From the NCBI GenBank assembly GCA_019136515.1, contig JAGVUB010000164.1, forward strand, positions 14,394 through 78,393: a stretch of DNA of 64,000 bases, given 5' to 3'. The first letter of the stretch is position 1. Every line of letters starts with the position of its first letter. A program made the translations under genes and the position numbers. This document shows, in pieces, positions 1-64,000 of this stretch. This DNA is from Verrucomicrobiota bacterium. GTDB lineage: Bacteria > Verrucomicrobiota > Verrucomicrobiia > Opitutales > Opitutaceae. The notes beneath the pieces were generated by a model that searched no databases, was not told the origin of the DNA, and was given only the letters and a program-made list of their open reading frames with translations.

Positions 1-1062
1 GGCGGCGATCCCGAGCTCGGCCGCCTCGCCGCCGAGGCCGACCGCGAGAAGATCGCGACGCTGGCCGCGCGCACCGACCTCATCTTCCTCGTTGCCGGGA
101 TGGGTGGCGGCACCGGCAGCGGCGCCGCGCCCGTCGTCGCCGAGATCTGCCGACAGGCGGGCGCGCTCGTGATCGCGTTCGTGAACCTGCCGTTCAGCTT
201 CGAGGGCGGCCGCCGTCTCAAACAGGCCGAGGAGGGTCTCGCCGAGCTCCGCCGTTGCTGCGACGCGGTGATCCCGCTCCCCAACGACATGCTCATGCAG
301 GTCGGCGCCGAGGGGCAGAGCGCGCTCGACTCCTTCGCCCTCGCCGACGAGTGGATCGGCCGCGGCGTGAAGAGCCTCTGGGCAATGCTGCACCGCACCG
401 GCCTCATCAACCTCGACTACGCCACGCTCCGCCAGGCCTTCGCGCAGAAGAGCGGCAAGACCCTCTTCGGCCTCGGCACCGGCTCCGGCGAGAACGCCGT
501 GACCGACGTCGTCGAGAGCCTCAAGCAGTGCCCGCTGCTCCACACCCCCGAGTTCTCCCGCAAGGCCGACCGCCTGCTGGTCAACATCGTGGGCGGGCCC
601 GAGCTCACCCTTTCCTGCGTCAATGACATCATGGCCGCCGTCTCCGAACAATACGGACGCGACGCCCACATCTTCCTCGGCGCTGTGATCGACGAGCAGC
701 TCGCGGGCAGGATCGAGGTCTGCATCATCGGCACCTCCGACGTGAGCCGCACCGGGGTGCGCCGCGGAGTGGCCACGGTGGTACCCTCGGCCGAGGCGGC
801 CAAGCTGCCGTTGCAGGAGACTCCCGTGCGCGCGAAGGCGGGCGCGGCGGCGAAGCGGCCCTCGGCCGAGAGTGGGCAGTTGCCGTTGGCCGGCGGCGAC
901 GCCGTGCCCGCGAAGGCCCCGGTGAAGCAGGACGAGTTCGCCTTCGGCGGATTGGAGCCCGATACCCGCGGCTGGTTCGACAACACGGACCGCAATCTCT
1001 TCGAAGGACAGGACCTCGACGTGCCCACCTACCTGCGCAAGGGGATCAAGATCGTGCTGTGA
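1..1062 (+). CDS. ftsZ: Cell division GTPase FtsZ, 5'-truncated at the window edge
   Basis: Frame 1 is open from nt 1. It contains the tubulin signature GGGTGSGAAPVVA, followed by a Pro/Ala-rich linker and the conserved C-terminal peptide DLDVPTYLRKG. Confidence 0.95.
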   Translation, partial: GGDPELGRLAAEADREKIATLAARTDLIFLVAGMGGGTGSGAAPVVAEICRQAGALVIAFVNLPFSFEGGRRLKQAEEGLAELRRCCDAVIPLPNDMLMQVGAEGQSALDSFALADEWIGRGVKSLWAMLHRTGLINLDYATLRQAFAQKSGKTLFGLGTGSGENAVTDVVESLKQCPLLHTPEFSRKADRLLVNIVGGPELTLSCVNDIMAAVSEQYGRDAHIFLGAVIDEQLAGRIEVCIIGTSDVSRTGVRRGVATVVPSAEAAKLPLQETPVRAKAGAAAKRPSAESGQLPLAGGDAVPAKAPVKQDEFAFGGLEPDTRGWFDNTDRNLFEGQDLDVPTYLRKGIKIVL

Positions 1063-1168
1063 GGCGGGGACGGTGCCCCTCCCGCGGGCCTGCTTTGATC
1101 TCTGCGAGCGTGCTCTGTCCGGCCACCCGTCCGGCCGGAGCGCTGGTCTGACGGTTTCGCTTACCCCA

Positions 1169-1849
1169 ATGAAACGCCTCTACGATTTCATCACCAAGGC
1201 CAATCAGGTCTTTCTTTTCCTGGCGGCGATGGCGCTCGTCGGTCTCGCTACCTACAAGATCATCGCCGAGTGCTCCCGTGAAGAGTGGGGCGGCCCGCAG
1301 GTGCCGATTGCCGCAATTGAAGAACGTGGGAAGATCAAGATCGACGACATCCGCTGTCTGGGGAAGCACGCCGACTACTATGTCTTTGGCGTCATCAAGG
1401 GAATGGTCGATGCGCGTTATGAAGCCGACGGCGACCTCTCTTCCGCCGCCTCGAAGATCACCGGGTCGGGTGGCGGGGCCGCGGAGATGGTGAACGTACT
1501 TTTCGTTTCTGCCGGCGGGCCTCCGCGTTCGTTGATGAAGTCCGACGGATTGGTGCTTTCGTACGATCTGGCGTCACAGCGGACGAACGAGGGATTCCGG
1601 TTTCACCGATTCTATTGCATAACTGAGGACACGAACGGAGATCACCTCCTGGACCGGAAGGATCGCCGCGATCTTTACGTTGTGGACCTGAGTCTGGAGC
1701 GAGCCGACATGGTGCTCAGCGATGCTGGTTCAGTTGAGGCGGTGAGCCCAACGGCGCTTCTATTGAAGAACACCGACGCAGACGGGGTGATTCATTTCAT
1801 CGAAGTAGACTGCGAGGCGCGGACGCAGAAGGAGATCGTTTGGAAGTAG
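1169..1849 (+). CDS. Hypothetical membrane-anchored protein
   Basis: ATG at 1169 (MKRLYDF...) precedes one hydrophobic helix (VFLFLAAMALVGLATYKII). I recognise no family. The start was chosen inside the longer ORF 1073..1849. Confidence 0.5.
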   Translation: MKRLYDFITKANQVFLFLAAMALVGLATYKIIAECSREEWGGPQVPIAAIEERGKIKIDDIRCLGKHADYYVFGVIKGMVDARYEADGDLSSAASKITGSGGGAAEMVNVLFVSAGGPPRSLMKSDGLVLSYDLASQRTNEGFRFHRFYCITEDTNGDHLLDRKDRRDLYVVDLSLERADMVLSDAGSVEAVSPTALLLKNTDADGVIHFIEVDCEARTQKEIVWK

Positions 1850-1925
1850 CCCGATGAGTGCCTTCGTACGAGCGCCGGTTGGGCGCTTCGCTTGACGTTA
1901 TAACATCCGTGGCCACGCTGCGGGC

Positions 1926-2153
1926 ATGGCGATCAAGCTCAAGGTCCGGAAGGTCGGCAATTCCCTCGGTGTCATCCTGCCCAAGGAGGCCCTTGCGGCG
2001 ATGAAGGTCGAGGAAGGCCAGGCGCTCTACCTCACCGAGTCGCCCGACGGCTACCGCGTGACCAAGGGCGACACGGAGTTCGAGCAGAAGATGGCCGTGG
2101 TGAAGAGCCTGAGCGTCCGGTACCGCAACGCACTGCGCGAACTCGCGAAATGA
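1926..2153 (+). CDS. AbrB/MazE/SpoVT-type antitoxin
   Basis: 75 aa. The N-terminus KVRKVGNSLGVILPKEAL is the typical swapped-hairpin AbrB-like motif. It overlaps the downstream Doc gene by 4 nt. Confidence 0.8.
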   Translation: MAIKLKVRKVGNSLGVILPKEALAAMKVEEGQALYLTESPDGYRVTKGDTEFEQKMAVVKSLSVRYRNALRELAK

Positions 2154-2548
2154 AAGAGCCGGTCTGGTTCGATCGGACGGACTGTCTCGCCATCCACGAA
2201 GCGATGCTCGCGCAACACGGCGGTCTCGCAGGAGTGCGCGATGAGAACATGCTGGAGTCGGCACTGGCGAAACCGCAGCACAACTTCGCATATGGGAAAC
2301 GGGATCTGGCCGATCTCGCAGCGGCCTATGCTGCGGGCATCGTGCTCAACCATCCGTTTATCGACGGCAACAAACGCACGGGGTTCATGACTGCGATGGC
2401 GTTCCTCGAGTTCAACGGCCTCGAGTTTTCCGCCACCGAGGTCGAGGCCGTGCTCCGGACCCTCGCGCTGGCCGCGGGTGCGCTGGACGAGAAGGGCTAC
2501 GCGGCGTGGCTGCGGCAGAACTCGCGGAGACCCCGCCGGCGGCGTTGA
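2150..2548 (+). CDS. doc: Doc (death-on-curing) / Fic-family toxin
   Basis: 132 aa with the Fic/Doc core motif HPFIDGNKRTG. It shares an ATGA-type overlap with the upstream antitoxin. Confidence 0.85.
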   Translation: MKEPVWFDRTDCLAIHEAMLAQHGGLAGVRDENMLESALAKPQHNFAYGKRDLADLAAAYAAGIVLNHPFIDGNKRTGFMTAMAFLEFNGLEFSATEVEAVLRTLALAAGALDEKGYAAWLRQNSRRPRRRR

Positions 2549-2560
2549 CGGCGCCCGCGC

Positions 2561-3601
2561 CTAATCCTGCAGCCCTTCGGCGGCAGGCGGGGGCGACGGG
2601 ATCCGGGGCTCCGGCGGCGCGGAGGGCTCCGGCTCTTCCGCGACCGGCTCGACCGGCTGCTGGGCGCTCATGAACGCGATCAGGCGCTCGTTGAACTCCT
2701 TGGCCGGATCGCGCCCCATCTTCTTGAGCGCCTGCACGAGCGCGGCCACCTCGACGAGGCGGGCGATGTCGCGCCCGGGCCGGACGTGGATCTCGATGTG
2801 GGGAACGTGGATACCGAGGATCTTGTAGAAGCTCTCCTCGAGGCCGGTGCGCTCCTCCTCCACGTCGGGGCGCCAGTCCTGGAGGGTGATGACCATCTCG
2901 AGGCGCACCTCGGGGCGGATGCTGCGCACGCCGAACATCTCCGCGACGTTGATGATGCCGATGCCGCGGCACTCCATGTAGCCGCGATTCAGGGGCAGGC
3001 TGGAGGCGATCAGCTCGCGCTCATCGAGGACGCGGATGTGGGTGAGGTCGTCGGCGACGAGGCTGTGGCCGCGTTCGATGATCGCCAGGGCGGCCTCGCT
3101 CTTGCCGACGCCGCTGTGCCCGCGGATCATCACGCCGACGCCCTCGATGCTGAGCGTCGTGCCGTGCTCGGTGGTCTGGCGGGCGAACTCGGCGTCGATG
3201 CACATCGTCGAGATGTTGACGAAGTGCATCGTGATGAGCGGGGTGCGGTAGAGCGGCAGCTTCCGTTCGCGGGCGACGGTGAGCATGCTCTTGGGCGGGA
3301 GCAGATTGCGGGTGAGCACGACGCAGGGGATGCCGCGGTCGGCCATCGCATGCATCATCTCCTCCTGCCGGTGGGGCGGCAGGGTCTTGAAGTACGTCAT
3401 CTCGGTCGAGCCCACGACTTGGATGCGTTTGTTCGCGAAATACTTGTAGAACCCGGTGAGCGCGAGGGCCGGCCGGTTGATGCTGGGTTCGCGGATCTGG
3501 CGATGGACGCCCTCGCTGCCGGCGATCAACTCGGTCTTCAGCTTGGTCCCGTATTTCGCAAAGAAATCGGCGACGGAAACGGCGGTGACGGCTTTCGGCA
3601 T
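2561..3601 (-). CDS. hprK: HPr kinase/phosphorylase
   Basis: Walker A GHSGVGKSEAAL followed by ERGHSLVADD, with HprK-like overall length plus a Pro-rich C-terminal tail. Confidence 0.9.
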   Translation of the reverse strand: MPKAVTAVSVADFFAKYGTKLKTELIAGSEGVHRQIREPSINRPALALTGFYKYFANKRIQVVGSTEMTYFKTLPPHRQEEMMHAMADRGIPCVVLTRNLLPPKSMLTVARERKLPLYRTPLITMHFVNISTMCIDAEFARQTTEHGTTLSIEGVGVMIRGHSGVGKSEAALAIIERGHSLVADDLTHIRVLDERELIASSLPLNRGYMECRGIGIINVAEMFGVRSIRPEVRLEMVITLQDWRPDVEEERTGLEESFYKILGIHVPHIEIHVRPGRDIARLVEVAALVQALKKMGRDPAKEFNERLIAFMSAQQPVEPVAEEPEPSAPPEPRIPSPPPAAEGLQD

Positions 3602-3702
3602 GGGGTGGGGCGGATTGGCGTTCGCAAGCTAGTGGGCTGGAGCTGAAACGGAAGCGTGAAGTGGCGAGTGTGGCGTGCTGCGGGCTTCTCGGGTGGGTGG
3701 GG

Positions 3703-6700
3703 TCAGGGTTGGCCGGAGGTCAGGCGCTCGCGGGCGGCGTGGATCTCCCCGGTGAGGAACGGGAGCAGCTTGCCGACGGAGTCCCAGTCCGCGCCTTCGG
3801 CGGCGGCTTCGAGCACACCGAACTGCTCGGCCAGGTTGTCCTCGCCGGCGAGCAGGAGCAGGGAGCGGAGGGCGTGGGCGGCGCGGCCGGTGCGGGGATC
3901 GCGCAGGCGGGCCTGCGCCTCGGCCTGCTGCCAGCCGGTGCCCAGGTCGGCGGCCAACTGGGCGAGGGTGGGCGCCAGCTCGCCCAGCATGGCCAGGGCC
4001 GGGGGCAGGCCCCGGGCGGGGGCGAGGTCGAGCGAGGGGCGCGGCCGCGGCCCGGTATCGAGCTCGTGGATCACCTGCGCGAGTTTCTCGCGCGTGACCG
4101 GCTTGGTGACGAACCCGGCCATGCCGGCGGCGCGGGCGGCGGCGAGTTTCTCGGCCGAGGAGTAGGCGGTGACGGCGACGATGGGCGGGCGCGGCGGCGG
4201 GAGCACCGCGAGCAGTTGGCGGCACAGTTCGTCGCCGTTGATGTCCGGCAGCCTCCAGTCGGTGAGGACGAGGTCGTAGGGCTGGCGGCGGGCGAGCTGG
4301 AGCGCGGAGGCGCCATCGGTCGCCCAGTCGACCTCGTAGCCGAGCGAGCGCAGGGCGTGGCCGAGGGCGAGCCGGTTGTAGTCCTCGTCCTCGATGGCGA
4401 GCGCGCGCGAGACGACGGCGACCGGCCCCGTGTCGCTGGCCGGCGCGGCGCTGGCCGGCAGCGCCAACTCGAGGGCGAACTCGGTGGTGCCGTCGCGGCT
4501 GGCGGCCGTCATGCGGCCGCCCATGCGCTCGGCGAGCCGGCGGCAGACGGCCAGGCCGAGGCCGAAGCCGGGGGTGCCCTCGGTGCCGGCGCCGCGGCGG
4601 AACGACTCGAAGAGGCGGGGCAGGTCGGCGGCGGGGATGGTCGGGCCGGCGTTGTGGACGGCGAGGCGCAGCCGGAACCTGCCCCCGGGCTCGGGGGTGA
4701 GCCGGAGCTCGATCCCGGCCTCGCGCGGCCGGCCGTACTTGAGCGCGTTGGAGACGAGGTTGCAGACGATCTGCCGGATCTTGCCGGTGTCGCCCTCGAG
4801 CCATTGCGGGGTCTCGGGCAGTTGCAGGGCGCAGGATTCCAGCAGCGGGTCCATCACGCGCACGGCCTCCTCGACCAGCGCGCAGGCCTCGAACGGGGCG
4901 GGGTGGAGCGCCGTCGCGCCGCGGTCGATGAGGGAGAAGTCCAATACATCGTCGAGCATGGAGCGCAGCTGCTCGGCGCAACCGGAGAGGACCTGCACGA
5001 AGTTGCGCTCGCGCGGGCCGAGTTCGGAGTCCTGGAGGATGGCGCAGATGCCGACGACGCCGTTGAGCGGGTTGCGGATCTCGTGGCTGACGCTGGCGAG
5101 GAACTCCTCCTTGGCGGCGTTGGCCTTGCGGAGCTGCGCGGTGCGTTGTTCGACCGCGGCCTCGAGGGCGCGTTTCTGCCGGAGCAGATGCCGGGTGCGC
5201 AGGCGGGTGAACCACCACACGGCGGCGGCGAGCAACAGGAACTCGAGGACGAGGGCCCAGGGCCGCAGCGGCAGCGGGTAGGGGCGATCCACGGCGAGCT
5301 CGCGCCGGGTCGCGAGTCCGTGGCGCTCGGCGACGAGTGCGAGGTGGTTGCGTCCCCAGTTGACGGGGATGGTCAGGGGCACGCCCGGGTGGGCCTCGGT
5401 CCAGGCGCCGTTCGGGAGGCGCACCCGATAGCCGGTCGGCGTCGAGGCCGGGGCCTCCCAGCGGCCGGGCACGAGCACCACCTGACCGTTGTTGTGCAGG
5501 GGAAGGGCGTGGCGGAGGCCCCGGTCGGCCCCGTTCCAGTGCCAGGTGGGGGCGGGGGGTGTCGCGAACCTCAGCGGCATCCTGATCTCGAGTACGCCGT
5601 GCCGTCCGCCGATGTAGAGGTGCCCGGAGTCGGCGGAGAGGGCTTCGGCGTCGACTGTGGCGAGGCCGGGGACATCGAGAGCGTTCCATACCCCGTCGGC
5701 GAGGCAGCCGAGCACGGGCGGGCCATCGGGGCGGGTGGCGAGCACCGCGAGTTGGGAGGTGAGGCGGGTGCCGTCGGGACGCTCGACTTCGATGAGCGCG
5801 GCGTCGCGCGGATTGCCGAAGGGGACACGGCCCACCGGGCCGGTGGCGGAGTCGCGGACTTCGCCATCCCAGAACAGCAGGCAGAGGCGGTCGGATGCGA
5901 GCTGGCGGGCCTTGGCGCGGCCGGTGCCGACTTGGGCGACGCGGCGGCCCGTGGTGTCGAAAGTTTGGATTCCGTCGGCATGGGTGCCGACGAAAAAGGC
6001 GTGGGAGTCGTTGGCCAGGGAGGTGATCCCGCTCGGGAGTTCGGTGACGACCGGGGCGGGCCCGGCGGAGACGAGGACGGTGTGGCCGTAGGCGACGGCG
6101 ATGCTGTCGCCGCAGGTGGCGAGGCCGTTGAGATAGCGGGTCGGCAACTGGACGGAACGACCGTGGAGCTCAACGGTGTTGTTGGCCACGCGCAGGCCCG
6201 CCACCGCGGGCCAGAGACTGTTGGCGGCGCTGGGGGCGATGTCGCCGCATGCGACCATGCCGCGCAAGGTGACGACGCGGGCACCGCCGCGTTCGGCCTG
6301 GAGGTGGAGAATGTCGGCTTCCTCGAAGCGGGCGATGCGGACTTGATCGGGGTCGGCGAGGGCGAAGGCGCCCTGCGTGCTGCCCACCAGCAACGAGTCT
6401 TCATCGCGGGTAAGGGCATAACAGGAGCCCAAGCCGCTCCATTGCCATTCGGGGGTCGCGGCTCCGGCGCGGTAGGCGAGGAGGCCCCGCCAGTAGGTCG
6501 CACAAAGCACGACGTCGCGTTCGTGGGCGACGCCGGTCAGCCCGGCTTCATCGAGGAGCGCCGCTGAGACCGAGGACGGGAGGAGCGTCCGTCCGTCTGG
6601 TGCGATGACGCCTTCCCCGGTGAACCAAAGGTCGTCCCGCAACTGGCGGACCGGAATGCGATTGCCCAGTGCCGGCCCGGCGGACTCGACCAAGGTGCCG

Positions 6701-7242
6701 TCCGCCCAGCGGCCGGGGGCTTGGTCGGCCCAGAGCGCGAGGGTTTCCCCCCGCCAGCGGCCGAGGGTGGGATGGCCGCCGGTGGCGGAGGACTCGATCA
6801 AGCGGGCGCTCGCCTGCGGGGTGACCAACCATAGGCCGGTCGGGCCGGCGACGAGCCAGCCTTCCGGCACCGCGAGCGCCTCGGTGATCGGTGCATGCAG
6901 GCCGACGATGGACTCGAAACTGCCGCGTTCGACGAATCCCGCGCAGCCTCCGCCCGCCGCGAAGATGCGGCCATGTGCGGCGACGATTGCCTGCACCGGG
7001 CTGCCGTGGGGCGTGGCGACGATCCGCCAATCCCCCTGGGGCACGCCGAGCGCGACGCCACCTTCGAAGCCTGCACCCAGACGACCGTCGGGAAGCCGGA
7101 CCAGCGCCCAGACGGCCTTGCCCCGCATGCTCTCGGGGAGCGCGAGAGGCTCCGCCAGAGGCGTGAACGGGACGGACGCAACGCTCCGGGCACCCAGAAA
7201 AACCAGCCACAAAACCACCCGAATCCATGTGGGGCAGTGCAT
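3703..7242 (-). CDS. Hybrid sensor histidine kinase/response regulator with a large periplasmic propeller-like domain and an HPt-like tail
   Basis: Contains the HisKA H-box (FLASVSHEIRNPLNG), the HATPase G-box (GFGLGLAVCRRLAERMGG), and a REC domain (YDLVLTDWRLPDINGDE). The start was set at the internal ATG 7242 (MHCPTWIRVVLWLVFLG, signal-like) rather than the ORF maximum at 7359. Confidence 0.85.
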   Translation of the reverse strand: MHCPTWIRVVLWLVFLGARSVASVPFTPLAEPLALPESMRGKAVWALVRLPDGRLGAGFEGGVALGVPQGDWRIVATPHGSPVQAIVAAHGRIFAAGGGCAGFVERGSFESIVGLHAPITEALAVPEGWLVAGPTGLWLVTPQASARLIESSATGGHPTLGRWRGETLALWADQAPGRWADGTLVESAGPALGNRIPVRQLRDDLWFTGEGVIAPDGRTLLPSSVSAALLDEAGLTGVAHERDVVLCATYWRGLLAYRAGAATPEWQWSGLGSCYALTRDEDSLLVGSTQGAFALADPDQVRIARFEEADILHLQAERGGARVVTLRGMVACGDIAPSAANSLWPAVAGLRVANNTVELHGRSVQLPTRYLNGLATCGDSIAVAYGHTVLVSAGPAPVVTELPSGITSLANDSHAFFVGTHADGIQTFDTTGRRVAQVGTGRAKARQLASDRLCLLFWDGEVRDSATGPVGRVPFGNPRDAALIEVERPDGTRLTSQLAVLATRPDGPPVLGCLADGVWNALDVPGLATVDAEALSADSGHLYIGGRHGVLEIRMPLRFATPPAPTWHWNGADRGLRHALPLHNNGQVVLVPGRWEAPASTPTGYRVRLPNGAWTEAHPGVPLTIPVNWGRNHLALVAERHGLATRRELAVDRPYPLPLRPWALVLEFLLLAAAVWWFTRLRTRHLLRQKRALEAAVEQRTAQLRKANAAKEEFLASVSHEIRNPLNGVVGICAILQDSELGPRERNFVQVLSGCAEQLRSMLDDVLDFSLIDRGATALHPAPFEACALVEEAVRVMDPLLESCALQLPETPQWLEGDTGKIRQIVCNLVSNALKYGRPREAGIELRLTPEPGGRFRLRLAVHNAGPTIPAADLPRLFESFRRGAGTEGTPGFGLGLAVCRRLAERMGGRMTAASRDGTTEFALELALPASAAPASDTGPVAVVSRALAIEDEDYNRLALGHALRSLGYEVDWATDGASALQLARRQPYDLVLTDWRLPDINGDELCRQLLAVLPPPRPPIVAVTAYSSAEKLAAARAAGMAGFVTKPVTREKLAQVIHELDTGPRPRPSLDLAPARGLPPALAMLGELAPTLAQLAADLGTGWQQAEAQARLRDPRTGRAAHALRSLLLLAGEDNLAEQFGVLEAAAEGADWDSVGKLLPFLTGEIHAARERLTSGQP

Positions 7243-7304
7243 GGTGAAAGGGGCGGAATGATCGGTCGGCAGGGCGCCGGCGGCAACCGATTTCTCGTCG
7301 TGCC

Positions 7305-7583
7305 ATGACAAAGACCACACTGTTCGTGCTGCTCGGCGGTCTCGGCGTCGTCGCCACACCTTGGCTCTCGGATACGCTGGCGGTACCTGCCCCCGCTGAG
7401 CCGATCGCCTGGGAACAGCCTCCGGGTGTCCCGCCTTGTCCAGGAGGGGGCATCATCATCAAGGTCGGGGACGAGGTGACGCGGGGGGCGCTCGCCTGGG
7501 AGCAGCCCCCGGGGGTGCCCCCGCGCCCGGGCGGCGGCATCATCATCAAGGCTGCGGCGCCGGCCGGCGACCCGGTGGCATGA
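7305..7583 (+). CDS. Small secreted Pro/Gly-rich protein with two copies of AWEQPPGVPPxPGGGIIIK
   Basis: 92 aa with a hydrophobic N-terminus (TLFVLLGGLGVVATPW). The two 19-aa repeats differ at the DNA level mostly by synonymous third-position changes, which argues for translation. Confidence 0.6.
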   Translation: MTKTTLFVLLGGLGVVATPWLSDTLAVPAPAEPIAWEQPPGVPPCPGGGIIIKVGDEVTRGALAWEQPPGVPPRPGGGIIIKAAAPAGDPVA

Positions 7584-7601
7584 GTCCCGGGCCCTTCGTC
7601 C

Positions 7602-8483
7602 ATGGTCTCGCTCGCGGCATTGCGTTTCGGCGGCATCTTTACCGGTCGGGGCGGCCCGATCGCCCGGACCGACCTCGCCGAGTTTCCGGTGCAGCATCGG
7701 CCCCATTGGTTGGCCAACGCCTTCCTCCGGGAGGAACTGGTCCCCGGCAGCGCCGGAGCGTCGCTCTATGGCCCGGCCGACGGCACCGCCATTGCCCGCT
7801 CGGCGATCACAGCGAGTCGCACCGCCATCGCGGAGGCGTTGGCCCGTTGGGCGTATCTGGCCGTCTACGACAGTCCGGTGGCGGGACGTTTCGGGTTCCT
7901 CGACGACGGCAGCTCGAACGGGATGGCGGCCTTCCCCGGCCTTTTCCGGCACCAGGCCCAAGCACTGGCCCGCGCCGAGGCGATCAAGCACCACACACTG
8001 GTCTCCTGGTGGGATGGCCGGCTGCCGGCCGAGCCGGTCGCCTCGCCGTATGCCGGGGTCGAGGCTCTCCGACTCCACCACGACGCCGGCCCCGGCGAGG
8101 TGGTGGTGCTCTTCCGCCGGACTCGTGCCGGTTATGCGTACGGTCACGCCTATGGCCCGCGGCTCGGGGCGGCGCTGGACCAGGCGGCGATCGCACTGGC
8201 GCGGGCTGAACACGTGCTCGCCGCCTACCGCGCGAAGGGTGGGCTGGCGGCGCCGGCGAACTTCCTCGAACGGCGGATGCTGCATTTCGCGGGCGAGGAG
8301 GGGGCGGAGCGGTTTTGCCGGCGCTTGTTGGCCAAACCCTCCAGACCGGCGCTGCCGTTTCGCACGCTCTTCGACGGCGAGATCCCCGGCCCGTGGGCCC
8401 GGTGGGCGACGGTGTGGCGTTGCTGCGCCCGCATGCCGACCGACGAGTATCTCGAGCCCGGCGCGGACTTCTTTTTCTGGTGA
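7602..8483 (+). CDS. Hypothetical protein, possibly a divergent YcaO-like fold
   Basis: 293 aa, starting 18 nt after the repeat-peptide gene. The segments AIAEALARWAY and SSNGMAAFPG...ARAEAIKHH resemble the two YcaO motifs (xxEAxER, SNGxAxG...ExxERD), but the second acidic residue is missing in both. Confidence 0.45.
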   Translation: MVSLAALRFGGIFTGRGGPIARTDLAEFPVQHRPHWLANAFLREELVPGSAGASLYGPADGTAIARSAITASRTAIAEALARWAYLAVYDSPVAGRFGFLDDGSSNGMAAFPGLFRHQAQALARAEAIKHHTLVSWWDGRLPAEPVASPYAGVEALRLHHDAGPGEVVVLFRRTRAGYAYGHAYGPRLGAALDQAAIALARAEHVLAAYRAKGGLAAPANFLERRMLHFAGEEGAERFCRRLLAKPSRPALPFRTLFDGEIPGPWARWATVWRCCARMPTDEYLEPGADFFFW

Positions 8484-8720
8484 CAACTTGGGGGACGCGC
8501 TGATCGCTCCGGGGTGCTCGATCTGTGGGGCGAGCTCCCGCTTCGGCGCGGCGCGTCCCCCTCCCTGTCCGGGGTGGGCGCAGGGGGCGTGGCACGACAC
8601 TGTGGGCGGCGCGGTGGCGGGCGCAGGCGGCGAATGACCGCGGGAGGACCGCGCCGGACCGTTTGTCGCGACTTCCGACCGTCCAATGGGCGGGGGCTGC
8701 AATGTGCGGCCGGCTTGGGT

Positions 8721-8903
8721 ATGCCGGTCGCGATGGAAATCCCTCCGCCCGTTTCTGGCTGGATCGTCCTGGCAGGGGCGCTCGGCGCCGCCGCCGGGGT
8801 GGCCGGGGGCGTTCTTGTCGCCGTGGTCTGGATTGTCGCCCGGGCGCTTCGCGCGGAGATGTGCGCCGCCGCCGCAGCGGCGGGACTGCGCCGCGACGAC
8901 TGA
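8721..8903 (+). CDS. Possible small single-pass membrane protein
   Basis: 60-aa ORF with a strong TM helix (GWIVLAGALGAAAGVAGGVLVAVVWIV). It ends 5 nt before the kinase ATG. It is part of a longer ORF from 8514 whose upstream part looks non-coding. Confidence 0.3.
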   Translation: MPVAMEIPPPVSGWIVLAGALGAAAGVAGGVLVAVVWIVARALRAEMCAAAAAAGLRRDD

Positions 8904-8908
8904 CGCGC

Positions 8909-10045
8909 ATGCCGTCGACTGTGCACATCCTTCCGGCGTCGGCGGAGCGATACCCGTGGTGGCGCCGCTGGCTGGGCACGCGTAGCTACTGGCTGGGGCA
9001 GGTCTCGTTCTGGGGCCTGCTCGCGGCCTTCCTGCTCTCCAGCAGTCTTGCCGATGCCAACCGCAAGGAGTCCGACGCGGAGGTCTGGGCGAGCAATCTG
9101 GCGGTTGTGCTGACCGGGGGCGGCTTCACCCATCTGCTGCGGGTGCTGATCCTTGCGGTGCGGGCGCGAGCGAAGTCGTGGTGGCCGGTCGTCGGCGCGC
9201 TGTTCCCGGTGAATGTCGCGGCGGCGGCGGGCATGGTGGCCACGTTGCTCGTGCTGGCCCTGGTCTTCGGTCCGGAGTCGCTCGGCGAGGATGGCGAGGT
9301 GATGACCGGCGCGGATCTTCTCGGCGGGGTCGGCTTTTTCTTCGCGCTGATCTCCGTTTGGAACGTATCCTATTTCGGGTGCTGCTATTACCGGGGCTAC
9401 CGGGAGGGGCTGTTCGAGCGGCTGCGGCTGCAGGCGGCGGTGAAGGAGGCGGAGTTGCGCACCCTCAAGGCCCAGGTCAACCCGCACTTCCTCTTCAACA
9501 GCCTCAACACCCTGCGCTCGATGATCCCGGGCGACCTCGAGCGTCCCCGGGAGGCGGTGACGCTGCTGGCCGAACTGCTGCGCGCCTCGCTCACGCTGGG
9601 CGATCGCACGACCGTGAGCGTGGCCGAGGAGCTGGAGACCGTGGAGAGCTACCTGGCGCTGGAGCAGCTGCGTTTCGAGAAGCGCCTGCGGGTGCGGGCC
9701 CGCGTCGACGCCGCCGCCCGCGAGGTGCAACTGCCGCCGTTCGTCCTGCAGACGCTGGTCGAGAACGCGGTGAAATTCGGCGTGGGCGGGCGACGCGAGG
9801 GCGGCGAGGTGGCCTACGCGGTGGCGCGGCGCGACGGCGTGCTGTCGTTGCGGGTGGAGAATAGGGGACAGCTTCGCACTACGAGCGAGTCGACCGGGCT
9901 GGGGCTGGCCAACGTCCGTGCGCGGCTCCTGCATCTCTACGGACCGGCCGCCGCGGTGACGCTGACGCAGGCCGACGCCGACCTGGTCGTCGCCGAGGCG
10001 ACGATCCCCGTCAACCCGACCAGGCCGGCGGGGGGCCCCTCATGA
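8909..10045 (+). CDS. LytS/YehU-type sensor histidine kinase
   Basis: Several N-terminal TM helices, then the His_kinase (PF06580-type) box NPHFLFNSLNTLRSMI and an HATPase region (LVENAVKFG, GLGLANVRARL). It overlaps the downstream regulator by 4 nt. Confidence 0.85.
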   Translation: MPSTVHILPASAERYPWWRRWLGTRSYWLGQVSFWGLLAAFLLSSSLADANRKESDAEVWASNLAVVLTGGGFTHLLRVLILAVRARAKSWWPVVGALFPVNVAAAAGMVATLLVLALVFGPESLGEDGEVMTGADLLGGVGFFFALISVWNVSYFGCCYYRGYREGLFERLRLQAAVKEAELRTLKAQVNPHFLFNSLNTLRSMIPGDLERPREAVTLLAELLRASLTLGDRTTVSVAEELETVESYLALEQLRFEKRLRVRARVDAAAREVQLPPFVLQTLVENAVKFGVGGRREGGEVAYAVARRDGVLSLRVENRGQLRTTSESTGLGLANVRARLLHLYGPAAAVTLTQADADLVVAEATIPVNPTRPAGGPS

Positions 10046-10794
10046 ATGCCATCATTGTCGACGACGAGCACCCGGCGCGCATCGAACTGGCCCGCCTGCT
10101 GGGCGGCTGCCCTTCGGTCCGGCTGGTCGGCGAAGCCGAGAGCGCGCCGGAGGCGTGCGAGTTGATCGAGCGGCTGCGGCCCGACCTCGTCTTTCTCGAC
10201 ATCGAGATGCCTGAGCAGAACGGCTTCGATCTGTTGGAGTCGCTGCCCCCGCCGCATCCGCACGTGATCTTCACCACGGCGTACAACGCCTATGCGTTGC
10301 GAGCCTTCGAGGTGAATGCGCTCGACTACCTGCTCAAGCCGATCAACCCGCGGCGACTGGCGGCCGCGCTTGAGCGGTTGGCGCAGCGGTGTGCCGCCGC
10401 GCCAGCCGGTCCCCTGGGGCCGGCGGTAGGAGCCGGGCCGGACGCTTCGGCCGTGCCGCTGCAGCCCGACGAGCATGTGTTCGTGCGCGACGGCGAGCGT
10501 TGCTGGTTCGTGGCGGTGCGGTCGTTGCGCCTGCTCGAGTCCGCCGGCAACCACACCCGGCTGTACTTCGACAAAGCAACGCCCCTGCTCTACCGCACGC
10601 TCAACTCGATGGAGGAGCGGCTGCCGCCCACGCTCTTCATGCGCGCCAACCGCTCCCAGCTCATCAATCTCACGATGATCGAGAAGATCGGCCAGTGGTT
10701 CAGCGGCTCGCTGAAGGTGACGTTGAAGGACGGCACCGAGGTCGAGTTCTCCCGCCGGCAGGCCCAGCTTTTCCGCGAGCGGATGAGCCTGTAG
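10042..10794 (+). CDS. LytR/AlgR-family response regulator (REC + LytTR)
   Basis: REC motifs (IVDDE, PDLVFLDIEMPEQNG) plus a LytTR-like C-terminus (FMRANRSQLINL...). Confidence 0.9.
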   Translation: MNAIIVDDEHPARIELARLLGGCPSVRLVGEAESAPEACELIERLRPDLVFLDIEMPEQNGFDLLESLPPPHPHVIFTTAYNAYALRAFEVNALDYLLKPINPRRLAAALERLAQRCAAAPAGPLGPAVGAGPDASAVPLQPDEHVFVRDGERCWFVAVRSLRLLESAGNHTRLYFDKATPLLYRTLNSMEERLPPTLFMRANRSQLINLTMIEKIGQWFSGSLKVTLKDGTEVEFSRRQAQLFRERMSL

Positions 10795-10802
10795 CGGCCG
10801 GT

Positions 10803-12218
10803 TCAGCCGAGCACGTGGCGGATCACATCGGCGGCGGTGTAGGTCTCGGCGTCGCCGGGGAGGAAACGGCCGAGTTGCGCGATGTCGTTGCCGGCGGTGA
10901 GGATCGGGGGCTCGGCGGTGCCGTCGGCGCGGATCTGGGCCAAGCCGGCCGTGGCGATGAGGCCGTTGCAGAGGCATTTGCGGCCGGCCAGTGCGGCCGG
11001 TTCGCCCTGCTTGCGCACGTAGTCGGCATCGGGCTCGGCGGCGCAGCGGTAGCCGAGCGAGCCGTCGGCGCGCAGGTAGGGCTCACGCAGGTAGCCGAGG
11101 TCGCAGATGCGCGGGCGGGCGGCGTAGACCGCCGCGTCCGAGAGCGTGTCGGCCATCTGGATAACCTTGAAGGGGAAGCCGGTGGGCGAGGCGAGCGGGT
11201 CGGTGTGGACGCGCACGCCCTCGGCGCGGGCGCGACGGCAGACCTCGCGGCGCAGATCGGGGCGGACGGCCGACTCCTCGCAGAAGGCGAAGGCGGTGCC
11301 GATCTGCACGCCGGCGGCGCCGGCTGCGCGGGCCTCGGCGAGCTTGGCGGGGTCGGCGCAGGAACCGGCCAACCAGAAGGGCAGACCGAGTGCGGCGATC
11401 TTCGGCAGGTCGGGCACATCGCGCGGGCCGTAGATGGGCTCGCCCTCGGCGCTGAGCTGCATCGGGCCGCGGGGTGGGGCGTTGTGGCCGCCGGCGACAT
11501 CACCCTCGACGATGAAACCGTCGACGCGGCCGGTGGACTTCTTCGCCAAGGTGGTCGCGAGGGTGGCCGAGGAGACGATGGCGAGGAACTGCGGGCGGTG
11601 CAGCTGCGGAGCGGCCTCGGAAAGAAAACCGGTGGGATCGAAGCGGGCGAAGGTCTTGCTACCGGCCGCGGCGCCGGCCACATCGATGGCGATCTCGGCC
11701 GGCTGGCCGGCAGCGAAGCGATCGAGCGCGCCGGGGATTTCGCGCGGGATGCCGGCCCCCATGAGCACGTAGTCGACCCCGGCGAGCATGGCGCCGTAAA
11801 GGGCGGTGAGCGTGCCCACCTGGATCTTCTCGAGCAGGTTGATGCCGACCGGGTTGTTGTGTCCGCGTTTTGCGAGGTGGACCTCGGCGAAATTGGCGAC
11901 GACGGTCAGCTCGGCGAGGGCGAGGGAGGGCTGTACTCCCGGCATGGCGACGGGTTTGAAGGGGGCGTCGGCCGCTTTGCCGCCGGGGACGAAGAAGGCG
12001 TTGCGCACGCGCTCGGCGATCGCGCGGATGGGGAATCGTTCGAGGGCTTCAGTCATGTGGCCGCCGGGGTCCCCGGACTGGAGGCGGCGGGCGAAGACGA
12101 CGGAGAGCAGCGTGCCGGAGACGACACCGAGCTGGCCGAGTTGGGCGACGGAGCGGGCGAGGCGCCAATTGGAGACGGCGACGCCCATGCCGCCCTGGAT
12201 GATCTGAGGTTGGGACAT
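10803..12218 (-). CDS. Nitronate monooxygenase (2-nitropropane dioxygenase family)
   Basis: N-terminus IIQGGMGVAVSNWRLARSVAQLGQLGVVSG is typical of the NMO/FMN TIM-barrel family. The start was set at ATG 12218 inside the artefactual 985-aa ORF. Confidence 0.8.
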   Translation of the reverse strand: MSQPQIIQGGMGVAVSNWRLARSVAQLGQLGVVSGTLLSVVFARRLQSGDPGGHMTEALERFPIRAIAERVRNAFFVPGGKAADAPFKPVAMPGVQPSLALAELTVVANFAEVHLAKRGHNNPVGINLLEKIQVGTLTALYGAMLAGVDYVLMGAGIPREIPGALDRFAAGQPAEIAIDVAGAAAGSKTFARFDPTGFLSEAAPQLHRPQFLAIVSSATLATTLAKKSTGRVDGFIVEGDVAGGHNAPPRGPMQLSAEGEPIYGPRDVPDLPKIAALGLPFWLAGSCADPAKLAEARAAGAAGVQIGTAFAFCEESAVRPDLRREVCRRARAEGVRVHTDPLASPTGFPFKVIQMADTLSDAAVYAARPRICDLGYLREPYLRADGSLGYRCAAEPDADYVRKQGEPAALAGRKCLCNGLIATAGLAQIRADGTAEPPILTAGNDIAQLGRFLPGDAETYTAADVIRHVLG

Positions 12219-12373
12219 GGTGGCTGGAGAAGCTCCGCCGCTAGACGGCGAAGGGTGCACGACGGGAAGTAGACCCTGCCGTTTCACGCTCGAAGCGTGT
12301 GGGGGAAGGAGCCGTGTTCGACCGACGAGCGGCCGGACAGTGGGCGGCTCATCGGCACAAGGGAAGCGCCAAT

Positions 12374-13525
12374 TCAGCGGGTCGTTTGGAAATGATCGGG
12401 TCCTGTGGTTGGCGACGGGTGCGAGTTGCTCACCCGATTGTAGGCGAGACAGAGCAGCACGCCGCTGGCGAGGTCGACGAGGGCCGTCGGCGCGGAGAGC
12501 GCGGGGCCGTGGACACAGTAGGCGGCGTAACAGGCGGCGGTGGTGATGGTGAAGAGCGGCAGCGGCTTCCGGCCCAGCGACGAGAGGAAGCGCAGAATCG
12601 GCATCCGCGGGATGGTGGCATTCCGAAGCAGGAGGCCGAAGGCAAAGAGGGTGAGCAGGCTGTGCGCGAGGTAGGGCCACTCCAGCATTGCCTTGCCGCG
12701 CTCGGGCTGGAGCAACCCGACCCAATAGGCCCACGGCATGGGCAGCAAGGCTGCGGCATGGCGCACGAAGGCGCAGAACAGCAGCATCGCCCACGCGGCC
12801 GCGAGGACCACCGAGGTCCGGCCGGTGCCGGAGACGAGCGGGGACCGGTGGTCGTGGAGCCAGCCGCCGAGGTGGAAGAGCAACTGCCAGGAGAGCGGAT
12901 TGAAGGTCCAACCGGTGAACAACCAAGGGCCGAGTGCCAAGCTGGCGAGGTAGAGGACGAGCGCGAGCGCCAGCGGCGGCACACGGAAGCGGTGCTCCGC
13001 ATGCAGGGTGAGCATGAAAAGTCCCAGCACGACGACATAGGTCGGCAGGATGTCGGTGCCGAGGCCGTTGAGGTCGAGCGTGGCCGCGGCGCCGGCGGCG
13101 GCGAGCGGGGCGTGGGCGGCGAGTTGGAACGCCGGCCGCTCCGCCCACCAGGGCAGCGGCTCCCCGCGGCCGCTCAGGTACAAGGCGGCGAGGATGTAGA
13201 GCGCGGCAAGCAGGAGGTTGCAGAGGTAGAGTTGCCCCATGCGTTTGGCGATGCGCAGGGAGGCGACCCCGAGGCCGCGCTGCCGCGCCAGCCGGCTGTA
13301 CACCAACTGGGCTACGAATCCGCTGATCAGGAAGAACCAGGCGGCGGTGTCGGAGAAGCCGTGGGGCTTGGTCGTCCACGCCTGCAGCGGGCTGGGGGGC
13401 AGGTGGTTGACGAAGATCGCCAGGATGGCGACGCCCCGCCAGAAGTCTACAAGATGGATACGCTCGGCCGGTGCGCGCACGGCCGGCGGCGCGGCGGTGG
13501 GGGCGGAGCGGGGCGCGGTGGTCAT
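12374..13525 (-). CDS. OpgC-like integral membrane acyltransferase
   Basis: 383 aa and polytopic. The N-terminal motif DFWRGVAILAIFVNH is typical of the OpgC/acyltransferase-3-like family. Confidence 0.7.
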   Translation of the reverse strand: MTTAPRSAPTAAPPAVRAPAERIHLVDFWRGVAILAIFVNHLPPSPLQAWTTKPHGFSDTAAWFFLISGFVAQLVYSRLARQRGLGVASLRIAKRMGQLYLCNLLLAALYILAALYLSGRGEPLPWWAERPAFQLAAHAPLAAAGAAATLDLNGLGTDILPTYVVVLGLFMLTLHAEHRFRVPPLALALVLYLASLALGPWLFTGWTFNPLSWQLLFHLGGWLHDHRSPLVSGTGRTSVVLAAAWAMLLFCAFVRHAAALLPMPWAYWVGLLQPERGKAMLEWPYLAHSLLTLFAFGLLLRNATIPRMPILRFLSSLGRKPLPLFTITTAACYAAYCVHGPALSAPTALVDLASGVLLCLAYNRVSNSHPSPTTGPDHFQTTR

Positions 13526-13671
13526 CGTGGCGGATGAAGCGGCCGGTGGGCGTGCTTGTCAGCTCCGCAAATGCGGCCGCGGCGCCAGGGATGCCGACGG
13601 GGCGAGGGCCCCCGGGCGGGGTTTCGCCTCGCCGCGGGCGGCGGCGGGGCTTTTCTCTGCGCTGCGCCGCC

Positions 13672-14856
13672 ATGCCCGCCACCGCCACCCGCCTCAACGT
13701 CTTCACCGAGTCCGTCATCCGCGGGATGACCCGCCTGGCCAACCAACACGGCGCGATCAACCTCGCGCAGGGCTTCCCCGACTTCGAGCCGCCGGAGGAG
13801 TTGCTCGCCGCGCTGGAGCGGGCGACGCGCGGTCCGTTCCATCAATACGCGATCACTTGGGGCGCGCCGCGCTTCCGGGCGGCGCTGGCGCGGAAGATCG
13901 CGCGCGGCACCGGGCTGGAGGTCGACCCGGACCGGCATCTGGTCGTCACCTGCGGCAGCACCGAGGCGATGATGGTGGCCATGATGACGGCCTGCAATCC
14001 GGGCGACAAAGTCGTGGTGTTCTCCCCGTTCTACGAGAACTATGCAGCCGACGCGATCCTCTCGGGGGCGCAGCCGCTCTACGTGCCGCTGCGGCCGCCG
14101 AACTTCGGGTTCGATCCGGCGGAGCTGGAGCGGGCGTTCGCGCAGAAGCCGAAGGCGATCGTCGTCTGCAACCCCTCCAACCCGTGCGGCAAGGTGTTCA
14201 CGCGCGCGGAGCTGCGGGCGATCGGCGCGCTGGCGGAGAAACACGACGCGTTCGTGATCACCGACGAGCCGTACGAGCACATCGTCTACGCGCCGCACGA
14301 ACATGTGAGCATGGCCGCGCTGCCGGGGATGGCGGCACGCACGATCACCTGCAATTCGCTCTCGAAGACGTATTCGATCACCGGTTGGCGGCTGGGTTAT
14401 GTGCACGCCGCGCCGGAGGTGATCGCGCAGGCGCGCAAGGTGCACGACTTCCTCACCGTGGGCGCCGCGGCGCCGTTGCAGGAGGCGGCGGTGGCGGGGT
14501 TGGAGTTGCCGGACAGCTACTACGCCGGTCTGCGCGAGCTCTACACGCGCAAACGCGATGTCTTCCTCGGGTGGTTGCGCCGGACGGGGCTGCCGTTCAC
14601 CGAGCCGCAGGGCGCCTACTACGTGATGGTCGACATCTCCTCGCTCGGCTTCGCGACCGATACGGCCGCCGCCGAGTGGATGATCCGCGAGATCGGCGTG
14701 GCGGGCGTGCCGGGCTCGAGCTTCTTCCGCGAGCCGGAGCAGCGCTACATCCGTTTCCACTTCGCCAAGCGCGAGGAGACGCTGAATGCCGCCGGTGAGC
14801 GGCTGGTGCGGCTGCGCGAGTGCGCCGGGGTGGGAGCGACCGCGCCGCGCGGGTGA
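13672..14856 (+). CDS. Class I/II PLP-dependent aminotransferase (YbdL/kynurenine-aminotransferase-like)
   Basis: INLAQGFPDF near the N-terminus, the PLP-lysine context NSLSKTYSITGWRLGY, and C-terminal IRFHFAK. Confidence 0.85.
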   Translation: MPATATRLNVFTESVIRGMTRLANQHGAINLAQGFPDFEPPEELLAALERATRGPFHQYAITWGAPRFRAALARKIARGTGLEVDPDRHLVVTCGSTEAMMVAMMTACNPGDKVVVFSPFYENYAADAILSGAQPLYVPLRPPNFGFDPAELERAFAQKPKAIVVCNPSNPCGKVFTRAELRAIGALAEKHDAFVITDEPYEHIVYAPHEHVSMAALPGMAARTITCNSLSKTYSITGWRLGYVHAAPEVIAQARKVHDFLTVGAAAPLQEAAVAGLELPDSYYAGLRELYTRKRDVFLGWLRRTGLPFTEPQGAYYVMVDISSLGFATDTAAAEWMIREIGVAGVPGSSFFREPEQRYIRFHFAKREETLNAAGERLVRLRECAGVGATAPRG

Positions 14857-14939
14857 TTCGAGGCCCGGCGTTCAGCGGCGGTTCGGCTGGCGGTGACACG
14901 CGGAGGCCCGACGAGCCGCGGGCGAGCGTTCGCTCAGGG

Positions 14940-15572
14940 TCAGCGGCGCCGGGGTGGGCGCGGACAGGGCGGGGGCAGCTCCTCCTCCGTCTCCTCCGGC
15001 GGCGGAGTGGGGGCCGGCGAGGCGTTGTAGGTGTGGAGGTCGGGGGTCATGCGCACATCGGGCGTCATCTGGATCTCCCAGGTCGGAGGAGTGGCATGTG
15101 CGGGGGCATCGAACCGCGGGCGGCGGGGGTAGTGCCGGTGTGGGCGATGGCCCCAGCTCTGCTGCCAGGCGTAGCCGGGGACCGGCGCGGGAGAGGGTGA
15201 ATACGCTGGTGGGACCGCCGGCTCCGATGCGGGAGGGGCGGCAGGGACGGGCTGGGCGGCGGCGCGCTGTGCTTGCTCGGCCTGTCGGCGCCGGGATTCC
15301 GCGGCGCGGGCCTCGGCGGCCTGGGCCTGGAGGGTGGCCTCGCGGCGGGCCAACGCTTCGTCGAGCGGGTAGTCGGCGGCGCACGCTTCGGGCAGCTTCG
15401 CCTTGTCCACCTGGGTGAAGCCGTGCGCGTGGCGGAAGGTGACGGTCGCGGCGTCGTGGCGGATCACTCGCGCATCCCGCAGCACCCGCCCGTCCTTGAG
15501 CACGCAGTCGGCCGCACCGGCGAGCGAGGGGGCAAGCAGCAGAAGGGCGAACAACGCGATGGGCCTCGGCAT
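14940..15572 (-). CDS. Secreted Pro/Ala-rich hypothetical protein
   Basis: Signal peptide MPRPIALFALLLLAPSLAGAADC, a short folded-looking N-domain, and then a low-complexity tail. Confidence 0.5.
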   Translation of the reverse strand: MPRPIALFALLLLAPSLAGAADCVLKDGRVLRDARVIRHDAATVTFRHAHGFTQVDKAKLPEACAADYPLDEALARREATLQAQAAEARAAESRRRQAEQAQRAAAQPVPAAPPASEPAVPPAYSPSPAPVPGYAWQQSWGHRPHRHYPRRPRFDAPAHATPPTWEIQMTPDVRMTPDLHTYNASPAPTPPPEETEEELPPPCPRPPRRR

Positions 15573-15689
15573 GGTCGGGCAGCGTACGCGGCGCACGCGG
15601 CGGGACAAGCGCGGTGCGGAGGGGCGGAGGTTGCGGGAGTCGATTTCCGCTGCTGGACAAGCGAACGGCCGCGGCCCATCGTGCCGCGC

Positions 15690-16556
15690 ATGAAGATTTT
15701 TCTCGATGGTTCCTTCGTCGACGCAGCCGAGGCCAAGGTCTCCGTGTTTGATCACGGTCTGCTCTACGGCGACGGCGTGTTCGAGGGCATCCGCCTCTAC
15801 TCGAAGAACATCTTCCGGCTCGACGCGCACCTCGAGCGGCTGGAGTTCTCCGCCAAGGCCATCGCGCTGAAGCTGCCATGGACGCGCGCGCAGATCGCCG
15901 AGTGGACCTGTGAGGCCTGCCGCCTGAACGGCCTGACCGACGGCTATATCCGCCTCGTGGTCACGCGCGGCGTGGGCAACCTCGGGCTCTCCCCGAAACG
16001 CTGCCCGAAGCCCTCGATCTTCATCATCGCCGACAAGATCGCGCTCTATCCGGAGGAGGTCTACACGAAGGGCCTTGATCTCATCACCGTGCCGACTCGC
16101 CGGATGAACTCCGCCGCGCTGCCGCCGGCGGTGAAGTCGTTGAACTACCTCAACAACATCATGGCCAAGCTCGAGGCCGAGAACGTGGGCTACCAGGAGG
16201 CGATCCTGCTCAACGACGAGGGCTTCGTGGCCGAATGCACCGGCGACAACATCTTCGCCCTCTTCCGTGGCGAGTTGCTCACGCCGAAGGCCTCCAGCGG
16301 TGCGCTGCGCGGCATCACCCGCGACGCGGTGATCGACATCGCCGCCGAGCTGAAGGTGCCCGTGCGCGAGATGGACATGACCCGCTACGATTTCTGGATC
16401 GCCGACGAGATGTTCCTGACTGGCTCGGCCGCGGAGGTCGTCCCGGTCGTGAAGCTCGATGGGCGCGAGATCGGCGCCGGCAAGCCGGGCGCGGTCACCG
16501 CGAAGTTCATCGAGACGTTCCGCCGTCGGGTGACCGTCGAGGGGACGCGGATCTGA
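15690..16556 (+). CDS. ilvE: Branched-chain amino acid aminotransferase (class IV)
   Basis: VSVFDHGLLYGDGVFEGIR and LNYLNNIMAKLEA are class IV aminotransferase hallmarks. 288 aa. Confidence 0.9.
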   Translation: MKIFLDGSFVDAAEAKVSVFDHGLLYGDGVFEGIRLYSKNIFRLDAHLERLEFSAKAIALKLPWTRAQIAEWTCEACRLNGLTDGYIRLVVTRGVGNLGLSPKRCPKPSIFIIADKIALYPEEVYTKGLDLITVPTRRMNSAALPPAVKSLNYLNNIMAKLEAENVGYQEAILLNDEGFVAECTGDNIFALFRGELLTPKASSGALRGITRDAVIDIAAELKVPVREMDMTRYDFWIADEMFLTGSAAEVVPVVKLDGREIGAGKPGAVTAKFIETFRRRVTVEGTRI

Positions 16557-16734
16557 GTTCTGCGACCGCCTGTTTCGTCCCTGATGCCGGCTCGTGCCGC
16601 CATGGGGCGGCTGTGGCACTTGCGCCGCAGTGCGCAACTGGCATGTTCTCTGCGAAGATACCGGTGTTGACACCAACGGTGTCTCAGGTCCGCTCAGCAG
16701 CGGTCGATTAACCACGCACAGCCCACAAATTCCG

Positions 16735-17247
16735 ATGGCCAATCCGATAAAGTGCAGCCTCTGCGGCAAGCCCGCGACGGTTCACCTTACGCAGATCATC
16801 AACAACAAGATCCACAAGGTGGACCTGTGTGAGGACTGCGCCAAGGCCAAGGGGGTGACCGACCCCAGCGGCTTCTCGCTGGCCGACCTGCTGCTCAAGG
16901 GGGCGCTCAACCCCGAGACGATCACCGAAGGCGAGGGCCATGGAGCCGAGTTGGTCTGCCCGAACTGCGGTTTCACCCAACAGGACTTCAAGAAGGTCGG
17001 TCGCTTCGGCTGCCCGAAATGCTACGAGGCGTTTCGCCCCATGCTCGTGCCCATGCTGGGCTCCATGCACAAGGGCGTGGCCCACTCCGGCAAAGTGCCG
17101 CAGCGGGCCCTCGACCGACGCTCCATCTACGAGCGGCTGACCAAACTCGAGATGGAACTCGACCTCGCCATCAAGACCGAGCGCTACGAGGACGCTGCCC
17201 GCTTCCGCGATGAAATTCGCCAAATCAAACAAACCCCAGGGGCGTGA
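16735..17247 (+). CDS. mcsA: McsA-like protein (arginine kinase activator; zinc fingers + UVR motif)
   Basis: CxxC pairs (CSLCGK, CEDCAK, CPNCGF, CPKCYE) and a C-terminal UVR motif (ERYEDAARFRDEIRQIK). It sits directly upstream of mcsB. Confidence 0.8.
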   Translation: MANPIKCSLCGKPATVHLTQIINNKIHKVDLCEDCAKAKGVTDPSGFSLADLLLKGALNPETITEGEGHGAELVCPNCGFTQQDFKKVGRFGCPKCYEAFRPMLVPMLGSMHKGVAHSGKVPQRALDRRSIYERLTKLEMELDLAIKTERYEDAARFRDEIRQIKQTPGA

Positions 17248-18358
17248 CCCCGACACGGAGGCGCGTCTCGCCGCCTTGCTCGAGTCGGTTGAGGACGCAG
17301 GGGAGTCGATCCTCGGCGCCGGACCGATCGTGCTCATGACCCGGGTGCGTTTGGCGCGCAACTTGAGCCGTTTCCCTTTCACGGGGTGGGCCAAGGAGGC
17401 GCAGCGTAGCGACATCCTGGCGGAGTGCACCTCGGCTGTCCGCGCGTTGCCGCAGATGAAAAAGGGCATCGCGTTCACGATGGAGGAACTCTCGGACCAC
17501 GAGAAACAACTCCTCGTCGAGCGCCACCTCATCAGCCGCGAGCTCTCCGCCTCGAAGGCCGGCAGCGGCGTGGTCATCAGCCGCGATTGCACCTGCTCGA
17601 TCATGGTCAACGAGGAGGACCACCTGCGCATGCAGGTGATCAAGCCGGGTTTCCAGCTCAAGCGTGTCTGGAAGACGATGAACGCCGTCGACTCCGCGCT
17701 CGAGGAGAGCCTCGACTACGCGTTCGACACCGAGCTCGGCTACCTCACCGCCTGCCCGACCAACCTCGGCACCGGCCTGCGCGCCAGCGCGATGATGCAC
17801 CTGCCCGCCCTCGTCATCACCGGGCAGATGGACAAGATCGTGCGCGCCCTCAACCAGCTCGGCCTGGTCGTACGCGGTCTCCACGGCGAGGGTACCGACG
17901 CCTCCGGCAGCATCTTCCAGATCTCCAACCAGACGACCCTCGGCGAGAGCGAGGCGGCGATCATCGATCGTCTCCACAACGTGCTCACCACGGTCTTCCG
18001 CCAGGAGATGAACGCCCGCGAGAAGCTGCTCGAGGCCGAGCCGGTCAAGCTCTTCGACAAGATCGGCCGCGCCTACGGACTGCTGCAGAACGCCCGACTG
18101 GTCACCTCGGCCGAGGCGCTCAACCTGCTCTCGTTGCTCCGGCTCGGGGTCGATCTCGGCGGTTTCCCCGCCGCCCTGCGCCTCGTCACCAACCGCCTCA
18201 TCATCCTCAGCCAGCCCGCGCACATCCAGCACGCGACCGATGCCGAGGCCGATCCCGCCCAGCGTGACATCCTCCGCGCCGAGCTGTTGCGCAAGGCGCT
18301 TGCCGATTTCCCGCGGCCGGAGTTCACGCACTCCGGCCCGCCGCCCGCGGCCGAATAA
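17210..18358 (+). CDS. mcsB: Protein arginine kinase McsB (ATP:guanido phosphotransferase)
   Basis: RVRLARNL...FPF, NEEDHLRMQ and CPTNLGTGLRAS are guanidino-kinase signatures. The exact start is uncertain because it overlaps mcsA by 38 nt. Confidence 0.9.
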   Translation: MKFAKSNKPQGRDPDTEARLAALLESVEDAGESILGAGPIVLMTRVRLARNLSRFPFTGWAKEAQRSDILAECTSAVRALPQMKKGIAFTMEELSDHEKQLLVERHLISRELSASKAGSGVVISRDCTCSIMVNEEDHLRMQVIKPGFQLKRVWKTMNAVDSALEESLDYAFDTELGYLTACPTNLGTGLRASAMMHLPALVITGQMDKIVRALNQLGLVVRGLHGEGTDASGSIFQISNQTTLGESEAAIIDRLHNVLTTVFRQEMNAREKLLEAEPVKLFDKIGRAYGLLQNARLVTSAEALNLLSLLRLGVDLGGFPAALRLVTNRLIILSQPAHIQHATDAEADPAQRDILRAELLRKALADFPRPEFTHSGPPPAAE

Positions 18359-18391
18359 CCGCCCACCTGTCACCAGACCCTTTCCACGCTC

Positions 18392-20869
18392 ATGGAACCG
18401 ATGAACAACTTCACTCCCCGCGCCCAGCAGGTCCTCTCGCTGGCCCGCAAGGAGGCCGATCGCTTCAATCATAACTATGTCGGCACCGAGCACCTCCTGC
18501 TCGGCCTGATCAAGCTCGGCCAGGGGGTCGCGGTGAGCGTGCTCCAGAAGATGGGGCTCGATCTCGAGACCGTCCGCGGCGCCGTCGAGAAGCAGGTCGG
18601 CGTCGGCCAGGAAGGCAAGTCCGGCGGGAGCATCCCGTATACGCCGCGCGTGAAGAAGGTCCTCGCGCTCGCCGGCAAGGAAGCGAAGGCCCTCAACCAT
18701 TCCTACGTGGGCACCGAGCACATCCTCCTCGGCCTCCTGCGCGAGGGTGAGGGCGTGGCCGCCCGCGTGCTCAAGTCGCTCGAGATCGATATCGAGCGCA
18801 CCCGCAACGAGATCCTCAAGGAGCTCGATCCGCAGTTCTCCGCCGAAGGTCCGTCCGCCATCGGTGGCGGTGCTCCGGGCCAGGGCGACGAGGCGATGTC
18901 CTCGCCGCGTTCTCCCGCCGAGGCCGGCGCGCCGGGCGAGAAGAAGGAGCTCAAGACCCCCGCGCTCAAGGCCTTCGGCCGCGACCTCACCGAGTTGGCG
19001 CGCAAGGGCGAGCTCGACCCCGTCATCGGTCGCAAGAACGAGATCCGCCGCGTCATCCAGATCCTCTGTCGCCGCACCAAGAACAACCCGGTGCTCATCG
19101 GCGAGGCCGGCGTCGGCAAGACCGCCATCGTCGAGGGCCTCGCCCAGGAGATCGCGGGCGGCATCGTCCCGGAAATCCTGATGGACAAGAAGGTCATCAC
19201 ACTCGACCTCGCCCTCATGGTCGCCGGCACCAAGTACCGCGGCCAGTTCGAGGAGCGCATCAAGGCCGTGATGGACGAGATCAAGCGGGCCAAGAACGTC
19301 ATCATCTTCATCGACGAACTCCACACCATTGTCGGCGCCGGCGCCGCCGAGGGAGCGATGGATGCCTCGAACATCTTCAAGCCCGCGCTCTCGGACTCCG
19401 CCCTCGACCGCCGCTTCCAGAACGTGAAGGTCGAGCCGCCGTCGATCGAGGACACCATCACCATTCTCAAGGGCATCCGCGGCAAGTACGAGGATCACCA
19501 CAAGGCGATCTATACCGACAAGGCCCTCGAGGTCGCCACCAAGCTTTCCGACCGGTACATCACAGGCCGCTTCCTGCCCGACAAGGCGATCGACGTCATG
19601 GACGAGGCCGGCGCCCGCGCCCGCATCCAGTCCCTGAACCGCCCGCCGGAGATCGAGGCGCTCACCAAGGAGATCGAGACCGTCTGCGCGCAGAAGGAGG
19701 ACGCGATCGCCAAGCAGCACTTCGAGGAGGCCGCCAAGTTCCGCGACAAGGAGAAGCAGCTCCGCGCCCAGCAGGAGAAGGCCCTCGAGGACTGGAAGAA
19801 GACCCGCGAGGACCACCGCGTGAACATCGACGAGGACCTCATCATGCAGGTCGTCGCCGACTGGACCGGCATCCCGCTCTCGCGCATGGAGAAGAAGGAG
19901 AGCGAGAAGCTCCTCACCCTCGAGACCGAGCTGCAGAAGATCATCATCGGCCAGGACGACGCCTGCAAAGCCATCGCCCGCGCGCTGCGCCGCTCCCGCG
20001 CCGACCTCAAGGACCCGCGCCGCCCGATCGGCTCGTTCATGTTCCTCGGGCCCACCGGTGTCGGCAAGACGGAGACGGCCAAGCAGCTCGCCGCCCAGAT
20101 GTTCGGCAATCAGGACGCGCTCGTGCAGATCGACATGTCCGAGTACATGGAGAAGTTCGCGATCTCGCGCCTGATCGGCTCGCCCCCGGGCTACGTGGGC
20201 CACGAGGAGGGCGGCCAGCTCACCGAGCAGGTCCGCCGCCGTCCGTATTCGGTCATCCTCTTCGACGAGATCGAGAAGGCCCACCCGGACGTCGTGCAGC
20301 TCCTTCTCCAGATCCTGGAGGACGGCCGCCTCACCGACTCGCTCGGCCGCCAGGTCGATTTCCGCAACACGATCATCATCATGACGACCAACGTCGGCGC
20401 CTCGCTCATCCAGCGGCAGACGACGGTCGGCTTCGGCGCGGCCAACGAAGGCATCGGCGACCTCGACAAGATCAAGGACAAGGTGCTCGAGGAATCGAAG
20501 CGCATCTTCAAGCCGGAGTTCCTCAACCGCATCAACGAGCTCATCGTCTTCCGCCCGCTCAAGAAGGACGACCTGCTCAAGATCGTGGACCTCGAGGTTG
20601 CGAAGGTCGTCAAGCGCGTGGCCGAGCGGAAGCTCGTGCTCGACGTGCAGACCGACGCCAAGCTGTTCCTCATCGAGAATGGCACCGACGAGAAGTACGG
20701 CGCGCGGCCGTTGCGGCGCGCGGTCGAACGCCATCTCGAGGATCCGCTCGCCGAGTTCATCCTGCGCGGCGACTTCAAGGAGGGTGAGCCGGTGCTGGTC
20801 GTGCGCGGCGAGAAGGCGCTCGAGTTCAAGACCAAGAACCCGACCTCCGAGACCGGCATCTCGTCCTGA
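18392..20869 (+). CDS. clpC: ATP-dependent Clp protease ATP-binding subunit ClpC
   Basis: Two Clp_N repeats, D1 Walker [11 protein letters not shown], a UVR-like middle motif, D2 Walker [10 protein letters not shown] and the sensor/ClpB_D2-small region. An apparent in-frame gap in D1 is described in findings. Confidence 0.95.
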
Positions 20870-20886
20870 TCCGCTAACTCCCGTAG

Positions 20887-20955
20887 GGAGCGACCTCGGT
20901 CGCTCCGCTCCGTTCCCCCCACGGCGGCGCCCCAGAGGCGCCGCCGTTTTGTTAT
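20887..20955 (+). terminator. Two tandem hairpins after clpC, the second a rho-independent terminator
   Basis: First hairpin: GGAGCGAC-CTCG-GTCGCTCC (20887-20906). Second hairpin: ACGGCGGCGCC-loop-GGCGCCGCCGT (20921-20947), followed by TTTTGTTATCCGTTTTTTTT. Confidence 0.65.
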
Positions 20956-21057
20956 CCGTTTTTTTTGGGGAGGCGGCCTGCGGCGGTGGGCCGATGCGCG
21001 AAGGGCGCGCAGGGCGCTGCAGTTCGCGGTTCCCGCGAGCTGCGCTGGTGCCGGGCA

Positions 21058-21087
21058 CAAAAAGCCCCGCGGCTTGGGGTCGCGGGG
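21058..21087 (-). terminator. Probable rho-independent terminator of pnp
   Basis: On the minus strand: CCCCGCG-ACCCCAAGC-CGCGGGG followed by CTTTTTG, about 45 nt after the pnp stop. Confidence 0.5.
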
Positions 21088-21131
21088 CGAAGGGGAAGTC
21101 GACGCGCTCACGCGCGTCGCCACGGATTGGA

Positions 21132-23345
21132 TCAGGCCTGGGGCTGCTGCTCGGCGGCGGGGGCCGGAGCGGGCTGGGCCTCGGGCGCCGGGGCGGCGGG
21201 TTGCTGCTCGGCTTTCTCGCGCTCCTGCATGGCGGCCCGGCGGCTGAGGCGAACCTTGCCGCTGCGCTCGTCGATGCCGACGCACTTGACCCAGATCTGG
21301 TCGCCCATCTTGACGACGTCCTCGGTGCGGCGCACGCGGAAGTCGGCGAGCTCGGAGATGTGGCAGAGGCCTTCCTTGCCGGGCAGGCACTCGACAAAGC
21401 AGCCGAACTCCTTGATGCCGGTGACGGTGCCGCTGTAGATCTTGCCCATCTCGATCTGGGCGCCGCCGCCGCAGAGCACGTCGATCTCCTGGATCGCGCG
21501 GTTGAGGGACTCGGCGTTGTTCGAGTAGATGAGAACCTTGCCGGAGTCGTCCTCGGCGATGTCGATCTGCGCGCCGGTGGTCTCGACGATGCGGCGGATG
21601 GTCTTGCCGCCGGGGCCGATGAGCAGGCCGATCTTCTCGGGGTCGATCTGGATGGTCTGGATGCGGGGCGCGAAGGGGCTGAGCTCCTTGCGCGGGGCCG
21701 GCAGCGAAGAGAGCATCAGATTCAGGATCTGGATGCGGGCTTCGCGGGCCTGGAAGATGGCCTTCTTGGCGATCTCGAAGGGCAGGCCGTTGATCTTCAG
21801 GTCGAGCTGGAAGCCGGTGATGCCCTTGGTGGTGCCGGCGACCTTGAAGTCCATGTCGCCAAAGTGGTCTTCCTCGCCGAGGATGTCGGTGATGACCTCG
21901 TGGCGAGAGATCGCGCCGGAGGCGTCGCGCTCGGTGATGAGGCCGCAGGAGATGCCGGCGACGGGGGCGACGATCGGCACGCCGGCGTCCATGAGGGCGA
22001 GGCAGCCGCCGCAGATCGAGGCCATCGAGGTCGAGCCATTGGAGGCCATGATCTCGGAGGAGAGGCGGATCGCGTACGGGAAGGCGTCTTCGGAGGGGAC
22101 GACCGGGAGGAGCGAGCGCTCGGCGAGGGCGCCGTGGCCGATCTCGCGACGGCCGGGGGAACCAGTGCGGCCGGTCTCGCCGACGGAGAAGGGCGGGAAG
22201 TTGTAGTGAAGGATGAAGCTCTTGGTCTTCGCGCCGCCGGTGAGCCCGTCGAGGTCCTGGGCGTCGCCCGCGGGGGCGAGGGTGGCGATGACGAGGCCCT
22301 GGGTATCGCCGCGCTTGAAGACGGCGGAGCCGTGGACGCGCGGGAGCACGCCGACCTCGCTGGAGATCGGGCGGAGGGAGAGGGCGTCGCGGCCGTCGGC
22401 GCGCTTGCCTTCGGCGAGCACGGTGGAGCGGTACGCGTTGTACTGGAGTTCCTCGAACACGATGGAGACATCGTGGGACTCGAACTTGCCTTCCCCCAGC
22501 TCGGCAGTGAGGGCGGCGGTGGCCTCCTCCATGAGCTTCTTGATGTTGGCGGAGCGCTCCTGCTTCTCCTTGCCGAAGATGGCGGGCTTCACCTTGTCGG
22601 CGAAGAGGCGCTTGATGATCGCGGCGGCCTCGGGCTTGGCGGTGACCAGCTTCGGGGAAACCTTGGCTTTGCCGCAGGCGGAGACGAGTTCCTTGATGGC
22701 CTTGATGATCGGCTGGATCGCGTTCTGGGCGAACTCGAGGGCCTTGACGAACTCCTCCTCGGGGAGCTGGTCGGCGCTGCCTTCGATCATGAGCATGTCG
22801 GTCTCGCTGCCGACGTAGATGAGGTCGAGCGCGGAGCCGGCCATCTGGTCGAGGGTCGGGTTGGCGACGAACTGGCCGTCGATGAGGCCGACGCGCACGC
22901 AGGCGATCGGGCCGGCCCACGGAATATCGGAGATGGAGAGGGCGGCGGAAGCGCCGTTGACCATCAGGATGTCGGGCTCGTTCTGGAGATCGGTGGAGAG
23001 GAGCAGGCCGATGATCTGGACCTCATTGAGGAAACCTTCCGGGAAGAGCGGGCGGCAGGGCCGGTCGCAGAGGCGGGAGGTGAGGATCTCTTTCTCGGAG
23101 GGGCGGCCTTCGCGCTTGAAGTAGCCGCCGGGGAACCGACCGGCCGCGGAGAACTTCTCGCGGTAGTCGACGGTGAGGGGGAAGAAGTCCTGGCCGGGCT
23201 TGATGTTGGCGGCGACCTGGGCGGAAACGAAGACGGTGGTTTCGCCGAGGCTGATGGTGACGGCGCCCGAGGCGAGCTGGGCGATGGAGCCGGTCGAGAT
23301 CTTGATCCCGAGCTCGGGAACGGTGACGGAGTGCTTCTGGTTCAT
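21132..23345 (-). CDS. pnp: Polyribonucleotide nucleotidyltransferase (PNPase)
   Basis: Full-length match to PNPase architecture: two RNase PH domains, KH ([10 protein letters not shown]) and S1 ([19 protein letters not shown]), plus an Ala/Pro/Gln-rich tail. Confidence 0.97.
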
Positions 23346-23496
23346 GGTACTGGTATTCGGAGATTGGGGTTGAAGGAGCCTCCGAGGGCTCCGACCTGCC
23401 GGACCAGAATCTGAGAGATTTCCGAGCGCCCTCCGGCGCGGGGTGGGCGCTGTGGGGCGAAGGGCGGTCGGAAATGTCCCAGTCTTGATTCGGTCC

Positions 23497-23541
23497 CTGA
23501 AAAGGCGTCGGCGGCGATCTTTCCGGGTATCGCCGCCGACG
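23497..23541 (-). terminator. Hairpin between rpsO and pnp (rpsO terminator / pnp leader stem)
   Basis: Perfect 13-bp inverted repeat CGTCGGCGGCGAT / ATCGCCGCCGACG (23506-23518 and 23529-23541). On the minus strand it is followed by CCTTTTC. Confidence 0.5.
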
Positions 23542-23557
23542 GGTCAAAGAGGTTTGG

Positions 23558-23824
23558 TTAGCGACGCAGCCCGAGGGACTGCAGGACGGCGTTGTAGCGG
23601 TCGACGCTTTCGCTCTTCAGGTAATCGAGGAGCTTGCGGCGACGGCTGGCCATCGCGAGAAGGCCACGGCGGCTGTGGAAATCCTTGCGGTGATCGCGAA
23701 GGTGTTCCGTGAGGTGGCTGATGCGAGCGGAGAGCAACGCGATCTGGACCTCGGGTGAGCCGGTATCCTTCTCGTGGGTCCGGAACTTGGTGATGACTTC
23801 CTGTTTAACAGTGACTTCTGACAT
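23558..23824 (-). CDS. rpsO: 30S ribosomal protein S15
   Basis: [27 protein letters not shown]-like..HSRRGLL is the canonical S15 sequence. The start was set at ATG 23824. Confidence 0.95.
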
Positions 23825-24138
23825 GTTGGTTGTTGGTTGATCCACGACTGTGAGAGCTTCCGAGGAGGCTCCGTGCAACCCGCAGTGGAGGCCGGTCGCA
23901 CCGTTCTAGCCCGGTCGCCGGGAGGCGGCCGAACCAGTCGAGGTGGCGTTCCGAACCGCCGGAGCGCCACTAACGCGAAGGGCGTTTATCCAGGCGGGGC
24001 CGCGGTGGAGCAAGCGGTTTTTTCGCCGGGACGCCCGGCCCGACGACGTGGGTGTGGGGTGGTGGGCTCCCGCCTTGCGGCCGCGGGCGGTTTCGGGTCC
24101 CGGTGGTCCGACCTGTGGCGGGGCTCCGCGGCACCGGG

Positions 24139-24519
24139 TCAACCGGCGCGCAGGGTGAGGCCGACGACTTTCTCGCAGCCTTGGAGCTGCCGGATGCGCT
24201 GGAGGATGATTGTCTCGAGCAGGCGGATCTCGTCGCGCACGACGGCGTGGGAGACCAGAACGAGGAGTTTACCCTTGGTGTCGATCTTCACCGGATGGCT
24301 GTAGGCGGCGTTGGCGCTGCCGACGATCTCGGCCCAGTGCTGGCGGACGGTGTGGTCGGGGGCGTCGTCGCCGATGTGGTACTTGCGCAGGAGTTGGTCG
24401 ATGGTCTCGCCGATGGGGCGTTCGCGCCTAGGGCGCGAGCGCGAGTCGTTGGTCGGGAGCCCCCTCATCGAGGCGATGAGGTTCTCGACGGAGCGGGTGA
24501 ACTCGTGGGGCTCGGGCAT
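24139..24519 (-). CDS. DUF721/DciA-like protein
   Basis: 126 aa. The W..IVG....HS.P..I..G.L.V.V.S..V..E pattern (QHWAEIVGSANAAYSHPVKIDTKGKLLVLVSHAVVRDE) is typical of DUF721. Confidence 0.65.
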   Translation of the reverse strand: MPEPHEFTRSVENLIASMRGLPTNDSRSRPRRERPIGETIDQLLRKYHIGDDAPDHTVRQHWAEIVGSANAAYSHPVKIDTKGKLLVLVSHAVVRDEIRLLETIILQRIRQLQGCEKVVGLTLRAG

Positions 24520-24591
24520 CGATGGGGCTTGCGACGGGCTGTTGGCAGCGGCCGAACGACTTCGTCGTCCCGCTACGTGGATCAGTGCGGG

Positions 24592-26346
24592 TCAGGCGAT
24601 CTGTTGCTGGTCGTAGAGACCGCGGTAGAGCGGGCTGCTCCGGTAGACCTCGGCGTGGGGACCGCGGGCGACGATCTGGCCGCGATCGAATACGAGAACC
24701 AGGTTGGCGTCGCGCAGGGTGCTGAAACGGTGGGCGATCATCAGCACGGTGCGACCGACGACGAGCTTCTGCAGCGCCTTCTGGATCGCGGCTTCGCTGT
24801 CGCTGTCGAGGGCGGAGGTGGCCTCGTCGAGGATGAGGATCGGGGCGTTGCGCAGGAAGGCGCGGGCGAGGGCGATGCGCTGACGTTGGCCGCCGGAGAC
24901 GGAGGCTCCGCGCTCGCCGACGATGGTGTCGTAGCCTTGGGGTAGGCCGGCGATGAAGTCGTGGGCGTAGGCGTCGCGCGCCGCCTGCTCGACATCGGCG
25001 CGGGTGGCGCCGGGACGGCCGAGCAGGAGGTTGTTGTAGATCGTGTCGTTGAAGAGAAACGAATCCTGGCTGACGATGGCGACGTTCGCGCGCAGGTCGG
25101 CTTGTCGCAGCTCGCGGATGTCGATGCCGTCGACGAACACCGCTCCCGAGGTCACGTCGTAGAAACGAGGCACGAGGTTGGCGAAGGTGCTCTTGCCCAT
25201 CCCGCTCTTGCCGACGAGAGCGACGATGCTGCCGGCGGGAATGTCGACCGAGAGATTCTGCAGCACGATCTCGTCGGTGGCGGTGCCGCCGTAGGCGAAG
25301 GAGACGTTGCGAAACTCGATGGCGCCGCGGGCGTGGCCGAGCGTCTTCGGCTCTGCCGGGTCGGCGATCGGCTCGGGTTCGTGGAGCACCTGTTCGAGGC
25401 GATCGAGCGCGGCGGTTCCGCGGGTGAGCTCGGTCTGCATCTTGCCCATGCGGCGCATGGCGTCGGCGCAGAAGTAGAGCGCCGGCAACATCGAGATCAC
25501 GCTGCTCCAGGGCGACCCGGCGCGGTAGGCCATGAACAGGGCGATGGCGATGCCGATGCCGGTGAGAAATTCGATCAGCGGCGAAAGGGAGAAGGCATAT
25601 TTGTTCACCTTCATCTGCTGGGCGAAGAAGCGCCGCACGCTCGCGGCGAAACGCGCCTGTTCGCGTTGCTCGAGGGCAAACGCCCGCACTTCGCGGGCCG
25701 CGGACAGGTTCTCCCGGAGAATCTCGGAGATCTCGCCGTTGGCCTCGAACGCCTGCTTGGCGCGCCGGTAGAGGTTCTTGCCGATGATCTTGATCGGCAG
25801 CACTGCGAGCGGGATCGAGGTGAGCCCGAGCAGGAACATGCCCGCGCCCGGTTCCTTGATCGCGATGTAGACGATGTAGCCGATGCCGCCGAGGAAAGTG
25901 GCGGGCAGCACCACGATGTCGCTGGCCGAACTGGTGAGCGTGAGCTGGGCCTGTTGCGCGTCGGACACGGCGCGAGCGAGCAGTTCGCCGCTTTTCGACT
26001 TTTGGAAGTAGCCCAGAGGCAGTCGCTGGAATTTCCCGAAGAGATCCTTGCGCAGGCCCTCGAGTACGACCGTGCCGCAATAGGCCACGAGATAGCTGTT
26101 GAGGAACTGGGCGATACAGCGAACTCCGAAGACCAGCGGGACGAGCGCGAGGCGCGCGAGGAGATCGTACGTCTCGAGCCGTGTTCCTCCCGCCGCCTCG
26201 AAGAAGGGCTGGAAGACCTGCTTGATCATCCACGAGATGCCGGCGCTGCTCGCTCCGCCGGCGAGCACACCCAAGCAGATGCCGGCAATGAAACGCACCC
26301 GCACCGGGCGCAGATAGTGGTAATACGGACGGAAGCGGGCGAGCAT
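24592..26346 (-). CDS. ABC exporter, fused permease/ATPase (MsbA-like)
   Basis: Six-TM N-domain, Walker A GKSGMGKST, ABC signature VSGGQRQRIALARA, and Walker B ILILDEATSALD. Confidence 0.9.
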   Translation of the reverse strand: MLARFRPYYHYLRPVRVRFIAGICLGVLAGGASSAGISWMIKQVFQPFFEAAGGTRLETYDLLARLALVPLVFGVRCIAQFLNSYLVAYCGTVVLEGLRKDLFGKFQRLPLGYFQKSKSGELLARAVSDAQQAQLTLTSSASDIVVLPATFLGGIGYIVYIAIKEPGAGMFLLGLTSIPLAVLPIKIIGKNLYRRAKQAFEANGEISEILRENLSAAREVRAFALEQREQARFAASVRRFFAQQMKVNKYAFSLSPLIEFLTGIGIAIALFMAYRAGSPWSSVISMLPALYFCADAMRRMGKMQTELTRGTAALDRLEQVLHEPEPIADPAEPKTLGHARGAIEFRNVSFAYGGTATDEIVLQNLSVDIPAGSIVALVGKSGMGKSTFANLVPRFYDVTSGAVFVDGIDIRELRQADLRANVAIVSQDSFLFNDTIYNNLLLGRPGATRADVEQAARDAYAHDFIAGLPQGYDTIVGERGASVSGGQRQRIALARAFLRNAPILILDEATSALDSDSEAAIQKALQKLVVGRTVLMIAHRFSTLRDANLVLVFDRGQIVARGPHAEVYRSSPLYRGLYDQQQIA

Positions 26347-26364
26347 CTGGTGGGGGGCGGGCGG

Positions 26365-27309
26365 TTAGTCGGCCGAGGCTCGCACATCCAAGGCGTCGCG
26401 CAAGCCGTCTCCCAGGAAATTCAGGGCGAGCAACGTGAGCGAGAACACCGCGCCGGGGCCGAGCAGCAGCCACGTCTGGCTCTCCATCTCGAGCTGGCCG
26501 TCGTAGAGGAGCGTGCCGAGCGAACTCATCGGCGCCTTCACGCCGAGACCGAGAAAACTGAGGAAGGCCTCGAGCAGCATCACGCCCGGGATCGTGAGCG
26601 TGGTGTAGACGATCACCGGCCCGAGGAGATTGGGCAGCAGATGGCGGAAGATGATCCGCCCGTGCCCGAGACCGAGCGTGCGCGCGGCCTCGACAAACTC
26701 CATACGCTTGAGCGACTGCACCTGCCCGCGGACGATGCGCGCCATGGTGAGCCACTCCACCGCGCCGATGGCGGCGAAGAGCACGAGGAGATTCCAGGTC
26801 GGACCAAACTGCAGGCGTTTGGCCAGCGCGTCGCAGAAGACCATCAGCAGGATCACGAACACCGTGAAGGGCAGCGCGTAGACGATGTCGACGATGCGCA
26901 TCATCACCGAGTCGAGCTTGCCGCCGACGTAGCCGGCGACCGCGCCCCATGTCACCCCGATGGTGAGCGAGACCAGCGTGGCGGCGAGGCCCACGGCCAG
27001 CGAGATGCGGCAGCCGAAGAGCGTGCGGGCGAAGACGTCGTGGCCGAGGCGATCGGTGCCGAGCGGATACCGCAGGCTGGGCGGGGAGTACCCGAGGGCG
27101 AGGTCGATGTTGGAGTACGAGAGCCCGAGCAGTCCCGGCAGCACGGCGCAGCCGAGGACGAGTACGAGCAGGAAAAGCCCGGAGGCGACGGCGAGCCGGT
27201 TCTTCCGCAGGCGGCGCCAGGCGTCGCGCCCGAGCGACGAGCCGCGCTCCGCGGCGTCGAGCGGCGGGGGCGTGGGCAGGCGGTCGGGCGAGGGGGAGAG
27301 GCGGAGCAT
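26365..27309 (-). CDS. Peptide/nickel ABC transporter permease (OppC/DppC-like)
   Basis: BPD_transp_1 core (MEFVEAARTLGLGHGRIIFRHLLPN). The start was set at ATG 27309. Confidence 0.85.
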   Translation of the reverse strand: MLRLSPSPDRLPTPPPLDAAERGSSLGRDAWRRLRKNRLAVASGLFLLVLVLGCAVLPGLLGLSYSNIDLALGYSPPSLRYPLGTDRLGHDVFARTLFGCRISLAVGLAATLVSLTIGVTWGAVAGYVGGKLDSVMMRIVDIVYALPFTVFVILLMVFCDALAKRLQFGPTWNLLVLFAAIGAVEWLTMARIVRGQVQSLKRMEFVEAARTLGLGHGRIIFRHLLPNLLGPVIVYTTLTIPGVMLLEAFLSFLGLGVKAPMSSLGTLLYDGQLEMESQTWLLLGPGAVFSLTLLALNFLGDGLRDALDVRASAD

Positions 27310-27452
27310 CGGGGAACTGCGGATGGCGGAATGGAGAAGCGACGGAAGGGACGGAGGCGGGAAATGTGGAAATCTGGAACTCAGCGTAGACGCGCGCCGG
27401 GGAGCGGCCTTGCGGGAATGCAACACTGTGACGCGATCCATCCGAAAATTGA

Positions 27453-27509
27453 CCACGGATCACACGGATGGGCACGGATGACCAGAGAACGATCCGTGTT
27501 CATCCGTGG
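27453..27509. repeat. REP-like imperfect palindromic element built from CACGGAT units
   Basis: CCACGGATCACACGGATGGGCACGGATGACC...GATCCGTGTTCATCCGTGG. It has three direct CACGGAT units and then two inverted ATCCGTG units. It lies in the 395-nt gap between oppB and oppC. Confidence 0.5.
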
Positions 27510-27704
27510 TTTCTGGTTCATGTTGCTTGAGAGGAACGGAGGACGGACTCGGAGGCGACAGAAGGTAACAATGGGAACGAAGAAGTGGGGGCGGAAGCGT
27601 TGCGGTATCAGGGGAGTTCGTTGTGCGGAGAGGGGGCGAGTGTTCGCGGTCTTCTCTTTGTTTTCTTCGTTGTCTTCTGTCGTCCGTGTGCGGTGGAGAG
27701 CTGC

Positions 27705-28706
27705 TCAGTCCTCGAAGCGAAGTTTTGGGATCAACCAGATCTGGACGACGTCGACGGCGAGGTTGAAGAACACGATCGCGCCGGCGTAGAGCACGACGGT
27801 GCCGACCACCAGGGTGTAGTCGCGGTTGAAGGCGGAGGTCACGAACTCCCGGCCCAGGCCGGGGATCTGGAAGATGCGCTCGATCACGAACGAGCCGGTG
27901 AGGATGCCCGCCGCCGCCGGCCCGAGATACGAGATCACGGGCAGCAGGCCGCCGCGCAGCGCGTGGCGCAGGACGATGCGTGGCTCCGAGGCGCCCTTGG
28001 CGCGCGCGGTGCGGATGAAGTCCTGGCCGAGCACCTCCAGCATGCCGCCGCGGGTCAGGCGCGCGACGGCCGCGGCGTAGACGAGGCCGAGCGTGAGGGA
28101 AGGCAGGACACGGTCGAGCGGCTCGTCCCAGCCGGAGGCGTTGAAGCGCTGGAGCCAGACGGCGAAAACGAGGACGAACAACGGCCCGAGGATGAAGGTT
28201 GGCACGCAGATGCCGCAGAGCGAGATGCCGCTGCTCAGGTAGTCGATCCAGGTGTTGCGGCGCACGGCCGCGACCACCCCGAGCGGGATGCCCAGCACGA
28301 GCGCGACCAGCAGCGACCAGGCGCCGAGTTCGAGCGAACAGGGCAGTGCGCCGGCGATGATCTCGTTGACGGTGCGGTTGGCGTATTTGAGCGATGGACC
28401 GAAATCGATGCCGAAGGCGGCCTTGAGGTCGAAGTCCCAACGACCGTCGCGGTCGGTGTCGGCGAAGAGCCGATGCGGGTGGAGCCGTTTCGGGCAGAGG
28501 CCGGCGAGGTAGGCGGCGTACTGGTGCCAGAGCGGTTGATCGAGGCCGTAGTGGGCCTCGAGGTTGCGCTGCACTTCCGGCGGCAGCGATTTCTCGCCGA
28601 GGAACGGTCCGCCCGGCACGAACCGGACCATGAAGAAGGTCGCCGTGACGATGAGGAACATCACGGGGATCGTTTCGAGCAGGCGGCGGAGGACGAAGCG
28701 GAGCAT
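27705..28706 (-). CDS. Peptide/nickel ABC transporter permease (OppB/DppB-like)
   Basis: N-terminus MLRFVLRRLLETIPVMFLIVTATFFMVR plus the conserved FIRTARAKG motif. Confidence 0.85.
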   Translation of the reverse strand: MLRFVLRRLLETIPVMFLIVTATFFMVRFVPGGPFLGEKSLPPEVQRNLEAHYGLDQPLWHQYAAYLAGLCPKRLHPHRLFADTDRDGRWDFDLKAAFGIDFGPSLKYANRTVNEIIAGALPCSLELGAWSLLVALVLGIPLGVVAAVRRNTWIDYLSSGISLCGICVPTFILGPLFVLVFAVWLQRFNASGWDEPLDRVLPSLTLGLVYAAAVARLTRGGMLEVLGQDFIRTARAKGASEPRIVLRHALRGGLLPVISYLGPAAAGILTGSFVIERIFQIPGLGREFVTSAFNRDYTLVVGTVVLYAGAIVFFNLAVDVVQIWLIPKLRFED

Positions 28707-28932
28707 GCCGGCGGTGGAGCGTGGCAATCAAACCGCGCCGAGGCGGAAAATCCAAGGATGGAGTGGGCGGCGGCGCGAGGAGGGGCGCCGCGCGATGGGA
28801 GGTGGTCCCATGAACCAGGGCGCGCGAACGCGCCTCCGCGAAGGAAACGTAAGACTGCGCGGGGGCGCCGTCGTGGAGTGTTTGCACTCGCAACGGCCCG
28901 GTGGGGACGGTTCCATCACCGCCACTTTGCGG

Positions 28933-31809
28933 ATGAGACGAACTCGGCGAATCTCCCTGCGCCTGTTGGGCTGCCTCGCGTTGCTGACTGCCTCGCTTCT
29001 CGGCGTCGCGGCGGCGGGGTGGCTGCCGCCGGTGAACCGTTGGGTTGAACGCCGGTTGTTGGCGGAGCTGCGTGTCCTCGGGGTGGAGGCGGATTTGGCG
29101 CCCGTGCGGGAGTTGTCCTGGCGGCGCGCGGTGATCGGACCGGTGGCCTTGCGGTTGCCCGGGCTGGTGATGCGGGCGGAGGAGGCGCGGGCCGAGTTGG
29201 GCTGGCAGGTGCTGGTGCGGGGCGGCGCTCCGCACGTGGTCCTGCGCGGGCTGGAGTTGGAGGTGGAGTTGGACCGCGTCGCGGAGTTGCGCGCGGCGCT
29301 GCAGCCGCAAAGCGGTGGGTTTCCCTATGGGCGGCTGGATGTCGAACGCTCGCGCGTGGTGCTGCGGCGAGGCGTCCAGCGGCTAGAACTCCCGTTCAGC
29401 GGCTATTTCGACTCGATGGTCGAAGCGTTCCGCGCCGAGGTGTCGGTCGATGCGCCGACGTGCTCGGGCTTGGTGACGGTTCGCGGTGATTTGGCGGACG
29501 GCTCCGTGGAGTTGGCTCTGCGTGACGGACGCGTGCGGCCGGCGGATTGGCAGCCGTTGCTGGCCGGGATGGCACCGGAGAAGCTGGCGGCGGTGCACTT
29601 TGATGAGCGGGCGGAACTGAGGGGAAGCGGTACCGCCACGTTGCGCGATGGTCGTTGGCATGCGGCGACGCTCGTGGCGGAGCTACCGGCTTTCCGGTGG
29701 CAGGAAGGAGCGAATACGGTGGAAGTGGGCGCTGCGAAGCTCACGGCGGGGCTCGCGGACAGCGATGGGTGGCGATGCGAGGTGCGCGCCGGGCTGGCCG
29801 CGTGGACGGCCGGCGACCGACAGGCACGTCTCGAGGCCCCGGTGCTCAGCGTCGAGCGGCACAGCGCGCGGCTGGTCTTTGCCGAGGGTCGAGCCGAGGT
29901 GTCGGGGCTCGAGGTGGAGGGGGCCGGCCAGGTGACGGCGCGCTTTGGCGGTGTGAATGATCCGGTGACGGCGGAGGCCGCCGTGCGGTTCACCGCGGCG
30001 GAGGCGGCCGGGTGGCGTCTGCAGGCGCCGGCGGAGGTGCGGGGAGTATGGAACGGCGACGAATTGAACCTGACGGCGGCGACGATCGGCCTCGTGGGAC
30101 GGGCCCCGTTGCAGTTGGCCGAGGTTGAGGCTGCGATGGGTGGTCTGCGCGACGGTCCCGTCCGGCTGGTGCTGCGCACGCAGGCGGCCGTGGATGCGGT
30201 GCTTTGGTTGGAGGCGGTTGGGGTGGCCGGACGGGTGGAGCCGGCGAACGTGGCGGCGCGCGTGGTCGTGAACGCCCTCCTGGAGCGCGGAAGCGAGGGC
30301 GGGCGTGCAGAGTTTTCCATCCCGGCGCAGCGCCGTACGATTGCCTGGCCCGACGGACGGATGGAAGCCGTGATCGGCGGCGACCTGCTGGTGAATCTCG
30401 ATCGGAACTTCGTGTCGGGTCGCGCGATGGTCGACCTCCGTGAGGTTGCGGCACGAGCAGGTCTTGGGTCGGTGACGGCTCCGAATGCGTCGCTGAGCGT
30501 GCGGTGGCCGCGGATCTGGCTGGAGTCGGTGGCCGGGTGGGCTGCGGCGCCGGTCGGTCGATTCGGCCGTGAACTCCTCTGGGTGGGCGACTATGACGGC
30601 AAACTGGCCGACGCGGTGGTGCGTTATGGCACGGAGTGGCGGGCGAGCGGAGTTGGAGTGCGGTTGAGTTCCCGAGGGGCGGAACTGCACGAGACCGGAG
30701 GACTCGATCTTGGCCTAGCGGTCGCCGAACTGGCGACGCCGGCGGGGGGGCGCGTGGCGGAGTGTCGCGCCGAAGTGGTGGCGGGGTTGGAGGGGGCGGT
30801 GATCCGTGCGGGCTGCGTTATCCCGGAGTTCGGAGTGCGGCCGACCATCGAACAGACGGTGCGCTGGAGCTCCGGGCTCGAAGCGGAGGGCACGTTCGGT
30901 TTCGATCCGGTGGTGTTGAGCGGGAAGGAGCCGTGGCCGCGCTGGTCGCCGCAACTGCGCGGCTGGGAGTTCAGCGGCGGAGTGGGGCTTAGCGGCCGGA
31001 GCCGATACGTAGCCGGGGAGCTGGCGCTTGGGGCGGACCTTCTGTTGAACGAGCTTGCCGCGCGATCCCCCCAGGGCTTCACGGTGGACGGGATCCGTGG
31101 CCGCGTCGCGGTGGTCGGCCCGGCGCCGTGGCGCACCGCGCCGGCGCAGATGCTTGTGTATCGGAACGCCGGTCTCGGCGCGGTGAACCTGTCGGAGGGC
31201 AGCGTGACATTTTCCGGCGAATGGCCCGGGCGGCTCAGCGTCGAGCAATGGGGCACCAACGGGCTCGGGGGGCGGCTGGACGGAACGCCCTTTGCGATCG
31301 ATCCGCGGCGCCCCGAGTTCGGCATGCAGTTGACCTTGAAGGCGGTGAAGCTGGAGGAGCTGCTCCGCCTCTTCGCCGATGTGCCGGCCAGGGCGGAGGG
31401 GCTGGTCGACGGTTCGTTGCCGCTCACTTGGAGTGCGGGGCGGCTTCGGTTGGGCGCGGGCCAGTTCCGGCTCAGCCCCGGCGAGATGGGGCGGGTCCAG
31501 TTCACGCGCGACTTGCAGTTGCTCACTGCGGGCCGCCGGCCCGGAACCCCAACGTACGCCTCGTTGCGGAAAGTCGAACAGTCGATCCAGGTCCTCTTGT
31601 TCAATCGGCTGCAGATCGACACGTATCCGCAGGATGCCCCCGGGCAGTCGTTGCGGGTGCGATTGCAGGGCGCCCCGGCGGGGGGCGAGTTTGCGGTGCC
31701 GGTGAGTCTCGACATCAACGTGAACGCCCCGCTGGAGCACTTCCTCGACTGGGGCACGGCTGGTTGGCAAAATCCACCGGCCGGCCGCGGTGAGGCGACG
31801 AAGCCGTAG
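28933..31809 (+). CDS. ydbH: YdbH-like (AsmA-like superfamily) large envelope protein
   Basis: 958 aa with an N-terminal anchor (ISLRLLGCLALLTASLLGVAAAGW). The C-terminal region resembles the YdbH/DctA-YdbH domain. It is followed by ynbE- and ydbL-like genes, as in the E. coli ydbH-ynbE-ydbL operon. Confidence 0.7.
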   Translation: MRRTRRISLRLLGCLALLTASLLGVAAAGWLPPVNRWVERRLLAELRVLGVEADLAPVRELSWRRAVIGPVALRLPGLVMRAEEARAELGWQVLVRGGAPHVVLRGLELEVELDRVAELRAALQPQSGGFPYGRLDVERSRVVLRRGVQRLELPFSGYFDSMVEAFRAEVSVDAPTCSGLVTVRGDLADGSVELALRDGRVRPADWQPLLAGMAPEKLAAVHFDERAELRGSGTATLRDGRWHAATLVAELPAFRWQEGANTVEVGAAKLTAGLADSDGWRCEVRAGLAAWTAGDRQARLEAPVLSVERHSARLVFAEGRAEVSGLEVEGAGQVTARFGGVNDPVTAEAAVRFTAAEAAGWRLQAPAEVRGVWNGDELNLTAATIGLVGRAPLQLAEVEAAMGGLRDGPVRLVLRTQAAVDAVLWLEAVGVAGRVEPANVAARVVVNALLERGSEGGRAEFSIPAQRRTIAWPDGRMEAVIGGDLLVNLDRNFVSGRAMVDLREVAARAGLGSVTAPNASLSVRWPRIWLESVAGWAAAPVGRFGRELLWVGDYDGKLADAVVRYGTEWRASGVGVRLSSRGAELHETGGLDLGLAVAELATPAGGRVAECRAEVVAGLEGAVIRAGCVIPEFGVRPTIEQTVRWSSGLEAEGTFGFDPVVLSGKEPWPRWSPQLRGWEFSGGVGLSGRSRYVAGELALGADLLLNELAARSPQGFTVDGIRGRVAVVGPAPWRTAPAQMLVYRNAGLGAVNLSEGSVTFSGEWPGRLSVEQWGTNGLGGRLDGTPFAIDPRRPEFGMQLTLKAVKLEELLRLFADVPARAEGLVDGSLPLTWSAGRLRLGAGQFRLSPGEMGRVQFTRDLQLLTAGRRPGTPTYASLRKVEQSIQVLLFNRLQIDTYPQDAPGQSLRVRLQGAPAGGEFAVPVSLDINVNAPLEHFLDWGTAGWQNPPAGRGEATKP

Positions 31810-31859
31810 GCCGCGAAACAACCATTGTCCCGCCCTGTCCGAACCACATTCTGCCAACT

Positions 31860-32066
31860 ATGAACAAACCCCAGTATGCGGCGCTTCTGCTGCTCGTCGC
31901 CGGTGGACTCGCCGGATGCGTCTACACGACGGTCGACGTGAAACCGATCCACATCACGGTGGATGTGAATGTCCGGGTCGAGCAGGCGCTGGAGGATTTC
32001 TTCGGCGACCTCGACCGCAAATCCTCGACCATCGCAACCCCCACCGCCGCTCCCGCCCAGCCATGA
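31860..32066 (+). CDS. ynbE: YnbE-family small lipoprotein
   Basis: 68 aa with lipobox LAGC followed by VKPIHITVDVNVRV, typical of YnbE. It overlaps the next gene by 4 nt. Confidence 0.7.
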   Translation: MNKPQYAALLLLVAGGLAGCVYTTVDVKPIHITVDVNVRVEQALEDFFGDLDRKSSTIATPTAAPAQP

Positions 32067-32440
32067 AAACCGCTCTCCTTTTTTCCCTGATGATCGCCTC
32101 TCTCCTTGGTTTTGCTGTACCGGGGGCTTGGGCGCAGGACGCCAATCTGAAACAGCGGATGGAGCAAAGGCTGACTACACTCGACGATCTGCGCCTGCGC
32201 CAAGTCGTGGGCGAGAACAACGCCGGTTACCTCGAGCTGCGCGGCATCGCCACGCCGGACGAGGAAGCGGTGGTGGCGGCGGAGAACGCCGACCGCGCGG
32301 CGGTGTACGAGATGATCGCGCGCCGCAGCGAGACGACAAAAGAGACGGTTGGCCGCGCCCGTGCCAAGACGATCGCAGCCGCGAGTGCCCGCGGGGTGCT
32401 GGTGCAGGACGCGAATGGCGGTTGGGCGCCAAAACGCTAG
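32063..32440 (+). CDS. ydbL: YdbL-like (DUF1318) periplasmic protein
   Basis: Signal peptide, then GENNAGYLELRG...ENADRAAVYEMIA, which is DUF1318-like. Confidence 0.7.
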   Translation: MKTALLFSLMIASLLGFAVPGAWAQDANLKQRMEQRLTTLDDLRLRQVVGENNAGYLELRGIATPDEEAVVAAENADRAAVYEMIARRSETTKETVGRARAKTIAAASARGVLVQDANGGWAPKR

Positions 32441-32542
32441 TCGCGGCGACGATGGCGCCCGCAGTGCAGGCAGGGGGGGGCGGAGCCCACGCCCACCGCA
32501 TTCAATTCCGGCCCACGATCAAGAGTGGTCCGCGCCTTGAAA

Positions 32543-32741
32543 TCAGTCCCGGCGGGGGAAGGTTGAAACCTGGCTGCGGATACGCGCGATGGTTGCCGTG
32601 GGCAGGTAACCTCCGAATGCCATCGTGGGCATGACCAAGGCGCGCGGGCCGAGAATCGTGCCGGGCTGAAGCACGGCGTTGCAGCCGACCTCGGCCTTGT
32701 CGCCGAGGATGGCGCCGAACTTGCGCAGGCCGGTGTCGAAC
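32543..32741 (-). pseudogene. Orphan 3' fragment (last 65 codons) of a hexapeptide-repeat gene, duplicating 40686..40884
   Basis: It translates to FDTGLRKFGAILGDKAEVGCNAVLQPGTILGPRALVMPTMAFGGYLPTATIARIRSQVSTFPRRD. That matches 60 of 65 residues of the C-terminus of the 268-aa gene at 40686..41492. Homology stops abruptly upstream. Confidence 0.8.
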
Positions 32742-32979
32742 CGGCCCGGATTCATTGCTCCAGCCGTTCGAGTTCTTCTGCTGCGAGTGGAATCGGCATG
32801 CTGTGGCGGGTCATGCCACCAGCCTACTGGCCCGGCGCATATGAGCACCTATTTGTGGGACTTACGGATCCTCGCGTATAGGACTGACGGCCGATGGTTG
32901 GGCGGGACCGCTGGGCCCACCGAGCGAACGGACGGCCCGGCGGTCCGTCCGCTCGCTCGGTCAGTCTATTGCGCGAGGC

Positions 32980-35376
32980 TCAATAGTGCCGCTTAATGTA
33001 CTTCTCAATGGCGGTCGTCATCTTGTCATTGGCCCATTCACCGTAGCCGCCTTCGAGCCCTTTCTCCCATCCCCACTCGGCTACTGGATCGATCTCTCGT
33101 TTATTTACAGCCTCGCTGACTGCCTCGCCAAGATCAACGACGTTGGCGAACTTGTTCAATTTTGTGTATAGCCCACTCTCTGAAATCTTTGTCGAAATCG
33201 CCATCCCCTCGAGAGCCATCTTTGCGGGACGGAAAATGCGGGTCTCTGAAGATGCCATGCCTAGCACTTTGCTCACCACCGGCCACGCTGTGGATTTGAT
33301 CAATCCACTTGCGCCGGGAATTGCGCCGAGAATAGCGATTCCTTGATCTATCTGTGATAGCTTTTCACCGGTGAAAGCATCATAGCCATAACTCGCCTCA
33401 TAGATCGCGATCGCGGAGCCAAGAAACGGGACTGCTCGAACAAAGGTGCTCACTACGGTGCTGAAATACGCGTTATCGACGGGGAGCCATTTGCGCAGGA
33501 GGTCGTTAATACATGGCTTGGTCAGCACACTCTCGACGTCCGATTTGACTTCATTGAGCACCTCGTCGCTCTCGTGGCTAACAGTCGATGACGCGGAGCC
33601 GCCGGCAGTGACCGGGTACGACGAACTTGGTTGGCATGGCTCACGCGTGGCTAGTATCCATCGGCTCGGATCGTACTGCTGTTCCTTATTGGTGGGATTG
33701 ATGATCTGAATCCGTCCGCGACTGAGGCTGTCCTGTTTGCCGCGGCCGATCAGCCCGTCGTCAAGAATAGTGAACTCACCCGGGCCGCTGTCGGGTTTTG
33801 GCTTCGATGTTTTCTGGACTGTTGGGGCGGTATTGGTAGCGGGCGGCTTGCGAGTGATGGGGCGAGGGGTGTCGCCGTAGATGTCATTAGGTTCATCGGA
33901 GCCGTAAATGTCATCCCCGCGTTGCCCCTTGCCTCCTTGATTCTTGGTCTGGCCGCCCTTGTGATGGTCCTCGCAGTTGTTGACGTCGCCCCCTCCTAGG
34001 GTGGGATTCTTGACGGTCGGCTTCGACGTCCGTCCGCCGCCGGCCAACGTGAGCTTCGCGGGGTTGGACTTGAGGGCCACGTCTCCACTGAAAGCGACGA
34101 GGCGGTAGGTCCCGACGGTGTCGCGCCCGGCCTTGATCGTCAGCGAATTGGTATTCGCGTCCTTGATGTCCTTGTCATTGAACTGCCACTGGTAGCGAGG
34201 TGCTGGAACCTCATCGGCCAACTGTGCGGCAAACGTGGCCATCGAGCCATTCGCCACGCATTGATCCTCTGGTTGCTGCACAAACTCCGCGACCGGGATC
34301 GGGTTGGTCAACCTCCGGAGGATTTCCTCGGTGTTGGCGGGATCGAAGGGGTTGGCACCCTTGTGGTCGATGGTGACGAAATCCAAGTGGTGCTGCAGCA
34401 GGTTGTTTTTCGCGGCATCGAGGGTAAGCAGTTCGGGCCCATCGCTGGCCGCGGCACCGGTAGCGCCAGCCGCCGCCACCGGTCGCCTCTCCGGGTGTTG
34501 GGCTAGTTCAACGTATTCCGCGTACTTGCGTGTGCCATCTGGAAGCGCTGCATTCAAAATCGCAATCTGCGCTGGCGTCGGGTTGATCGGCGGCGGCTTG
34601 AGGTCAGCCCCGCGGATGCCCCACAGCAGCGTATGCACCAAGGGGCGAGACTCCGGGTGTGATACCTCGTAGTTGAGTATCCCACTGTAGAGCGCCTCTG
34701 CCTCTTTGGGGATCAGGATGCTCGCGGGATAGAACGCCACCGACTGGTTGTGCCCGACGGCCTTATGCTCTCGGTTGGGCATAGTGCCCACGGCGGGGGC
34801 ATCTACCTGCAGACAGTGGGGCGAGAAGTCGTAGGTGACCGCCGACATTGCAGGCACGGTGATCTTCAGTTTCTCCGCCATTGCGGCCGCCTCGGATGCC
34901 CGCAGGAAGGGCAACAACGCCTCAACCATCTCGTTGAGGTCGTCGTAAGTGACGACATCTTTGGCCTTCAGCCGCGCCAAGACCTCCTTCAGATGCTTTT
35001 TCTGCTCTTCCCCCTTCGGGGTTCCCGGCTCGAAGCGCGGCAGCGTCGGGTTAACTCCGCGGGCCATGGGGGCTCGCTCGATGCCCTTGGTGTGCGCGAG
35101 GAACGCCGCCTTGGCGTCCGTTGGCCGGGATGGCTTCGTGCTGAAACAGAAATCCCGCGAATTCGCCCAATACCCAGGGTTGGTCGCTGCGTTGTTCTTG
35201 GTGTTGGCGTCGATGGCGTGTCGTACCGCGGCCTCGTAGACCTCTTGAAACCGGGCTTTGACATCGAAGACCGGCGCGGCGCCTTCTGCGGAAGTGTTAG
35301 TGGAGTAAGGGTCTTGTGCCAAGAGGGCTGAGACAGTCAGCGACCCCAGCATGGTGAGAAGGCGGAGTAATTTCAT
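32980..35376 (-). CDS. Secreted multidomain protein with an Ig-like repeat and a pre-toxin TG (PT-TG)-like domain plus a ~105-aa C-terminal module (polymorphic-toxin-like)
   Basis: Signal peptide MKLLRLLTMLGSLTVSALLAQ. An Ig-like segment (YQWQFNDKDIKDANTNSLTIK...YRLVAF). AVPFLGSAIAIYEASYGYDAFTGEKLSQIDQGIAILGAIPG matches the PT-TG pattern (xPxxG...G.DxxTGEKLS...iP). This gene has the lowest GC in the window. Confidence 0.6.
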   Translation of the reverse strand: MKLLRLLTMLGSLTVSALLAQDPYSTNTSAEGAAPVFDVKARFQEVYEAAVRHAIDANTKNNAATNPGYWANSRDFCFSTKPSRPTDAKAAFLAHTKGIERAPMARGVNPTLPRFEPGTPKGEEQKKHLKEVLARLKAKDVVTYDDLNEMVEALLPFLRASEAAAMAEKLKITVPAMSAVTYDFSPHCLQVDAPAVGTMPNREHKAVGHNQSVAFYPASILIPKEAEALYSGILNYEVSHPESRPLVHTLLWGIRGADLKPPPINPTPAQIAILNAALPDGTRKYAEYVELAQHPERRPVAAAGATGAAASDGPELLTLDAAKNNLLQHHLDFVTIDHKGANPFDPANTEEILRRLTNPIPVAEFVQQPEDQCVANGSMATFAAQLADEVPAPRYQWQFNDKDIKDANTNSLTIKAGRDTVGTYRLVAFSGDVALKSNPAKLTLAGGGRTSKPTVKNPTLGGGDVNNCEDHHKGGQTKNQGGKGQRGDDIYGSDEPNDIYGDTPRPITRKPPATNTAPTVQKTSKPKPDSGPGEFTILDDGLIGRGKQDSLSRGRIQIINPTNKEQQYDPSRWILATREPCQPSSSYPVTAGGSASSTVSHESDEVLNEVKSDVESVLTKPCINDLLRKWLPVDNAYFSTVVSTFVRAVPFLGSAIAIYEASYGYDAFTGEKLSQIDQGIAILGAIPGASGLIKSTAWPVVSKVLGMASSETRIFRPAKMALEGMAISTKISESGLYTKLNKFANVVDLGEAVSEAVNKREIDPVAEWGWEKGLEGGYGEWANDKMTTAIEKYIKRHY

Positions 35377-35460
35377 GGGGTGGAAGAATAGTAGATGAAG
35401 AAGTGTGGATAAAAAAGCCCCGCGCACTGCTGTACGCGGGGCTAGATGCATTAGCTAGGA

Positions 35461-36066
35461 TTACCAGCTGATGCCGCCTTTTCTGGACGTTTTGGCGATG
35501 GCTTCCTCGGCCTCCCAGATGGCCAGGCCGGACCGGACGTCCGTCAGGCTGAGCTGGAAGGTGTAGGTGATCAGCGTCTCGCGGCCCTGCTTGACGCGGG
35601 ATTCCTGGATTTTGCCCGAGAGTGTGAAGTCGGGCATCCGGGTTTCCTGCTTCTCGCCGCCCATGAACTGGGCGTATTCGGCAGCTTCTTTGGCGAGCGG
35701 GTCCTCGGCCTTGCCTCCGAGTCCGACGGTGGTCGTGGTGAGGATCTTGCCGCTCTGGTTGAGCGCGACGCGGATCTTCTTCGTCAACGAGTCGATATCG
35801 ATCTGCATCGTCGTGTCGTTGCGGACTCGGCTGATGGCCATGATCGCGGGCGGGTTCTCGATGCGCGCCAAGACATCCGAGCTGAGGAGGTTCGAGATCA
35901 GCTTCTCGGCGGCCTCGGACCATTCGCTCGGGCTGATCTGCGTGGCGTTGACGACTTTCTTCTGCTTGGGGTCGACTTGGCGGACCGTATCGGCGCGTGC
36001 CGGAAGCGGGGCGAAGACCAGCGCGGTGGCGCCGACAAGCATGGAGAGGATGAGACGGGTTTTCAT
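35461..36066 (-). CDS. LpoB-like (COG3417) periplasmic protein
   Basis: 201 aa with a signal peptide. The overall pattern (PAIMAISRVRNDT...DIDSLTKKIRVALNQSGK...FTLSGKI...YTFQLSLTDVRSGLAIWE) is LpoB/COG3417-like. Confidence 0.6.
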   Translation of the reverse strand: MKTRLILSMLVGATALVFAPLPARADTVRQVDPKQKKVVNATQISPSEWSEAAEKLISNLLSSDVLARIENPPAIMAISRVRNDTTMQIDIDSLTKKIRVALNQSGKILTTTTVGLGGKAEDPLAKEAAEYAQFMGGEKQETRMPDFTLSGKIQESRVKQGRETLITYTFQLSLTDVRSGLAIWEAEEAIAKTSRKGGISW

Positions 36067-36075
36067 CGGAGGAGA

Positions 36076-36492
36076 TTATTCGTGGTCGAGCATGAACTTG
36101 ATGATGAAGTCGACGGCCTTGGGGGAGGTGGCGGTCGCCGAGATGTGAGTCTCCTCACGGCCTTCGAGGTGGAAGGTCTTCCAGCCGTCGATGGGCGAGG
36201 GGATGGCCATGCCATCCTTGCCGATCCACTCGACGCGGTAGCGGTAGTCCTTGTAGTGGCGATGGAGGTTGCGGACCTTCATCTCGATCTTGAGGAGGTC
36301 TCCGGAGACGTAGGTCTGGGCGATGCCCGAGACCTCGATGGATTCGGCGAGCCAACCGTCGAAGACGAGGCGGCGATCCGGGACGTAGGCGGCGCGTGTC
36401 TGGGGCGATGTGCTTTCGATGGAGTTGACCGTGCTGCACCCCGAGATGAGGGCGGCGCCTGCGGCCAGCGCGAGAATGAGAGATTTCTTCAT
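36076..36492 (-). CDS. YcfL-family (DUF1425) lipoprotein
   Basis: 138 aa with lipobox ISGC. LKIEMKVRNLHRHYKDYRYRVEWIGKDGM resembles YcfL. It is adjacent to the lpoB-like gene, as in enterobacterial ycfL-lpoB. Confidence 0.6.
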   Translation of the reverse strand: MKKSLILALAAGAALISGCSTVNSIESTSPQTRAAYVPDRRLVFDGWLAESIEVSGIAQTYVSGDLLKIEMKVRNLHRHYKDYRYRVEWIGKDGMAIPSPIDGWKTFHLEGREETHISATATSPKAVDFIIKFMLDHE

Positions 36493-36503
36493 GGTAGAGG
36501 ATG

Positions 36504-38048
36504 TCACTTGAGGACGGTTTGGGATATAAGGGCGGGGAGTCCGGGGGCGATACTCTTTACGTAGACGAGGTTCACCTTGCCCGGTTCGATCACGATGGTC
36601 TGCGGGGCGGAGCCTGCAGCGATGGTGATGGTGCGGTCCTTGGGAGTCTGGAAGCGGGCGTACTGGAATTGCTTGGGAAGGGTGGTCCAGCTGCGGGTGT
36701 CGGCGATCGTGGTGGTGGCAGTGTAGATCGAGGTTGCCAGCATGCCGATCAGCTGAGCGGTGCCGCCTTGGTCCTTCAGCTGCCTGTTGACCTCGTACTG
36801 GATGAGGCCTTTGACGCCTGCGGAGATGATCGACTTGGTGAGGACGGCCACCCACTCATTCTTGAACTCGCGTGCGATGACGCTGTCCATGCTGCACAGA
36901 AGCTGAGTGTCGAGCGTCTGCCCCTCGATGGCGATGCTGGCTGCCGGAACGAAGTCGGGAACGCGCTTGAGGATGGGAAGGGCGCACTGGGTGTACTGCA
37001 CCTTGTCGGTGACCAGGAACAGCGGGATCGGGATCTGGATCTGGTCGAGGTACGGGGCCGAGCCGGTTTCGAAGATCACATAGGTGAGCCCATCCGGCTT
37101 CTTGCCGTAGGCGAGTCCTTCGGCGAGCGCTAGGTCTTCCTTGATGAAGGAGGACTCGGGTGCCATGGCCGCGACGCGCTCCATGGACTTGCGCGCGTGT
37201 TCCATGTCGGAGGCGTCTTCGCCCCGGGTCATGAAGAACAGGCCATCCACGAACACCGCGAACGGGTTCACATAGACTTCATAGGGGCGCACATCGGTTT
37301 CGAGATCGGTGTCGATCTCCTTGAGTGCGTTGGCCACGCCTTCATCCTGCATCGCCTTTTCGGCATCGTAGCTGGCGGTCTTGCCTTGTTCATCGGCGAC
37401 TTTGCCTTCCTTGGCTTCTGCGGCCTTGGCCTGCGCCTCTTCGATGCGCTTGGCATTGGCATCGACGGCATCGCGCTGGTGTTGGAGCACCTTGTTGAGC
37501 GCAACGCGGGCATTGTCGGGCTCGCCGAGCTTGAGGTAGTTCAGCGCCTGGTAGGTCTCCAGCATGATGCGGTCGGAGGCGCGGCCGCGGTAGGACGTGT
37601 TGGCTTGGTTGGTCAGGATCGCACCGGCTTCGGATGCGACCTTGGCCTTGGCCTGCTCGTCATAGGAGATGATCCGGTCCGCGGCCCAGTTGAAGGACTC
37701 GATGCTCTTCTTGGTCATCTCGACATCGTAGGCGTCGCCCGGTGCTGCGCCGGCCGGCCCGAGGGCCATGGCTGTCGTGTTGGTTGGGGCGACGGGCGGG
37801 AGGTTCTCGAGTGCGCGGGCGCGGTAAACGGCACCCTGCTCGAGACTCCAGACCACGGTGCTCTGGTTGTTGGCGTTCTTCTCGGCCTTCTTGTCGACCT
37901 CGGCGGAGGCTTCGGCGAGCTGCCCCGCTTTCCACGCGGTGCGGAAGTCGGAAGACTGGGTCGTGTAGGTGCTGCAACCGGATAGCAGTCCGATCGCGAC
38001 GAGGCCGCAGGGGAGCGCGACCCGGGAGAATGTGACGGGCGATTTCAT
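36504..38048 (-). CDS. Large lipoprotein, COG3014-like (uncharacterised)
   Basis: 514 aa with lipobox LLSGCST and helical-repeat-looking content. My recollection is that COG3014 proteins co-occur with LpoB/YcfL homologues. That is inference. Confidence 0.5.
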   Translation of the reverse strand: MKSPVTFSRVALPCGLVAIGLLSGCSTYTTQSSDFRTAWKAGQLAEASAEVDKKAEKNANNQSTVVWSLEQGAVYRARALENLPPVAPTNTTAMALGPAGAAPGDAYDVEMTKKSIESFNWAADRIISYDEQAKAKVASEAGAILTNQANTSYRGRASDRIMLETYQALNYLKLGEPDNARVALNKVLQHQRDAVDANAKRIEEAQAKAAEAKEGKVADEQGKTASYDAEKAMQDEGVANALKEIDTDLETDVRPYEVYVNPFAVFVDGLFFMTRGEDASDMEHARKSMERVAAMAPESSFIKEDLALAEGLAYGKKPDGLTYVIFETGSAPYLDQIQIPIPLFLVTDKVQYTQCALPILKRVPDFVPAASIAIEGQTLDTQLLCSMDSVIAREFKNEWVAVLTKSIISAGVKGLIQYEVNRQLKDQGGTAQLIGMLATSIYTATTTIADTRSWTTLPKQFQYARFQTPKDRTITIAAGSAPQTIVIEPGKVNLVYVKSIAPGLPALISQTVLK

Positions 38049-38068
38049 CGTTCTGGTCGAGTGTGGGG

Positions 38069-38947
38069 TTAGCGGATCGCGCCGACGGGCAGGCGCAGGA
38101 GGGCGCCCTTGTCGACTCCGGTGTCGCTGATGATCTCGGCTTGCGAGGTCTTGGGATTGACGCGGGTGATGCGAACCTGGCCGACCATGAGTTCCTCACG
38201 GCCGAGGGAGGCGCCGGTGTCGGGATCAGTCATCTCTTCGCCGAGCGCGAAGACTTCCCAGACTTGACCGATCGCGACCCCGCTGCCTTCGCCGCGGCTG
38301 ATGGTGACCATGCGGTCGATCTTCGAGACGATTCGTGCCGGATAGATCACATCGGCGACGCGCGCGGCAACGGCCTCGGCGGCCATGAAGGTGACCTTCT
38401 GGAGGAGGGCATCGCTGAGGTCGCCGTTCTTGCTGGAGTTGGCGGCATTCTCCGTCTGCTCCTTCAACTCGATCGGAATGTTGGTGGATTCGATGAGCTT
38501 GCCGGTCTGGCCGTCGTAGATCTTGCCGACGAGGCCGAGGCGGATGACGCGCCAGCTGGCAGACTTGCCGATCGCGGCGAATTCGCGGGTCTCGGCGTAA
38601 TCCTGGAAATCACCGACGGTGGTCACGAGGAGGTAGTCGACACCGCTGACCTGGAAGTTGCCGGCGCTGAAGTCGGCCTCCTTCAGGATCGAGGCCATGT
38701 CCGAGCGTGCAATCACTTCGAACTTACGGGTGTTCTGCACGCGATCCATGAGCTGGCTGTCGAGGGACTGGACGACGCGGTCGAGGGAGTTCTTGCGGCC
38801 TGCAGCAGTGGTGCTTTCGACCAGCGAGCCGATCGGGCGCACATCGGAGATGGCGATTTTCTTGAGACCGGTGGCGGTAGTCTGCGCGGATAGGCCGGAG
38901 GCGATGGCCAGGCCGGCGGAGAACAGGATGAGGGAGCGAAGTTTCAT
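38069..38947 (-). CDS. CsgG-like periplasmic/OM protein
   Basis: Signal peptide, then KKIAISDV...FEVIARSDMASILKE...GVDYLLVTTVGDF...IRLGLVGKIYDGQTGKLIES. This follows the CsgG-family pattern. Confidence 0.5.
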   Translation of the reverse strand: MKLRSLILFSAGLAIASGLSAQTTATGLKKIAISDVRPIGSLVESTTAAGRKNSLDRVVQSLDSQLMDRVQNTRKFEVIARSDMASILKEADFSAGNFQVSGVDYLLVTTVGDFQDYAETREFAAIGKSASWRVIRLGLVGKIYDGQTGKLIESTNIPIELKEQTENAANSSKNGDLSDALLQKVTFMAAEAVAARVADVIYPARIVSKIDRMVTISRGEGSGVAIGQVWEVFALGEEMTDPDTGASLGREELMVGQVRITRVNPKTSQAEIISDTGVDKGALLRLPVGAIR

Positions 38948-38996
38948 CTGAATGCGAAATGGATGGTGTGGTAGTTGATTGTGAGGGAACGCGACA

Positions 38997-40247
38997 TCAG
39001 TCGCCGAAGATGGAGTTGTGGCGGATGTTGATCTGCGGGGCATCCTTGGTGTCCACCTTGAACCCGCTCTGGCGGAGCATCTGGGCCTGGCCTTCGAGGA
39101 CCTTGACCTGGGCGTCGGTGAGCTTGGCGCCGTTCTTGAGCTCGTTCATGAACGCGGTGGCGTCCTTCCAGCGGGCGATCGTGGCGTCGGTCATCTGCAT
39201 CGCGACGGTGAGGGTCTGGCCGTTGACGGCGTTGATGGTGCGCTCCCAGGTGCGGTAGCCTTCGCGGGTGAGGCGTAGCTTGCTGAATCCGGGGCGGACC
39301 TGGACGGTGCCCGGAGCGGTACCGACGGCCACGCCGTCGACCTCGACGGTCACCTGAAGGGGCGAGACGCTCAGCTTGCTCTCGCCGATGCGGATGGTGT
39401 GGTCGTCGTCGATGCGGACATCGGGGACGAACAGATCGGCGGCATCGATGTTGATCGTGAGATTGACCAACGCGCCGGCTGCGCTGACGGGGGCGATGCG
39501 ACGCTGGGCGATCTTGGCGCTGAGGCTGTCGGCCAGCTGGACGGCTGCCTGATCGAGCAGGTCGTTGTAGATGTCGTCGTTGGCTTCGGCCAGGTTCTCG
39601 GTCTGGCGGGTGCCGACGGTGACCTTGATCGCGTCGGCGGTGATGCTGCCGCCGGTGTTGCCGTCGAGGATCTTGTAGGTGACCCGCATCGTGGTGTCCT
39701 TGGTGACGGTGTTGACCCCGTAGGCGTTCACGGCGCGCTCCTTCGAACCGACGCTGGCGACGGAGGCGATGAGAAGGTAGTCGGCGCCGAGACCTTGGGA
39801 GAGACGCAGGACCGAGCTTTGCTCGGTGAGTTTGGCGTCGAGGCTGTCGGCCGGGCGGGGGGCGGAGGCGACGGCGGGATCGAAGGCGCGCATGGCATCG
39901 GCGATCACTTCGCGGCTGAGGACCTGCATCCCCTTGTCGGTCACGCGGGCGGTCACGAGGTCTTCGAGCGCCATCATCTTGGAGTCGAAGGCTTCTCCGG
40001 CGCGGTTCGAGATGAAGATGGCGGCCTTGTAGGGTCCGCTTTGGCGGACGGCCTGTTCCTGCCGGACCTTCGAGATCGTTGTCGTTTCGGTGACCTGCCG
40101 GCCATCTTCGGTGGTGTAGGAGCGGCTCTCCACCTGTGTCGGCATGGTTGTCGTTGTTGTATCGACTTGTGTGGTCTGCGCCTGGACGGACAGAAGGGCG
40201 GCGCAGCCGCACAGCGTTGCAAAGCAGAGCTTGAATCGGGTGAGCAT
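38997..40247 (-). CDS. CsgG-like domain protein with a C-terminal PEGA domain
   Basis: Signal/lipobox-like N-terminus (ATLCGCAALLSVQA), a CsgG-like core (YKAAIFISN...GADYLLIASV...VTYKILDGNTGGSI), and a PEGA motif region (VEVDGVAVGTAP...LRLTREGYRTWE). Confidence 0.55.
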   Translation of the reverse strand: MLTRFKLCFATLCGCAALLSVQAQTTQVDTTTTTMPTQVESRSYTTEDGRQVTETTTISKVRQEQAVRQSGPYKAAIFISNRAGEAFDSKMMALEDLVTARVTDKGMQVLSREVIADAMRAFDPAVASAPRPADSLDAKLTEQSSVLRLSQGLGADYLLIASVASVGSKERAVNAYGVNTVTKDTTMRVTYKILDGNTGGSITADAIKVTVGTRQTENLAEANDDIYNDLLDQAAVQLADSLSAKIAQRRIAPVSAAGALVNLTINIDAADLFVPDVRIDDDHTIRIGESKLSVSPLQVTVEVDGVAVGTAPGTVQVRPGFSKLRLTREGYRTWERTINAVNGQTLTVAMQMTDATIARWKDATAFMNELKNGAKLTDAQVKVLEGQAQMLRQSGFKVDTKDAPQINIRHNSIFGD

Positions 40248-40685
40248 GGTGACGGAAACGTTGTTGGACTTCCTAAGGAAAGGGAGTGTGGACTGCAGCC
40301 GAGCTAGCATGCGGCAGATGGAAGCGTCTTCCACCTGCGGCGGGGGTTGATGGAGCCCACGAATCGAAGAACCATAACGGGGAGACGCGGCAGACGATGC
40401 ATCCAGTTACCGGGATATGGGCCATATGGTGGCGTAGTTCGTGCGAAGCAGTTCGTCCCCTCCACCCTGGGGGTGTTTGCCGTATGGTAATCTCATGGGA
40501 TTTCCAGACCCTATCGGTAATGCCGTATTGATTCTTTACGAGGAAAAACTGGCCTCCACAGGCGGGGCCGGTCGTGCACGGAAGCGGGGCCGAGGACCGG
40601 TTCGCTTGCGTGTCGGGAGACGGAATATCGCCTGCCAGAGTTCCACAGACTTGTCGCCGCGGAGGCCCTCGGCAGGGCAGCGGCC

Positions 40686-41492
40686 TCAATCGCGGCGTGG
40701 AAAGGTTGAGACCTGCTCGCGGACGCGGGCGATGGTGGCGGGCGGGAGGTAGCCGCCGAAGGCCATCGTGGGCATGACCAGCGCGCGTGGGCCGAGGAGC
40801 GTGCCGGGCTGGAGGACGGCGTTGCAGCCGACCTCGGCCTTGTCGCCGAGGATGGCGCCGAACTTGCGCAGGCCGGTGTCGAACGTGCCGGTGGGCAGGC
40901 GGAGGACGACGGCCTTCTGGTCGAGGCGGAGATTCGAGAGCACGGCGCCGGCGCCGAGGTGGGCGCCGTTGCCGAGGATGGAGTCTCCGACGTAGGGGCG
41001 GTGGGGGACCTGGACGCCGTCCATCAGCAGCGAGTTCTTGAGCTCGGCGTTGTGGCCGACGGTGCACCGGGCGCCGACGATCACGTTGCCGCGCAGGAAG
41101 CAACCCGGCAGGAGCTTGGATTCGGGGCCGATCCAGACCGGGCCGATGAGCGTCGCGGTGTGCGGCAGTTGCGCGGTCGGGTGGATGAAAACCGGACCCT
41201 CAGCGTGGATGCCGGGGGGGAGTGCCTGGCTACCGGCGAAATCAGCGGCGGCGAGGGCGGGCCCGATTTGCTTGAGCCATTCCCATGGGTGCGCTCCCGG
41301 GGAAAAGGAGGCGGCGAAAGAGGCGAGGGAGTGGGGGAGGCTGAAGAAATCGGCGGCTTTCACGGCAGCCGAGCGTGGAAGGGATGCGCGGGTCTGACGA
41401 GAAGGAAGCGCTGTGGGACCAGCGAATGGGCGTGGTGAGGTAGCGGGTGCAGCCGGGCGCAGTTCGTTGGGGGGAGCGACGGCGGAGGCCAC
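40686..41492 (-). CDS. Left-handed beta-helix (hexapeptide-repeat) transferase-like protein
   Basis: Repeated [LIV]G-x4 hexapeptides (IGPESKLLPGCFLRGNVIVGARCTVGHNAELKNSLL...). The start is uncertain; an alternative GTG lies at 41363. Confidence 0.7.
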   Translation of the reverse strand: MASAVAPPNELRPAAPATSPRPFAGPTALPSRQTRASLPRSAAVKAADFFSLPHSLASFAASFSPGAHPWEWLKQIGPALAAADFAGSQALPPGIHAEGPVFIHPTAQLPHTATLIGPVWIGPESKLLPGCFLRGNVIVGARCTVGHNAELKNSLLMDGVQVPHRPYVGDSILGNGAHLGAGAVLSNLRLDQKAVVLRLPTGTFDTGLRKFGAILGDKAEVGCNAVLQPGTLLGPRALVMPTMAFGGYLPPATIARVREQVSTFPRRD

Positions 41493-41556
41493 GCATGGAA
41501 TAGTTGGGGGATCGCGCAGGGCCTCATGTGAAGGATCAAGAGAGGGTTCGATGATT

Positions 41557-41562
41557 GTATAA
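41557..41562 (+). promoter_or_regulatory. Candidate -10 box (TATAAT) in an AT-rich divergent promoter region
   Basis: An exact TATAAT preceded by TG lies in an unusually AT-rich ~250-nt intergenic region (41493-41740) upstream of the TonB-dependent receptor. No experimental support. Confidence 0.25.
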
Positions 41563-41740
41563 TTTAACGATATACCTCCTAGTGTTTCAGGATTGCCCGT
41601 GGCTGCGGGGAAAAAGCATTAAGATGGCGGAAAAATAACTCATTTTATCTTTCCGGCCACCTCGCTACTCTCGTCACGATTCCGTCCACCGATGTGACGG
41701 AGTTTATAGCCTAACCCCCCAAACAAAGAGAACGGACCCT

Positions 41741-44700
41741 ATGACCCGTAAATCGATTACGGCAGGCGCGTATGTCGCCGCAGCTGTATTGTCTGTCGCG
41801 GTTGCGCCGAGATCGCTCGGCCAAGCCGCTCCGGCCGCTTCACCGGCCGCCGAACCCGCTGCAAGTGAGGAAGAAGTTGTCGTGCTGTCGCCCTTCGTGG
41901 TCAGCGCAGAGAACTCCCAGCGTTACTTGGCGTCCGACACCTTGGCCGGTACCCGCATTCGTACCGAGCTCAAGGACGTTGGTTCCGCCATCAGCGTCGT
42001 CACGGGTGAGTTCCTCCGCGACACCGGTGCCCGCAACAATCAGGACCTCCTCGTCTACACGACGGGCACGGAAGTTGGCGGCGTCGCCGGCAACTTCGCC
42101 GGTCTGGGCAACGGTCAGATGCTCGACGACACCAACGCCCGCATGAACCCGAACGGCAACACGCGCGTTCGCGGTCTGGCCGAAGCCGACAACACCCGCG
42201 ACTTCTTCCTCACCGACATTCCGTGGGATTCCTTCAACGTCGGCCGCGTCGATCTGCAGCGCGGTGCCAACGCCATGCTCTTCGGCGTCGGCAGCCCGGC
42301 CGGTATCGTTAACTCCAGCACCAACGCGGCCGCCTTCTCCAATGAGAACACGGTCGAGTTCCGCTACGGCAGCTACGGTTCCGCCCGCGGGTCCCTCGAC
42401 TTCAATCGGGTTCTCCTCGACGATGAACTCGCCGTGCGCGTCGCCGCTCTCGACGACCACACCAAGTACCGCCAGCGCCCGGCTTACCAGCGTGACGAGC
42501 GTCTCTATGCCGCCCTGCGCTACGACCCGAAGTTCATGCGCTTCGAGGGTGCCCGCACGACCTTCAAGATGAACTACGAGAAGGGTGACGTCGACGCCAA
42601 CCGTCCGCGCACGATTCCCCCGGGTGACACCATCACTCCGTGGTTCTCCGAGGCCAGCCTCAATGGCCTTGTTCTCTATCCCGACCGCGTCGGCTTGTCC
42701 AACGTCGCCCAGGTAACCGCCGACAACGCCGCTGGCATCCGCGGCACGGGCATTCGCAAGTCCTCGCTTGATGGCGGCGCAGCCAATCCGAACTACAACC
42801 CGCGCATCGCTTCGTTCGGTCGCAACTACGGTGGCATCGTCGCCGTGTTCCCCGACCAGGACTCAAACAACTTCAGCCTCATGCGTACCGACATCGGAAC
42901 CGCAGGCGGCCTGAGGGGCACCGACGATCCCAAGACGACTGACGTGAACGAGATCGGCACGGTTGACGGTGGTATCGGCGGCATTCCGTGGACCATCATG
43001 TCCGGCCTTATTCCCTTCAAGGAGTACGCTGGCTCGATCGGCATGCCCGACGCCAACTACGGCCTCTACAAGAACTACTGCCTGCAGGACGAAACTGTCT
43101 TCGACTTTTACAACAACCTGCTCGACGGCCCGAACAAGCGGGAATGGTCCAACCACGAGGCGTTCAACGCCTCCATGGCCCAGACCTTCCTCGACAATCG
43201 CCTCGGCTTTGAGGCCGTCTACGATCACCAGACCTACGAGCGTGGGCAGGTGAACATGATGTCCGATTACGGCCAGTCGATCACCCTCGACCGCAACTAC
43301 ACGCTGGTCGATGGTTCACTGAACCCGAACTTTAACCGAGCGGCGATCGTCTCCGACGGCTACTCCAACAACACCTACCACAGCCAGCGTGAATCCTGGC
43401 GTGTGACGGCGTTCGGCGAGTTGCGTTTCTCGGACTTCATGAAGAAGAATCTGCTCACCGACATCCTCGGTCGCCACGTCTTCACCGGCCTCATCAGCGG
43501 TGATCGCGTCGATATTGAGCAGCGCAACTGGTTCCTCGCGGCGGCCGACATTTCCTACGGTGTCGCCAACCACGACAAGCTCCTCCGCAACCGCGGTGCG
43601 AACATCCTGACCTACATCGGCGATCCCGTCATCGAGGCGCACGGCGCCTACCTGCCCCGTCTGACCGCGCTTCAGGTCCCGACCTCGGGCTCCCTCCACT
43701 GGTTCGACTCCACCTGGAACTCGTCCGTCAATCCGGGAGATCCGTGGATCGACCAGTACGGAAACACCAGCACGCAGTCTGAGAATCCGGCCAACTACGT
43801 TGGCTGGACCAATCGGCCCATCGACGTCATCAGCGAATACGCTGGCGACCGCGATAGCCTCGTCACCAACGCTTCGTTGCGTCGTACCAAGCTCAAGTCG
43901 AAGGCAGTCTCGATGCAGAGCTACTTCTGGGACGGCAACATCGTTGCCACCGCTGGCGTTCGCCGCGATGTGCAACGCTCTTGGGCGCTCAATCAAGGCC
44001 CGAAGAATCCCGATGGCTCCGAGACGATCGATCTCTACAGCCCCGATTATCGTCTCCCCGATAGTGGTGAGAAGGTGAGCGGCACCTCGAAGAGCTACAG
44101 CATCATGCTGCACACTCCGAAGGAGATCCGTCGCAAGCTCCCCGGAAACACCGGTCTCAGCTTGTTCTACAACAAGTCCGAGAACTTCCAGCCGGCTTCC
44201 GGTCGCGTCGACGCCTTCGGCAACCCGCTCGCTTCGCCGAACGGCAAGACTCGCGACTACGGCTTCATGATCACCACCTTCGATGACCGGGTTTCCCTGA
44301 AGGTGAACTGGTACAAGACCGAGGTGTTCAATGCGGCCCTTTCGGCCTTCAGCGGCGACTATATGCTGCCGGCTGCCGAAGCTTGGGGCTATATGTTTGC
44401 CCGTCGTAACCTTGAACGCTTTGGCTCCTACGGCACCTCCAACGAGGGGCTCGGTGGCTACAGCCCCATGGTTGGCCAGTCCGCGGCCGACGCCATTGCC
44501 GCTGGCGATGCCGTCTGCAATGCCTACCTCGCGAACCTGAATTCCGACCAGTGGTTCAGCAACTGGGGCATCGACAAGAACCAGTGGAACGGCTGGATGA
44601 ACTGGACCACCCCCCAGGGCTGGACCATCACCGGCGACACCACCTCGAAGGGTGTTGAGTACGAACTCAACGTCGCTGTCTCCAAGAACCTGAACATCAT

Positions 44701-45337
44701 GATCAACGCCTCCAAGACGGAAGCCATGCGTACCAACATGGCTGAGTCCTTGGCGACGTACGTCGAAGACCGCTGGGCGCTCTATAACACCCCGGTCATG
44801 CTCAACGGCGTGCAGGTCGGCTACATCGGTGATGTGCGCATGTGGGATGAGAGCTACAACCCGGGCGAGACCATCCGCGGCAAGTTCGGCCGCGAGTTCA
44901 TGTCCGGCTACACTCTGTATCGCATGCAGGAGAACTCCAATGTGCCCGAGCTTCGTCCGTGGCGCTTCAACTTGGTTGCCAACTACAACTTCGACGAGGG
45001 CTTCCTCAAGGGAGTTAACGTTGGCGTGGGCTATCGCTGGCAGGACGGCGTCGTCACCGGCTACAAGCTCACCGAGGCGATCAATCCGGATACCGGCATG
45101 AAGGACTTCGACCTCGAAAACCCCTGGATGGGGCCGAGCGAAACCAACGTCGACATGTGGGTCGGCTACAGCCGCAAGCTCACCGACAAGATCGACTGGC
45201 ACATCCAGCTCAATCTTCGCAACATCACCACCAAGAAGGAGCTCATCCCGATCACGGTTCAGCCCGATGGCACCATGGCCGTCGGCCGTATCCCCGAGAC
45301 CTTCACGTGGACGCTCACCAACACCTTCAAGTTCTGA
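41741..45337 (+). CDS. TonB-dependent outer-membrane receptor (very large, 1198 aa)
   Basis: Signal peptide. Plug domain (VVLSPFVVSAE...AGTRIRTELKDVGSAISVVT..FL.D, NTRVRGL, VDLQRGANAMLFGVGSPAGIVN). Terminal aromatic residue (...TNTFKF). Confidence 0.85.
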   Translation: MTRKSITAGAYVAAAVLSVAVAPRSLGQAAPAASPAAEPAASEEEVVVLSPFVVSAENSQRYLASDTLAGTRIRTELKDVGSAISVVTGEFLRDTGARNNQDLLVYTTGTEVGGVAGNFAGLGNGQMLDDTNARMNPNGNTRVRGLAEADNTRDFFLTDIPWDSFNVGRVDLQRGANAMLFGVGSPAGIVNSSTNAAAFSNENTVEFRYGSYGSARGSLDFNRVLLDDELAVRVAALDDHTKYRQRPAYQRDERLYAALRYDPKFMRFEGARTTFKMNYEKGDVDANRPRTIPPGDTITPWFSEASLNGLVLYPDRVGLSNVAQVTADNAAGIRGTGIRKSSLDGGAANPNYNPRIASFGRNYGGIVAVFPDQDSNNFSLMRTDIGTAGGLRGTDDPKTTDVNEIGTVDGGIGGIPWTIMSGLIPFKEYAGSIGMPDANYGLYKNYCLQDETVFDFYNNLLDGPNKREWSNHEAFNASMAQTFLDNRLGFEAVYDHQTYERGQVNMMSDYGQSITLDRNYTLVDGSLNPNFNRAAIVSDGYSNNTYHSQRESWRVTAFGELRFSDFMKKNLLTDILGRHVFTGLISGDRVDIEQRNWFLAAADISYGVANHDKLLRNRGANILTYIGDPVIEAHGAYLPRLTALQVPTSGSLHWFDSTWNSSVNPGDPWIDQYGNTSTQSENPANYVGWTNRPIDVISEYAGDRDSLVTNASLRRTKLKSKAVSMQSYFWDGNIVATAGVRRDVQRSWALNQGPKNPDGSETIDLYSPDYRLPDSGEKVSGTSKSYSIMLHTPKEIRRKLPGNTGLSLFYNKSENFQPASGRVDAFGNPLASPNGKTRDYGFMITTFDDRVSLKVNWYKTEVFNAALSAFSGDYMLPAAEAWGYMFARRNLERFGSYGTSNEGLGGYSPMVGQSAADAIAAGDAVCNAYLANLNSDQWFSNWGIDKNQWNGWMNWTTPQGWTITGDTTSKGVEYELNVAVSKNLNIMINASKTEAMRTNMAESLATYVEDRWALYNTPVMLNGVQVGYIGDVRMWDESYNPGETIRGKFGREFMSGYTLYRMQENSNVPELRPWRFNLVANYNFDEGFLKGVNVGVGYRWQDGVVTGYKLTEAINPDTGMKDFDLENPWMGPSETNVDMWVGYSRKLTDKIDWHIQLNLRNITTKKELIPITVQPDGTMAVGRIPETFTWTLTNTFKF

Positions 45338-45383
45338 TCAGGTCTAGCGCCTGATTCGGAACCCAGTGTTGATTCGGCTTCGG

Positions 45384-45414
45384 AGCCGGGACTTCGGTCC
45401 CGGCTCTTTTTTTT
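45384..45414 (+). terminator. Strong rho-independent terminator after the TonB-dependent receptor gene
   Basis: GAGCCGGGAC-TTCG-GTCCCGGCTC followed by T8. Confidence 0.85.
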
Positions 45415-45548
45415 CGCTCTCGGAACCCTTCGTTGAGCTAGTTGCCGGTCGCCCTTGGCGGGCCTGATCTGCGTTCGTGGGACCGACACGGTCTCTCGAC
45501 TGCTGGAAAGCGCTCGCAGCCGGCGGTCGCGCGCCGCATATCCACCGC

Positions 45549-46541
45549 ATGCCGCCGTTGCGCCTGCTTTTCCTCGGTTCCGATCCGATCGCCCTCCCGG
45601 TGCTGGAGTATCTCGCTGGCGCCGGACGGGAGCTGGCGACGGTTGTCGCGGTGTACACCCAGCCCGACCGACCGCACGGGCGAGGCCAGAAGGTGGTGCC
45701 GGGCCCGATCAAGGAGTGGGCGCTGGCGCACGGTCTGCCGGTCTACCAACCCGAGCGGCTCGGTCCCGACGACACCGCCCGCGTGCGTGAGCTCGGCGTC
45801 GATGCCGCGCTGGTGATGGCCTTCGGGCAGCTCCTCAAGGACGACTTCCTCGCGGCGCTGCCGCTGGGCGTCTTCAATCTCCACACCTCGCTGCTGCCGA
45901 AATACCGCGGGGCCTGCCCGGCAACCGTGGCCATCGCCAGCGGCAATGGCGAGACGGGCGTCACGTTCATGCGCGTGGTGCGCAAACTCGATGCCGGCGC
46001 GATCGTCGACCAGGAGCGGGTGCCAATCGGCCCGCACGAGACCACCGCCTCGCTCGAGGCCGCGCTCGGACTGGCGGCCGTGCCGCTCACCGCGCGCTGT
46101 CTTGCGGCCTTGCGTGCAGGCGCGCTCGCCGCGCGCGAGCAGGACGAGTCCGCGGTGAGCTACTGCCGGCGGCTGGCGAAGACGGACGGCGTGCTCGATT
46201 TCTCGCGACCGGCGGCCGAGCTGGCTCGCCGGATCAACGCGCTCATGCCCTGGCCCGGCTGCGCGATCGAGATCGGCGGAGTGCTGGTGAAGCTCGGCCT
46301 CGCCGAGGCGGCGGAGGGCGGCGGTGCCGCGCCCGGGACGGTGCTCGCGCCGGAGGGCGATGCTCTGCCGGTGGCCACGGGCGAGGGGACTCTGCGTCTC
46401 CTGCGGCTCCAGCGGCCCGGAGGCAAGATGCTGCCGGCCACGGAATTTCTGCGGGGTTTCGCGGTGCCGGTGGGCTGTGTGTTGGCCTCGCAGCCGATGC
46501 CACCGTTGGTGGCGCGCGAACCGTTTCCGAGGAAGTCGTGA
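45549..46541 (+). CDS. fmt: Methionyl-tRNA formyltransferase
   Basis: LLFLGSDPIALPVLE, the SLLPKYRGA-type motif (HTSLLPKYRGACP) and the C-terminal Formyl_trans_C region. Confidence 0.93.
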   Translation: MPPLRLLFLGSDPIALPVLEYLAGAGRELATVVAVYTQPDRPHGRGQKVVPGPIKEWALAHGLPVYQPERLGPDDTARVRELGVDAALVMAFGQLLKDDFLAALPLGVFNLHTSLLPKYRGACPATVAIASGNGETGVTFMRVVRKLDAGAIVDQERVPIGPHETTASLEAALGLAAVPLTARCLAALRAGALAAREQDESAVSYCRRLAKTDGVLDFSRPAAELARRINALMPWPGCAIEIGGVLVKLGLAEAAEGGGAAPGTVLAPEGDALPVATGEGTLRLLRLQRPGGKMLPATEFLRGFAVPVGCVLASQPMPPLVAREPFPRKS

Positions 46542-46612
46542 ATTCCGGGCGGAAACGATTCGCGCGAGCCAACGCGCTTGTTTTTGCCGGCACGGTTTTG
46601 CATGCTGCGGCC

Positions 46613-47230
46613 ATGAAACTGGTGCCCACGCTGATCGTCGGACTGATCGCAGCCGCTCCGCTGTGCGGTCAGCGGGCCGACCCGCGCGCGGTCGAGCTCG
46701 CCAACCTGCGCGAGGACGTGCGCCTGCTCCAGCAGACCGTCGCCGAGTTGCAGGCCTCGCTCGCCGAGCTCCAGCGGGACAACGCCGCGCTGAGTCAGCA
46801 GGCCGAATCCGGCCGCGCTTCCAACGTCACGCTTGCGCAGCTCAACGACGCGCTCGCCCAGCTTCGGCAGACCACCGACACTGCGCTGGCCGAGCAGAAA
46901 CGGGACACCCTTCAGACCGTGGCCCAGCAGATCGCGAAGCTCGCGAAGGAGACCAACGCCGCGATCGCCGCCGTGGCCAAGGGCCAGGCGACGCGCCCGA
47001 CCATCAGCACCGAGTTCAGCGACGATTTCCCGAAGGAAGGCGTGACGCACACCGTGCAGGCGGGGGAGACGCTCTCGACCATCGCGAAGCGGTACGGCGT
47101 GCCGATGAAGAACATCCAGAACGCCAATCGCATCGCGGACCCCACCAAGATTCACGTGGGCCAAAGCCTGTTTATTCCCGGATCAACCGGGCCGCTGATG
47201 CCGGCTCCGCAGGTCCGACCCTCCAACTGA
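46613..47230 (+). CDS. Secreted coiled-coil protein with a C-terminal LysM domain
   Basis: Signal peptide, heptad-like Q/L/A-rich region, and LysM motif HTVQAGETLSTIAKRYGVPMKNIQNANRIADPTKIHVGQSLFIP. Confidence 0.8.
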   Translation: MKLVPTLIVGLIAAAPLCGQRADPRAVELANLREDVRLLQQTVAELQASLAELQRDNAALSQQAESGRASNVTLAQLNDALAQLRQTTDTALAEQKRDTLQTVAQQIAKLAKETNAAIAAVAKGQATRPTISTEFSDDFPKEGVTHTVQAGETLSTIAKRYGVPMKNIQNANRIADPTKIHVGQSLFIPGSTGPLMPAPQVRPSN

Positions 47231-47231
47231 C

Positions 47232-48200
47232 ATGTCTACTCCGAAAACCCAATCCCGCCTCGGACGTGGCCTCGGCGCCTTGATCGCGTCGGGGGCCGGC
47301 GCGGCCAAGAAGAGCGATGCTCCCGTTGCTGCGGCTTCGAAGCCTGCGACCGCCCCGAGCGCCCCGGTGGCGCCGGCGCTGCCCAAGCCCGACGGCTATG
47401 CGGAGATCCCGGTTGCGGCGATCGAGCCCAACCCTCACCAGCCGCGCAAGGCCATCGAGCCGGCGGCGCTGGCCGAGCTCGCCGAGAGCATCAGCGCCGA
47501 GGGGCTGATGCAGCCGATCGTCGTGCGCAAGGTGGGCGAAAAGTATCAGCTGATCTCCGGCGAGCGCCGCTGGCGGGCGCATCAGCATCTCAAGCTCAAG
47601 ACCATCGCGGCGAAGGTCGTCGCGGCCAACGACGCCTCCTCGGCGGCGATGGCACTGATCGAGAACCTCCAGCGCGAGGACCTCAACCCGATGGACGAGG
47701 CCTTCGGCTACGCCCGCCTGATGCGGGAATTCGGTCTCACGCAGGAGCTGGCCGCCTCGCGCGTGGGCAAGGCCCGCGCTTCTGTCGCCAATGCCCTGCG
47801 ACTGCTCCAGCTCGATCCCGAAACCCAGGGCTACATCTCCAAGGGGCATCTCAGTGTCGGCCACGCCAAGGTGCTGCTCGGGCTCGAGAACGCCGCCGAG
47901 CGCCAGCTGCTCGCCCGCCGCGTCATCGAGGATGGACTCAGCGTGCGTGTGCTCGAACAGCTCGTGCAGCGCCACCGGGTTGCCGCGGCCGCGCCGGGCG
48001 CCTCGGTCGGGGCCAACGGCGGTCGCGTGGTGCCGCCTGCCGAGGCCACCGCGGTGGCCAACATCGAGAAGAAGCTCACGTCCCACTTCAACGCCCGCGT
48101 CTCGCTCAAGCACTCGCCCAAGAAGGGCAAGATCGTGATCGAGTATCAGGGCAACACCGACCTGCAGCGCATCCTCGACCGCCTCGGCGTGAGTGTGTGA
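47232..48200 (+). CDS. parB: Chromosome partitioning protein ParB/Spo0J
   Basis: LGRGLGALI, NPHQPRK, GLMQPIVVR, SGERRWRA and the HTH region are the canonical ParB boxes. Confidence 0.93.
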   Translation: MSTPKTQSRLGRGLGALIASGAGAAKKSDAPVAAASKPATAPSAPVAPALPKPDGYAEIPVAAIEPNPHQPRKAIEPAALAELAESISAEGLMQPIVVRKVGEKYQLISGERRWRAHQHLKLKTIAAKVVAANDASSAAMALIENLQREDLNPMDEAFGYARLMREFGLTQELAASRVGKARASVANALRLLQLDPETQGYISKGHLSVGHAKVLLGLENAAERQLLARRVIEDGLSVRVLEQLVQRHRVAAAAPGASVGANGGRVVPPAEATAVANIEKKLTSHFNARVSLKHSPKKGKIVIEYQGNTDLQRILDRLGVSV

Positions 48201-48269
48201 GGCGCCGTTTCGGCGTGCGGTTGGGGCACGACTCGCCCGCCACGCGTTGACGTGGCCGGACACGGGCGC

Positions 48270-48346
48270 TGGCGCGGGGGACGGGACTCGAACCCGTGAC
48301 CGACGGTTTAGAAAACCGTTGCTCTATCCGGCTGAGCTACCCCCGC
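48270..48346 (-). tRNA. tRNA-Arg (anticodon TCT), CCA encoded
   Basis: The reverse complement folds by hand into a cloverleaf. Acceptor GCGGGGG/CCCCCGC, D arm GCTC/GAGC, anticodon arm ACGGT-TTTCTAA-ACCGT, T arm ACGGG-TTCGAGT-CCCGT, discriminator G + CCA. Confidence 0.93.
48308..48346. repeat. attL core: 39-bp direct repeat (tRNA-Arg positions 1-39)
   Basis: TTAGAAAACCGTTGCTCTATCCGGCTGAGCTACCCCCGC is identical to 60161-60199. Confidence 0.9.
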
Positions 48347-48402
48347 AAGTTAATGGAAACCAGGGCTTTGTGACACTGAAAAAATGCGGTTTTGACGTTG
48401 GG

Positions 48403-48425
48403 AGTAACCCGGTTTAGTAACCCGG
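48403..48425 (+). repeat. Two direct AGTAACCCGG copies (putative integrase arm-type sites, attL side)
   Basis: AGTAACCCGG occurs at 48403-48412 and 48416-48425. The same 10-mer pair recurs at 60016-60037. Confidence 0.55.
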
Positions 48426-48435
48426 GCGAAATCCC

Positions 48436-49557
48436 ATGCGCAAAACACCCGTCGAAAAGGAGCAAACGCAACCGGAGCAGAGCCCAGATGAGCCTCTGTT
48501 TCAGAAAGTCGGCGAATGCCTGTACCGGCGCCAATCATCTCAGGTGTATTACGCCCTCGTGAAGCGTGCCGGCAAGCAGCATCGAAAGTCGCTCAAGACT
48601 ACGGATCGGAAGCTGGCGGAGCGCCTGTTGGCCGATTACCGCCGCGAGATTGGCGCGGTGAAGCCGACAGTGGGAGGGAGAAGCGTTACCTTGGGCGAAG
48701 TCGCCAAGCGGTGGCTTGAGGCCAAGAAGCCCTTCCTGAAGCCGATGTCATTCAAGCGTTGTGAGACGAGCGTGGGCCAGCTCTGCCGCTTGTTGGGGAC
48801 GGTCGCGGTTCGGAAGATCTCGCCGACGATGCTTGAGGACTGGGCGAGCAAGCGGATTAAGGAAGGGCGCAGCCCGAAGGGGCTCAGCGCATCGACCTAC
48901 AACAACGAGCGCGACACACTCATCGCCATCCTCGACCAGGCGAAGCGGGACGGCCACTTGCTCGATAACGTCGCCGAGGCGCTCCCGCGCCGAAAAGGAG
49001 AGAAGAAAGCGAAGGTCATCCCGTCCAAGGAGGACTTCGCGAAGTTGGTCCAGGTGTTGCGGGCGTGCGACCATCGCTCGCAGGCCGCGGCCGATTTGGT
49101 TGAACTGGCGGCGTACACCGGCGCGCGACTTGGCGAAGTGACGACGATGCGCTGGCGCGACATCCTCTTTGAGAAAGGCCGCTTCGTCATCACGGGCGGA
49201 GAGAAGGGGACGAAGAACAGCGAGGCGCGGGAGCGGCCTCTATTTCCGGCGGCCCGCGCTCTGCTGGAGCGCATGCGCGAACGGGACAAGCCCCAGCCGG
49301 ACGATTTGATCATTAGCATCACCTCTGCGAAGCGCGCCCTGACCTCCGCATGCAAGAAGGCCGGGATTCCGCGGCTCACCCATCACGTCATGCGCCATTT
49401 CTTTGTCAGTAACGCCATTGAGGCCGGTGTGGATTTCAAGACCATCGCGGATTGGATAGGACACAAGGACGGCGGCGTACTTGTCGCCAAGACCTACGGA
49501 CACCTGCGCGATGCTCACTCTTTTGAGATGGCAAAGAAGATGACGTTCTCGGCGTAA
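48436..49557 (+). CDS. int: Tyrosine-type site-specific integrase
   Basis: C-terminal catalytic region with ...GARLGEV..., HHVMRHFFVS, and GHKDGGVLVAKTYGHL (R-H-R-Y type signature). It is adjacent to the tRNA. Confidence 0.92.
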   Translation: MRKTPVEKEQTQPEQSPDEPLFQKVGECLYRRQSSQVYYALVKRAGKQHRKSLKTTDRKLAERLLADYRREIGAVKPTVGGRSVTLGEVAKRWLEAKKPFLKPMSFKRCETSVGQLCRLLGTVAVRKISPTMLEDWASKRIKEGRSPKGLSASTYNNERDTLIAILDQAKRDGHLLDNVAEALPRRKGEKKAKVIPSKEDFAKLVQVLRACDHRSQAAADLVELAAYTGARLGEVTTMRWRDILFEKGRFVITGGEKGTKNSEARERPLFPAARALLERMRERDKPQPDDLIISITSAKRALTSACKKAGIPRLTHHVMRHFFVSNAIEAGVDFKTIADWIGHKDGGVLVAKTYGHLRDAHSFEMAKKMTFSA

Positions 49558-49568
49558 TTGGACCTGCC

Positions 49569-50225
49569 ATGCCATTGCCCGCATCGAAACGAGACGCCCA
49601 GTTGGAATTCGCAAGGCGAGTCCAAGATTTCGAGCGTTTTGCTGCGGACCTTGAATTAGCCCCACAATGGGCACGCGAAGCATTCAACCGTGGGGCGTGT
49701 TCGATGCCATTGGTAACCGCGATCTTCGCCATGGAAGACCAACCTCAAGCTTTCGCTGAGGGATTTCTCGCGGAGTTATTCACCGCTGTCTTTGGACGAA
49801 TCGTGAATGAAGGTGCTGATCTTGCGAAGGAGGAAGCGGCGAAGCACCCAGAGGACGTGAAGCTTCAGGAGGAAGCCGCCGGTTCGAAAAAGATCAGTGA
49901 GAAGCTGAATACCGCGTTCGGCCGTTTCTTCGGAAATCGGATGGCACGCGCAGGAGCAGAGAGGGAGCAATTTCTCCGGGGAGTTGAGCTATGGAGACGG
50001 CTGATGCCTGGAGACAGTCTGGATTTCCTTCGCGGCAATTTGGGCAACCTCGCGACTGAGCCTTATCTCTACCTCGCTGCATTTTGGAGGGAGTTCGCAG
50101 AGCTGAAGTCGATCAAAGAGGCCCACTTCGCGCTGTTTTGTATGTTCGACAAAAACGAAGCCTTGGCGGGTACGTTCGAGGCGTTTCGAAAACGAGCCCA
50201 AGTGATTGGGCTCAAGTATACTTAG
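49569..50225 (+). CDS. Hypothetical protein (island-borne)
   Basis: 218-aa ORF starting 11 nt after int. No family recognised. Confidence 0.55.
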   Translation: MPLPASKRDAQLEFARRVQDFERFAADLELAPQWAREAFNRGACSMPLVTAIFAMEDQPQAFAEGFLAELFTAVFGRIVNEGADLAKEEAAKHPEDVKLQEEAAGSKKISEKLNTAFGRFFGNRMARAGAEREQFLRGVELWRRLMPGDSLDFLRGNLGNLATEPYLYLAAFWREFAELKSIKEAHFALFCMFDKNEALAGTFEAFRKRAQVIGLKYT

Positions 50226-50317
50226 GGAGATCCAAGCTATTTCTTGGGAAGTCGTGTTCTTCGACTTCCCAAGCGCTGTTTCGCTGGGCTGAGTCCGGGC
50301 TGTCTTGCTGTGGCCCG

Positions 50318-50527
50318 ATGATTCAAGACACCTCCCTCACCATCCCGGGCAAACTTGCCCTCTCACGCGCCGAAGCTGCACAGCAGCTCAGCATCAGCAT
50401 CCCGAGCCTGGACCGGGCTGTCGTACGGGGGCTTCTCAAGCCCTCCCGCATCGGCCGCCGTCTGGTCTTCACTCGCGCGGAGCTCCAACGCTTTCTCGAC
50501 GAGAGCCGAGGGGAGGTCACCCAGTGA
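50318..50527 (+). CDS. Excisionase-family / MerR-like helix-turn-helix protein
   Basis: 69 aa. LSRAEAAQQLSISIPSLDRAVVRGLLKPSRIGRRLVFTRAELQRFL fits the HTH_17/excisionase pattern. Confidence 0.7.
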   Translation: MIQDTSLTIPGKLALSRAEAAQQLSISIPSLDRAVVRGLLKPSRIGRRLVFTRAELQRFLDESRGEVTQ

Positions 50528-50538
50528 ACGCCGCCCCT

Positions 50539-50748
50539 ATGCCCTCCGCTGTTCCCGGAGTCCCGCGAGGCAAGCTTGCCCTTCCGCGCTTCGAGGCTGC
50601 CAAGGTTCTTGGCCTCACCCTTGAGCGCCTGGACCAATTTGTCGTCCGCGGGCTGCTCCGCCCCTCGCGGGCGCTTCGCCGGCCGCTCTTCCCCGTTTGG
50701 GAGCTGGAGCGTTTCCGCGGCGCCATGGCGCAAACCATCAACGCGTGA
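50539..50748 (+). CDS. Second excisionase-family HTH protein (tandem paralogue)
   Basis: LPRFEAAKVLGLTLERLDQFVVRGLLRPSRALRRPLFPVWELERF parallels the upstream gene. An alternative GTG start at 50524 overlaps the previous stop. Confidence 0.65.
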   Translation: MPSAVPGVPRGKLALPRFEAAKVLGLTLERLDQFVVRGLLRPSRALRRPLFPVWELERFRGAMAQTINA

Positions 50749-50759
50749 GGCCTGCTGCG

Positions 50760-51059
50760 ATGAACACCACCCCGACTTCACACACGCAGCACGGGCAACC
50801 GCTCGAAAATGCGGCAAATGCCCGACGCTTTCCTCTGGTCGTTTTCTGGCTCAGCTCCTGCCAAGCGACGAAACGGCCGTTTCAGGCCTTTATCGCTATC
50901 CTGGCGATTGCGAGCCAAACGCCGCCTTGCGTTTCGTCTGCCCCTTTGATGGCGGCCCTCTCGGGCGTCCTCGCGGATCGCCTGAAACGCGGGAAAACGG
51001 CCGTTTCGAATTGGGCCTTTGCGCTGTTCACCTTCTGGACGAAAGGCCCCCGCCAATGA
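50760..51059 (+). CDS. Possible small hypothetical protein
   Basis: 99-aa ORF whose stop overlaps the next ATG (ATGA). By hand count, third-position GC is ~70% in this frame and ~56% in the alternative frame. Confidence 0.35.
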   Translation: MNTTPTSHTQHGQPLENAANARRFPLVVFWLSSCQATKRPFQAFIAILAIASQTPPCVSSAPLMAALSGVLADRLKRGKTAVSNWAFALFTFWTKGPRQ

Positions 51060-52153
51060 GCACCGAACCCCTTTCCCATACTCCAGAAAACGCCCAACAA
51101 AACGCCAGCCGAACGGAAACGCCCCCGCCCATCGCGTTTTTCACCCCGTCTGAGCTGACCGCCTATGACCCGCCCGAAGGGGGGCGTTTGGTCGGCCACA
51201 ATCACATCACCAAGGGCGCAACGGCCGTTATCGCCGGCGCCGCCGGCATTGGCAAAAGCCGCGCGGCGGTTGGCCTCGCGGTCGCGGGCGCACGTGGCGT
51301 CGATTGGATGGGGCTGACCGTTCACCGGCGTTTCCGCTCCCTCATTATCCAGAGCGAAAACGGGCCTTTGCGTTTGAAAGACGAGTTCTCGGCCATCGGG
51401 ACGAACGACCTCGACGGGTATATCCGCGTTTCCCCTCCGCCGCCGTTTGGCTTCGAATTCGGAAACGCCCAATTTGTGGCGGAGATTAAGGCTGCGTTGG
51501 CCGATTTCCAGCCCGACATCGTTATCCTCGACCCTTGGACGGCCACCGTTACCGACGACAAAGGGAAGGACTATCGGGAAACGCTCCAGCTCTTGAAACG
51601 GGTGTTTGGCTGCGGTGACGACAGCCCCGCCTTGGTCATCGTCGCCCACACCCGAAAGCCCGGAAACGGCGACCGTGTTCCCCGCGGCCGGAGTCTTATG
51701 CATGAGGTCGCAGGCTCTTACGTGCTCACCTCGCACGCCCGATGCGTTTTCAACATGCTACCCGCATCGGACGATACGTCCGATGACCGGATCGTTTTCG
51801 AGAACTCGAAAAACAACGACGGCCAACAGGTGAAGCCGTCCGCCTGGCACCGGCAAAACGGCCTTTTTCTGCCGTGCCCCGATTTCGACTGGAACGCCTA
51901 CAACGGCAAACAGGAGCGGGGACGCAGCAAAATTGGCCGCGGTGACCTTCGGGAGGTGTTCGAGAAGGCCGGAGGACCGATGACCCGGCAGGATGCCGTA
52001 AAAGCGCTTCGTGAGGTCACCGGGTGCTCCAAAAGCGTCGCCTACGACGCCCTCAGCAACGATGGTTCGTTTGCCGAATGCCTCGCAGCCGAAGGGGCCA
52101 TGCTCCGCTGGAGCGAATCGGAGGCGGAGGATTCCGAGTCCGACCATGCCTAA
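51056..52153 (+). CDS. RecA-fold AAA ATPase (RepA/AAA_25-like), probable island replication/mobilisation protein
   Basis: Walker A GAAGIGKS, Walker B DIVILDPW, and VIVAHTRK typical of RepA-like proteins. The C-terminus looks like a winged helix. Confidence 0.7.
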   Translation: MSTEPLSHTPENAQQNASRTETPPPIAFFTPSELTAYDPPEGGRLVGHNHITKGATAVIAGAAGIGKSRAAVGLAVAGARGVDWMGLTVHRRFRSLIIQSENGPLRLKDEFSAIGTNDLDGYIRVSPPPPFGFEFGNAQFVAEIKAALADFQPDIVILDPWTATVTDDKGKDYRETLQLLKRVFGCGDDSPALVIVAHTRKPGNGDRVPRGRSLMHEVAGSYVLTSHARCVFNMLPASDDTSDDRIVFENSKNNDGQQVKPSAWHRQNGLFLPCPDFDWNAYNGKQERGRSKIGRGDLREVFEKAGGPMTRQDAVKALREVTGCSKSVAYDALSNDGSFAECLAAEGAMLRWSESEAEDSESDHA

Positions 52154-52294
52154 GCGAAATCGGACTCGGAAACGTAAGCGCGAAAGCCTTGCCGTTCGGC
52201 ACCTTCGCGTCTCAACTTTCTCCGTTCGTTCTCCGCCGCCGCAAACCCGCGGAGCCGCGCAAGACTCCAGAACGGATCGCACCCCCACGCCGTC

Positions 52295-54835
52295 ATGAAA
52301 GAGGCCTCCGCCCGCATCAAAATCAACAAGCTGCTCGAAGCGGCGGGCTGGCGTTTCTTTGCCGATAGCACCGGGCCGGCCAACATCCAGCTTGAGCCGG
52401 CCGTGGCGCTCAAGTCCCACGACCTCGACGCCCTCGGCGAGGACTTCGAGAAAGCGAGCAAGGGCTTCATCGACTTCCTGCTCCTCAACGAGAAGGGCTT
52501 CCCGTTCATCGTACTTGAGGCGAAGGCGGAGAACAAAAACCCGCTCGTCGGCAAGGAACAGGCCCGCAAGTACGCCCGCTCACAGAACTGCCGCTTCGTC
52601 ATCCTCTCCAACGGCAACCTGCACTACTTCTGGGACCTGGAGCGCGGGAATCCCTACATCATCACCGCCTTCCCTCGGCCGGACTCGGTCACCGGTTACC
52701 AGAAGACCACGCCGGACCCGAAGCGCTTCATCGAGGAGCCCATCGGCGACGACTATGTGGTCCTGACCCAGCGGCCCAGCTATGCGGCCGAGGCTGCCTG
52801 GAAAAACCCTGCCGAGCGCGCCCGCTTCATCGAGGTCAATGGCCTGCGCTTCCTCCGCCCCTACCAGAAGCAGGCCGTCGTCGCCGTCCAGCAGGCCGTT
52901 GCGAAGGGTTACGACCGCTTCCTCTTGGAGATGGCCACCGGCACCGGCAAGACGCTCACCGCCGCCGCCCTCATCAAGCTCTTTCTCCGCACCGGCAATG
53001 CCCGCCGCGTCATCTTCCTCGTCGACCGCCTGGAGCTGGAGGACCAAGCGCTGAAGGCCTTCCGCAAGACTCTCGCGAACGACTACCGCAGCGTCATCTA
53101 CAAGGAGAACCGCGACGACTGGCGCCACGCCGAGGTCGTCGTCACCACCGTTCAGTCGCTGCTTTTCAACAACAAGTACCAGCAGCTCTTTTCGCCGACG
53201 GACTTCGACCTCGTCATCTCCGACGAAGCCCACCGTTCCATCGGCGGTAACGCCCGCGCCGTCTTCGACTACTTCATCGGCTACAAGCTCGGCCTTACCG
53301 CCACGCCTCGCGACTACCTCAAGAAGTTCGACAAGAACAAGCCCGGCACCCGCGACCCGCGGGAGCTCGAGCGGCGCCTCCTGCTCGACACCTACCGAAC
53401 CTTTGGCTGCGACGACGGTCAGCCCACATTCCGCTACTCCCTGCTCGACGGCGTGAAGGACGGTTTCCTCATCAACCCGACCGTTGTCGACGCCCGCAGC
53501 GAGATAACCACCCAGCTCCTCGCCGACGAGGGCTTTGTCGTGGAGTTCAAGGACGAGGACGGCGACGACCAGAAGGAGACCTTTGCGCAACGCGATTTCG
53601 AGAAACGCTTCTTCTCTCCGGCCACCAATCAGCTCTTCTGCAAAACCTTTCTCGAAAACGCACTCCGTGACCCCATCAGCCGGGAGATTGGCAAGTCCAT
53701 CGTCTTTGCCGTCAGCCAGAACCACGCGGCCAAGCTCGTGCAGATCCTCAACGAAATGGCCGACCGGATGTTCCCCGGCAAATACCAGTCCGATTTCGCC
53801 GTGCAGGTCACCTCGCAGGTCGACGGCGCCCAGCAGCACACGATCAATTTCACCAACAACAATCTCCTCGGCTCCGCCAATTTCCTGCCGCTCTACCGCA
53901 CCAGCAAGGCCCGCGTCTGCGTCACCGTCGGCATGATGACCACCGGCTACGACTGCCCGGACATCCTCAACCTCGGCCTCTTCCGTCCAATCTTCTCGCC
54001 GACCGACTTCATCCAGATCAAGGGCCGCGGCACCCGGAAGCACGACTTCCGCGAGCAGCTCTTCGACGAGGCGCTGAAGGAGAACGTCGCCGCCCCGAAA
54101 AAGACTGCCTTCAAGCTCTTCGACTTCTTCGCTAACTGCGAATTCTTCGAGGAGAAGTTCAATTACGACGAAGTCCTCAAGCTGCCCAAGCCGAAGAGCC
54201 CCGGCGGCACCGGTGGCCCCGGTCCCGTGCCCGGCCCCACTGCCACCGTCACCACCTACGAGCACCTCGGCGACGACCTGCTCGCATCGCTCCAAGTCGA
54301 GGAGATCGGACAAGAGGGCATGCGCATCGACCGCGAGTTCTACGCGAAATTCGAGCACGTCGTGCGGGAGAACGAATTCATCGCCGCCAGCGTCGAGGCC
54401 GGCCAATGGGACCGCGTGCTCGACTACGTGAACCACGAGGTCTTCGACAAGCCCACCGAGTTCTACACCCTCGAAAAGCTCCGCCGCGCCGCCGCCGTTG
54501 ACCGCCGCCTCACGCTCCGCGAGATCCTCGAAAAGATCTTCGGCCTCATCCCGCGCTTCAAATCGAAGGACGAGCTCCTGGAGGAGGAGTTCTCCAAGTT
54601 CGTCGCCGACTACAAGCCCGAGGAGTCCGACGCTATCCCGGCGCTCAAGACCTACTTCAAGGCCTATGTTAGCAGCGACCAGGTCCGCCATATCATCGAG
54701 ACCGGGCAACTGACAGACCTCGCCACCAATCCCGTTTTCACGACCAAGGATTTTAAGGCTGTCCCGGCGAAGTATCGTGCCCTCATCCCCGACTACGTCA
54801 AAGACTACGTCTCGCTGAACCAGTTCGTCGCCTGA
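52295..54835 (+). CDS. hsdR: Type I restriction enzyme R subunit (HsdR-like: PD-(D/E)xK nuclease + SF2 helicase)
   Basis: N-terminal nuclease motif (IDFLLL...FIVLEAKAENK), helicase motif I ATGTGKT, motif II VISDEAHRS, and the later motifs TATP and QIKGRGTR. Confidence 0.88.
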   Translation: MKEASARIKINKLLEAAGWRFFADSTGPANIQLEPAVALKSHDLDALGEDFEKASKGFIDFLLLNEKGFPFIVLEAKAENKNPLVGKEQARKYARSQNCRFVILSNGNLHYFWDLERGNPYIITAFPRPDSVTGYQKTTPDPKRFIEEPIGDDYVVLTQRPSYAAEAAWKNPAERARFIEVNGLRFLRPYQKQAVVAVQQAVAKGYDRFLLEMATGTGKTLTAAALIKLFLRTGNARRVIFLVDRLELEDQALKAFRKTLANDYRSVIYKENRDDWRHAEVVVTTVQSLLFNNKYQQLFSPTDFDLVISDEAHRSIGGNARAVFDYFIGYKLGLTATPRDYLKKFDKNKPGTRDPRELERRLLLDTYRTFGCDDGQPTFRYSLLDGVKDGFLINPTVVDARSEITTQLLADEGFVVEFKDEDGDDQKETFAQRDFEKRFFSPATNQLFCKTFLENALRDPISREIGKSIVFAVSQNHAAKLVQILNEMADRMFPGKYQSDFAVQVTSQVDGAQQHTINFTNNNLLGSANFLPLYRTSKARVCVTVGMMTTGYDCPDILNLGLFRPIFSPTDFIQIKGRGTRKHDFREQLFDEALKENVAAPKKTAFKLFDFFANCEFFEEKFNYDEVLKLPKPKSPGGTGGPGPVPGPTATVTTYEHLGDDLLASLQVEEIGQEGMRIDREFYAKFEHVVRENEFIAASVEAGQWDRVLDYVNHEVFDKPTEFYTLEKLRRAAAVDRRLTLREILEKIFGLIPRFKSKDELLEEEFSKFVADYKPEESDAIPALKTYFKAYVSSDQVRHIIETGQLTDLATNPVFTTKDFKAVPAKYRALIPDYVKDYVSLNQFVA

Positions 54836-54856
54836 CCCTTTCGTAACGCTCCCCAC

Positions 54857-57388
54857 ATGCTCGACTCCGATACCAAACGCCGCATCGACACCGCCCGCGA
54901 CATCCTCGTCGGCAAAGTCCCCGACCCGAAGTCCCAGGTCGAGCAGATCACCATCGCCCTAATCTACAAATTCATGGACGACATGGACGCCGAGTCCGAG
55001 GAGCTCGGCGGCAAGCGGAAGTTCTTCGTCGGCGATTTCGCCCGCTACGGCTGGGCCAAGCTCATGCGCTCCGGACTCGGCGGCCACGAGACGCTCGCCC
55101 TCTACGGCGAGGGTATCACGAAGATGACGGAAAACCCCGGCCTCCCGTTGCTCTTCCGCGACATCTTCAAGAACGCCTACCTCCCGTACCGCGACCCCGA
55201 GACGCTCAAGGCCTTCCTGAAGATCATTGACGAGTTCCGTTACGACCACTCCGAGCGCCTTGGCGACGCCTTCGAGTACCTTCTCTCCGTCCTCGGCTCG
55301 CAGGGCGACGCCGGGCAGTTCCGCACCCCGCGCCATATCATCGATTTCATCGTCGAACTCGTCGCCCCGCAGAAGGGCGACGTGATCCTCGATCCCGCCT
55401 GCGGCACCGCCGGCTTCCTCATCTCAGCCTACAAGCACATCCTCCGCTCCAATACCGACGCCAAGGGCCACTCTTGCCTCACGCCCGACGACCGCGGCCG
55501 ACTCGCCAAGAACTTCAGGGGCTACGACATCTCGCCCGACATGGTGCGGCTCTCCTTGGTGAACCTCTACCTCCACGGCTTCACTGATCCCCACATCTAC
55601 GAGTACGACACCCTCACCTCCGAGGAGCGATGGAACGAGTACGCCGACGTCATTCTTGCCAACCCGCCCTTCATGTCGCCGAAGGGCGGCATCAAGCCCC
55701 ACAAGCGTTTCTCCATCCAGGCCAAGCGCAGCGAGGTGCTCTTCGTCGACTACATCGCCGAGCACCTAACGCCTACTGGCCGCGCCGGCATCATCGTGCC
55801 CGAGGGGATCATCTTCCAGAGCCAGACCGCCTACACCGAGCTCCGAAAGGCCCTTGTCGAAAATTCCCTTGTCGCCGTCGTCTCGTTGCCTGGCGGCTGC
55901 TTCAACCCGTACTCCGGGGTGAAGACCAGCATCCTCATCCTCGACAAGTCGCTTGCGAAGCGCGCCGCCACCATCGCCTTCTTTAAGGTCGAGAACGACG
56001 GCTTCGGCCTCGGCGCCCAGCGCCGCGCCATCGACCAGAACGACCTGCCCGCGGTGCAGGCCGAGCTCGCCGCCTACCTCGCCGCCCTCCGCCGCGGCGA
56101 CTCCGCGCCGGCAGCGTCGTCCACCAGTCTCGTCGTCCCGAAGGCCAAGATCGCCGCCAACGGCGACTACAACCTCAGCGGCGAGCGGTATCGGGAGGGC
56201 GTGGCCAGCACGTCCTCGTTCCCCTCCGTAGCTCTTGGTGAAATCTGCGAACTGGTACGTGGTGTTGTCTTCTCAAAGGAAGATGAAGTGTCCGAGGGGG
56301 GCGCCCAGGTGCTTCGGGCCAACAACATCAACAAAGACCGCTACGAGCTGAACTTGGACGACATCAAACGCGTGTCGCCCAAAGCCGACTTCTCAGACGA
56401 CAAGAAGCTGAAAAAGGACGACATCTTTATCTGCCTCGCGAGCGGGAGCAAAGATCACGTCGGCAAGGTTGCGCTCATCAAGAGCGACACCGATTTCTAC
56501 TTTGGCGGCTTCATGGGCGCGATCCGCGTCAAGGCTGGTCGACTTCTTCCGGGCTACCTGCTGAAGCAGCTTACGACCGGCCATTTCAACAATTTCCTGC
56601 GGGACCAGATTGCCGGCGCCAACATCAACAATCTCAGCGGGGGACTGCTCTACCGCTTCCAAATCCCCCTGCCGCCGCTGGAAGTGCAGAAGGAGATCGT
56701 GGCGGAGATCGAGGGCTACCAGGCCGTCATCGACGGCGCCCGCGCCGTCCTCGACCACTACCGCCCCCACATCCCCATCGACCCCGCTTGGCCGCAGGTG
56801 GCTCTAGGCGAAGTTTGCGCAATTAAGTCAGGCGGAACACCGGACCGATCAAAGGAAGCCTATTGGGGCGGTACTATCCCTTGGGTCACAACAACGCTCA
56901 TCGACTACGGGATCATTGACCGGGCAAACGAGTACATCACCACAGAAGGACTGGAAAACTCCTCCACCTGGATTGTGCCCAAGGGGACTGTCTTGATGGC
57001 GATGTACGGACAGGGTGTGACCCGTGGACGGGTTGCCGTTCTCGGCATTGATGCAGCGATTAACCAAGCCTGCGCAGCCTTTCTGCCCAAAGATCGATCA
57101 CTTGACACCGGATTTCTGTTTAGGGTGCTCCAGTCTCGATATGAGGACCTTCGGAGGGTTAGCGACGCTCGCGGGGGAAACCAAAGCAACCTGAGCGCAC
57201 AAGTTTTAAAGGAGTATTCCATCACCATCCCGCCCCTTGAGACGCAGCAGGCCATCGTGGCGGAGATCGAAGCGGAGCAGAAGCTGGTCGCCGCCAACCG
57301 CGAACTCATCGAGCGCTTCGAAAAGAAGATCCAGGTCACCCTCGCCCGCATCTGGGGCGAGGAATCGCCCGCTGTGTCGGAGGGATAA
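54857..57388 (+). CDS. hsdMS: Fused type I methyltransferase-specificity polypeptide (HsdM N-terminal, two-TRD HsdS C-terminal)
   Basis: HsdM motif I DPACGTAGFL and motif IV ANPPFMS. From about residue 450 there are two target-recognition domains, each followed by a conserved helix (PLPPLEVQKEIVAEIEGYQ; IPPLETQQAIVAEIEAEQK). Confidence 0.88.
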   Translation: MLDSDTKRRIDTARDILVGKVPDPKSQVEQITIALIYKFMDDMDAESEELGGKRKFFVGDFARYGWAKLMRSGLGGHETLALYGEGITKMTENPGLPLLFRDIFKNAYLPYRDPETLKAFLKIIDEFRYDHSERLGDAFEYLLSVLGSQGDAGQFRTPRHIIDFIVELVAPQKGDVILDPACGTAGFLISAYKHILRSNTDAKGHSCLTPDDRGRLAKNFRGYDISPDMVRLSLVNLYLHGFTDPHIYEYDTLTSEERWNEYADVILANPPFMSPKGGIKPHKRFSIQAKRSEVLFVDYIAEHLTPTGRAGIIVPEGIIFQSQTAYTELRKALVENSLVAVVSLPGGCFNPYSGVKTSILILDKSLAKRAATIAFFKVENDGFGLGAQRRAIDQNDLPAVQAELAAYLAALRRGDSAPAASSTSLVVPKAKIAANGDYNLSGERYREGVASTSSFPSVALGEICELVRGVVFSKEDEVSEGGAQVLRANNINKDRYELNLDDIKRVSPKADFSDDKKLKKDDIFICLASGSKDHVGKVALIKSDTDFYFGGFMGAIRVKAGRLLPGYLLKQLTTGHFNNFLRDQIAGANINNLSGGLLYRFQIPLPPLEVQKEIVAEIEGYQAVIDGARAVLDHYRPHIPIDPAWPQVALGEVCAIKSGGTPDRSKEAYWGGTIPWVTTTLIDYGIIDRANEYITTEGLENSSTWIVPKGTVLMAMYGQGVTRGRVAVLGIDAAINQACAAFLPKDRSLDTGFLFRVLQSRYEDLRRVSDARGGNQSNLSAQVLKEYSITIPPLETQQAIVAEIEAEQKLVAANRELIERFEKKIQVTLARIWGEESPAVSEG

Positions 57389-57391
57389 GCA

Positions 57392-58138
57392 ATGGAAGAA
57401 GCCCTCGAACTCTCCAACTACCTGCCGCTCTCCTTCAAAACGCCGAAGGAACAAGAGTACATCGAGTTTCTATGGGAAGCGTTCGACACGAACTACCAGG
57501 CGGGAAAGTACCAGTTCGCGTTCCTCGCGTACCACATGCTCACGATGAGCTTCGTGTATTTCAACATCTGGCAGATCAAGCAGACCGAGCCGGCCGATTT
57601 CGAGAAGGGCCTCATCGGCTTCGGCAGGGAGGTCGAAAAGAACCTTCTCGGGGCAACCTCACCCTTTGTTTTCAGCACGGTGAACGAACGCTCGATGTTG
57701 CGTTTCCTGAAATTGATCGGTTGCGACAACGGCAAAGTCGGTACCTACGCCAAGCTCGTTGATGACCGCAACGAATCCGCCCACCCCAACGGAAACATAT
57801 TCTACAGCGACCAGAGTGCTCTCGACCGGAAGATCGCGGAGGTCCTCCGCGTCGCGGAAGAGATCCAAGTCCATTCGAGACCGGTTATCGAGCGCTGTTA
57901 CCGCGAGTTTCTCCTGGAGAGTCACGACAACGAGGATCGTCAGTACCCCGAGGCGAAGGACCAAATTTTCGAGGTGCTGATCCACGAGAACTACCTGTCG
58001 CAAAAGGATATTGAGTACTGTCTGGCATTCGACCTGTCGCAGCTTGCAGATCAACCCGCGTTCACGGCGATCCAGTCACTACACCAAGCGCTCGTCGCGC
58101 TCTTCCCGGATTCGGTTCCAGCGACCGCCGCAAAGTAA
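57392..58138 (+). CDS. HEPN-like protein (RNxxxH motif)
   Basis: 248 aa and all-helical-looking. LVDDRNESAHPNG contains R126-N-x3-H131 (nt 57767-57784). It starts 3 nt after hsdMS. Confidence 0.5.
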   Translation: MEEALELSNYLPLSFKTPKEQEYIEFLWEAFDTNYQAGKYQFAFLAYHMLTMSFVYFNIWQIKQTEPADFEKGLIGFGREVEKNLLGATSPFVFSTVNERSMLRFLKLIGCDNGKVGTYAKLVDDRNESAHPNGNIFYSDQSALDRKIAEVLRVAEEIQVHSRPVIERCYREFLLESHDNEDRQYPEAKDQIFEVLIHENYLSQKDIEYCLAFDLSQLADQPAFTAIQSLHQALVALFPDSVPATAAK

Positions 58139-58143
58139 CTACC

Positions 58144-59202
58144 ATGTCCTTCAGCATGAAACTCTGGCAGGTCGCCGAAGATGGCGGCCTGAAGTCGGTC
58201 CCGAAATCCGTCCTCGATAAGGAGGCCCGGCTGGAGGAGTGGGTTCGCAAAGACCCGAGCTTGCTCGGTATGGACGTGCTGATCATCGGCCAACAGGTCG
58301 TGACTCCAAACGGGGGCCGCATCGACCTGCTCGCCCTCGATGCCGAGGCCAACCTCGTCGTCCTCGAACTCAAGCGCGACAAGACCCCGCGGGAGGTCGT
58401 TGCCCAGGCGCTGGACTACGGCGCCTACGTGCGGCGGCTCTCGTTTGACCGCATCGACGAACTGGCTCGGAGCTACTGCGGTAAGCCCGTGGCCGATGCC
58501 TTCGCCGAGCATTTCGCCGAGCCATTGCCGGATGAGATCAACCAGAGCCACCAGCTCATCATTCTGGCCTCGGAGCTGGACGAATCGTCCGAGCAGATCG
58601 TCGAGTACCTGACCGAAGCGTACCAGGTCCCGATCAACGCGATCTTCTTCATCTTCTTCAAAACCGTCCAGGGCGAGTTTCTTGGCCGGGCATGGCTGAT
58701 GGACCCCGAGGAAGTCCAGGAGCGCGCCGTGTCCAACAAGCAGGCTCCCTGGTCCGGCTACTACTTCGTGAACGTCGGCGAGGGCGAGCACCGCAACTGG
58801 GACGACTGCCGCGAGCACGGCTTCCTCGCCGCTGGCCACGGGCTCAAGTACAGCCGCCCTCTCCGCAAGTTGAACGAAGGCGACCTCGTTTTCGCCTACA
58901 TGAAGCAGACCGGCTACGTCGGCTTCGGTAAGGTCGTCCAACCCGCCGCCGCCGTCCGTGACTTCATCGTGGCCAAAGAGGGCAAGAAGCTCCTCGACCT
59001 GTCCCTTCGCCAACCAGGGATCGCCGACCTCGCCGAAGACCCCGAAATGGCCGAATGGGCCGTCGGCATCGAATGGAAGAAGACCTTCAACCGCGACGAG
59101 GCCAAGTGGTTCAAGGACGCCTTCGCCAACCAGAACATCGTCTGCAAACTCCGCGACCCCGCCACCGTCACCTTCCTGAAAAAGGAGTTTGGCGCCCAAT
59201 AG
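58144..59202 (+). CDS. NucS/DUF91-like PD-(D/E)xK nuclease fused to a C-terminal PUA/EVE-like domain
   Basis: N-terminal half: EEWVRKDPSLLG...GRIDLLALDAEANLVVLELKRDK...VVAQALDYG (D61, E75, K77; nt 58324-58374). C-terminal half: WSGYYFVNVGEGEHRNWDDC...LNEGDLVFAYMKQTGYVGFGKVV, resembling EVE/ASCH-type readers. The C-terminal call is tentative. Confidence 0.6.
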   Translation: MSFSMKLWQVAEDGGLKSVPKSVLDKEARLEEWVRKDPSLLGMDVLIIGQQVVTPNGGRIDLLALDAEANLVVLELKRDKTPREVVAQALDYGAYVRRLSFDRIDELARSYCGKPVADAFAEHFAEPLPDEINQSHQLIILASELDESSEQIVEYLTEAYQVPINAIFFIFFKTVQGEFLGRAWLMDPEEVQERAVSNKQAPWSGYYFVNVGEGEHRNWDDCREHGFLAAGHGLKYSRPLRKLNEGDLVFAYMKQTGYVGFGKVVQPAAAVRDFIVAKEGKKLLDLSLRQPGIADLAEDPEMAEWAVGIEWKKTFNRDEAKWFKDAFANQNIVCKLRDPATVTFLKKEFGAQ

Positions 59203-59204
59203 CT

Positions 59205-59789
59205 ATGGCAACCGACTCTGAGCTCGAGTCTGCTCGTGATCTGGTCTTTCAGGGGATGGGGCGGAACTTAATCCATTTCCAGCGCCTCGAACTGATGCTG
59301 AAGCATATCCTCGGGCGTTATCGGGCTTCAGTTACGGTTGGGACCAAGGAATGCGATGTGGCGCAACGCCAGTCGGCGGTGGAGAAGAAGACTCTGGGCC
59401 TTCTCGCTGGAGAGCTTTTTGAAGACCTACTCGTGAGGCTATCCGACGATGGTGCGTTCCCACCTCATGAGCCGGACCCGGACAAGCTTTCCTATCGTGT
59501 CTGGTTGGGGCTTCCCGCGGAGGACCATGCAGCTGAACAAGCCCGGCTCAAGGGATTGATCGAGGAACGAAACCAAATGGTGCACACCTCTCTCTTGACG
59601 ATGGATCTCCGCACGATCGAAGGCTGCCAAGCTGCGGTGCGGCAGCTCGACGAGCAGCGCGGTCGAATCCAGGCGGAGTTCGAACGAGCGAGAAACTACA
59701 GCGAGAAGGTGACCGCCACAGCGAAGCAGCATTTGGAGAAGATGCTGGATCCCGCTTTTCGCAAGGGGCTGGGCTTTCGTGCGGAATGA
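59205..59789 (+). CDS. Hypothetical helical protein with a second RNxxxH (HEPN-like) motif
   Basis: 194 aa. LIEERNQMVHTSL contains R122-N-x3-H127 (nt 59568-59585). It starts 2 nt after the nuclease gene stop. Confidence 0.4.
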   Translation: MATDSELESARDLVFQGMGRNLIHFQRLELMLKHILGRYRASVTVGTKECDVAQRQSAVEKKTLGLLAGELFEDLLVRLSDDGAFPPHEPDPDKLSYRVWLGLPAEDHAAEQARLKGLIEERNQMVHTSLLTMDLRTIEGCQAAVRQLDEQRGRIQAEFERARNYSEKVTATAKQHLEKMLDPAFRKGLGFRAE

Positions 59790-60015
59790 TCAACTCGATC
59801 GGGTCGAGGCCGCGGGGAGGGCATTGAGTCTTTGCGCGTGTTACCCGCTGGCCGCGGCTTCAGGTTACACTTTGAGCCGGATGCGAGCGCAACGGTTTCG
59901 TTTCGTGGTGCTCCATTCGGCGGGGCTCAAAATGTCGTCATGTGTATTCGAGAATCGGTTTTTGGAAGCATTGTTGAGGTGCCATTTTGCGTCTCTCAAA
60001 AGCCCTGGGAACCGA

Positions 60016-60037
60016 AGTAACCCGGCGAGTAACCCGG
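60016..60037 (+). repeat. Two direct AGTAACCCGG copies (putative arm-type sites, attR side)
   Basis: AGTAACCCGG occurs at 60016-60025 and 60028-60037, in the same orientation as the attL-side pair. Confidence 0.55.
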
Positions 60038-60160
60038 TGGCCGGATTTCGGACGTTTATCGGGATCGCAACAGTTCCCAGGACTCACGGGCTTTTCGATT
60101 TTCCCTCTGGGGAGGAGTCTTGAAGTATCCTGAAAACTGCTGCAAATGTATCCAGAAAAA

Positions 60161-60199
60161 TTAGAAAACCGTTGCTCTATCCGGCTGAGCTACCCCCGC
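60161..60199. repeat. attR core: orphan copy of the tRNA-Arg 5' half (39 bp)
   Basis: Identical to 48308-48346. No tRNA 3' half follows, so this copy is not a functional tRNA. Confidence 0.9.
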
Positions 60200-60265
60200 G
60201 GAGGCGTCATGGCGGCAGCATGGAAACGCCACAGGCACTGGCAAACCCGAAGCTCGGGCGGTCCG

Positions 60266-61198
60266 TCAGATCTCGTAGTGGTCGCCGCTGGTGAACGACA
60301 GCTCGACCTCGAGCGACTCGTGCTTGCGGCGGTGCCGGACGGAGAGGTTGGCTCCCTCGTAGGTGACGAGACTGTGCTCGGGAATCGAGTTCATCAGCCA
60401 GACGTTGGAGCCGATGATCGAATGCGCGCCGACGCGGGTGTCGCCGCCGAGGATGGTGGCGCCGGCGTAGATCGTGACGTGGTCGCCCACGTCGGGGTGG
60501 CGTTTCACGCCCTTGACCGGGTTGCCCTGCGGGTCGAGGGCGAACGACTTCGCCCCGAGCGTGACGCCCTGGTAGAGTTTCACGTGGTCGCCGATGGTGG
60601 TGGTCTCGCCGATGACGACGCCGGTGCAGTGGTCGATGAAGAAGTGGGTGCCGATCCGGGCGCCGGGATGGATGTCGGCGCCGGTGCGCTCGTGGGCGTA
60701 CTCGGTGAGCATGCGCGGCAGGAGCGGCACGCCGCGCTGGTAGAGGATGTGCGCGATGCGCTGGAGCGAGATCACCAATACGCAGGGGTAGGCGAGGATG
60801 ATCTCGTCGTGGCTGCGCGCGGCGGGGTCGCCGTTGTAGGCGGCCTCGACGTCGGTCTGGATGAGCTTGCGCAGGCCGGGCAGCTCGCCGAGCAGGTGGA
60901 GCGCTTCCTCCTTGGCGGCGCCTTTGGCGTCGGCGTGGCCGGCGAAGGCGAGGCTCTTGGCGATCTCGGTGCGCAGGCTGCGCTCGATCTTCGTCAACAA
61001 CGCGCCGACGAGGTCGGCGACTTCGCTGCGGCTCGGCGTCTGGCTCTCGAAGAAGCCGGGGAAGAGCAGGTGCATGAACCCGCGCGCCAACGCGTCGACG
61101 GCGGCCTCGGAGGGCAGGTTCGAGCCGTCGAGATGGTTGATGCCGCCGTCCTGCTCGTAGGAGCGGAGGAGCGCGGCCTTGATGGGTTCGAGCGGCAT
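60266..61198 (-). CDS. cysE: Serine O-acetyltransferase
   Basis: N-terminal SATase helical domain (DPAARSHDEIILAYP) and hexapeptide core (GADIHPGARIGTHFFIDHCTGVVIGETTTIGDHV). The start was set at ATG 61198. Confidence 0.88.
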   Translation of the reverse strand: MPLEPIKAALLRSYEQDGGINHLDGSNLPSEAAVDALARGFMHLLFPGFFESQTPSRSEVADLVGALLTKIERSLRTEIAKSLAFAGHADAKGAAKEEALHLLGELPGLRKLIQTDVEAAYNGDPAARSHDEIILAYPCVLVISLQRIAHILYQRGVPLLPRMLTEYAHERTGADIHPGARIGTHFFIDHCTGVVIGETTTIGDHVKLYQGVTLGAKSFALDPQGNPVKGVKRHPDVGDHVTIYAGATILGGDTRVGAHSIIGSNVWLMNSIPEHSLVTYEGANLSVRHRRKHESLEVELSFTSGDHYEI

Positions 61199-61227
61199 GG
61201 CGTCGAGTTTCCGCCGGGGGCGGAGAC

Positions 61228-62943
61228 TTATTTGATGATCATGTCCTTCACCGTCTTGCCGGCGGGAATCATGGGCAGGACGTGCTCCGTGTACGGCACA
61301 ACGACGTCGAGAACAAAGGGGCCGTCGTGGTCGAGCATCTCCTGGATGGCGGCGCGCAGTTCGGACTTCTTGACAACGCGGCGGCCCTTCACGCCGAAGC
61401 CTTCGGCGATCTTGACGAAGTCCGGGTAGAGTCCGTCGAGGTTCTCGGGGCCGCCGATGTTCGCCTTGTCGCCGAGGATGGTGTTGCCGCGGACGCCGTT
61501 GTAGAAGCGGTCCTCCCACTGCACGACCATCCCGAGGTGCTGGTTGTTCAGGATCATGGCCTTTGCGCCGATCTTCTCGATCGCGGCGGTCGCCAACTCC
61601 TGGATGTTCATGGTGAACGAGCCGTCGCCGTCGATGTCGACGACCTGCTTGTCGGGCCGGGCGACCTTGGCGCCGAGGGCGGCGGGGTAGCCGAAGCCCA
61701 TCGCGCCGAGGCCCAGCGAGCTGATATAGCGGCGCGGTTCGGCGAAGTCGTAGAACTGCGCGGCCCACATCTGGTGCTGGCCGACGCCGGTGACGACGAT
61801 CGCCTCGCCCTTGGTCAGTTCGTAGAGGGTGCGGATCGCCTCCTGCGGGAGGATGTGCGGGCTCTGCTCGTAGGAGAACGGATACTCCTGCTTCCAGGCG
61901 GCGCACTGGGCGCGCCACTCGGTGGTGTCGGGCGCGGCGGATTGGCGCGCGGCCTGGAGCGCATTGAGGCGCGCGAGGGCGAACTTGGCATCGCTGATGA
62001 TGGGGAGCAGGACGCGCTTGTTCTTGTTGTGCTCGGAGGCGTCGGTGTCGATGTGGACGATCCTGGCGCGGTGGGCGAAGGCCTTGGTGTCGCCGGTGAC
62101 GCGGTCGTCGAAGCGTGCGCCGATGCAGATGAGCAGGTCGCACTGGTCGGCGGCGAAGTTGCCGGCGACGGTGCCGTGCATGCCGAACCACCGCAACGAG
62201 AGCGGGTGGGTCTCGGGGAACGCGCCGACGCCCATGAGCGTCGTCGTCACCGGGATCTGGTTGTGTTCGGCGAAGGCGCGCAGGTCGGCGCTGGCTTCGG
62301 CGGCGATCACGCCGCCGCCGATGTAGAGCAGCGGTTTCTTCGATTCGACGAGCAACTGGAGGACCGTGGCGAGCTGCTCATCGGTGGCATGCTTCTCGGG
62401 CCTGTAGGCCGGGAGCTGCATCGCGGCGGGCCAGACGGGAGTGAACTTCGCCTGCTGCACGTCCTTCGGGATGTCGATGACGACCGGGCCGGGGCGGCCG
62501 GTGGTGGCGATGTGGAACGCCTCGCGGAAGATGCGCGGCAGGTCGTGCACATCCATGACGAGGAAGCTGTGCTTCACGATCGGCAGCGTGAGGCCGTAGA
62601 AGTCGGTCTCCTGGAACGCGCTTTTCCCGATGTATTTCGAGAACACCTGTCCGGTGATCGCGATGAGCGGGATGCTGTCCATGTACGCGTCGGCGATGGC
62701 GGAGACGAGGTTGGTGGCGCCGGGGCCGCTGGTGGCCATGCAGACGCCGGCTTTGCCGCTCACCCGGGCGTAGGCGTTGGCGGCGAACCCACCGCCTTGC
62801 TCGTGGCGCGGGAGGATGACGCGGAACTTGTCGGTCTTGGTGAAGGCCTGGTGCAGCTCCAGCGAGGCGCCGCCGGGATAGGCGAAGACGACGTCGACGC
62901 CCTCGCGGATCAGGCACTCGGCGACGCAATCGGCGCCTTTCAT
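61228..62943 (-). CDS. ilvB: Acetolactate synthase large subunit (biosynthetic type)
   Basis: TPP-enzyme signatures: [20 protein letters not shown], and [18 protein letters not shown]...DGDGSF. The start was set at ATG 62943 (MKGADCV). Confidence 0.93.
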
Positions 62944-63052
62944 CTCGCGGGGGGCGTGAACGTGGGAGTGGGCGGGGGCGGAGGGTACTTCCCGGTCGAC
63001 GAAAAAGGCCACCGCGCGGAGCACGGTGGCCTCGAAATCGGCACGGAGGTGC

Positions 63053-64000
63053 TCAGGCGAGCAGCTTGAGCAGGTCGGCGGTGGCCGGGATGTCCTTGAT
63101 GATCTGCGCGGGGAGCGGACCGACGCCGAGGTAGCGCAGATTCGGCAACACCGCGGGCAGGGGCTCGCCGGCGTAGGCGCAGGCGACGATCGCCTTCATC
63201 ATCGCGGCCACGTAGCGCTGCGCGGCAGCGGGAAGATCGGCCCACTGACGGGCTTCGGAGATGTCCTCGGCCCAACCGACGTGGCGCTCGTAGACGGGCG
63301 TGAGGGTCTTGCGGAACTCCTCGTGGCGCGGCACGTGGCGGAGGATCTTGCCATCGGCCGTGCGGTAACCGGTGCAGATGAGAAGATCGTCGTTCCACTC
63401 GTCGGCCCAGGTGAGCGCGTCGATCTTGTTGATCATGACGTCGTGGTAGCCGCCGTAGCGCAGGGCGTCGCCCTTCTCGACGGCGTCGAACCAGCCGACC
63501 ATGCGCTGGCGGCCGGTGGAGGTGCCGAACTCGATCTTCTTGAGCTTCTGGGCGAGCGGGTGGGCGTCGTCCATCTGCGTGAGGAAGGTGTGGGTGCCGA
63601 CCTTGGTGTCGTAGGCCTTGGCCACGCCGAACGTGTGCACCGGCTGGAGCGGGATGCCGATGGATTGGAAGATCTCGGGCGTGTAGGTGTGCGAGGCGGT
63701 GACGTTGGGCGAGAAGCCGCGGCGCTTGTCGAGCCAGTACGACTGGCCGAACTCGCCCACGACCGAATGTCCGGCGTGCAGCTCCTGCAGGACGACCTCG
63801 CGGACTTCGACAACGCGGGTGGCGAGGGCGTGGCCGGCCTGCCAGTACGCCTCGGTGAGTGCCTCGAGGTTGAGGGTGAAGGGCGCGCCGCCCTTGAAGC
63901 GGAGGAAGTCGAACTCGCTGGCGGGGAAGACGCCGGCCTCGATGGCCTCGGCGTTGGCGCGTTGTTCGGCGGCGGTGAGCTTGGTGAAGTAGCTGTCCCA
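63053..64000 (-). CDS. purA: Adenylosuccinate synthetase-like protein, 5' end outside the window
   Basis: [10 protein letters not shown] and [16 protein letters not shown] parallel the PurA motifs (AYTTRVG, EFGTTTGRPRRCGW). By my hand translation the frame stays open to nt 64000. Confidence 0.8.

Follow-up and report, generated by a model that had tools for sequence, protein, structure and literature searches.

The locus described here is, in our preferred reading, a derived local form of a four-gene cassette of the Opitutales, in which peptide signalling resembling that of Bacillus ComQXPA would operate with a YcaO pseudoenzyme; we give this interpretation about an even chance of being right. 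Four genes make up the cassette: those for a NarL/GerE-type regulator, for a hybrid HisKA-HATPase-REC-HPt kinase with a large periplasmic tandem-propeller sensor and for a minimal YcaO protein of 293 amino acids, and a divergently transcribed small peptide gene. In the 64,000-nt stretch of Verrucomicrobiota DNA that we analysed (the window), the kinase, an unorthodox hybrid sensor histidine kinase matching HisKA, HATPase_c and Response_reg in Pfam, is encoded on the minus strand at 3703-7242 and starts 62 nt from the peptide gene (7305-7583, plus strand; 92 amino acids). The gene for the 293-aa protein (7602-8483, plus strand) follows after a gap of 18 nt. Farther downstream on the plus strand lie a LytS-type histidine kinase gene ending at 10045 (Pfam His_kinase PF06580, 1.2e-23), for which we chose 8909 as the likely start after the orthologue in locus L055 (378 amino acids), and a LytTR response regulator gene (10042-10794; Response_reg and LytTR in Pfam, with a BtsR/LytR-like NCBIfam match below the cut-off), which overlaps the LytS gene by 4 nt. 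A preliminary description of this DNA had seen a series of five co-directional genes here, and each ORF that it named was found in its place with the same gap, overlap and kinase distance.

Comparison across related loci identified the divergent hybrid kinase, mentioned only in passing in the preliminary description, as the invariant partner of the peptide and YcaO genes. It was divergent from a small peptide gene and a mini-YcaO gene in 58 of 58 related loci, and likewise in 24/24 loci of a second count. A search of relatives for the repeat and its neighbours, as the preliminary description had suggested, showed the pairing of peptide and 293-aa ORF to be kept across the whole order. A gene for a NarL/GerE-type regulator also flanks the kinase, convergent with it, in 45/45 loci that do not belong to the window's clade, and there the precursor, processing protein, kinase and regulator are linked; in the window the regulator is unlinked. 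The window's genome does encode a GerE regulator orthologue on another contig (58% identical; next best match, 35%), the regulator having moved elsewhere in the genome in this clade. The cassette is restricted to the Opitutales (Verrucomicrobiota). The window's clade is derived in three ways: by its tandem AWEQPP peptides, its unlinked regulator and its substituted YcaO site.

The 293-aa protein, in which the preliminary description had noted YcaO-like segments, is a member of the YcaO fold and superfamily. Its structure was predicted, as the preliminary description had proposed, with an AF2 model of pLDDT 92.8 and pTM 0.90; in a Foldseek comparison of this model with the PDB, all 11 matches at E ≤ 1e-3 were YcaO enzymes (McbD, M. 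kandleri YcaO, E. coli YcaO; query-normalised TM 0.49-0.59). The window's own protein gave no match to the YcaO model PF02624 even at E ≤ 10 and none in NCBIfam, and a profile of the family retrieved no YcaO from the PDB by sequence. Nevertheless, 31 of 34 family members matched PF02624 (best 2.1e-10), and among orthologues 40-70% identical, of the same length and in the same synteny, scores exceeded the gathering score of 25.7 bits for P0113 (40.9 bits), P0111 (32.4), P0102 (31.3), P0048 (27.6) and P0010 (27.2). The nearest NCBIfam model to the family was the SagD-type TIGR03604, with a score below the cut-off. The segments DGTG...SEALERW and SNGMAA...EALER align with E. coli GKG...GEYFER and SNGMSAG...SEVFER, and the S/T-N-G-M motif on the substrate side is kept in the window (S105-N106-G107-M108, equivalent to S180-N-G-M in E. 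coli). The N-terminus of the model forms a beta-hairpin and no winged helix, and the protein has no signal peptide.

Judging from the alignments, relaxation in the window's clade is limited to the nucleotide-site helices of this protein. At the positions equivalent to E. coli E78, E202/R203 and E290, the window protein has A81, K129/H130 and A198. Along the ATP/Mg2+ helices (E75/E78/R79, E199/E202/R203 and E290 in E. coli), it thus carries E78, A81, R82, E126, K129, H130 and A198, against a family consensus of E E R E E R E. Positions 78, 81, 82, 126, 129, 130, 198 and 201 spell EEREERER in 64 of the 68 non-clade loci; every one of the 11 clade members has substitutions among them, with EAREKHAR in the window. 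Of the 42 sites with at least 90% conservation in non-clade loci, just nine have relaxed within the clade (E198, E81, E126, E129, R130, S77, E78, R201 and G63), and the other 33 stayed at least 93% conserved. All clade members have intact reading frames, and dN/dS of the YcaO gene was 0.13-0.37, indicating purifying selection. In characterized enzymes, E. coli YcaO-E202A serves as an inactive control (PMC13063428) and McbD E167A has nearly abolished activity (PMC6395948). These substitutions suggest that the window's YcaO most likely no longer modifies anything and is a pseudoenzyme without catalysis, which might, for instance, bind the peptide as a partner. Residual or altered catalysis may nevertheless persist, as E78, E126 and the SNGM motif are kept. 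Of the peptide-modifying YcaO that had been envisaged, the superfamily assignment therefore holds, but active backbone modification is doubtful here, with three acidic positions of the Mg2+/ATP site and one arginine substituted. That selection has let go of the nucleotide-site residues alone, and has preserved the remainder of the protein together with the peptide and the kinase, suggests that a YcaO scaffold serves here in a non-enzymatic capacity, and makes the clade a natural loss-of-catalysis experiment. We know of no natural, catalytically dead YcaO so far described as kept under selection.

Among known YcaO systems, the azoline-forming cyclodehydratases (McbD of microcin B17, SagD, PatD/LynD) share with the family the fold, the three-helix E..ER and SNGM motifs of the consensus, a SagD-type model as its nearest sub-threshold NCBIfam relative, and a small precursor-like gene, with Cys in its variable tail, next to the enzyme gene. 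However, the protein here is shorter (~293 residues versus 396 in McbD), the window copy lacks three glutamates of the Mg2+/ATP site, and the precursor bears a Sec-like signal. The family C-terminus is a conserved F-F-F-W in place of the C-terminal proline tail of azoline-forming YcaOs, in which McbD Pro396 illustrates the role of the tail (PMC6395948). The inspected loci contained no E1-like or Ocin-ThiF-like partner or fused recognition domain in the neighbourhood, and no conserved immunity, dehydrogenase, protease or exporter gene adjoining the cassette. In having a YcaO domain without a fused partner, the family resembles the stand-alone or protein-modifying YcaOs (E. coli YcaO acting on uL16, methanogen YcaO-TfuA, bottromycin, streptamidine), and the M. 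kandleri and E. coli proteins are among the best structural matches. It differs in lacking the C-terminal dimerisation domain of E. coli YcaO and in its linkage to kinase, regulator and peptide genes, which is no feature of these systems. TfuA (PF07812), with which the preliminary description had proposed a comparison, was missing from 25/25 carrier genomes but detected in a positive-control genome.

The peptide gene contains the two AWEQPPGVPPxPGGGIIIK units reported before, AWEQPPGVPPCPGGGIIIK at 7407-7463 and AWEQPPGVPPRPGGGIIIK at 7494-7550 (both plus strand), preceded by a Sec-type signal-like N-terminus of MTKT and a hydrophobic stretch. The units differ at 11 of 57 nt, and 10 of these differences are synonymous third-position changes; as nearly all are silent, each unit is under selection for its peptide sequence, and the pair does not stem from a recent duplication. 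The peptide occurs once in its own genome and has no Pfam or NCBIfam match. Its start, ATGACAAAGACC, is conserved in the window's clade, whose orthologues carry two to three units of AWEQPP...PRPG...III. Nearly all related loci have a small ORF immediately before the YcaO gene, and the family follows a common plan of MKK and a hydrophobic N-terminus, an AA(E/Q)K(F/L/M)DP motif around residue 23 and a hypervariable tail. Such a small ORF beside the enzyme gene, constant towards its N-terminus and hypervariable towards its C-terminus, is what precursors of ribosomal modified peptides look like. In the window's clade, conserved tandem units take the place of the variable part, and multi-unit peptides have several separate origins in the family. 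Of 61 loci whose enzyme site is intact, 48 have a cysteine in the tail, mostly in the form of Pro-Cys. Several subgroups have Cys-free peptides despite an intact site (the AAESFDPVF.GG type, TPILGVPGEPDR repeats and DGDDEPFPDRS repeats), and azoline formation therefore cannot be general. Overall, the peptide resembles a precursor or a signalling peptide and not the generic low-complexity surface protein that the preliminary description had considered as a counter-explanation.

Between the kinase and peptide genes, the spacer at 7243-7304 probably acts as a divergent control region. It is exactly 62 nt long in all ten clade members and contains the conserved blocks GGAA(A/C)GATC and GGCAA.CGATTTCTCG, which include half-sites in inverted orientation, ATCGGT and ACCGAT in the window's copy. 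A predicted operator, the 16-bp palindrome TACCTTTNNAAAGGTA, is present as a single copy in ten loci and as two copies in one more, and every copy lies in the spacer between the kinase and peptide genes. The kinase itself comprises an N-terminal signal or TM helix, a periplasmic all-beta sensor of ~630 residues, a TM helix, HisKA, HATPase_c and REC domains and a probable HPt tail, and its orthologues match Reg_prop, Y_Y_Y and Hpt. In the PDB, the best matches to an AF2 model of residues 1-690 (pLDDT 89.5) were BT4663 and BT4673 of Bacteroides, in their periplasmic domains (E 7e-19 to 1e-15). The tandem beta-propeller and Y_Y_Y architecture is common to both, but the Bacteroides proteins sense glycans and have an AraC-type DNA-binding output, whereas the kinase here ends in REC-HPt and has a separate GerE-type regulator. 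Between the window and orthologues outside the clade, the sensor is 24-36% identical where alignable, and the kinase core 41-68%. Sensors of the BT4663 type are known to bind glycans, not peptides, and the ligand of the kinase could thus be something other than the peptide.

In the ancestral form of the cassette, we propose that the cytoplasmic YcaO would use ATP to modify the variable C-terminal part of the peptide, the likeliest reaction being cyclodehydration at the conserved Pro-Cys. Guided by the signal at its N-terminus, the peptide would then leave the cytoplasm by Sec, cleavage would take place close to the conserved AA|EK(F/L)DP junction, and the product would be sensed by the periplasmic propellers of the kinase. 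A phosphorelay would activate the GerE-type regulator, which would bind the palindrome upstream of the peptide gene, resulting in an autoinducing circuit on the ComQXPA plan. In the window's clade, the cassette has been rewired, with a tandem peptide of two to three units, the regulator elsewhere and a YcaO without the acidic residues of the nucleotide/Mg2+ site, the remainder being conserved. The likeness to Bacillus ComQXPA (compare staphylococcal agr) is a functional analogy only: in loci outside the window's clade, four roles are united in one cassette, namely a modifying enzyme, a hypervariable precursor, a membrane kinase and a regulator of the NarL/GerE family, to which ComA belongs. 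Both also share a sensor diverging faster than the kinase core and a palindromic putative operator upstream of the peptide gene. They differ in that a YcaO replaces the isoprenyl transferase, a periplasmic tandem-propeller sensor replaces the polytopic membrane sensor, and the cassette resides in a diderm host with a Sec-like peptide signal and has a putative signalling role. A Sec signal on the substrate of a cytoplasmic enzyme is, to our knowledge, unusual for ribosomal modified peptides; this counts against the proposal, which leaves the order of modification and export unexplained.

Other readings of the locus were weighed against signalling. The peptide might be an antimicrobial, a bacteriocin-like azoline or thioamide whose production the kinase and regulator merely control on an outside cue, without the peptide being the ligand of the kinase. 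Such two-component control is common in antimicrobial ribosomal-peptide clusters, the glycan binding of BT4663-type sensors would fit an outside cue, and cysteines in the variable tails suit azoline chemistry. It is, moreover, for antimicrobial peptides, microcin B17 among them, that YcaO enzymes are best known (PMC6395948). We nonetheless regard this as unlikely: the cassette adjoins no conserved immunity, dehydrogenase, protease or exporter gene, is mostly single-copy and vertically distributed in one order, keeps its kinase (58/58) and regulator (45/45) as strictly as its enzyme, and retains everything else in the clade that lost the enzyme site. We attach a similarly low probability to the peptide being an unmodified accessory, periplasmic or membrane-tethered, that tunes the sensor in cis, with the YcaO serving as a cytoplasmic regulator or acting elsewhere, for instance on the backbone of a protein. 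This would agree with a Sec-signal- or signal-anchor-like peptide N-terminus, a YcaO protein lacking a signal peptide and retention of the peptide where the enzyme site is gone, and E. coli YcaO does modify a protein, uL16, rather than a small peptide (PMC13063428). However, in most loci 8-30 nt lie between the peptide and YcaO genes, which stay together throughout, a leader with a variable tail and recurrent Pro-Cys is typical of precursors, and the repeated versions look like multi-core precursors.

Decay is less probable still. The catalytic-site residues are gone and the cognate regulator is no longer adjacent, as would be expected if the peptide and YcaO genes of this genome were a remnant with no present function, but intact frames and low dN/dS, the preserved majority of family-conserved sites, the almost entirely synonymous differences between repeat units, the fixed-length control region with its conserved blocks and the regulator orthologue retained elsewhere in the genome all argue for maintenance. 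The preliminary description had instead counted the LytS/LytTR pair into the unit, which would make it a regulator devoted to the peptide and YcaO genes, of the kind seen in LytTR pheromone or bacteriocin loci. LytTR regulators do often control peptide loci, and in the window these genes point the same way and lie near one another, an arrangement shared by the closest species. However, 425 nt separate the YcaO and LytS genes, and the pair adjoins the cassette in the window and in the nearest species sequenced (L055/L060) alone. All other loci inspected, some of them from the same clade, lack it beside the cassette, and other relatives have unrelated genes at this place. We therefore rejected the pair as part of the unit; a dedicated regulatory role is very improbable, and the two genes would be unrelated, lineage-specific neighbours.

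Under the signalling interpretation, the peptide, mini-YcaO and kinase look like an undescribed peptide-signalling module across the Opitutales. Cell-cell signalling by modified peptides is well known in Firmicutes, with few diderm examples, and we found no description of a comparable cassette in Verrucomicrobiota in the literature searched. More broadly, and only as a tentative suggestion, the Opitutales might hold an unrecognised, self-contained diderm pheromone system of a YcaO-tailored, Sec-exported peptide, a propeller kinase and a NarL-type regulator, and the window's lineage a pseudo-YcaO that has been retained to serve, without catalysis, alongside a novel peptide of tandem repeats. 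The compactness of the cassette, with four genes, no dedicated exporter, strict synteny across the order and a predicted operator, makes it directly testable. At ~293 residues the protein is among the smallest YcaOs and, given this size, the missing partner protein and the aromatic C-terminus, it could be a useful minimal model of YcaO substrate recognition.

Outside the conserved cassette, a 60-aa ORF (8721-8903, plus strand) had been noted as a possible single-pass membrane protein. Its status as a real gene is weakly indicated: substitutions relative to the sister species L055 show no third-position bias, and counterparts occur in two related loci only, L055 and, more loosely, L058. The ORF itself is present in the window and contains one strongly hydrophobic segment.

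The 293-aa ORF (7602-8483, plus strand), in which the preliminary description had seen a YcaO-like protein, starts 18 nt after a 92-aa peptide ORF (7305-7583, plus strand). Neither product of the window matched Pfam or NCBIfam, the 293-aa protein giving no PF02624 (YcaO) match of its own, and no curated family in either database covers the protein or the peptides as such. A homology search returned 136 full-length relatives of ∼293 aa each, many with precomputed PF02624 matches and labelled Opitutaceae or Verrucomicrobia, and an exhaustive search gave 387 clusters at 50% identity, almost all of 280-340 aa. PF02624 was matched by 31 of 34 aligned family members (best 2.1e-10), and five of ten members tested individually exceeded its gathering score; the nearest NCBIfam model, a SagD-type thiazole/oxazole maturase, lay far under its cut-off. 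The AlphaFold model of the 293-aa protein was confident (pLDDT 92.8, pTM 0.90), and all 11 PDB fold matches at E ≤ 1e-3 were YcaO enzymes (McbD, Methanopyrus YcaO and E. coli YcaO). These came from the fold search only, as a PDB sequence search with the family profile returned no YcaO. In the family consensus, the YcaO signature is spread over three long helices (ADGTG...AISEALERWA, SSNGMAAFPG...ARxEALER and YGHA.G...AAxELAR), which align with E. coli YcaO GKG...GEYFER (E75, E78, R79), SNGMSAG...SEVFER (E199, E202, R203) and ALERTVTEL (E290), respectively. Comparison of the family with the single E. coli sequence by hhalign reached a probability of only 3% with the central motifs aligned as expected, and was used only jointly with the motif match, Pfam and fold evidence. 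Together, fold, orthologue Pfam matches and motifs bear out the YcaO assignment and indicate that the protein is a minimal YcaO (mini-YcaO). No recognition domain was found in it, and whereas azoline-forming YcaOs have a proline tail, the mini-YcaO family instead has a conserved FFFW C-terminus. TfuA was absent from 25 carrier genomes. A canonical YcaO was likewise absent from the window's own genome, which thus has no paralogue able to supply the activity.

The remaining gene positions of the preliminary description were also confirmed. A hybrid kinase (3703-7242, minus strand; Pfam HisKA, HATPase_c and Response_reg) starts 62 nt from the peptide gene, and a LytS-type kinase of 378 aa (likely start 8909, taken from a called orthologue, end 10045, plus strand; Pfam His_kinase) overlaps by 4 nt with a LytTR regulator (10042-10794, plus strand; Pfam Response_reg and LytTR). 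Synteny of the hybrid kinase was strict: all 24 loci drawn from metagenomes and species genomes have a homologue divergent from the YcaO gene, and so do all 58 further species-representative loci with sufficient upstream sequence. Convergent with the kinase, a REC-plus-GerE regulator was found in 45/45 loci outside the window's clade, which comprises relatives with a YcaO protein at least about 63% identical. The conserved unit is the kinase, peptide, YcaO and GerE-type regulator, without LytS/LytTR. The LytS/LytTR pair, previously counted as part of the peptide locus, did not prove to belong to it, being found beside the cassette only in the window and its closest species (YcaO protein 88% identical); other clade members have an RNase T, seryl-tRNA synthetase, dehydrogenase or nitronate monooxygenase gene in this position. 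On the minus strand, the cassette of the window is flanked by hprK (2561-3601) and a nitronate-monooxygenase-family gene (10803 onwards). Throughout the clade, the kinase gene has hprK directly downstream, and a nitronate-monooxygenase-family gene occupies the opposite flank in several relatives. Given these flanks, the LytS/LytTR pair seems to have been inserted between the cassette and the nitronate-monooxygenase-family gene.

Of 201 genomes sampled across the order, 26 encode a member of the mini-YcaO family, as do 31 of 401 sampled across the phylum, every match falling within the same order, to which the family is confined. The best 80 species-level matches were all named Opitutaceae, Opitutales, Opitutia or Verrucomicrobiota. 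The gene is usually single-copy; three genomes (G135, G170 and G280) have two copies, the second more divergent (E about 1e-59).

Residues 1-690 of the hybrid kinase gave a confident model (pLDDT 89.5) with a short N-terminal helix, ∼630 residues of beta structure and a transmembrane helix. Structurally, the model came closest to the periplasmic sensors of BT4663 and BT4673, two hybrid two-component systems of Bacteroides (E from 7e-19 to 1e-15, maximum TM 0.60). Kinase orthologues matched Reg_prop and Y_Y_Y, with C-terminal tails matching Hpt. By this domain make-up, the protein is an unorthodox kinase that should pass phosphate to a separate regulator. Known relatives of the propeller sensor domain bind glycans. 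Compared with orthologues from outside the clade, the window's protein was 24-36% identical in the sensor domain, where alignable, and 41-68% identical in the kinase core.

In almost every locus a small ORF immediately precedes the YcaO gene, usually at a distance of 8-30 nt. The common type of encoded peptide starts with MKK, followed by ∼18 hydrophobic residues to G-x-x-x, a conserved AA(E/Q)K(F/L/M)DP motif at about residue 23 and a variable tail, a layout suggestive of a Sec signal peptide cleaved at small residues. A lipoprotein reading was rejected, as an LLSC-like box occurred in only a few peptides. Among the 61 loci whose enzyme site is intact, 48 have a cysteine in the peptide tail, mostly as Pro-Cys and 5-28 residues from the peptide end; another peptide type (AAESFDPVF.GG...) lacks cysteine. 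Several independent tandem-repeat peptides were also found (SLGCAQLPCYHRDFNASRSGS three times, TPILGVPGEPDR four times and DGDDEPFPDRS twice). In one family of genomes, f12 (loci L044, L046, L049, L051 and L052), the peptides upstream of the mini-YcaO gene are 39-40 aa long and have an amphipathic MKK...YN.G.R N-terminus that is not signal-like, together with a conserved tail TKA(W/Y)P(S/T)(F/Y)P(C/T)(G/E)(F/V), as in the short MKK..YN.G.R...TKAWPSFPC.

The spacer between kinase and peptide genes contains a perfect 16-bp palindrome, TACCTTTNNAAAGGTA, in 11 loci (L095, L098, L101, L104-L106, L110, L112, L114, L115 and L123, at about 5680-5740 in each), and this sequence was found only within the spacer, once per locus and twice in L123. 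CACCC...GGGGT, a different palindrome, takes this position in another subgroup. NarL-family regulators bind paired heptamers, which both palindromes resemble, and this likeness would fit control of the peptide operon by the GerE-type regulator beside it, for which TACCTTTNNAAAGGTA is a candidate operator.

Three changes are common to the window's clade: tandem-unit peptides, a moved regulator and a degenerate nucleotide site. Clade peptides start with MTKT and a hydrophobic stretch, after which two or three units follow in tandem, each with the pattern (A/V)W(E/S/T)QPP...P(R/L/K)PG...(III/VRV/charged), in agreement with the two-unit repeat already described for the window. There, the 57-nt units (7407-7463 and 7494-7550, plus strand) differ at 11 positions, ten of them synonymous third-position changes. 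Only some clade units contain cysteine: unit 1 alone in the window, and none in the sister species. No GerE regulator was found beside the kinase in eight clade loci, where hprK takes its place; in this clade the regulator has left the cassette. The window's genome encodes a 58%-identical orthologue of the cassette regulator on another contig (G000:C166:19472-20110, locus L140/L145), the next best match reaching 35%, and its only neighbours, LptA/LptB-like and glyoxalase genes, were uninformative. The 62-nt kinase-peptide spacer is identical in length in 10/10 clade members and contains conserved blocks with inverted half-sites.

The third change concerns the YcaO protein itself. The residues at positions 78/81/82/126/129/130/198/201 are EEREERER in 64 of the 68 non-clade loci and are altered in all 11 clade members, with E A R E K H A R in the window and 22 different patterns among 28 close relatives. 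Outside the clade, 42 positions were at least 90% conserved in 228 sequences, and 33 of these were still at least 93% conserved inside it. Conservation inside the clade had fallen at E198 (25%), E81 (43%), E126 (46%), E129 (50%), R130 (57%), S77 (61%), E78 (68%), R201 (79%) and G63 (82%). These relaxed positions are exactly the ATP/Mg2+ helix residues, a site-specific loss of constraint. The YcaO gene is intact in every clade member, with pairwise dN/dS of 0.13-0.37 indicating purifying selection. As the E202A variant of E. coli YcaO served as an inactive control (PMC13063428) and a Glu-to-Ala change at an Mg2+-binding position of McbD nearly abolished activity (PMC6395948), the window's protein is most likely non-catalytic, or at least no ATP-dependent amide activator. 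It seems to have been retained for a different role, and this predicted pseudoenzyme state is the most unusual feature of the locus.

Overall, we favour a signalling cassette. In its ancestral form, cytoplasmic YcaO would modify the peptide tail, Sec would export the peptide, the propeller sensor would read the product and a phosphorelay via the GerE regulator would feed back on the peptide operon. Functionally, the nearest analogue is Bacillus ComQXPA, with its modifying enzyme, hypervariable precursor, membrane kinase and NarL-family regulator, a likeness that we regard as analogy rather than membership. In the window's lineage the circuit has probably been retained, given that conservation extends to kinase, peptide, regulator orthologue and control region; there, the tandem-repeat peptide would be unmodified or handled differently and the YcaO scaffold would act as a non-catalytic partner.

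Four other explanations were ranked below the signalling cassette. One is an antimicrobial peptide cluster under two-component control; another is that the peptide is a periplasmic accessory with no relation to the YcaO protein, which the Sec-like layout of the peptides favours and the near-constant adjacency of the two genes disfavours. A decaying remnant would fit the altered nucleotide site but not the purifying selection on the gene, and the LytS/LytTR-controlled locus of the preliminary description is disfavoured by the narrow occurrence of that pair. We regard the locus as joining a two-component system to a YcaO-associated ribosomal peptide locus. Full-text literature, whose coverage leaves out most subscription journals, contained no description of the mini-YcaO family or the cassette, and no paper connecting YcaO to Opitutales or to such a kinase-linked cassette.

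Between the YcaO and LytS genes, the 425 nt at 8484-8908 are 91.5% identical to the sister species, with long perfect blocks, and may contain a regulatory element or a small gene. The region contains a 60-aa hydrophobic ORF (8721-8903, plus strand) whose status as a gene is uncertain; in its frame, comparison with the sister species revealed no codon-position bias across the region. Neither an Rfam scan of 7000-9200 nor a promoter/terminator consensus scan of 7100-9000 gave a match. At a further locus, L135 (6001-6879), the peptide is a four-fold TPILGVPGEPDR repeat without cysteine and the YcaO protein is altered solely on the third site helix (E198R, R201Q), which may represent a second, independent enzyme-site change accompanying a repeat peptide.

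Follow-up and report, generated by a model that had tools for sequence, protein, structure and literature searches.

A probable footprint of homology-facilitated illegitimate recombination at a hexapeptide-repeat gene in an Opitutaceae bacterium

Genes and features of the locus

The window analyzed is a stretch of 64,000 nucleotides of contig JAGVUB010000164.1 (positions 14,394 to 78,393) from a Verrucomicrobiota bacterium of the family Opitutaceae, and all coordinates given below refer to it. The source assembly is a draft of 202 contigs that is 94% complete. An earlier note on this DNA had described an island of lower GC content between two copies of a gene end, and had attributed it to site-specific integration. 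The last gene of the left backbone is a ydbL-like gene (DUF1318; 31790–32440, plus strand; Pfam PF07027, 4.6e-18). The intact hexapeptide-repeat gene lies to the right at 40686–41492, on the minus strand, as do all the genes and gene fragments between the two.

The cargo is a five-gene envelope operon and a toxin-like gene. The first operon gene encodes a PEGA-domain protein (38997–40334; PF08308, 1e-9; start uncertain), and is followed by a CsgG-like lipoprotein gene (38069–39043; PF03783, 8.9e-5) and a gene for a conserved protein of 514 aa without any Pfam or NCBIfam match (36504–38048). This last gene served as the marker for the operon and was found in 79 of 301 family genomes. The fourth gene is DUF1425/YcfL-like (36076–36480; PF07233, 2e-14, tblastn), with an uncertain start; the listed open reading frame, 36076–36855, overlaps the upstream gene. 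The fifth encodes an LpoB-like lipoprotein (35461–36066; PF13036, 4e-23; TIGR02722, 4e-25) and is conserved with the operon in genomes G012, G009 and others. The nucleotide homology to the G012 and G009 operons stops at about 40247. The spacer between the operon and the stop codon of the hexapeptide gene (40335–40685) is presumably donor DNA; a search of 401 family genomes gave no homolog of it, nor of a 441-bp stretch taken as the hexapeptide-operon spacer. No donor in which the hexapeptide gene, the spacer, the operon, the toxin gene and a full IS follow one another was found.

Beyond the operon lies a gene for a secreted, polymorphic-toxin-like protein of 823 aa with a PT-TG (pre-toxin) domain (32980–35451; PF14449, 7.7e-10). 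Its GC content of 0.587 is the lowest of the island, no immunity gene follows it, and in a search of the genus only this genome carried it. A palindromic REP/MITE-like repeat (32863–32986) overlaps the stop of the gene; related copies are present on five other contigs of the genome (blastn), and its predicted fold has an energy of -75.5 kcal/mol (z = -6.7). Neither the PT-TG nor the LpoB-like protein had a match when looked up by its exact sequence, and promoter and terminator consensus scans found none at either island edge. Pfam and NCBIfam searches of the six island proteins gave no domain of an integrase, a transposase or an excisionase, in agreement with the earlier note, which had seen no such gene.

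Empty sites, composition and distribution of the island

Genomes G014 and G011 of the same genus are collinear with the window on both flanks of the island, and on the left flank the collinearity stops at 32438 (blastn synteny). In these two genomes and in G003 and G013 the site is empty, ydbH-ydbL directly facing the hexapeptide gene across approximately 100–210 bp; G007 also has an empty site, with a larger gap of 670 bp. The empty site that the earlier note had suggested looking for in relatives therefore exists, and the island was genuinely inserted between ydbL and the hexapeptide gene. The island has a GC content of 0.617, compared with a genome mean of 0.680 (sd 0.022), which places it among the lowest 1.6% of 8-kb windows, and its tetranucleotide distance is in the top 1.8%. 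The lower GC content claimed from the letters is thus confirmed. A foreign origin of the island is suggested by this atypical composition together with an IS630-family subtype at its left edge of which there is no other copy in the genome (blastn).

The distribution of the operon was assessed in 75 operon-carrying genomes, 71 of which have a match to the hexapeptide gene, and that of the hexapeptide gene also in a screen of 41 genomes of relatives. The operon lies at unrelated loci in the 71 other genomes, on contigs separate from the hexapeptide gene or 0.5–2.5 Mb away from it, and the orphan fragment is found in none of the 71. In all, the hexapeptide gene was screened in approximately 115 related genomes, and none of these has an orphan fragment or the operon beside the gene. 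Relatives with the six-gene cluster at this position and no duplicate, which the earlier note had named as contrary to its reading, were thus not encountered in any genome examined.

The duplicated 3' end

The segment 32543–32741 is a direct repeat of the hexapeptide gene end at 40686–40884, with 86.9% identity over 199 bp (MAFFT; blastn against the whole genome). It corresponds to codons 204–268 and the stop codon, and its own stop is separated from that of ydbL by a spacer of 102 bp (32441–32542). The similarity ends just after the stop codon on one side and at 32741/40884 on the other, where a block of 69 bp (32673–32741 and 40816–40884) is identical between the two copies. In the remaining, distal arm 104 of 130 positions match. 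The 65-codon orphan, the identical block, the arm of approximately 80% identity and the abrupt edge of homology, all aligned by hand in the earlier note, are reproduced by MAFFT and by the blastn comparison of the two copies that it had proposed.

The 26 differences in the arm fall on third, first and second codon positions in the proportion 20/5/1, and only 5 of 65 residues are altered. It follows that the orphan and the intact copy both diverged as working genes, the orphan having been under purifying selection. An origin by simple tandem duplication or from a paralogue was rejected: the gene is single-copy in 40 of 41 genomes across the order, and the fragment belongs to no second paralogue, contrary to a further possibility mentioned in the earlier note. 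The repeat has just two copies in the 4.1-Mb assembly (blastn).

The orphan is probably the recipient's own displaced gene end. Its terminal branch in the tree is long, as is that of the native 5' part of the gene, and the spacer between the orphan and ydbL has a length within the range of those at empty sites. This assignment is based on branch lengths and position, because the sequences of the ydbL-hexapeptide spacers are not conserved; no alignable sequence was found between species, so that the native copy is not identifiable by spacer homology. The arm of the orphan matches relatives at 97–104 of 130 positions, slightly farther than the relatives usually are from one another. The earlier suggestion of a displaced original 3' end is most probably correct.

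The intact gene is a mosaic

The 3' part of the intact hexapeptide gene (40686–41081, minus strand) has only 14 mismatches to genome G005 in approximately 396 bp (3.5%), while the 5' part (41082–41492, minus strand) differs from it by 14–20% and has a long terminal branch. In the tree of the 3' partition the window and G005 are joined with a support of 0.96 at a distance of 0.046; in that of the 5' partition the distance is 0.27. When a breakpoint against G005 was sought by maximum chi-square, the poorly aligned N-terminus dominated the test (column 201), and the breakpoint was therefore taken from the mismatch coordinates and the partition trees. These place the homologous crossover between about 40993 and 41103. 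The 3' end of the intact gene is thus imported, which bears out the proposal that a replacement 3' end had kept the gene intact.

It is important that the G005-like tract overruns the edge of the repeat at 40884 by approximately 200 bp (197). The mismatches to G005 number 7 of 197 over 41081–40885 and 7 of 199 inside the repeat, and this equal density on either side of 40884 indicates that there is no discontinuity at the repeat boundary. The recipient version of codons ~137–203, in contrast to codons 204–268, is present neither at the locus nor elsewhere in the assembly.

The left junction lies inside an insertion sequence

On its island side the orphan adjoins a feature missed in the earlier note: an IS630-family element, of which a remnant from the 5' end is left (32742–32861, minus strand). 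IS630-family insertion sequences encode a DDE_3 transposase with an N-terminal HTH and insert at TA within CTAG. Over its 120 bp the remnant aligns with part of the terminal repeat, the leader and the first ~24 transposase codons of family members, and it contains an in-frame TGA. It is 88% identical to an IS copy in G014 over 32732–32861 and 88% identical to copies in G013 over 32753–32861, several of these copies being at contig ends. A full-length relative, 70% related, lies on contig C34 of the same genome and has DDE_3 (8e-21) and HTH_23 domains. The intact copies of the family end in ...CACTACACTAG, as expected for it. The remnant is cut off internally where it meets the orphan, and at its terminus the outermost ~10 bp lack conservation; it is regarded as a fragment, not as a member element, because these and the catalytic domain are absent.

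In a three-way alignment the window tracks the IS630-family sequence up to the heptamer GTTCGAC (32735–32741, minus strand; GTCGAAC on the plus strand) and the hexapeptide gene from it on. The heptamer is common to the hexapeptide gene (40878–40884) and the transposase gene at the switch point, and a microhomology of at least 7 bp has a chance probability of 0.0008. It falls within the codons that specify the conserved transposase motif IRAGSTPQQVVLR, so that the junction is an internal point of the insertion sequence and not its end. From the alignment, GTTCGAC is the site of an illegitimate join. The donor side of this join was deduced from the 88%-identical G014 copy, as no donor arrangement was found; this is the single high-identity copy spanning the junction position, the second (70%) having the motif but reading AGCGAC there.

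An insertion by transposition or as a composite transposon was considered and rejected: the junction lies ~130 nt inside the insertion sequence, and its position within the transposase ORF means that transposition did not create the join. No second IS end was found by blastn at the other island edge.

Discussion

The analysis shows an insertion, a mosaic gene, a remnant of an IS and a junction with microhomology. These are probably explained by the entry of ~8.3 kb through a homologous crossover within the gene at one end and an illegitimate join at the other, leaving the footprint of homology-facilitated illegitimate recombination (HFIR). The donor DNA would have been a linear piece from an unsampled organism of the same genus, carrying the last ~400 bp of that organism's hexapeptide gene, the 350-bp spacer, the five-gene operon, the PT-TG gene, the REP-like repeat and the start of the IS630-family element. 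Homologous recombination would have taken place at one end, within the conserved hexapeptide gene (crossover near 41082), and the other end would have been joined illegitimately at the 7-bp GTTCGAC, connecting the IS transposase gene to codon 203/204 of the recipient hexapeptide gene. The stretch of the recipient gene between the two joins, roughly 110–200 bp, would have been lost, and its last 65 codons would have been pushed 8 kb downstream, where the orphan still adjoins ydbL. That both joins stem from a single event is inferred, as are the donor and the way in which its DNA entered.

HFIR has been described in Acinetobacter baylyi, Streptococcus pneumoniae, Pseudomonas stutzeri and E. coli conjugation, with junctions of 3–10 bp of microhomology (PMC3240628). 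The event is of an already known kind, and it shares with those cases a homologous anchor in a conserved gene, a short illegitimate join, an insertion combined with a deletion of recipient DNA, and the lack of an element recombinase. At this locus the donor-type tract ends at a breakpoint (3.5% giving way to 14–20% near 41082, with differing partition trees), the join has a microhomology within the reported range (GTTCGAC; chance 0.0008), and recipient DNA is missing between the joins (orphan from codon 204; recipient codons ~137–203 absent). It differs in being a natural footprint inferred from sequence and not a selected laboratory event, and in an insert of ~8 kb against an average of roughly 1 kb in experiments, the recipient deletion being only about 110–200 bp. 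The insert size speaks against HFIR, as does the possibility that the G005-like tract stems from a separate recombination event.

The same end structure, including the mosaic intact gene and the GTTCGAC junction, would also result from two steps: a single Campbell-type, RecA-dependent crossover of a circularized donor fragment that held a longer piece of the hexapeptide gene, which left this piece duplicated, and a later deletion by microhomology between the IS interior and the downstream copy that trimmed the duplicate to 199 bp. Single crossovers of circularized DNA are far commoner than HFIR in E. coli (PMC3240628). Such a course nevertheless calls for a donor circle and for two events that are each rare, the sequence can be accounted for without the extra step, and there is no remaining trace of a longer duplicate; it is considered rather unlikely.

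Considerably less probable is that the orphan came in as a foreign passenger at the island end, the insertion having occurred just past the stop of a fully native hexapeptide gene whose G005-like 3' half derives from an unrelated earlier exchange. The slightly greater distance of the orphan arm from all relatives would fit this, and spacer homology cannot place the orphan. Against it, two unexplained illegitimate joins would be needed, as well as an independent tract ending exactly at the insertion point, while the orphan has the native distance and orientation to ydbL and a long branch matching that of the native 5' part.

Spelt out, the earlier reading would call for an integrative element with an attP bearing the last 199 bp of the gene, as in e14 and phage 21 for icd, inserted by a tyrosine or serine recombinase that was later lost or acted in trans. 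The layout does resemble that of icd and icdC on either side of e14 (PMC13626634), with an intact gene whose 3' end has been replaced, an orphan that was displaced, and direct repeats with an identical stretch at the gene-internal edge, and there are seven PF00589 matches in the genome, one of them ~8 kb away. Three tests already contradict this reading, which is left with a very low probability. The supposed identical crossover core is what ordinary interspecies conservation of the gene would give: orthologs in the subclade differ at 0–2 of 68 block positions and at 18–25 of 127 arm positions, and they match the block in the window at 68 of 68 (G014, G011) or 67 of 68 positions (G005, G013, G002), so that the 69-bp identity is expected without any crossover. 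The edge of homology is the microhomology join within a truncated transposase gene. The imported tract exceeds the repeat by ~200 bp at equal divergence. In addition, blastn gave no third copy of the 69-bp block in the genome, the screened relatives have neither orphan nor operon beside the gene, and the cargo is an ordinary chromosomal operon without mobility genes. The nearest PF00589 match (window ~49045–49515) lies beside tRNA-Arg in a separate island; a link to that island was rejected in view of its different repeat, its distance of 8 kb and the lack of a third block copy.

Least probable of all is an assembly artefact, in which the contig would be a chimera of co-occurring related strains with its joint in the conserved portion of the hexapeptide gene. 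The assembly is a 202-contig draft, and the conserved block is long enough to mislead an assembler. A misjoin in the block, however, would give a chimeric gene and would not place an orphan against an IS remnant; the best matches of the two flanks are to the same relatives (G014/G011), and a specific microhomology structure marks the junction between the IS and the hexapeptide gene.

Under HFIR the locus may be compared with other displaced gene ends. In Rhs, CDI and T6SS effector loci, displacement leaves orphaned 3' regions and immunity genes, and HFIR has been proposed for it (Kirchberger et al. 2017, PMC5361080). There, as here, a module is anchored on conserved upstream sequence, and the 3' part of the resident gene is displaced and survives downstream. 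The anchor in the present case, however, is a housekeeping-type hexapeptide (GlmU-C-like) gene instead of a toxin gene; the insert carries its toxin-like gene as cargo, at the far end, and there is one displacement and no array. Both e14 and phage 21 integrate into the 3' end of icd, with an icdC pseudogene, according to Hill et al. 1989 as cited in PMC13626634. In contrast to the present island, which has no recombinase, e14 encodes an integrase and excises; moreover, the substituted tract here is longer than the repeat, and the edge of the repeat is a junction with a broken insertion sequence. The likeness to IS630-family elements is confined to a fragment, with the gene junction internal to the transposase ORF.

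The finding carries a caution for the prediction of genomic islands: a gene-end duplicate with an identical core and a diverged arm can mimic attL/attR if the identical part is merely slow-evolving. It also offers a case at the base-pair level of a chromosomal operon and a toxin-like gene entering a genome without mobile-element machinery, the core gene giving the homology and a 7-bp match the second join. To our knowledge, natural HFIR footprints with both ends mapped have rarely been documented, and the present one is several times larger than the laboratory products.

The DNA downstream of the hexapeptide gene varies within the genus; G005 has a different gene set of ~7 kb there, and G002, G012, G001, G004 and G006 have other neighbours. 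As a speculation to which only a small probability is given, the conserved 3' half of the gene may be a recurrent homologous anchor in the genus, an integrase-free hotspot capturing blocks of at least 8 kb by HFIR. If true, this would explain both the species-variable DNA downstream of the gene and the exchange of its 3' half between lineages.

Insertion and displaced gene end

The intact hexapeptide gene (40686-41492, minus strand, 268 codons) encodes a left-handed-beta-helix protein with likeness to the acetyltransferase half of GlmU-type enzymes. A search of 41 genomes across the order found it in 40, mostly in single copy, sub-megabase genomes included. As claimed in the earlier note, its 3' end (40686-40884) aligns in direct orientation with the orphan fragment at 32543-32741: the copies are equal at all positions of the 69-bp core (32673-32741 and 40816-40884), match at 104 of 130 nt in the diverged arm, and lose similarity abruptly at 32741/40884 and, on the other side, just past the stop codon. 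A search of the 4.1-Mb source assembly yielded only these two copies.

The 26 differences between orphan and intact gene fall 20, 5 and 1 on codon positions 3, 1 and 2, and change 5 of 65 residues. Therefore, the two versions diverged in separate lineages while each was still a functional gene, and the orphan is no decayed local duplicate. On the minus strand (32543-32756), an in-frame ATG (32756-32754) lies upstream of the orphan, overlapping the TGA of a decayed transposase frame (ATGA), and with the orphan forms a predicted 70-codon ORF (MNPGR+FDTGL...RRD).

That the intervening DNA is an insertion, and the orphan a displaced gene end, is confirmed. In the same-genus genomes G014, G011, G003 and G013, ydbH-ydbL and the hexapeptide gene face each other with only about 100-210 bp between them, and in G007 the gap between ydbL and the gene is about 670 bp; neither island genes nor a second hexapeptide fragment was found in these genomes. 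Collinearity of the window with G014 and G011 extends from about 21158 to 32438 and resumes at 40685 to take in the TonB-dependent receptor gene. The GC profile bears out the claim of lower GC: the mean for the genome is 0.680 and the value for the 7.9-kb insert 0.617, which puts the insert among the lowest 1.6% of 8-kb windows; in the tetranucleotide profile proposed with that claim its distance lies in the top 1.8%.

In the relative G005, another gene set of about 7 kb occupies this position (locus L022, contig C8, 6970-14052), comprising an aminotransferase, a GH2 protein with an F5/8 type C domain, an acyltransferase_3 and a SAM hydroxide adenosyltransferase; no duplicated hexapeptide fragment is present there. 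The aminotransferase shares 92% identity with window 13671-14834, which indicates that gene order near the ydbL/hexapeptide site has been rearranged within the genus.

Identity pattern and mosaic structure

The identical core had been taken as evidence of an att site, but it does not stand as such. This part of the gene evolves slowly: over the 68 bp, G014 and G011 agree with the window at 68/68 positions, and G005, G013 and G002 at 67/68. Among these five genomes, the arm shows mutual differences at 18-25 of 127 positions. An identical core with a roughly 15-20% diverged arm would be expected of any two orthologs in the subclade. Almost no synonymous change is seen in this stretch (40816-40883 and 32673-32740) among the window and the five genomes (0-2 differences, versus 14-20% in neighbouring codons), which may possibly reflect recent exchange or constraint on the nucleic acid.

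As read from its mismatches and trees, the intact gene is evidently a mosaic. Relative to G005, the alignable region begins with a mismatch density of 14-20%, which holds down to 41082; the remainder, as far as the stop codon, has few mismatches (14 over about 396 bp), split evenly between the 199-bp repeat (7) and the 197 bp immediately upstream of it (7). The tree of the 3' partition joins the window to G005 as its sister (support 0.96, distance 0.046); that of the 5' partition gives the window a long branch, at a distance of 0.27 from G005, and the orphan likewise falls on a long branch. Therefore, the imported tract is estimated at about 400 bp, running unbroken across the repeat boundary. 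Homology to relatives ends one base past the stop codon, and no homolog of the 350-bp spacer between stop codon and operon turned up in 401 family genomes.

Left junction

Just inside the orphan, 32742-32861 (120 bp) has 88% identity to sequences in G014 and G013, several copies of which sit at contig ends, as repeats do. All copies share a common terminus, ...CCTATTTGTGGGACACTACACTA, followed by an ORF beginning MTRHS...EELERLEQGIRAGSTPQQVVLR. On contig C34 of the source assembly, a complete element with 70% relatedness carries DDE_3 transposase and N-terminal HTH domains, by which 32742-32861 is identified as a fragment of an IS630-family insertion sequence (IS). The C34 element (1-~1150) lies at the contig start and has a 370-aa DDE_3 transposase, terminal inverted repeats and CTAG ends. 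A further related IS630-family terminus is found on contig C199 (4269-4304), and in G014 (locus L073, contig C56, 5940-6545) two tandem copies of a ~305-bp unit interrupt an IS630-family copy at about 160 bp. No other copy of the 32742-32861 subtype was found in the source genome; it would therefore have come in with the island.

In a three-way alignment, in gene orientation, the IS copy reads ...ATCCGCGCCG GTTCGAC GCCTCAGCAAGTCG, the window ...ATCCGGGCCG GTTCGAC ACCGGCCTGCGCAAG, and the intact gene ...CCCACCGGCAC GTTCGAC ACCGGCCTGCGCAAG. Thus, the window changes from IS to gene within the common heptamer, at 32735-32741 (plus-strand coordinates). The switch point, a position covered by one high-identity IS copy only, is about 130 nt inside the IS, in transposase codons G-S-T, and the chance of a microhomology of at least 7 bp at a random IS-gene junction is 0.0008. 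The left junction, judged from this alignment, is an apparent illegitimate, microhomology-mediated join. It is not the boundary of an att site, nor does it mark the end of a transposed element.

Cargo

The five-gene operon (35461-40334, minus strand) encodes a PEGA-domain protein, a CsgG-like lipoprotein, a 514-aa protein with no family match, a DUF1425/YcfL-like protein and an LpoB-like lipoprotein. It is a common accessory unit of the family (79 of 301 genomes, 23 of 63 genera). The copies in G012 (two) and G009 have about 77% nucleotide identity to 35458-40247 and lie at unrelated loci. Both G012 operons are complete (L049 on contig C10, L050 on C16), and the left flank of the C10 operon is kept on contig C11 of the source assembly (85-89% identity) without the operon. 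When 75 operon-bearing genomes were searched for the hexapeptide gene, 71 had a match; in none of the 71 does the operon adjoin that gene, and none has an orphan fragment.

After the operon lies a gene (32980-35451, minus strand) of which no close relative was found within the genus; its product is secreted, 823 aa long, and bears a PT-TG pre-toxin domain. No immunity-type ORF is present downstream of this toxin-like gene (32742-32980), where a REP-like repeat and the IS remnant fill the place expected for one. The former, a palindromic REP/MITE-like element (32863-32986), has terminal inverted repeats CCTCGCGTATAGGACTGAC ... GTCAGTCTATTGCGCGAGG, overlaps the PT-TG stop codon, and folds at -75.5 kcal/mol (z = -6.7); its relatives (about 79-94% identity) are on contigs C80, C166, C192, C194 and C201 (twice) of the source assembly.

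Mechanism

The locus is most simply explained by a single homologous crossover inside the hexapeptide gene, at a point between about 40993 and 41103, with an illegitimate join at GTTCGAC; both junctions and the breakpoint within the gene are read from a draft assembly. Between them these would have added about 8.3 kb, removed about 110-200 bp of the recipient's gene, and pushed that gene's last 65 codons aside as the orphan. No donor genome for the island was found in the searches made. The locus fits the published definition of homology-facilitated illegitimate recombination, namely homology at one end, 3-10 bp of microhomology at the other, and insertion coupled to deletion (PMC3240628). Alternatively, the same outcome may have been reached in two steps, by integration through a single crossover and then a microhomology deletion.

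Site-specific integration into the gene 3' end, as the earlier note proposed, is unsupported: the identity of the core is expected from ordinary conservation, the edge is probably a microhomology join, and an element bringing only the 199-bp gene end would not yield an imported tract that overruns the repeat. Three of the features that define the closest site-specific look-alike, e14/icd-icdC (PMC13626634), were looked for and not found.

The preferred account, crossover with illegitimate join, agrees with the thought origin of orphaned 3' regions at Rhs and T6SS loci (PMC5361080). The locus clearly exemplifies, in nature, a process already known, and is of modest interest.

Follow-up and report, generated by a model that had tools for sequence, protein, structure and literature searches.

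A HEPN-like gene linked to a type I-like restriction-modification operon and two accessory genes beside it on a verrucomicrobial tRNA-Arg island

We analyzed three open reading frames (ORF1, ORF2 and ORF3) that follow a type I-like restriction-modification (R-M) operon in a 64,000-nt stretch of DNA from a Verrucomicrobiota bacterium. The whole stretch is called the window, and all positions refer to it. The three genes are likely to be independent accessory defence genes stacked 3′ of a mobile R-M operon, with ORF1 as an R-M-linked HEPN guard. ORF1 is the habitual partner of this R-M family. ORF2 is, by its sequence, a member of the PADLOC phage-defence candidate family PDC-S11, and ORF3 is a HEPN-like gene of a rare family, unrelated to ORF1, that travels alone between defence loci.

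Results

Organization of the operon and its island

The genes upstream of ORF1 have the components of a type I R-M system, as judged by Pfam and PADLOC. The HsdR-like restriction subunit (846 aa; 52295..54835, + strand) consists of an N-terminal HSDR_N nuclease followed by a ResIII/DEAD motor of the SF2 type (Pfam ResIII, 4e-38; HSDR_N, 3.5e-7; PADLOC REase_I, 5.8e-58). It is followed after 21 nt by a fused HsdM-HsdS protein (843 aa; 54857..57388, + strand), which combines an N6 methyltransferase with two target-recognition domains (Pfam N6_Mtase, 2e-49; Methylase_S, 1e-37 in two stretches; PADLOC MTase_I, 2e-94). The operon departs from the usual type I arrangement in that M and S form a single polypeptide, and its R-M genes matched the EcoAI-family model of NCBIfam in part only (219.9 bits versus a cut-off of 550).

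Three genes follow hsdR and the fused hsdMS on the same strand, as described in the earlier note, whose coordinates, strand and lengths were confirmed: ORF1 (248 aa; 57392..58138), ORF2 (352 aa; 58144..59202) and ORF3 (194 aa; 59205..59789). The gaps are 3 nt between hsdMS and ORF1 (57389-57391), 5 nt between ORF1 and ORF2 (58139-58143) and 2 nt between ORF2 and ORF3 (59203-59204). No promoter-like or terminator-like sites were found within 57000-59800, and ORF1, ORF2 and ORF3 are probably co-transcribed with the R-M operon. The start of ORF3 was set at 59205 and not at that of a longer open reading frame from 59055; its homologues start at the same residue. No displaced remnants of hsdMS or of the ORFs were found inside the window. 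With a spacing as tight as 2-5 nt, a functional coupling specific to this island could still exist.

The R-M operon and ORF1 to ORF3 are carried on an 11.85-kb island integrated in a tRNA-Arg gene. ARAGORN placed tRNA-Arg(TCT) at 48270..48346 on the − strand. A perfect 39-bp direct repeat (att) has as its left copy the 5′ half of this gene (48308-48346), and the right copy (60161..60199), which duplicates this half, marks the end of the island. The tyrosine integrase gene of the island lies at 48436..49557 on the + strand (Pfam Phage_integrase, E = 2e-19). The sequence AGTAACCCGG occurs in two copies near each end of the island (4 observed versus 0.06 expected). The GC content is 0.56-0.63 in the island versus 0.67-0.72 in the flanks.

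ORF1 and its R-M partner

ORF1 belongs to a large unnamed HEPN-like family with 2,741 homologues in more than 15 phyla. The family is annotated as 'hypothetical' in RefSeq, and ORF1 of the window had no match in Pfam, PADLOC, NCBIfam or PHROGs. The context of ORF1 was sampled in 80 genome loci, which span more than 15 phyla. Those with at least 3 kb of upstream sequence (61 loci) or, for hsdR, at least 6.5 kb (52 loci) were treated as informative. An hsdMS fusion was located directly upstream of ORF1 on the same strand in 59 of the 61 loci, and hsdR was upstream on the same strand in 48 of the 52. Loci with similar HsdR sequences tend also to have similar ORF1 sequences (Mantel test on pairwise identities, r = 0.43, a value reached by 0 of 999 permutations). 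The second-line role coupled to restriction that was proposed earlier for all three genes is plausible for ORF1, given this near-constant attachment to the R-M family. A candidate docking tail common to the C-termini of ORF1 and HsdR (tblastn E = 0.6) was rejected, as its profile-profile probability was below 1%.

The R-M pair also occurs without ORF1. The gene is missing beside an HsdR that is 96% identical, and in 55 plasmids of enterobacteria an HsdR with 65% identity is accompanied by a TrlF-family ATPase, again without ORF1. In four loci (L052, L069, L075 and L089), sequence left over from the 3′ end of hsdMS lies immediately after ORF1, which suggests that ORF1 itself is an inserted cassette. 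There is also an ORF1 relative with a fused TIR domain.

These data bear on an alternative to the abortive-infection RNase, in which ORF1 would be an integral, non-toxic part or a regulator of the R-M system and might act in restriction alleviation, assembly or RNA binding. ORF1 is conserved over its whole length at a mean pairwise identity (0.715) near that of HsdR (0.757; M part, 0.818), resides almost exclusively with the R-M pair, and some HEPN domains bind RNA without being catalytic (PMC3710099), all of which would suit a subunit. However, close relatives of the R-M pair occur without ORF1, the insertion scars at ORF1 are cassette-like, one relative is joined to a TIR effector domain, and the sole invariant residues of the family are an R and an H of catalytic type (see below). 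We consider it unlikely that ORF1 is such a subunit, and prefer to read it as an R-M-linked HEPN guard.

HEPN character of ORF1 and ORF3

The RNxxxH motifs of the two proteins were confirmed at the residues reported previously, RNESAH in ORF1 (R126 to H131; nt 57767-57784) and RNQMVH in ORF3 (R122 to H127; nt 59568-59585). In a diverse alignment of 48 ORF1 relatives, R126 and H131 were the sole invariant columns, and N127 was conserved in at least 90%. In the 42 relatives of ORF3, R122, N123 and H127 were invariant, as were G19, N21 and E29 in the first helix. Since the R and H are invariant in both family alignments, the motifs in the window are not chance strings. ORF1 carries the Rx4-6H motif with a polar residue after R, and ORF3 likewise carries a conserved Rx4-6H motif.

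HEPN_RiboL-PSP of Pfam was matched weakly by 25 of the 48 ORF1 relatives (best E = 1.1e-5) and by 18 of the 42 ORF3 relatives (best E = 5.5e-4). The next most frequent family was matched weakly by five members for ORF1 and nine for ORF3, and most of the others by one to a few members each. Among other HEPN models, HEPN_MAE_28990 was matched by five ORF1 relatives and HEPN_Swt1 by one, and DUF3644 was matched faintly by four of the 42 ORF3 relatives (E = 0.21). The two HEPN_RiboL-PSP matches for which scores are given reached 17.6 and 16.6 bits, below the cut-off of 28.4 bits, and ORF1 and ORF3 of the window themselves matched no HEPN model in Pfam. DUF4145 (PF13643) was not matched by the window proteins at E up to 0.1; it was absent from the 18 families matched by ORF1 relatives and from the 25 families listed, of 48 matched, for ORF3 relatives.

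Structures were predicted using AlphaFold2. In the ORF1 model (pLDDT 85.8), a helix of residues 113-128 ends at R126/N127, H131 lies in the loop, and a helix of residues 141-177 follows; the motif loop (residues 127-135) has a pLDDT below 50, and one of five ORF1 models was confident. In the ORF3 model, the motif closes the helix of residues 105-127, and a helix of residues 138-180 comes next. The HEPN motif has been located at the C-terminal end of a helix and in the next loop, before a long helix (PMC3710099), and its placement relative to the predicted helices of ORF1 and ORF3 fits this description. Foldseek searches of both models against the PDB, and of ORF1 also against BFVD, gave nothing significant; the returns were generic helical bundles, all with E ≥ 0.27 and TM-scores below 0.35. 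A sequence and profile search of the PDB gave no match for ORF1. The ORF3 profile matched the HIV-2/SIV matrix protein (E = 0.002; helices 111-190), which was treated as a chance helical match.

The scored HEPN matches under the curated threshold, and the return of no HEPN structure by either Foldseek or the PDB sequence searches, speak for the alternative that ORF1, ORF3 or both are not HEPN proteins and that RNxxxH has another function in a different helical fold. This is very doubtful, as HEPN_RiboL-PSP tops the weak-match lists of both families, the motif stands where HEPN proteins have it relative to the predicted helices, and HEPN genes typically occur in such a defence context. ORF1 and ORF3 are best read as divergent HEPN domains and putative RNases. 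The earlier assignment of both proteins to HEPN is retained in this qualified form: the invariant motif, the recurrent RiboL-PSP matches and the helix placement speak for it, and the matches with a score given are sub-threshold.

ORF2 as a member of PDC-S11

ORF2 matched the PADLOC model of PDC-S11 (PDLC04916) with E = 4.1e-130, residues 1-350 aligning with positions 1-355 of 358 in the model. The N-terminal domain is of the NucS-like PD-(D/E)xK type. NucS_C of Pfam was matched by 35 of 35 family members, the ORF2 profile matched NucS in the PDB (2vld; E = 6.8e-6), and D61, E75 and K77 (nt 58324-58374) were invariant in the family alignment, which bears out the NucS-type D...ExK core proposed for the middle gene. 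An orthology of ORF2 to NucS/EndoMS was rejected: the similarity to the catalytic domain of NucS, D...ExK included, is confined to residues 25-98, the rest of ORF2 is unrelated, and the score against NCBIfam PRK04247.1 (NF003270) was 36.9 bits versus a cut-off of 216. The C-terminal domain is conserved in the family. The PUA/EVE-type reader that the earlier note proposed for it was not confirmed; the sole hint of one was a match to EVE of Pfam in one of 35 family members (residues 207-268; E = 0.11, 12.9 bits versus a cut-off of 23), and a YTH match of ORF2 (E = 0.018) covers a separate region, residues 150-207.

The PDC families were defined by their embedding in type I R-M, BREX and DISARM systems (bioRxiv 10.1101/2024.01.29.577857). 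ORF2 adjoins type I R-M genes like the founding members of PDC-S11 in this 'guilt-by-embedding' set, with no difference at the sequence level; PDC-S11 is a predicted defence candidate. The three genes together had been described as no recognized named system; the PADLOC search showed that the middle gene is already catalogued as candidate PDC-S11.

The rare family of ORF3

The ORF3 family has 47 homologues, none with a Pfam annotation. Its members are located singly at the tails of unrelated defence loci, where they are preceded by MmeI and NERD genes, an operon encoding a CTD7/MC3/LmuB_C-domain ATPase, HNH and Mrr genes, GmrSD, or a fragment of an S subunit. One relative lies inside a Vibrio prophage. 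A phage origin of these genes was rejected, as a search of 50,697 phage records gave no match for ORF3 and one weak match for ORF1. In 2.9 million viral contigs, the ORF1 and ORF3 families had a single relative each.

Separate occurrence of the three genes in other genomes

Co-occurrence was evaluated in 80 ORF1 loci, 80 PDC-S11 loci and eight ORF3 contexts. ORF3 was beside ORF1 in 0 of the 80 ORF1 loci and beside PDC-S11 in 0 of the 80 PDC-S11 loci, and neither ORF1 nor PDC-S11 was found in the eight contexts of the ORF3 family itself. PDC-S11 followed ORF1 in two of the 80 ORF1 loci, and ORF1 preceded PDC-S11 in one of the 80 PDC-S11 loci; at least three further lineages (L004-L007, L072/L073 and L149) have PDC-S11 directly after ORF1. 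A sister locus (L180) shares 93.5% (hsdR), 93.3% (M part) and 92.7% (ORF2) nucleotide identity with the window. It contains DUF3800 and a 173-aa gene at the place of ORF1 and AAA_21 and DUF4276 at the place of ORF3, and has neither ORF1 nor ORF3. Because ORF1, ORF2 and ORF3 occur apart in other genomes, they are best read as independent accessory cassettes and not as one three-protein system.

The operon junctions of other genomes hold PDC-S02, S06, S20, S21, S22, M68, SIR2 with HerA, DRT and putAbiC, and this varied cargo sits between or after the same genes. ORF1 and ORF3 were also compared as a possible duplicated pair, which was rejected. Their alignment is limited to 18 columns around the motif (hhalign probability 25.6%), and thus nothing points to their co-evolution as a pair.

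The earlier note took the trio for a module and suggested one hetero-oligomeric effector, in which two HEPN subunits would jointly build a composite RNase site and act with a DNA nuclease, coupled to the type I enzyme. The gene-neighbourhood check contradicts a conserved module, since the three families are never together elsewhere in the sampled loci, and without co-occurrence the effector has no comparative support. A single effector is extremely improbable: a common strand, short gaps with no internal promoter-like or terminator-like sites, a conserved RNxxxH in both flanking proteins and the recurrence of PDC-S11 after ORF1 favour it, but ORF3 has neither partner in 160 sampled loci or its own contexts, ORF1 rarely adjoins PDC-S11, the sister locus of about 93% identity keeps ORF2 alone, and the two HEPN-like proteins align over little more than their motif.

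Discussion

The likely reading of three independent accessory genes, of which ORF1 is an R-M-linked HEPN guard, was compared with known systems. In the PrrC system, the R-M complex masks an RNase until a phage anti-restriction factor frees PrrC (PMC3710099; bioRxiv 10.1101/2024.01.29.577857). ORF1, as a putative HEPN nuclease, resembles PrrC of EcoprrI (type Ic) in being confined almost entirely to type I R-M operons, and in a one-sided dependence in which ORF1 nearly always has the R-M pair and the R-M pair can lack ORF1. It differs in that it has no N-terminal ABC-ATPase and no PADLOC PrrC match. ORF1 is located after the fused hsdM-S, whereas PrrC is between hsdS and hsdR, and the branch closest to the HEPN domain of ORF1 is RiboL-PSP/AbiD-F rather than PrrC/RloC.

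At least 16 HEPN clades have been linked to R-M systems, and these genes were proposed to form a second prong of defence; they include DUF4145, ApeA, AbiJ, AbiU2, EC042_2821/DUF3644, RiboL-PSP-HEPN and others (Anantharaman et al. 2013, PMC3710099). ORF1 and ORF3 are similar to them as small Rx4-6H proteins in conserved R-M neighbourhoods whose relatives weakly match HEPN_RiboL-PSP, but neither family was shown to reach a Pfam HEPN threshold, and DUF4145 was unmatched. Published members of the RiboL-PSP family have been described as fusions to endoRNase L-PSP or in operons with ParB, and not with type I R-M genes. For ORF3 acting alone, the best experimental precedent is HEC-08, a validated single-gene defence embedded in another defence system, consisting of a DUF3644 HEPN domain with zinc fingers and losing its activity when the histidine of Rx4-6H is mutated. 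Both are lone embedded HEPN genes; HEC-08 has C-terminal zinc fingers and a bona fide DUF3644, whereas ORF3 has 194 aa and faint similarity to DUF3644.

On the reading that we prefer, ORF1 would be a HEPN-type RNase of the AbiD/F or RiboL-PSP branch that is kept latent by the R-M complex. A phage that disables or overwhelms restriction would release ORF1, and the freed protein would cut host or phage RNA and so abort the infection. This logic would be that of PrrC with EcoprrI, but without the ABC-ATPase regulatory domain. ORF2 would be a stand-alone candidate defence nuclease, with its NucS-like N-domain predicted to cleave DNA and its conserved C-domain presumably sensing a ligand or nucleic acid. 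ORF3 would be a second, independent HEPN-like cargo gene.

A broader interpretation, which we offer tentatively and consider rather less than probable, is that the R-M operon anchors a hitherto undescribed immune scaffold spread over many phyla. The HEPN guard, a stand-alone RNase, would be its habitual third gene. Recombination would be anchored jointly by ORF1 and the conserved 3′ end of hsdM-S, so that defence cassettes are captured and swapped there. The pieces of the hsdMS 3′ end displaced to positions behind ORF1 or behind cargo would be scars of such exchange, and ORF2 and ORF3 the current cargo, with ORF3 possibly a new single-gene HEPN defence.

The proposed three-protein effector on RNA and DNA was not upheld, and the costly cloning of a wrong unit is avoided. 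ORF1 represents an unnamed family with thousands of members. In more than 15 phyla this family is attached to a single type I-like R-M family, and its sole invariant residues are those of a HEPN active site. With ORF1, the idea of a PrrC-like 'guard of restriction' can be put to a direct test in a protein of much simpler form. The junctions of the R-M operon offer a rich, well-delimited source of candidate defence genes, and the ORF3 family is one of them.

Accessory genes at the tail of a mobile R-M operon

The stretch is a mobile type I-like restriction-modification (R-M) operon with accessory defence cassettes stacked behind it. The genes identified, all on the + strand, are an HsdR-like gene (52295-54835, 846 aa), a fused HsdM-HsdS gene, hsdMS (54857-57388, 843 aa, one polypeptide with two target-recognition domains), ORF1 (57392-58138, 248 aa, RNESAH at residues 126-131), ORF2 (58144-59202, 352 aa, D61...E75-x-K77) and ORF3 (59205-59789, 194 aa, RNQMVH at residues 122-127). 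The gaps before ORF1, ORF2 and ORF3 (3, 5 and 2 nt) and the motif residue numbers agreed with the earlier note. No promoter-like or terminator-like sites were found in 57000-59800 of the window; this fits co-transcription without proving it. A 382-aa antisense ORF spanning almost all of ORF2 (58051-59199, - strand) was rejected as a high-GC artefact because ORF2 itself, encoded on the + strand, matches a family from end to end. Several further long shadow ORFs over hsdR and hsdMS were rejected as typical artefacts of the same kind.

The R-M operon and ORF1-3 sit inside an 11.85-kb mobile, integrative island, of which ORF3 is the last gene. A perfect 39-bp att-type direct repeat (48308-48346 and 60161-60199) is a copy of the 5' half of tRNA-Arg(TCT), and the island with the tRNA spans 48270-60199. 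The repeat matches the tRNA 5' half, whereas the 3' end is usual. A tyrosine integrase gene (48436-49557) adjoins the tRNA, and the island also carries a 218-aa gene without family match (49569-50225), an AAA_25 protein gene (50576-52153) and small HTH-like ORFs. Two copies of the decamer AGTAACCCGG lie just within each end of the island, at 48403, 48416, 60016 and 60028 (4 copies observed, 0.06 expected); these are probably integrase arm sites. GC content was 0.56-0.63 in the island and 0.67-0.72 in the flanks.

ORF2 and the proposed three-gene module

ORF2 is already catalogued: along its entire length it matched the PADLOC model of the phage-defence candidate family PDC-S11 (E = 4.1e-130). 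PDC families are candidates defined by embedding in BREX, DISARM or type I R-M (bioRxiv 10.1101/2024.01.29.577857). The proposed NucS-like PD-(D/E)xK core was confirmed at residues 25-98: Pfam NucS_C was matched by 35/35 ORF2 relatives, and the family profile matched PDB NucS 2vld (E = 6.8e-6). ORF2 as a NucS orthologue was rejected (36.9 bits, cut-off 216). Conservation is strong in the C-terminal domain, where W203, G205, W219, G231, D247, G257, G260 and W311 are invariant; its single PUA/EVE-type match was weak (E = 0.11).

The earlier note had read the three genes as one HEPN-nuclease-HEPN effector. Its domain assignments were largely right, but the trio as a unit is not real. None of the 80 ORF1 loci contained ORF3, nor did any of the 80 PDC-S11 loci, which were drawn from metagenomes. 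PDC-S11 lies 3' of ORF1 in 2 of the 80 ORF1 loci, as it also does in one separate lineage from metagenomes (L004-L007), and ORF1 lies 5' of PDC-S11 in one of the 80 PDC-S11 loci. Of these 80 PDC-S11 loci, 21 adjoin genes matching the methylase-specificity fusion at just 23-36% identity and 10 adjoin HsdR-like genes at 24-28%, i.e., unrelated type I systems. The closest ORF2 relative (95% protein, 92.7% nucleotide identity) belongs to the sister operon L180, where nucleotide identity to the window is 93.5% for hsdR and 93.3% for the M part. The gene order of L180 is hsdR, KilA-N, hsdMS, DUF3800, a 173-aa gene, ORF2, AAA_21 and DUF4276, and neither ORF1 nor ORF3 is present. The slot of ORF1 (L180:8541-9742) holds the DUF3800 gene (227 aa) and the 173-aa gene, which has no family match. 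ORF1 and ORF3 were alignable over 18 columns around the motif and no further.

ORF1 family and its R-M linkage

ORF1 of the window matched nothing in Pfam, PADLOC, NCBIfam or PHROGs. It nevertheless has 2,741 homologues, the best 120 of them 70-91% identical. A separate, exhaustive search counted 935 clusters at 50% identity. In an alignment chosen for diversity (28-53% identical to the window protein), R126 and H131 were the sole invariant columns and N127 was nearly invariant. When 48 members were scanned singly, 25 matched Pfam HEPN_RiboL-PSP (best E = 1.1e-5), 5 HEPN_MAE_28990 and 1 HEPN_Swt1; remaining Pfam families were matched by one member each. The AlphaFold2 model had a pLDDT of 85.8, yet only one of five models was confident. 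A helix ends at R126/N127, and H131 lies in a low-confidence loop before a long helix; the HEPN motif is described at exactly this helix-end/loop position (PMC3710099). Foldseek searches of PDB and BFVD gave nothing significant. Some members have C-terminal extensions (P0266, 538 aa; P0186, 784 aa; P0168; P0182; P0215); one extended relative is fused to TIR_2 (E = 1.5e-15) and another has ~540 additional residues without Pfam match. A plasmid-borne copy is labelled 'hypothetical protein' in RefSeq. ORF1 belongs to a very large, unnamed, R-M-linked family, best read as HEPN.

ORF1 neighbourhoods were compared in 80 genome loci from >15 phyla. Where 3 kb or more of upstream sequence was available, 59/61 loci had the hsdM-S fusion there on the same strand, and where 6.5 kb or more was available, 48/52 had hsdR; HsdR was 68-85% identical to that of the window. 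Mean pairwise identity was 0.757 for R, 0.818 for the M part and 0.715 for ORF1, and ORF1 distances followed R distances (Mantel r = 0.43, 0/999 permutations). The dependence of ORF1 on this R-M family is one-sided. Across loci the M part (0.82) was far more conserved than the complete fusion (53-79%), a pattern that swapping of target-recognition domains would produce. Close R-M relatives that lack ORF1 speak against its being a strict subunit. Fifty-five enterobacterial plasmids, mostly conjugative, carry HsdR 65% identical to that of the window, and no ORF1 relatives were found on them. In the one read for its pairing, E. coli pL37-4 (NZ_CP034592.1 8987-16535, IncFIA), the genes after hsdR encode a shorter N-6 methylase (677 aa) and a 'TrlF family AAA-like ATPase'. 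PGAP names the plasmid R subunit merely 'DEAD/DEAH box helicase family protein'.

Cassette exchange in the operon

More than 300 nt were inserted between hsdMS and ORF1 in 26/59 ORF1 loci. Cargo at this junction comprised PDC-S02 (Mrr), PDC-S06 (AAA_13 ATPase), PDC-M68A/B (ABC-3C), SIR2+HerA, PDC-S21 (DUF4917), putAbiC and ABC-ATPase genes. Between hsdR and hsdMS, the cargo was either PDC-S22 (KilA-N, seven loci) or a PDDEXK_3 gene, and DRT reverse transcriptases, PDC-S20 (KAP NTPase), SIR2+HerA, PDC-S06 and PDC-S21 occurred 3' of ORF1. Cassette types are common to both sides of ORF1, and cassettes are exchanged at the operon junctions. The conserved C-terminal helix of HsdM-S (last ~25-45 residues) recurred as a displaced copy directly 3' of ORF1 in four loci (L052:10746-10820, L069:3572-3712, L075:3116-3247, L089:10731-10856) and 3' of other cargo in L087 (6390-6461) and L180. 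In L180, whose displaced segments are at 11060-11134 and 12930-13085, the C-terminus of ORF2 likewise recurs as a displaced copy. The functional hsdMS of L069 and L075 has just one target-recognition domain. The displaced ends suggest that cassettes, ORF1 included, enter via recombination in the conserved hsdMS 3' region; with the single-domain hsdMS genes, this looks like insertion by recombination in conserved S-subunit repeats.

ORF3, a rare HEPN-like family

ORF3 has 47 relatives, none carrying a Pfam domain, and G19, N21, E29, R122, N123 and H127 are invariant. HEPN_RiboL-PSP was weakly matched by 18/42 members (best E = 5.5e-4) and DUF3644, a HEPN family, by 4/42. In the model (pLDDT 79.6), a long helix terminates with the RNQMVH motif, as in the ORF1 model; Foldseek was uninformative. 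A profile match of residues 111-190 to PDB HIV-2/SIV matrix protein (E = 0.002-0.005, common 'EGCQ') was treated as chance helix likeness. The relatives are solitary, on the same strand and 3' of unrelated defence genes: MmeI + NERD, an operon for proteins with CTD7, MC3 and LmuB_C domains, HNH + Mrr, an S-subunit fragment and GmrSD; a distant relative (279 aa) is in a Vibrio prophage. ORF3 belongs to a rare orphan HEPN-like family.

Proposed function

ORF1 may be a dimeric HEPN RNase that the R-M complex keeps inactive and that is set free once restriction has been neutralised, with PrrC and EcoprrI as the model for latency and release. At least 16 HEPN clades are tied to R-M operons. In ORF2, the C-terminal domain would sense a signal, upon which ORF2 would cut DNA. 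ORF3 could act as a solitary HEPN defence; such defence was demonstrated by experiment for HEC-08, an embedded HEPN gene unrelated to ORF3. The stack is of an already known kind, in which R-M operons harbour HEPN and other defence genes, and its interest lies mostly in ORF1.
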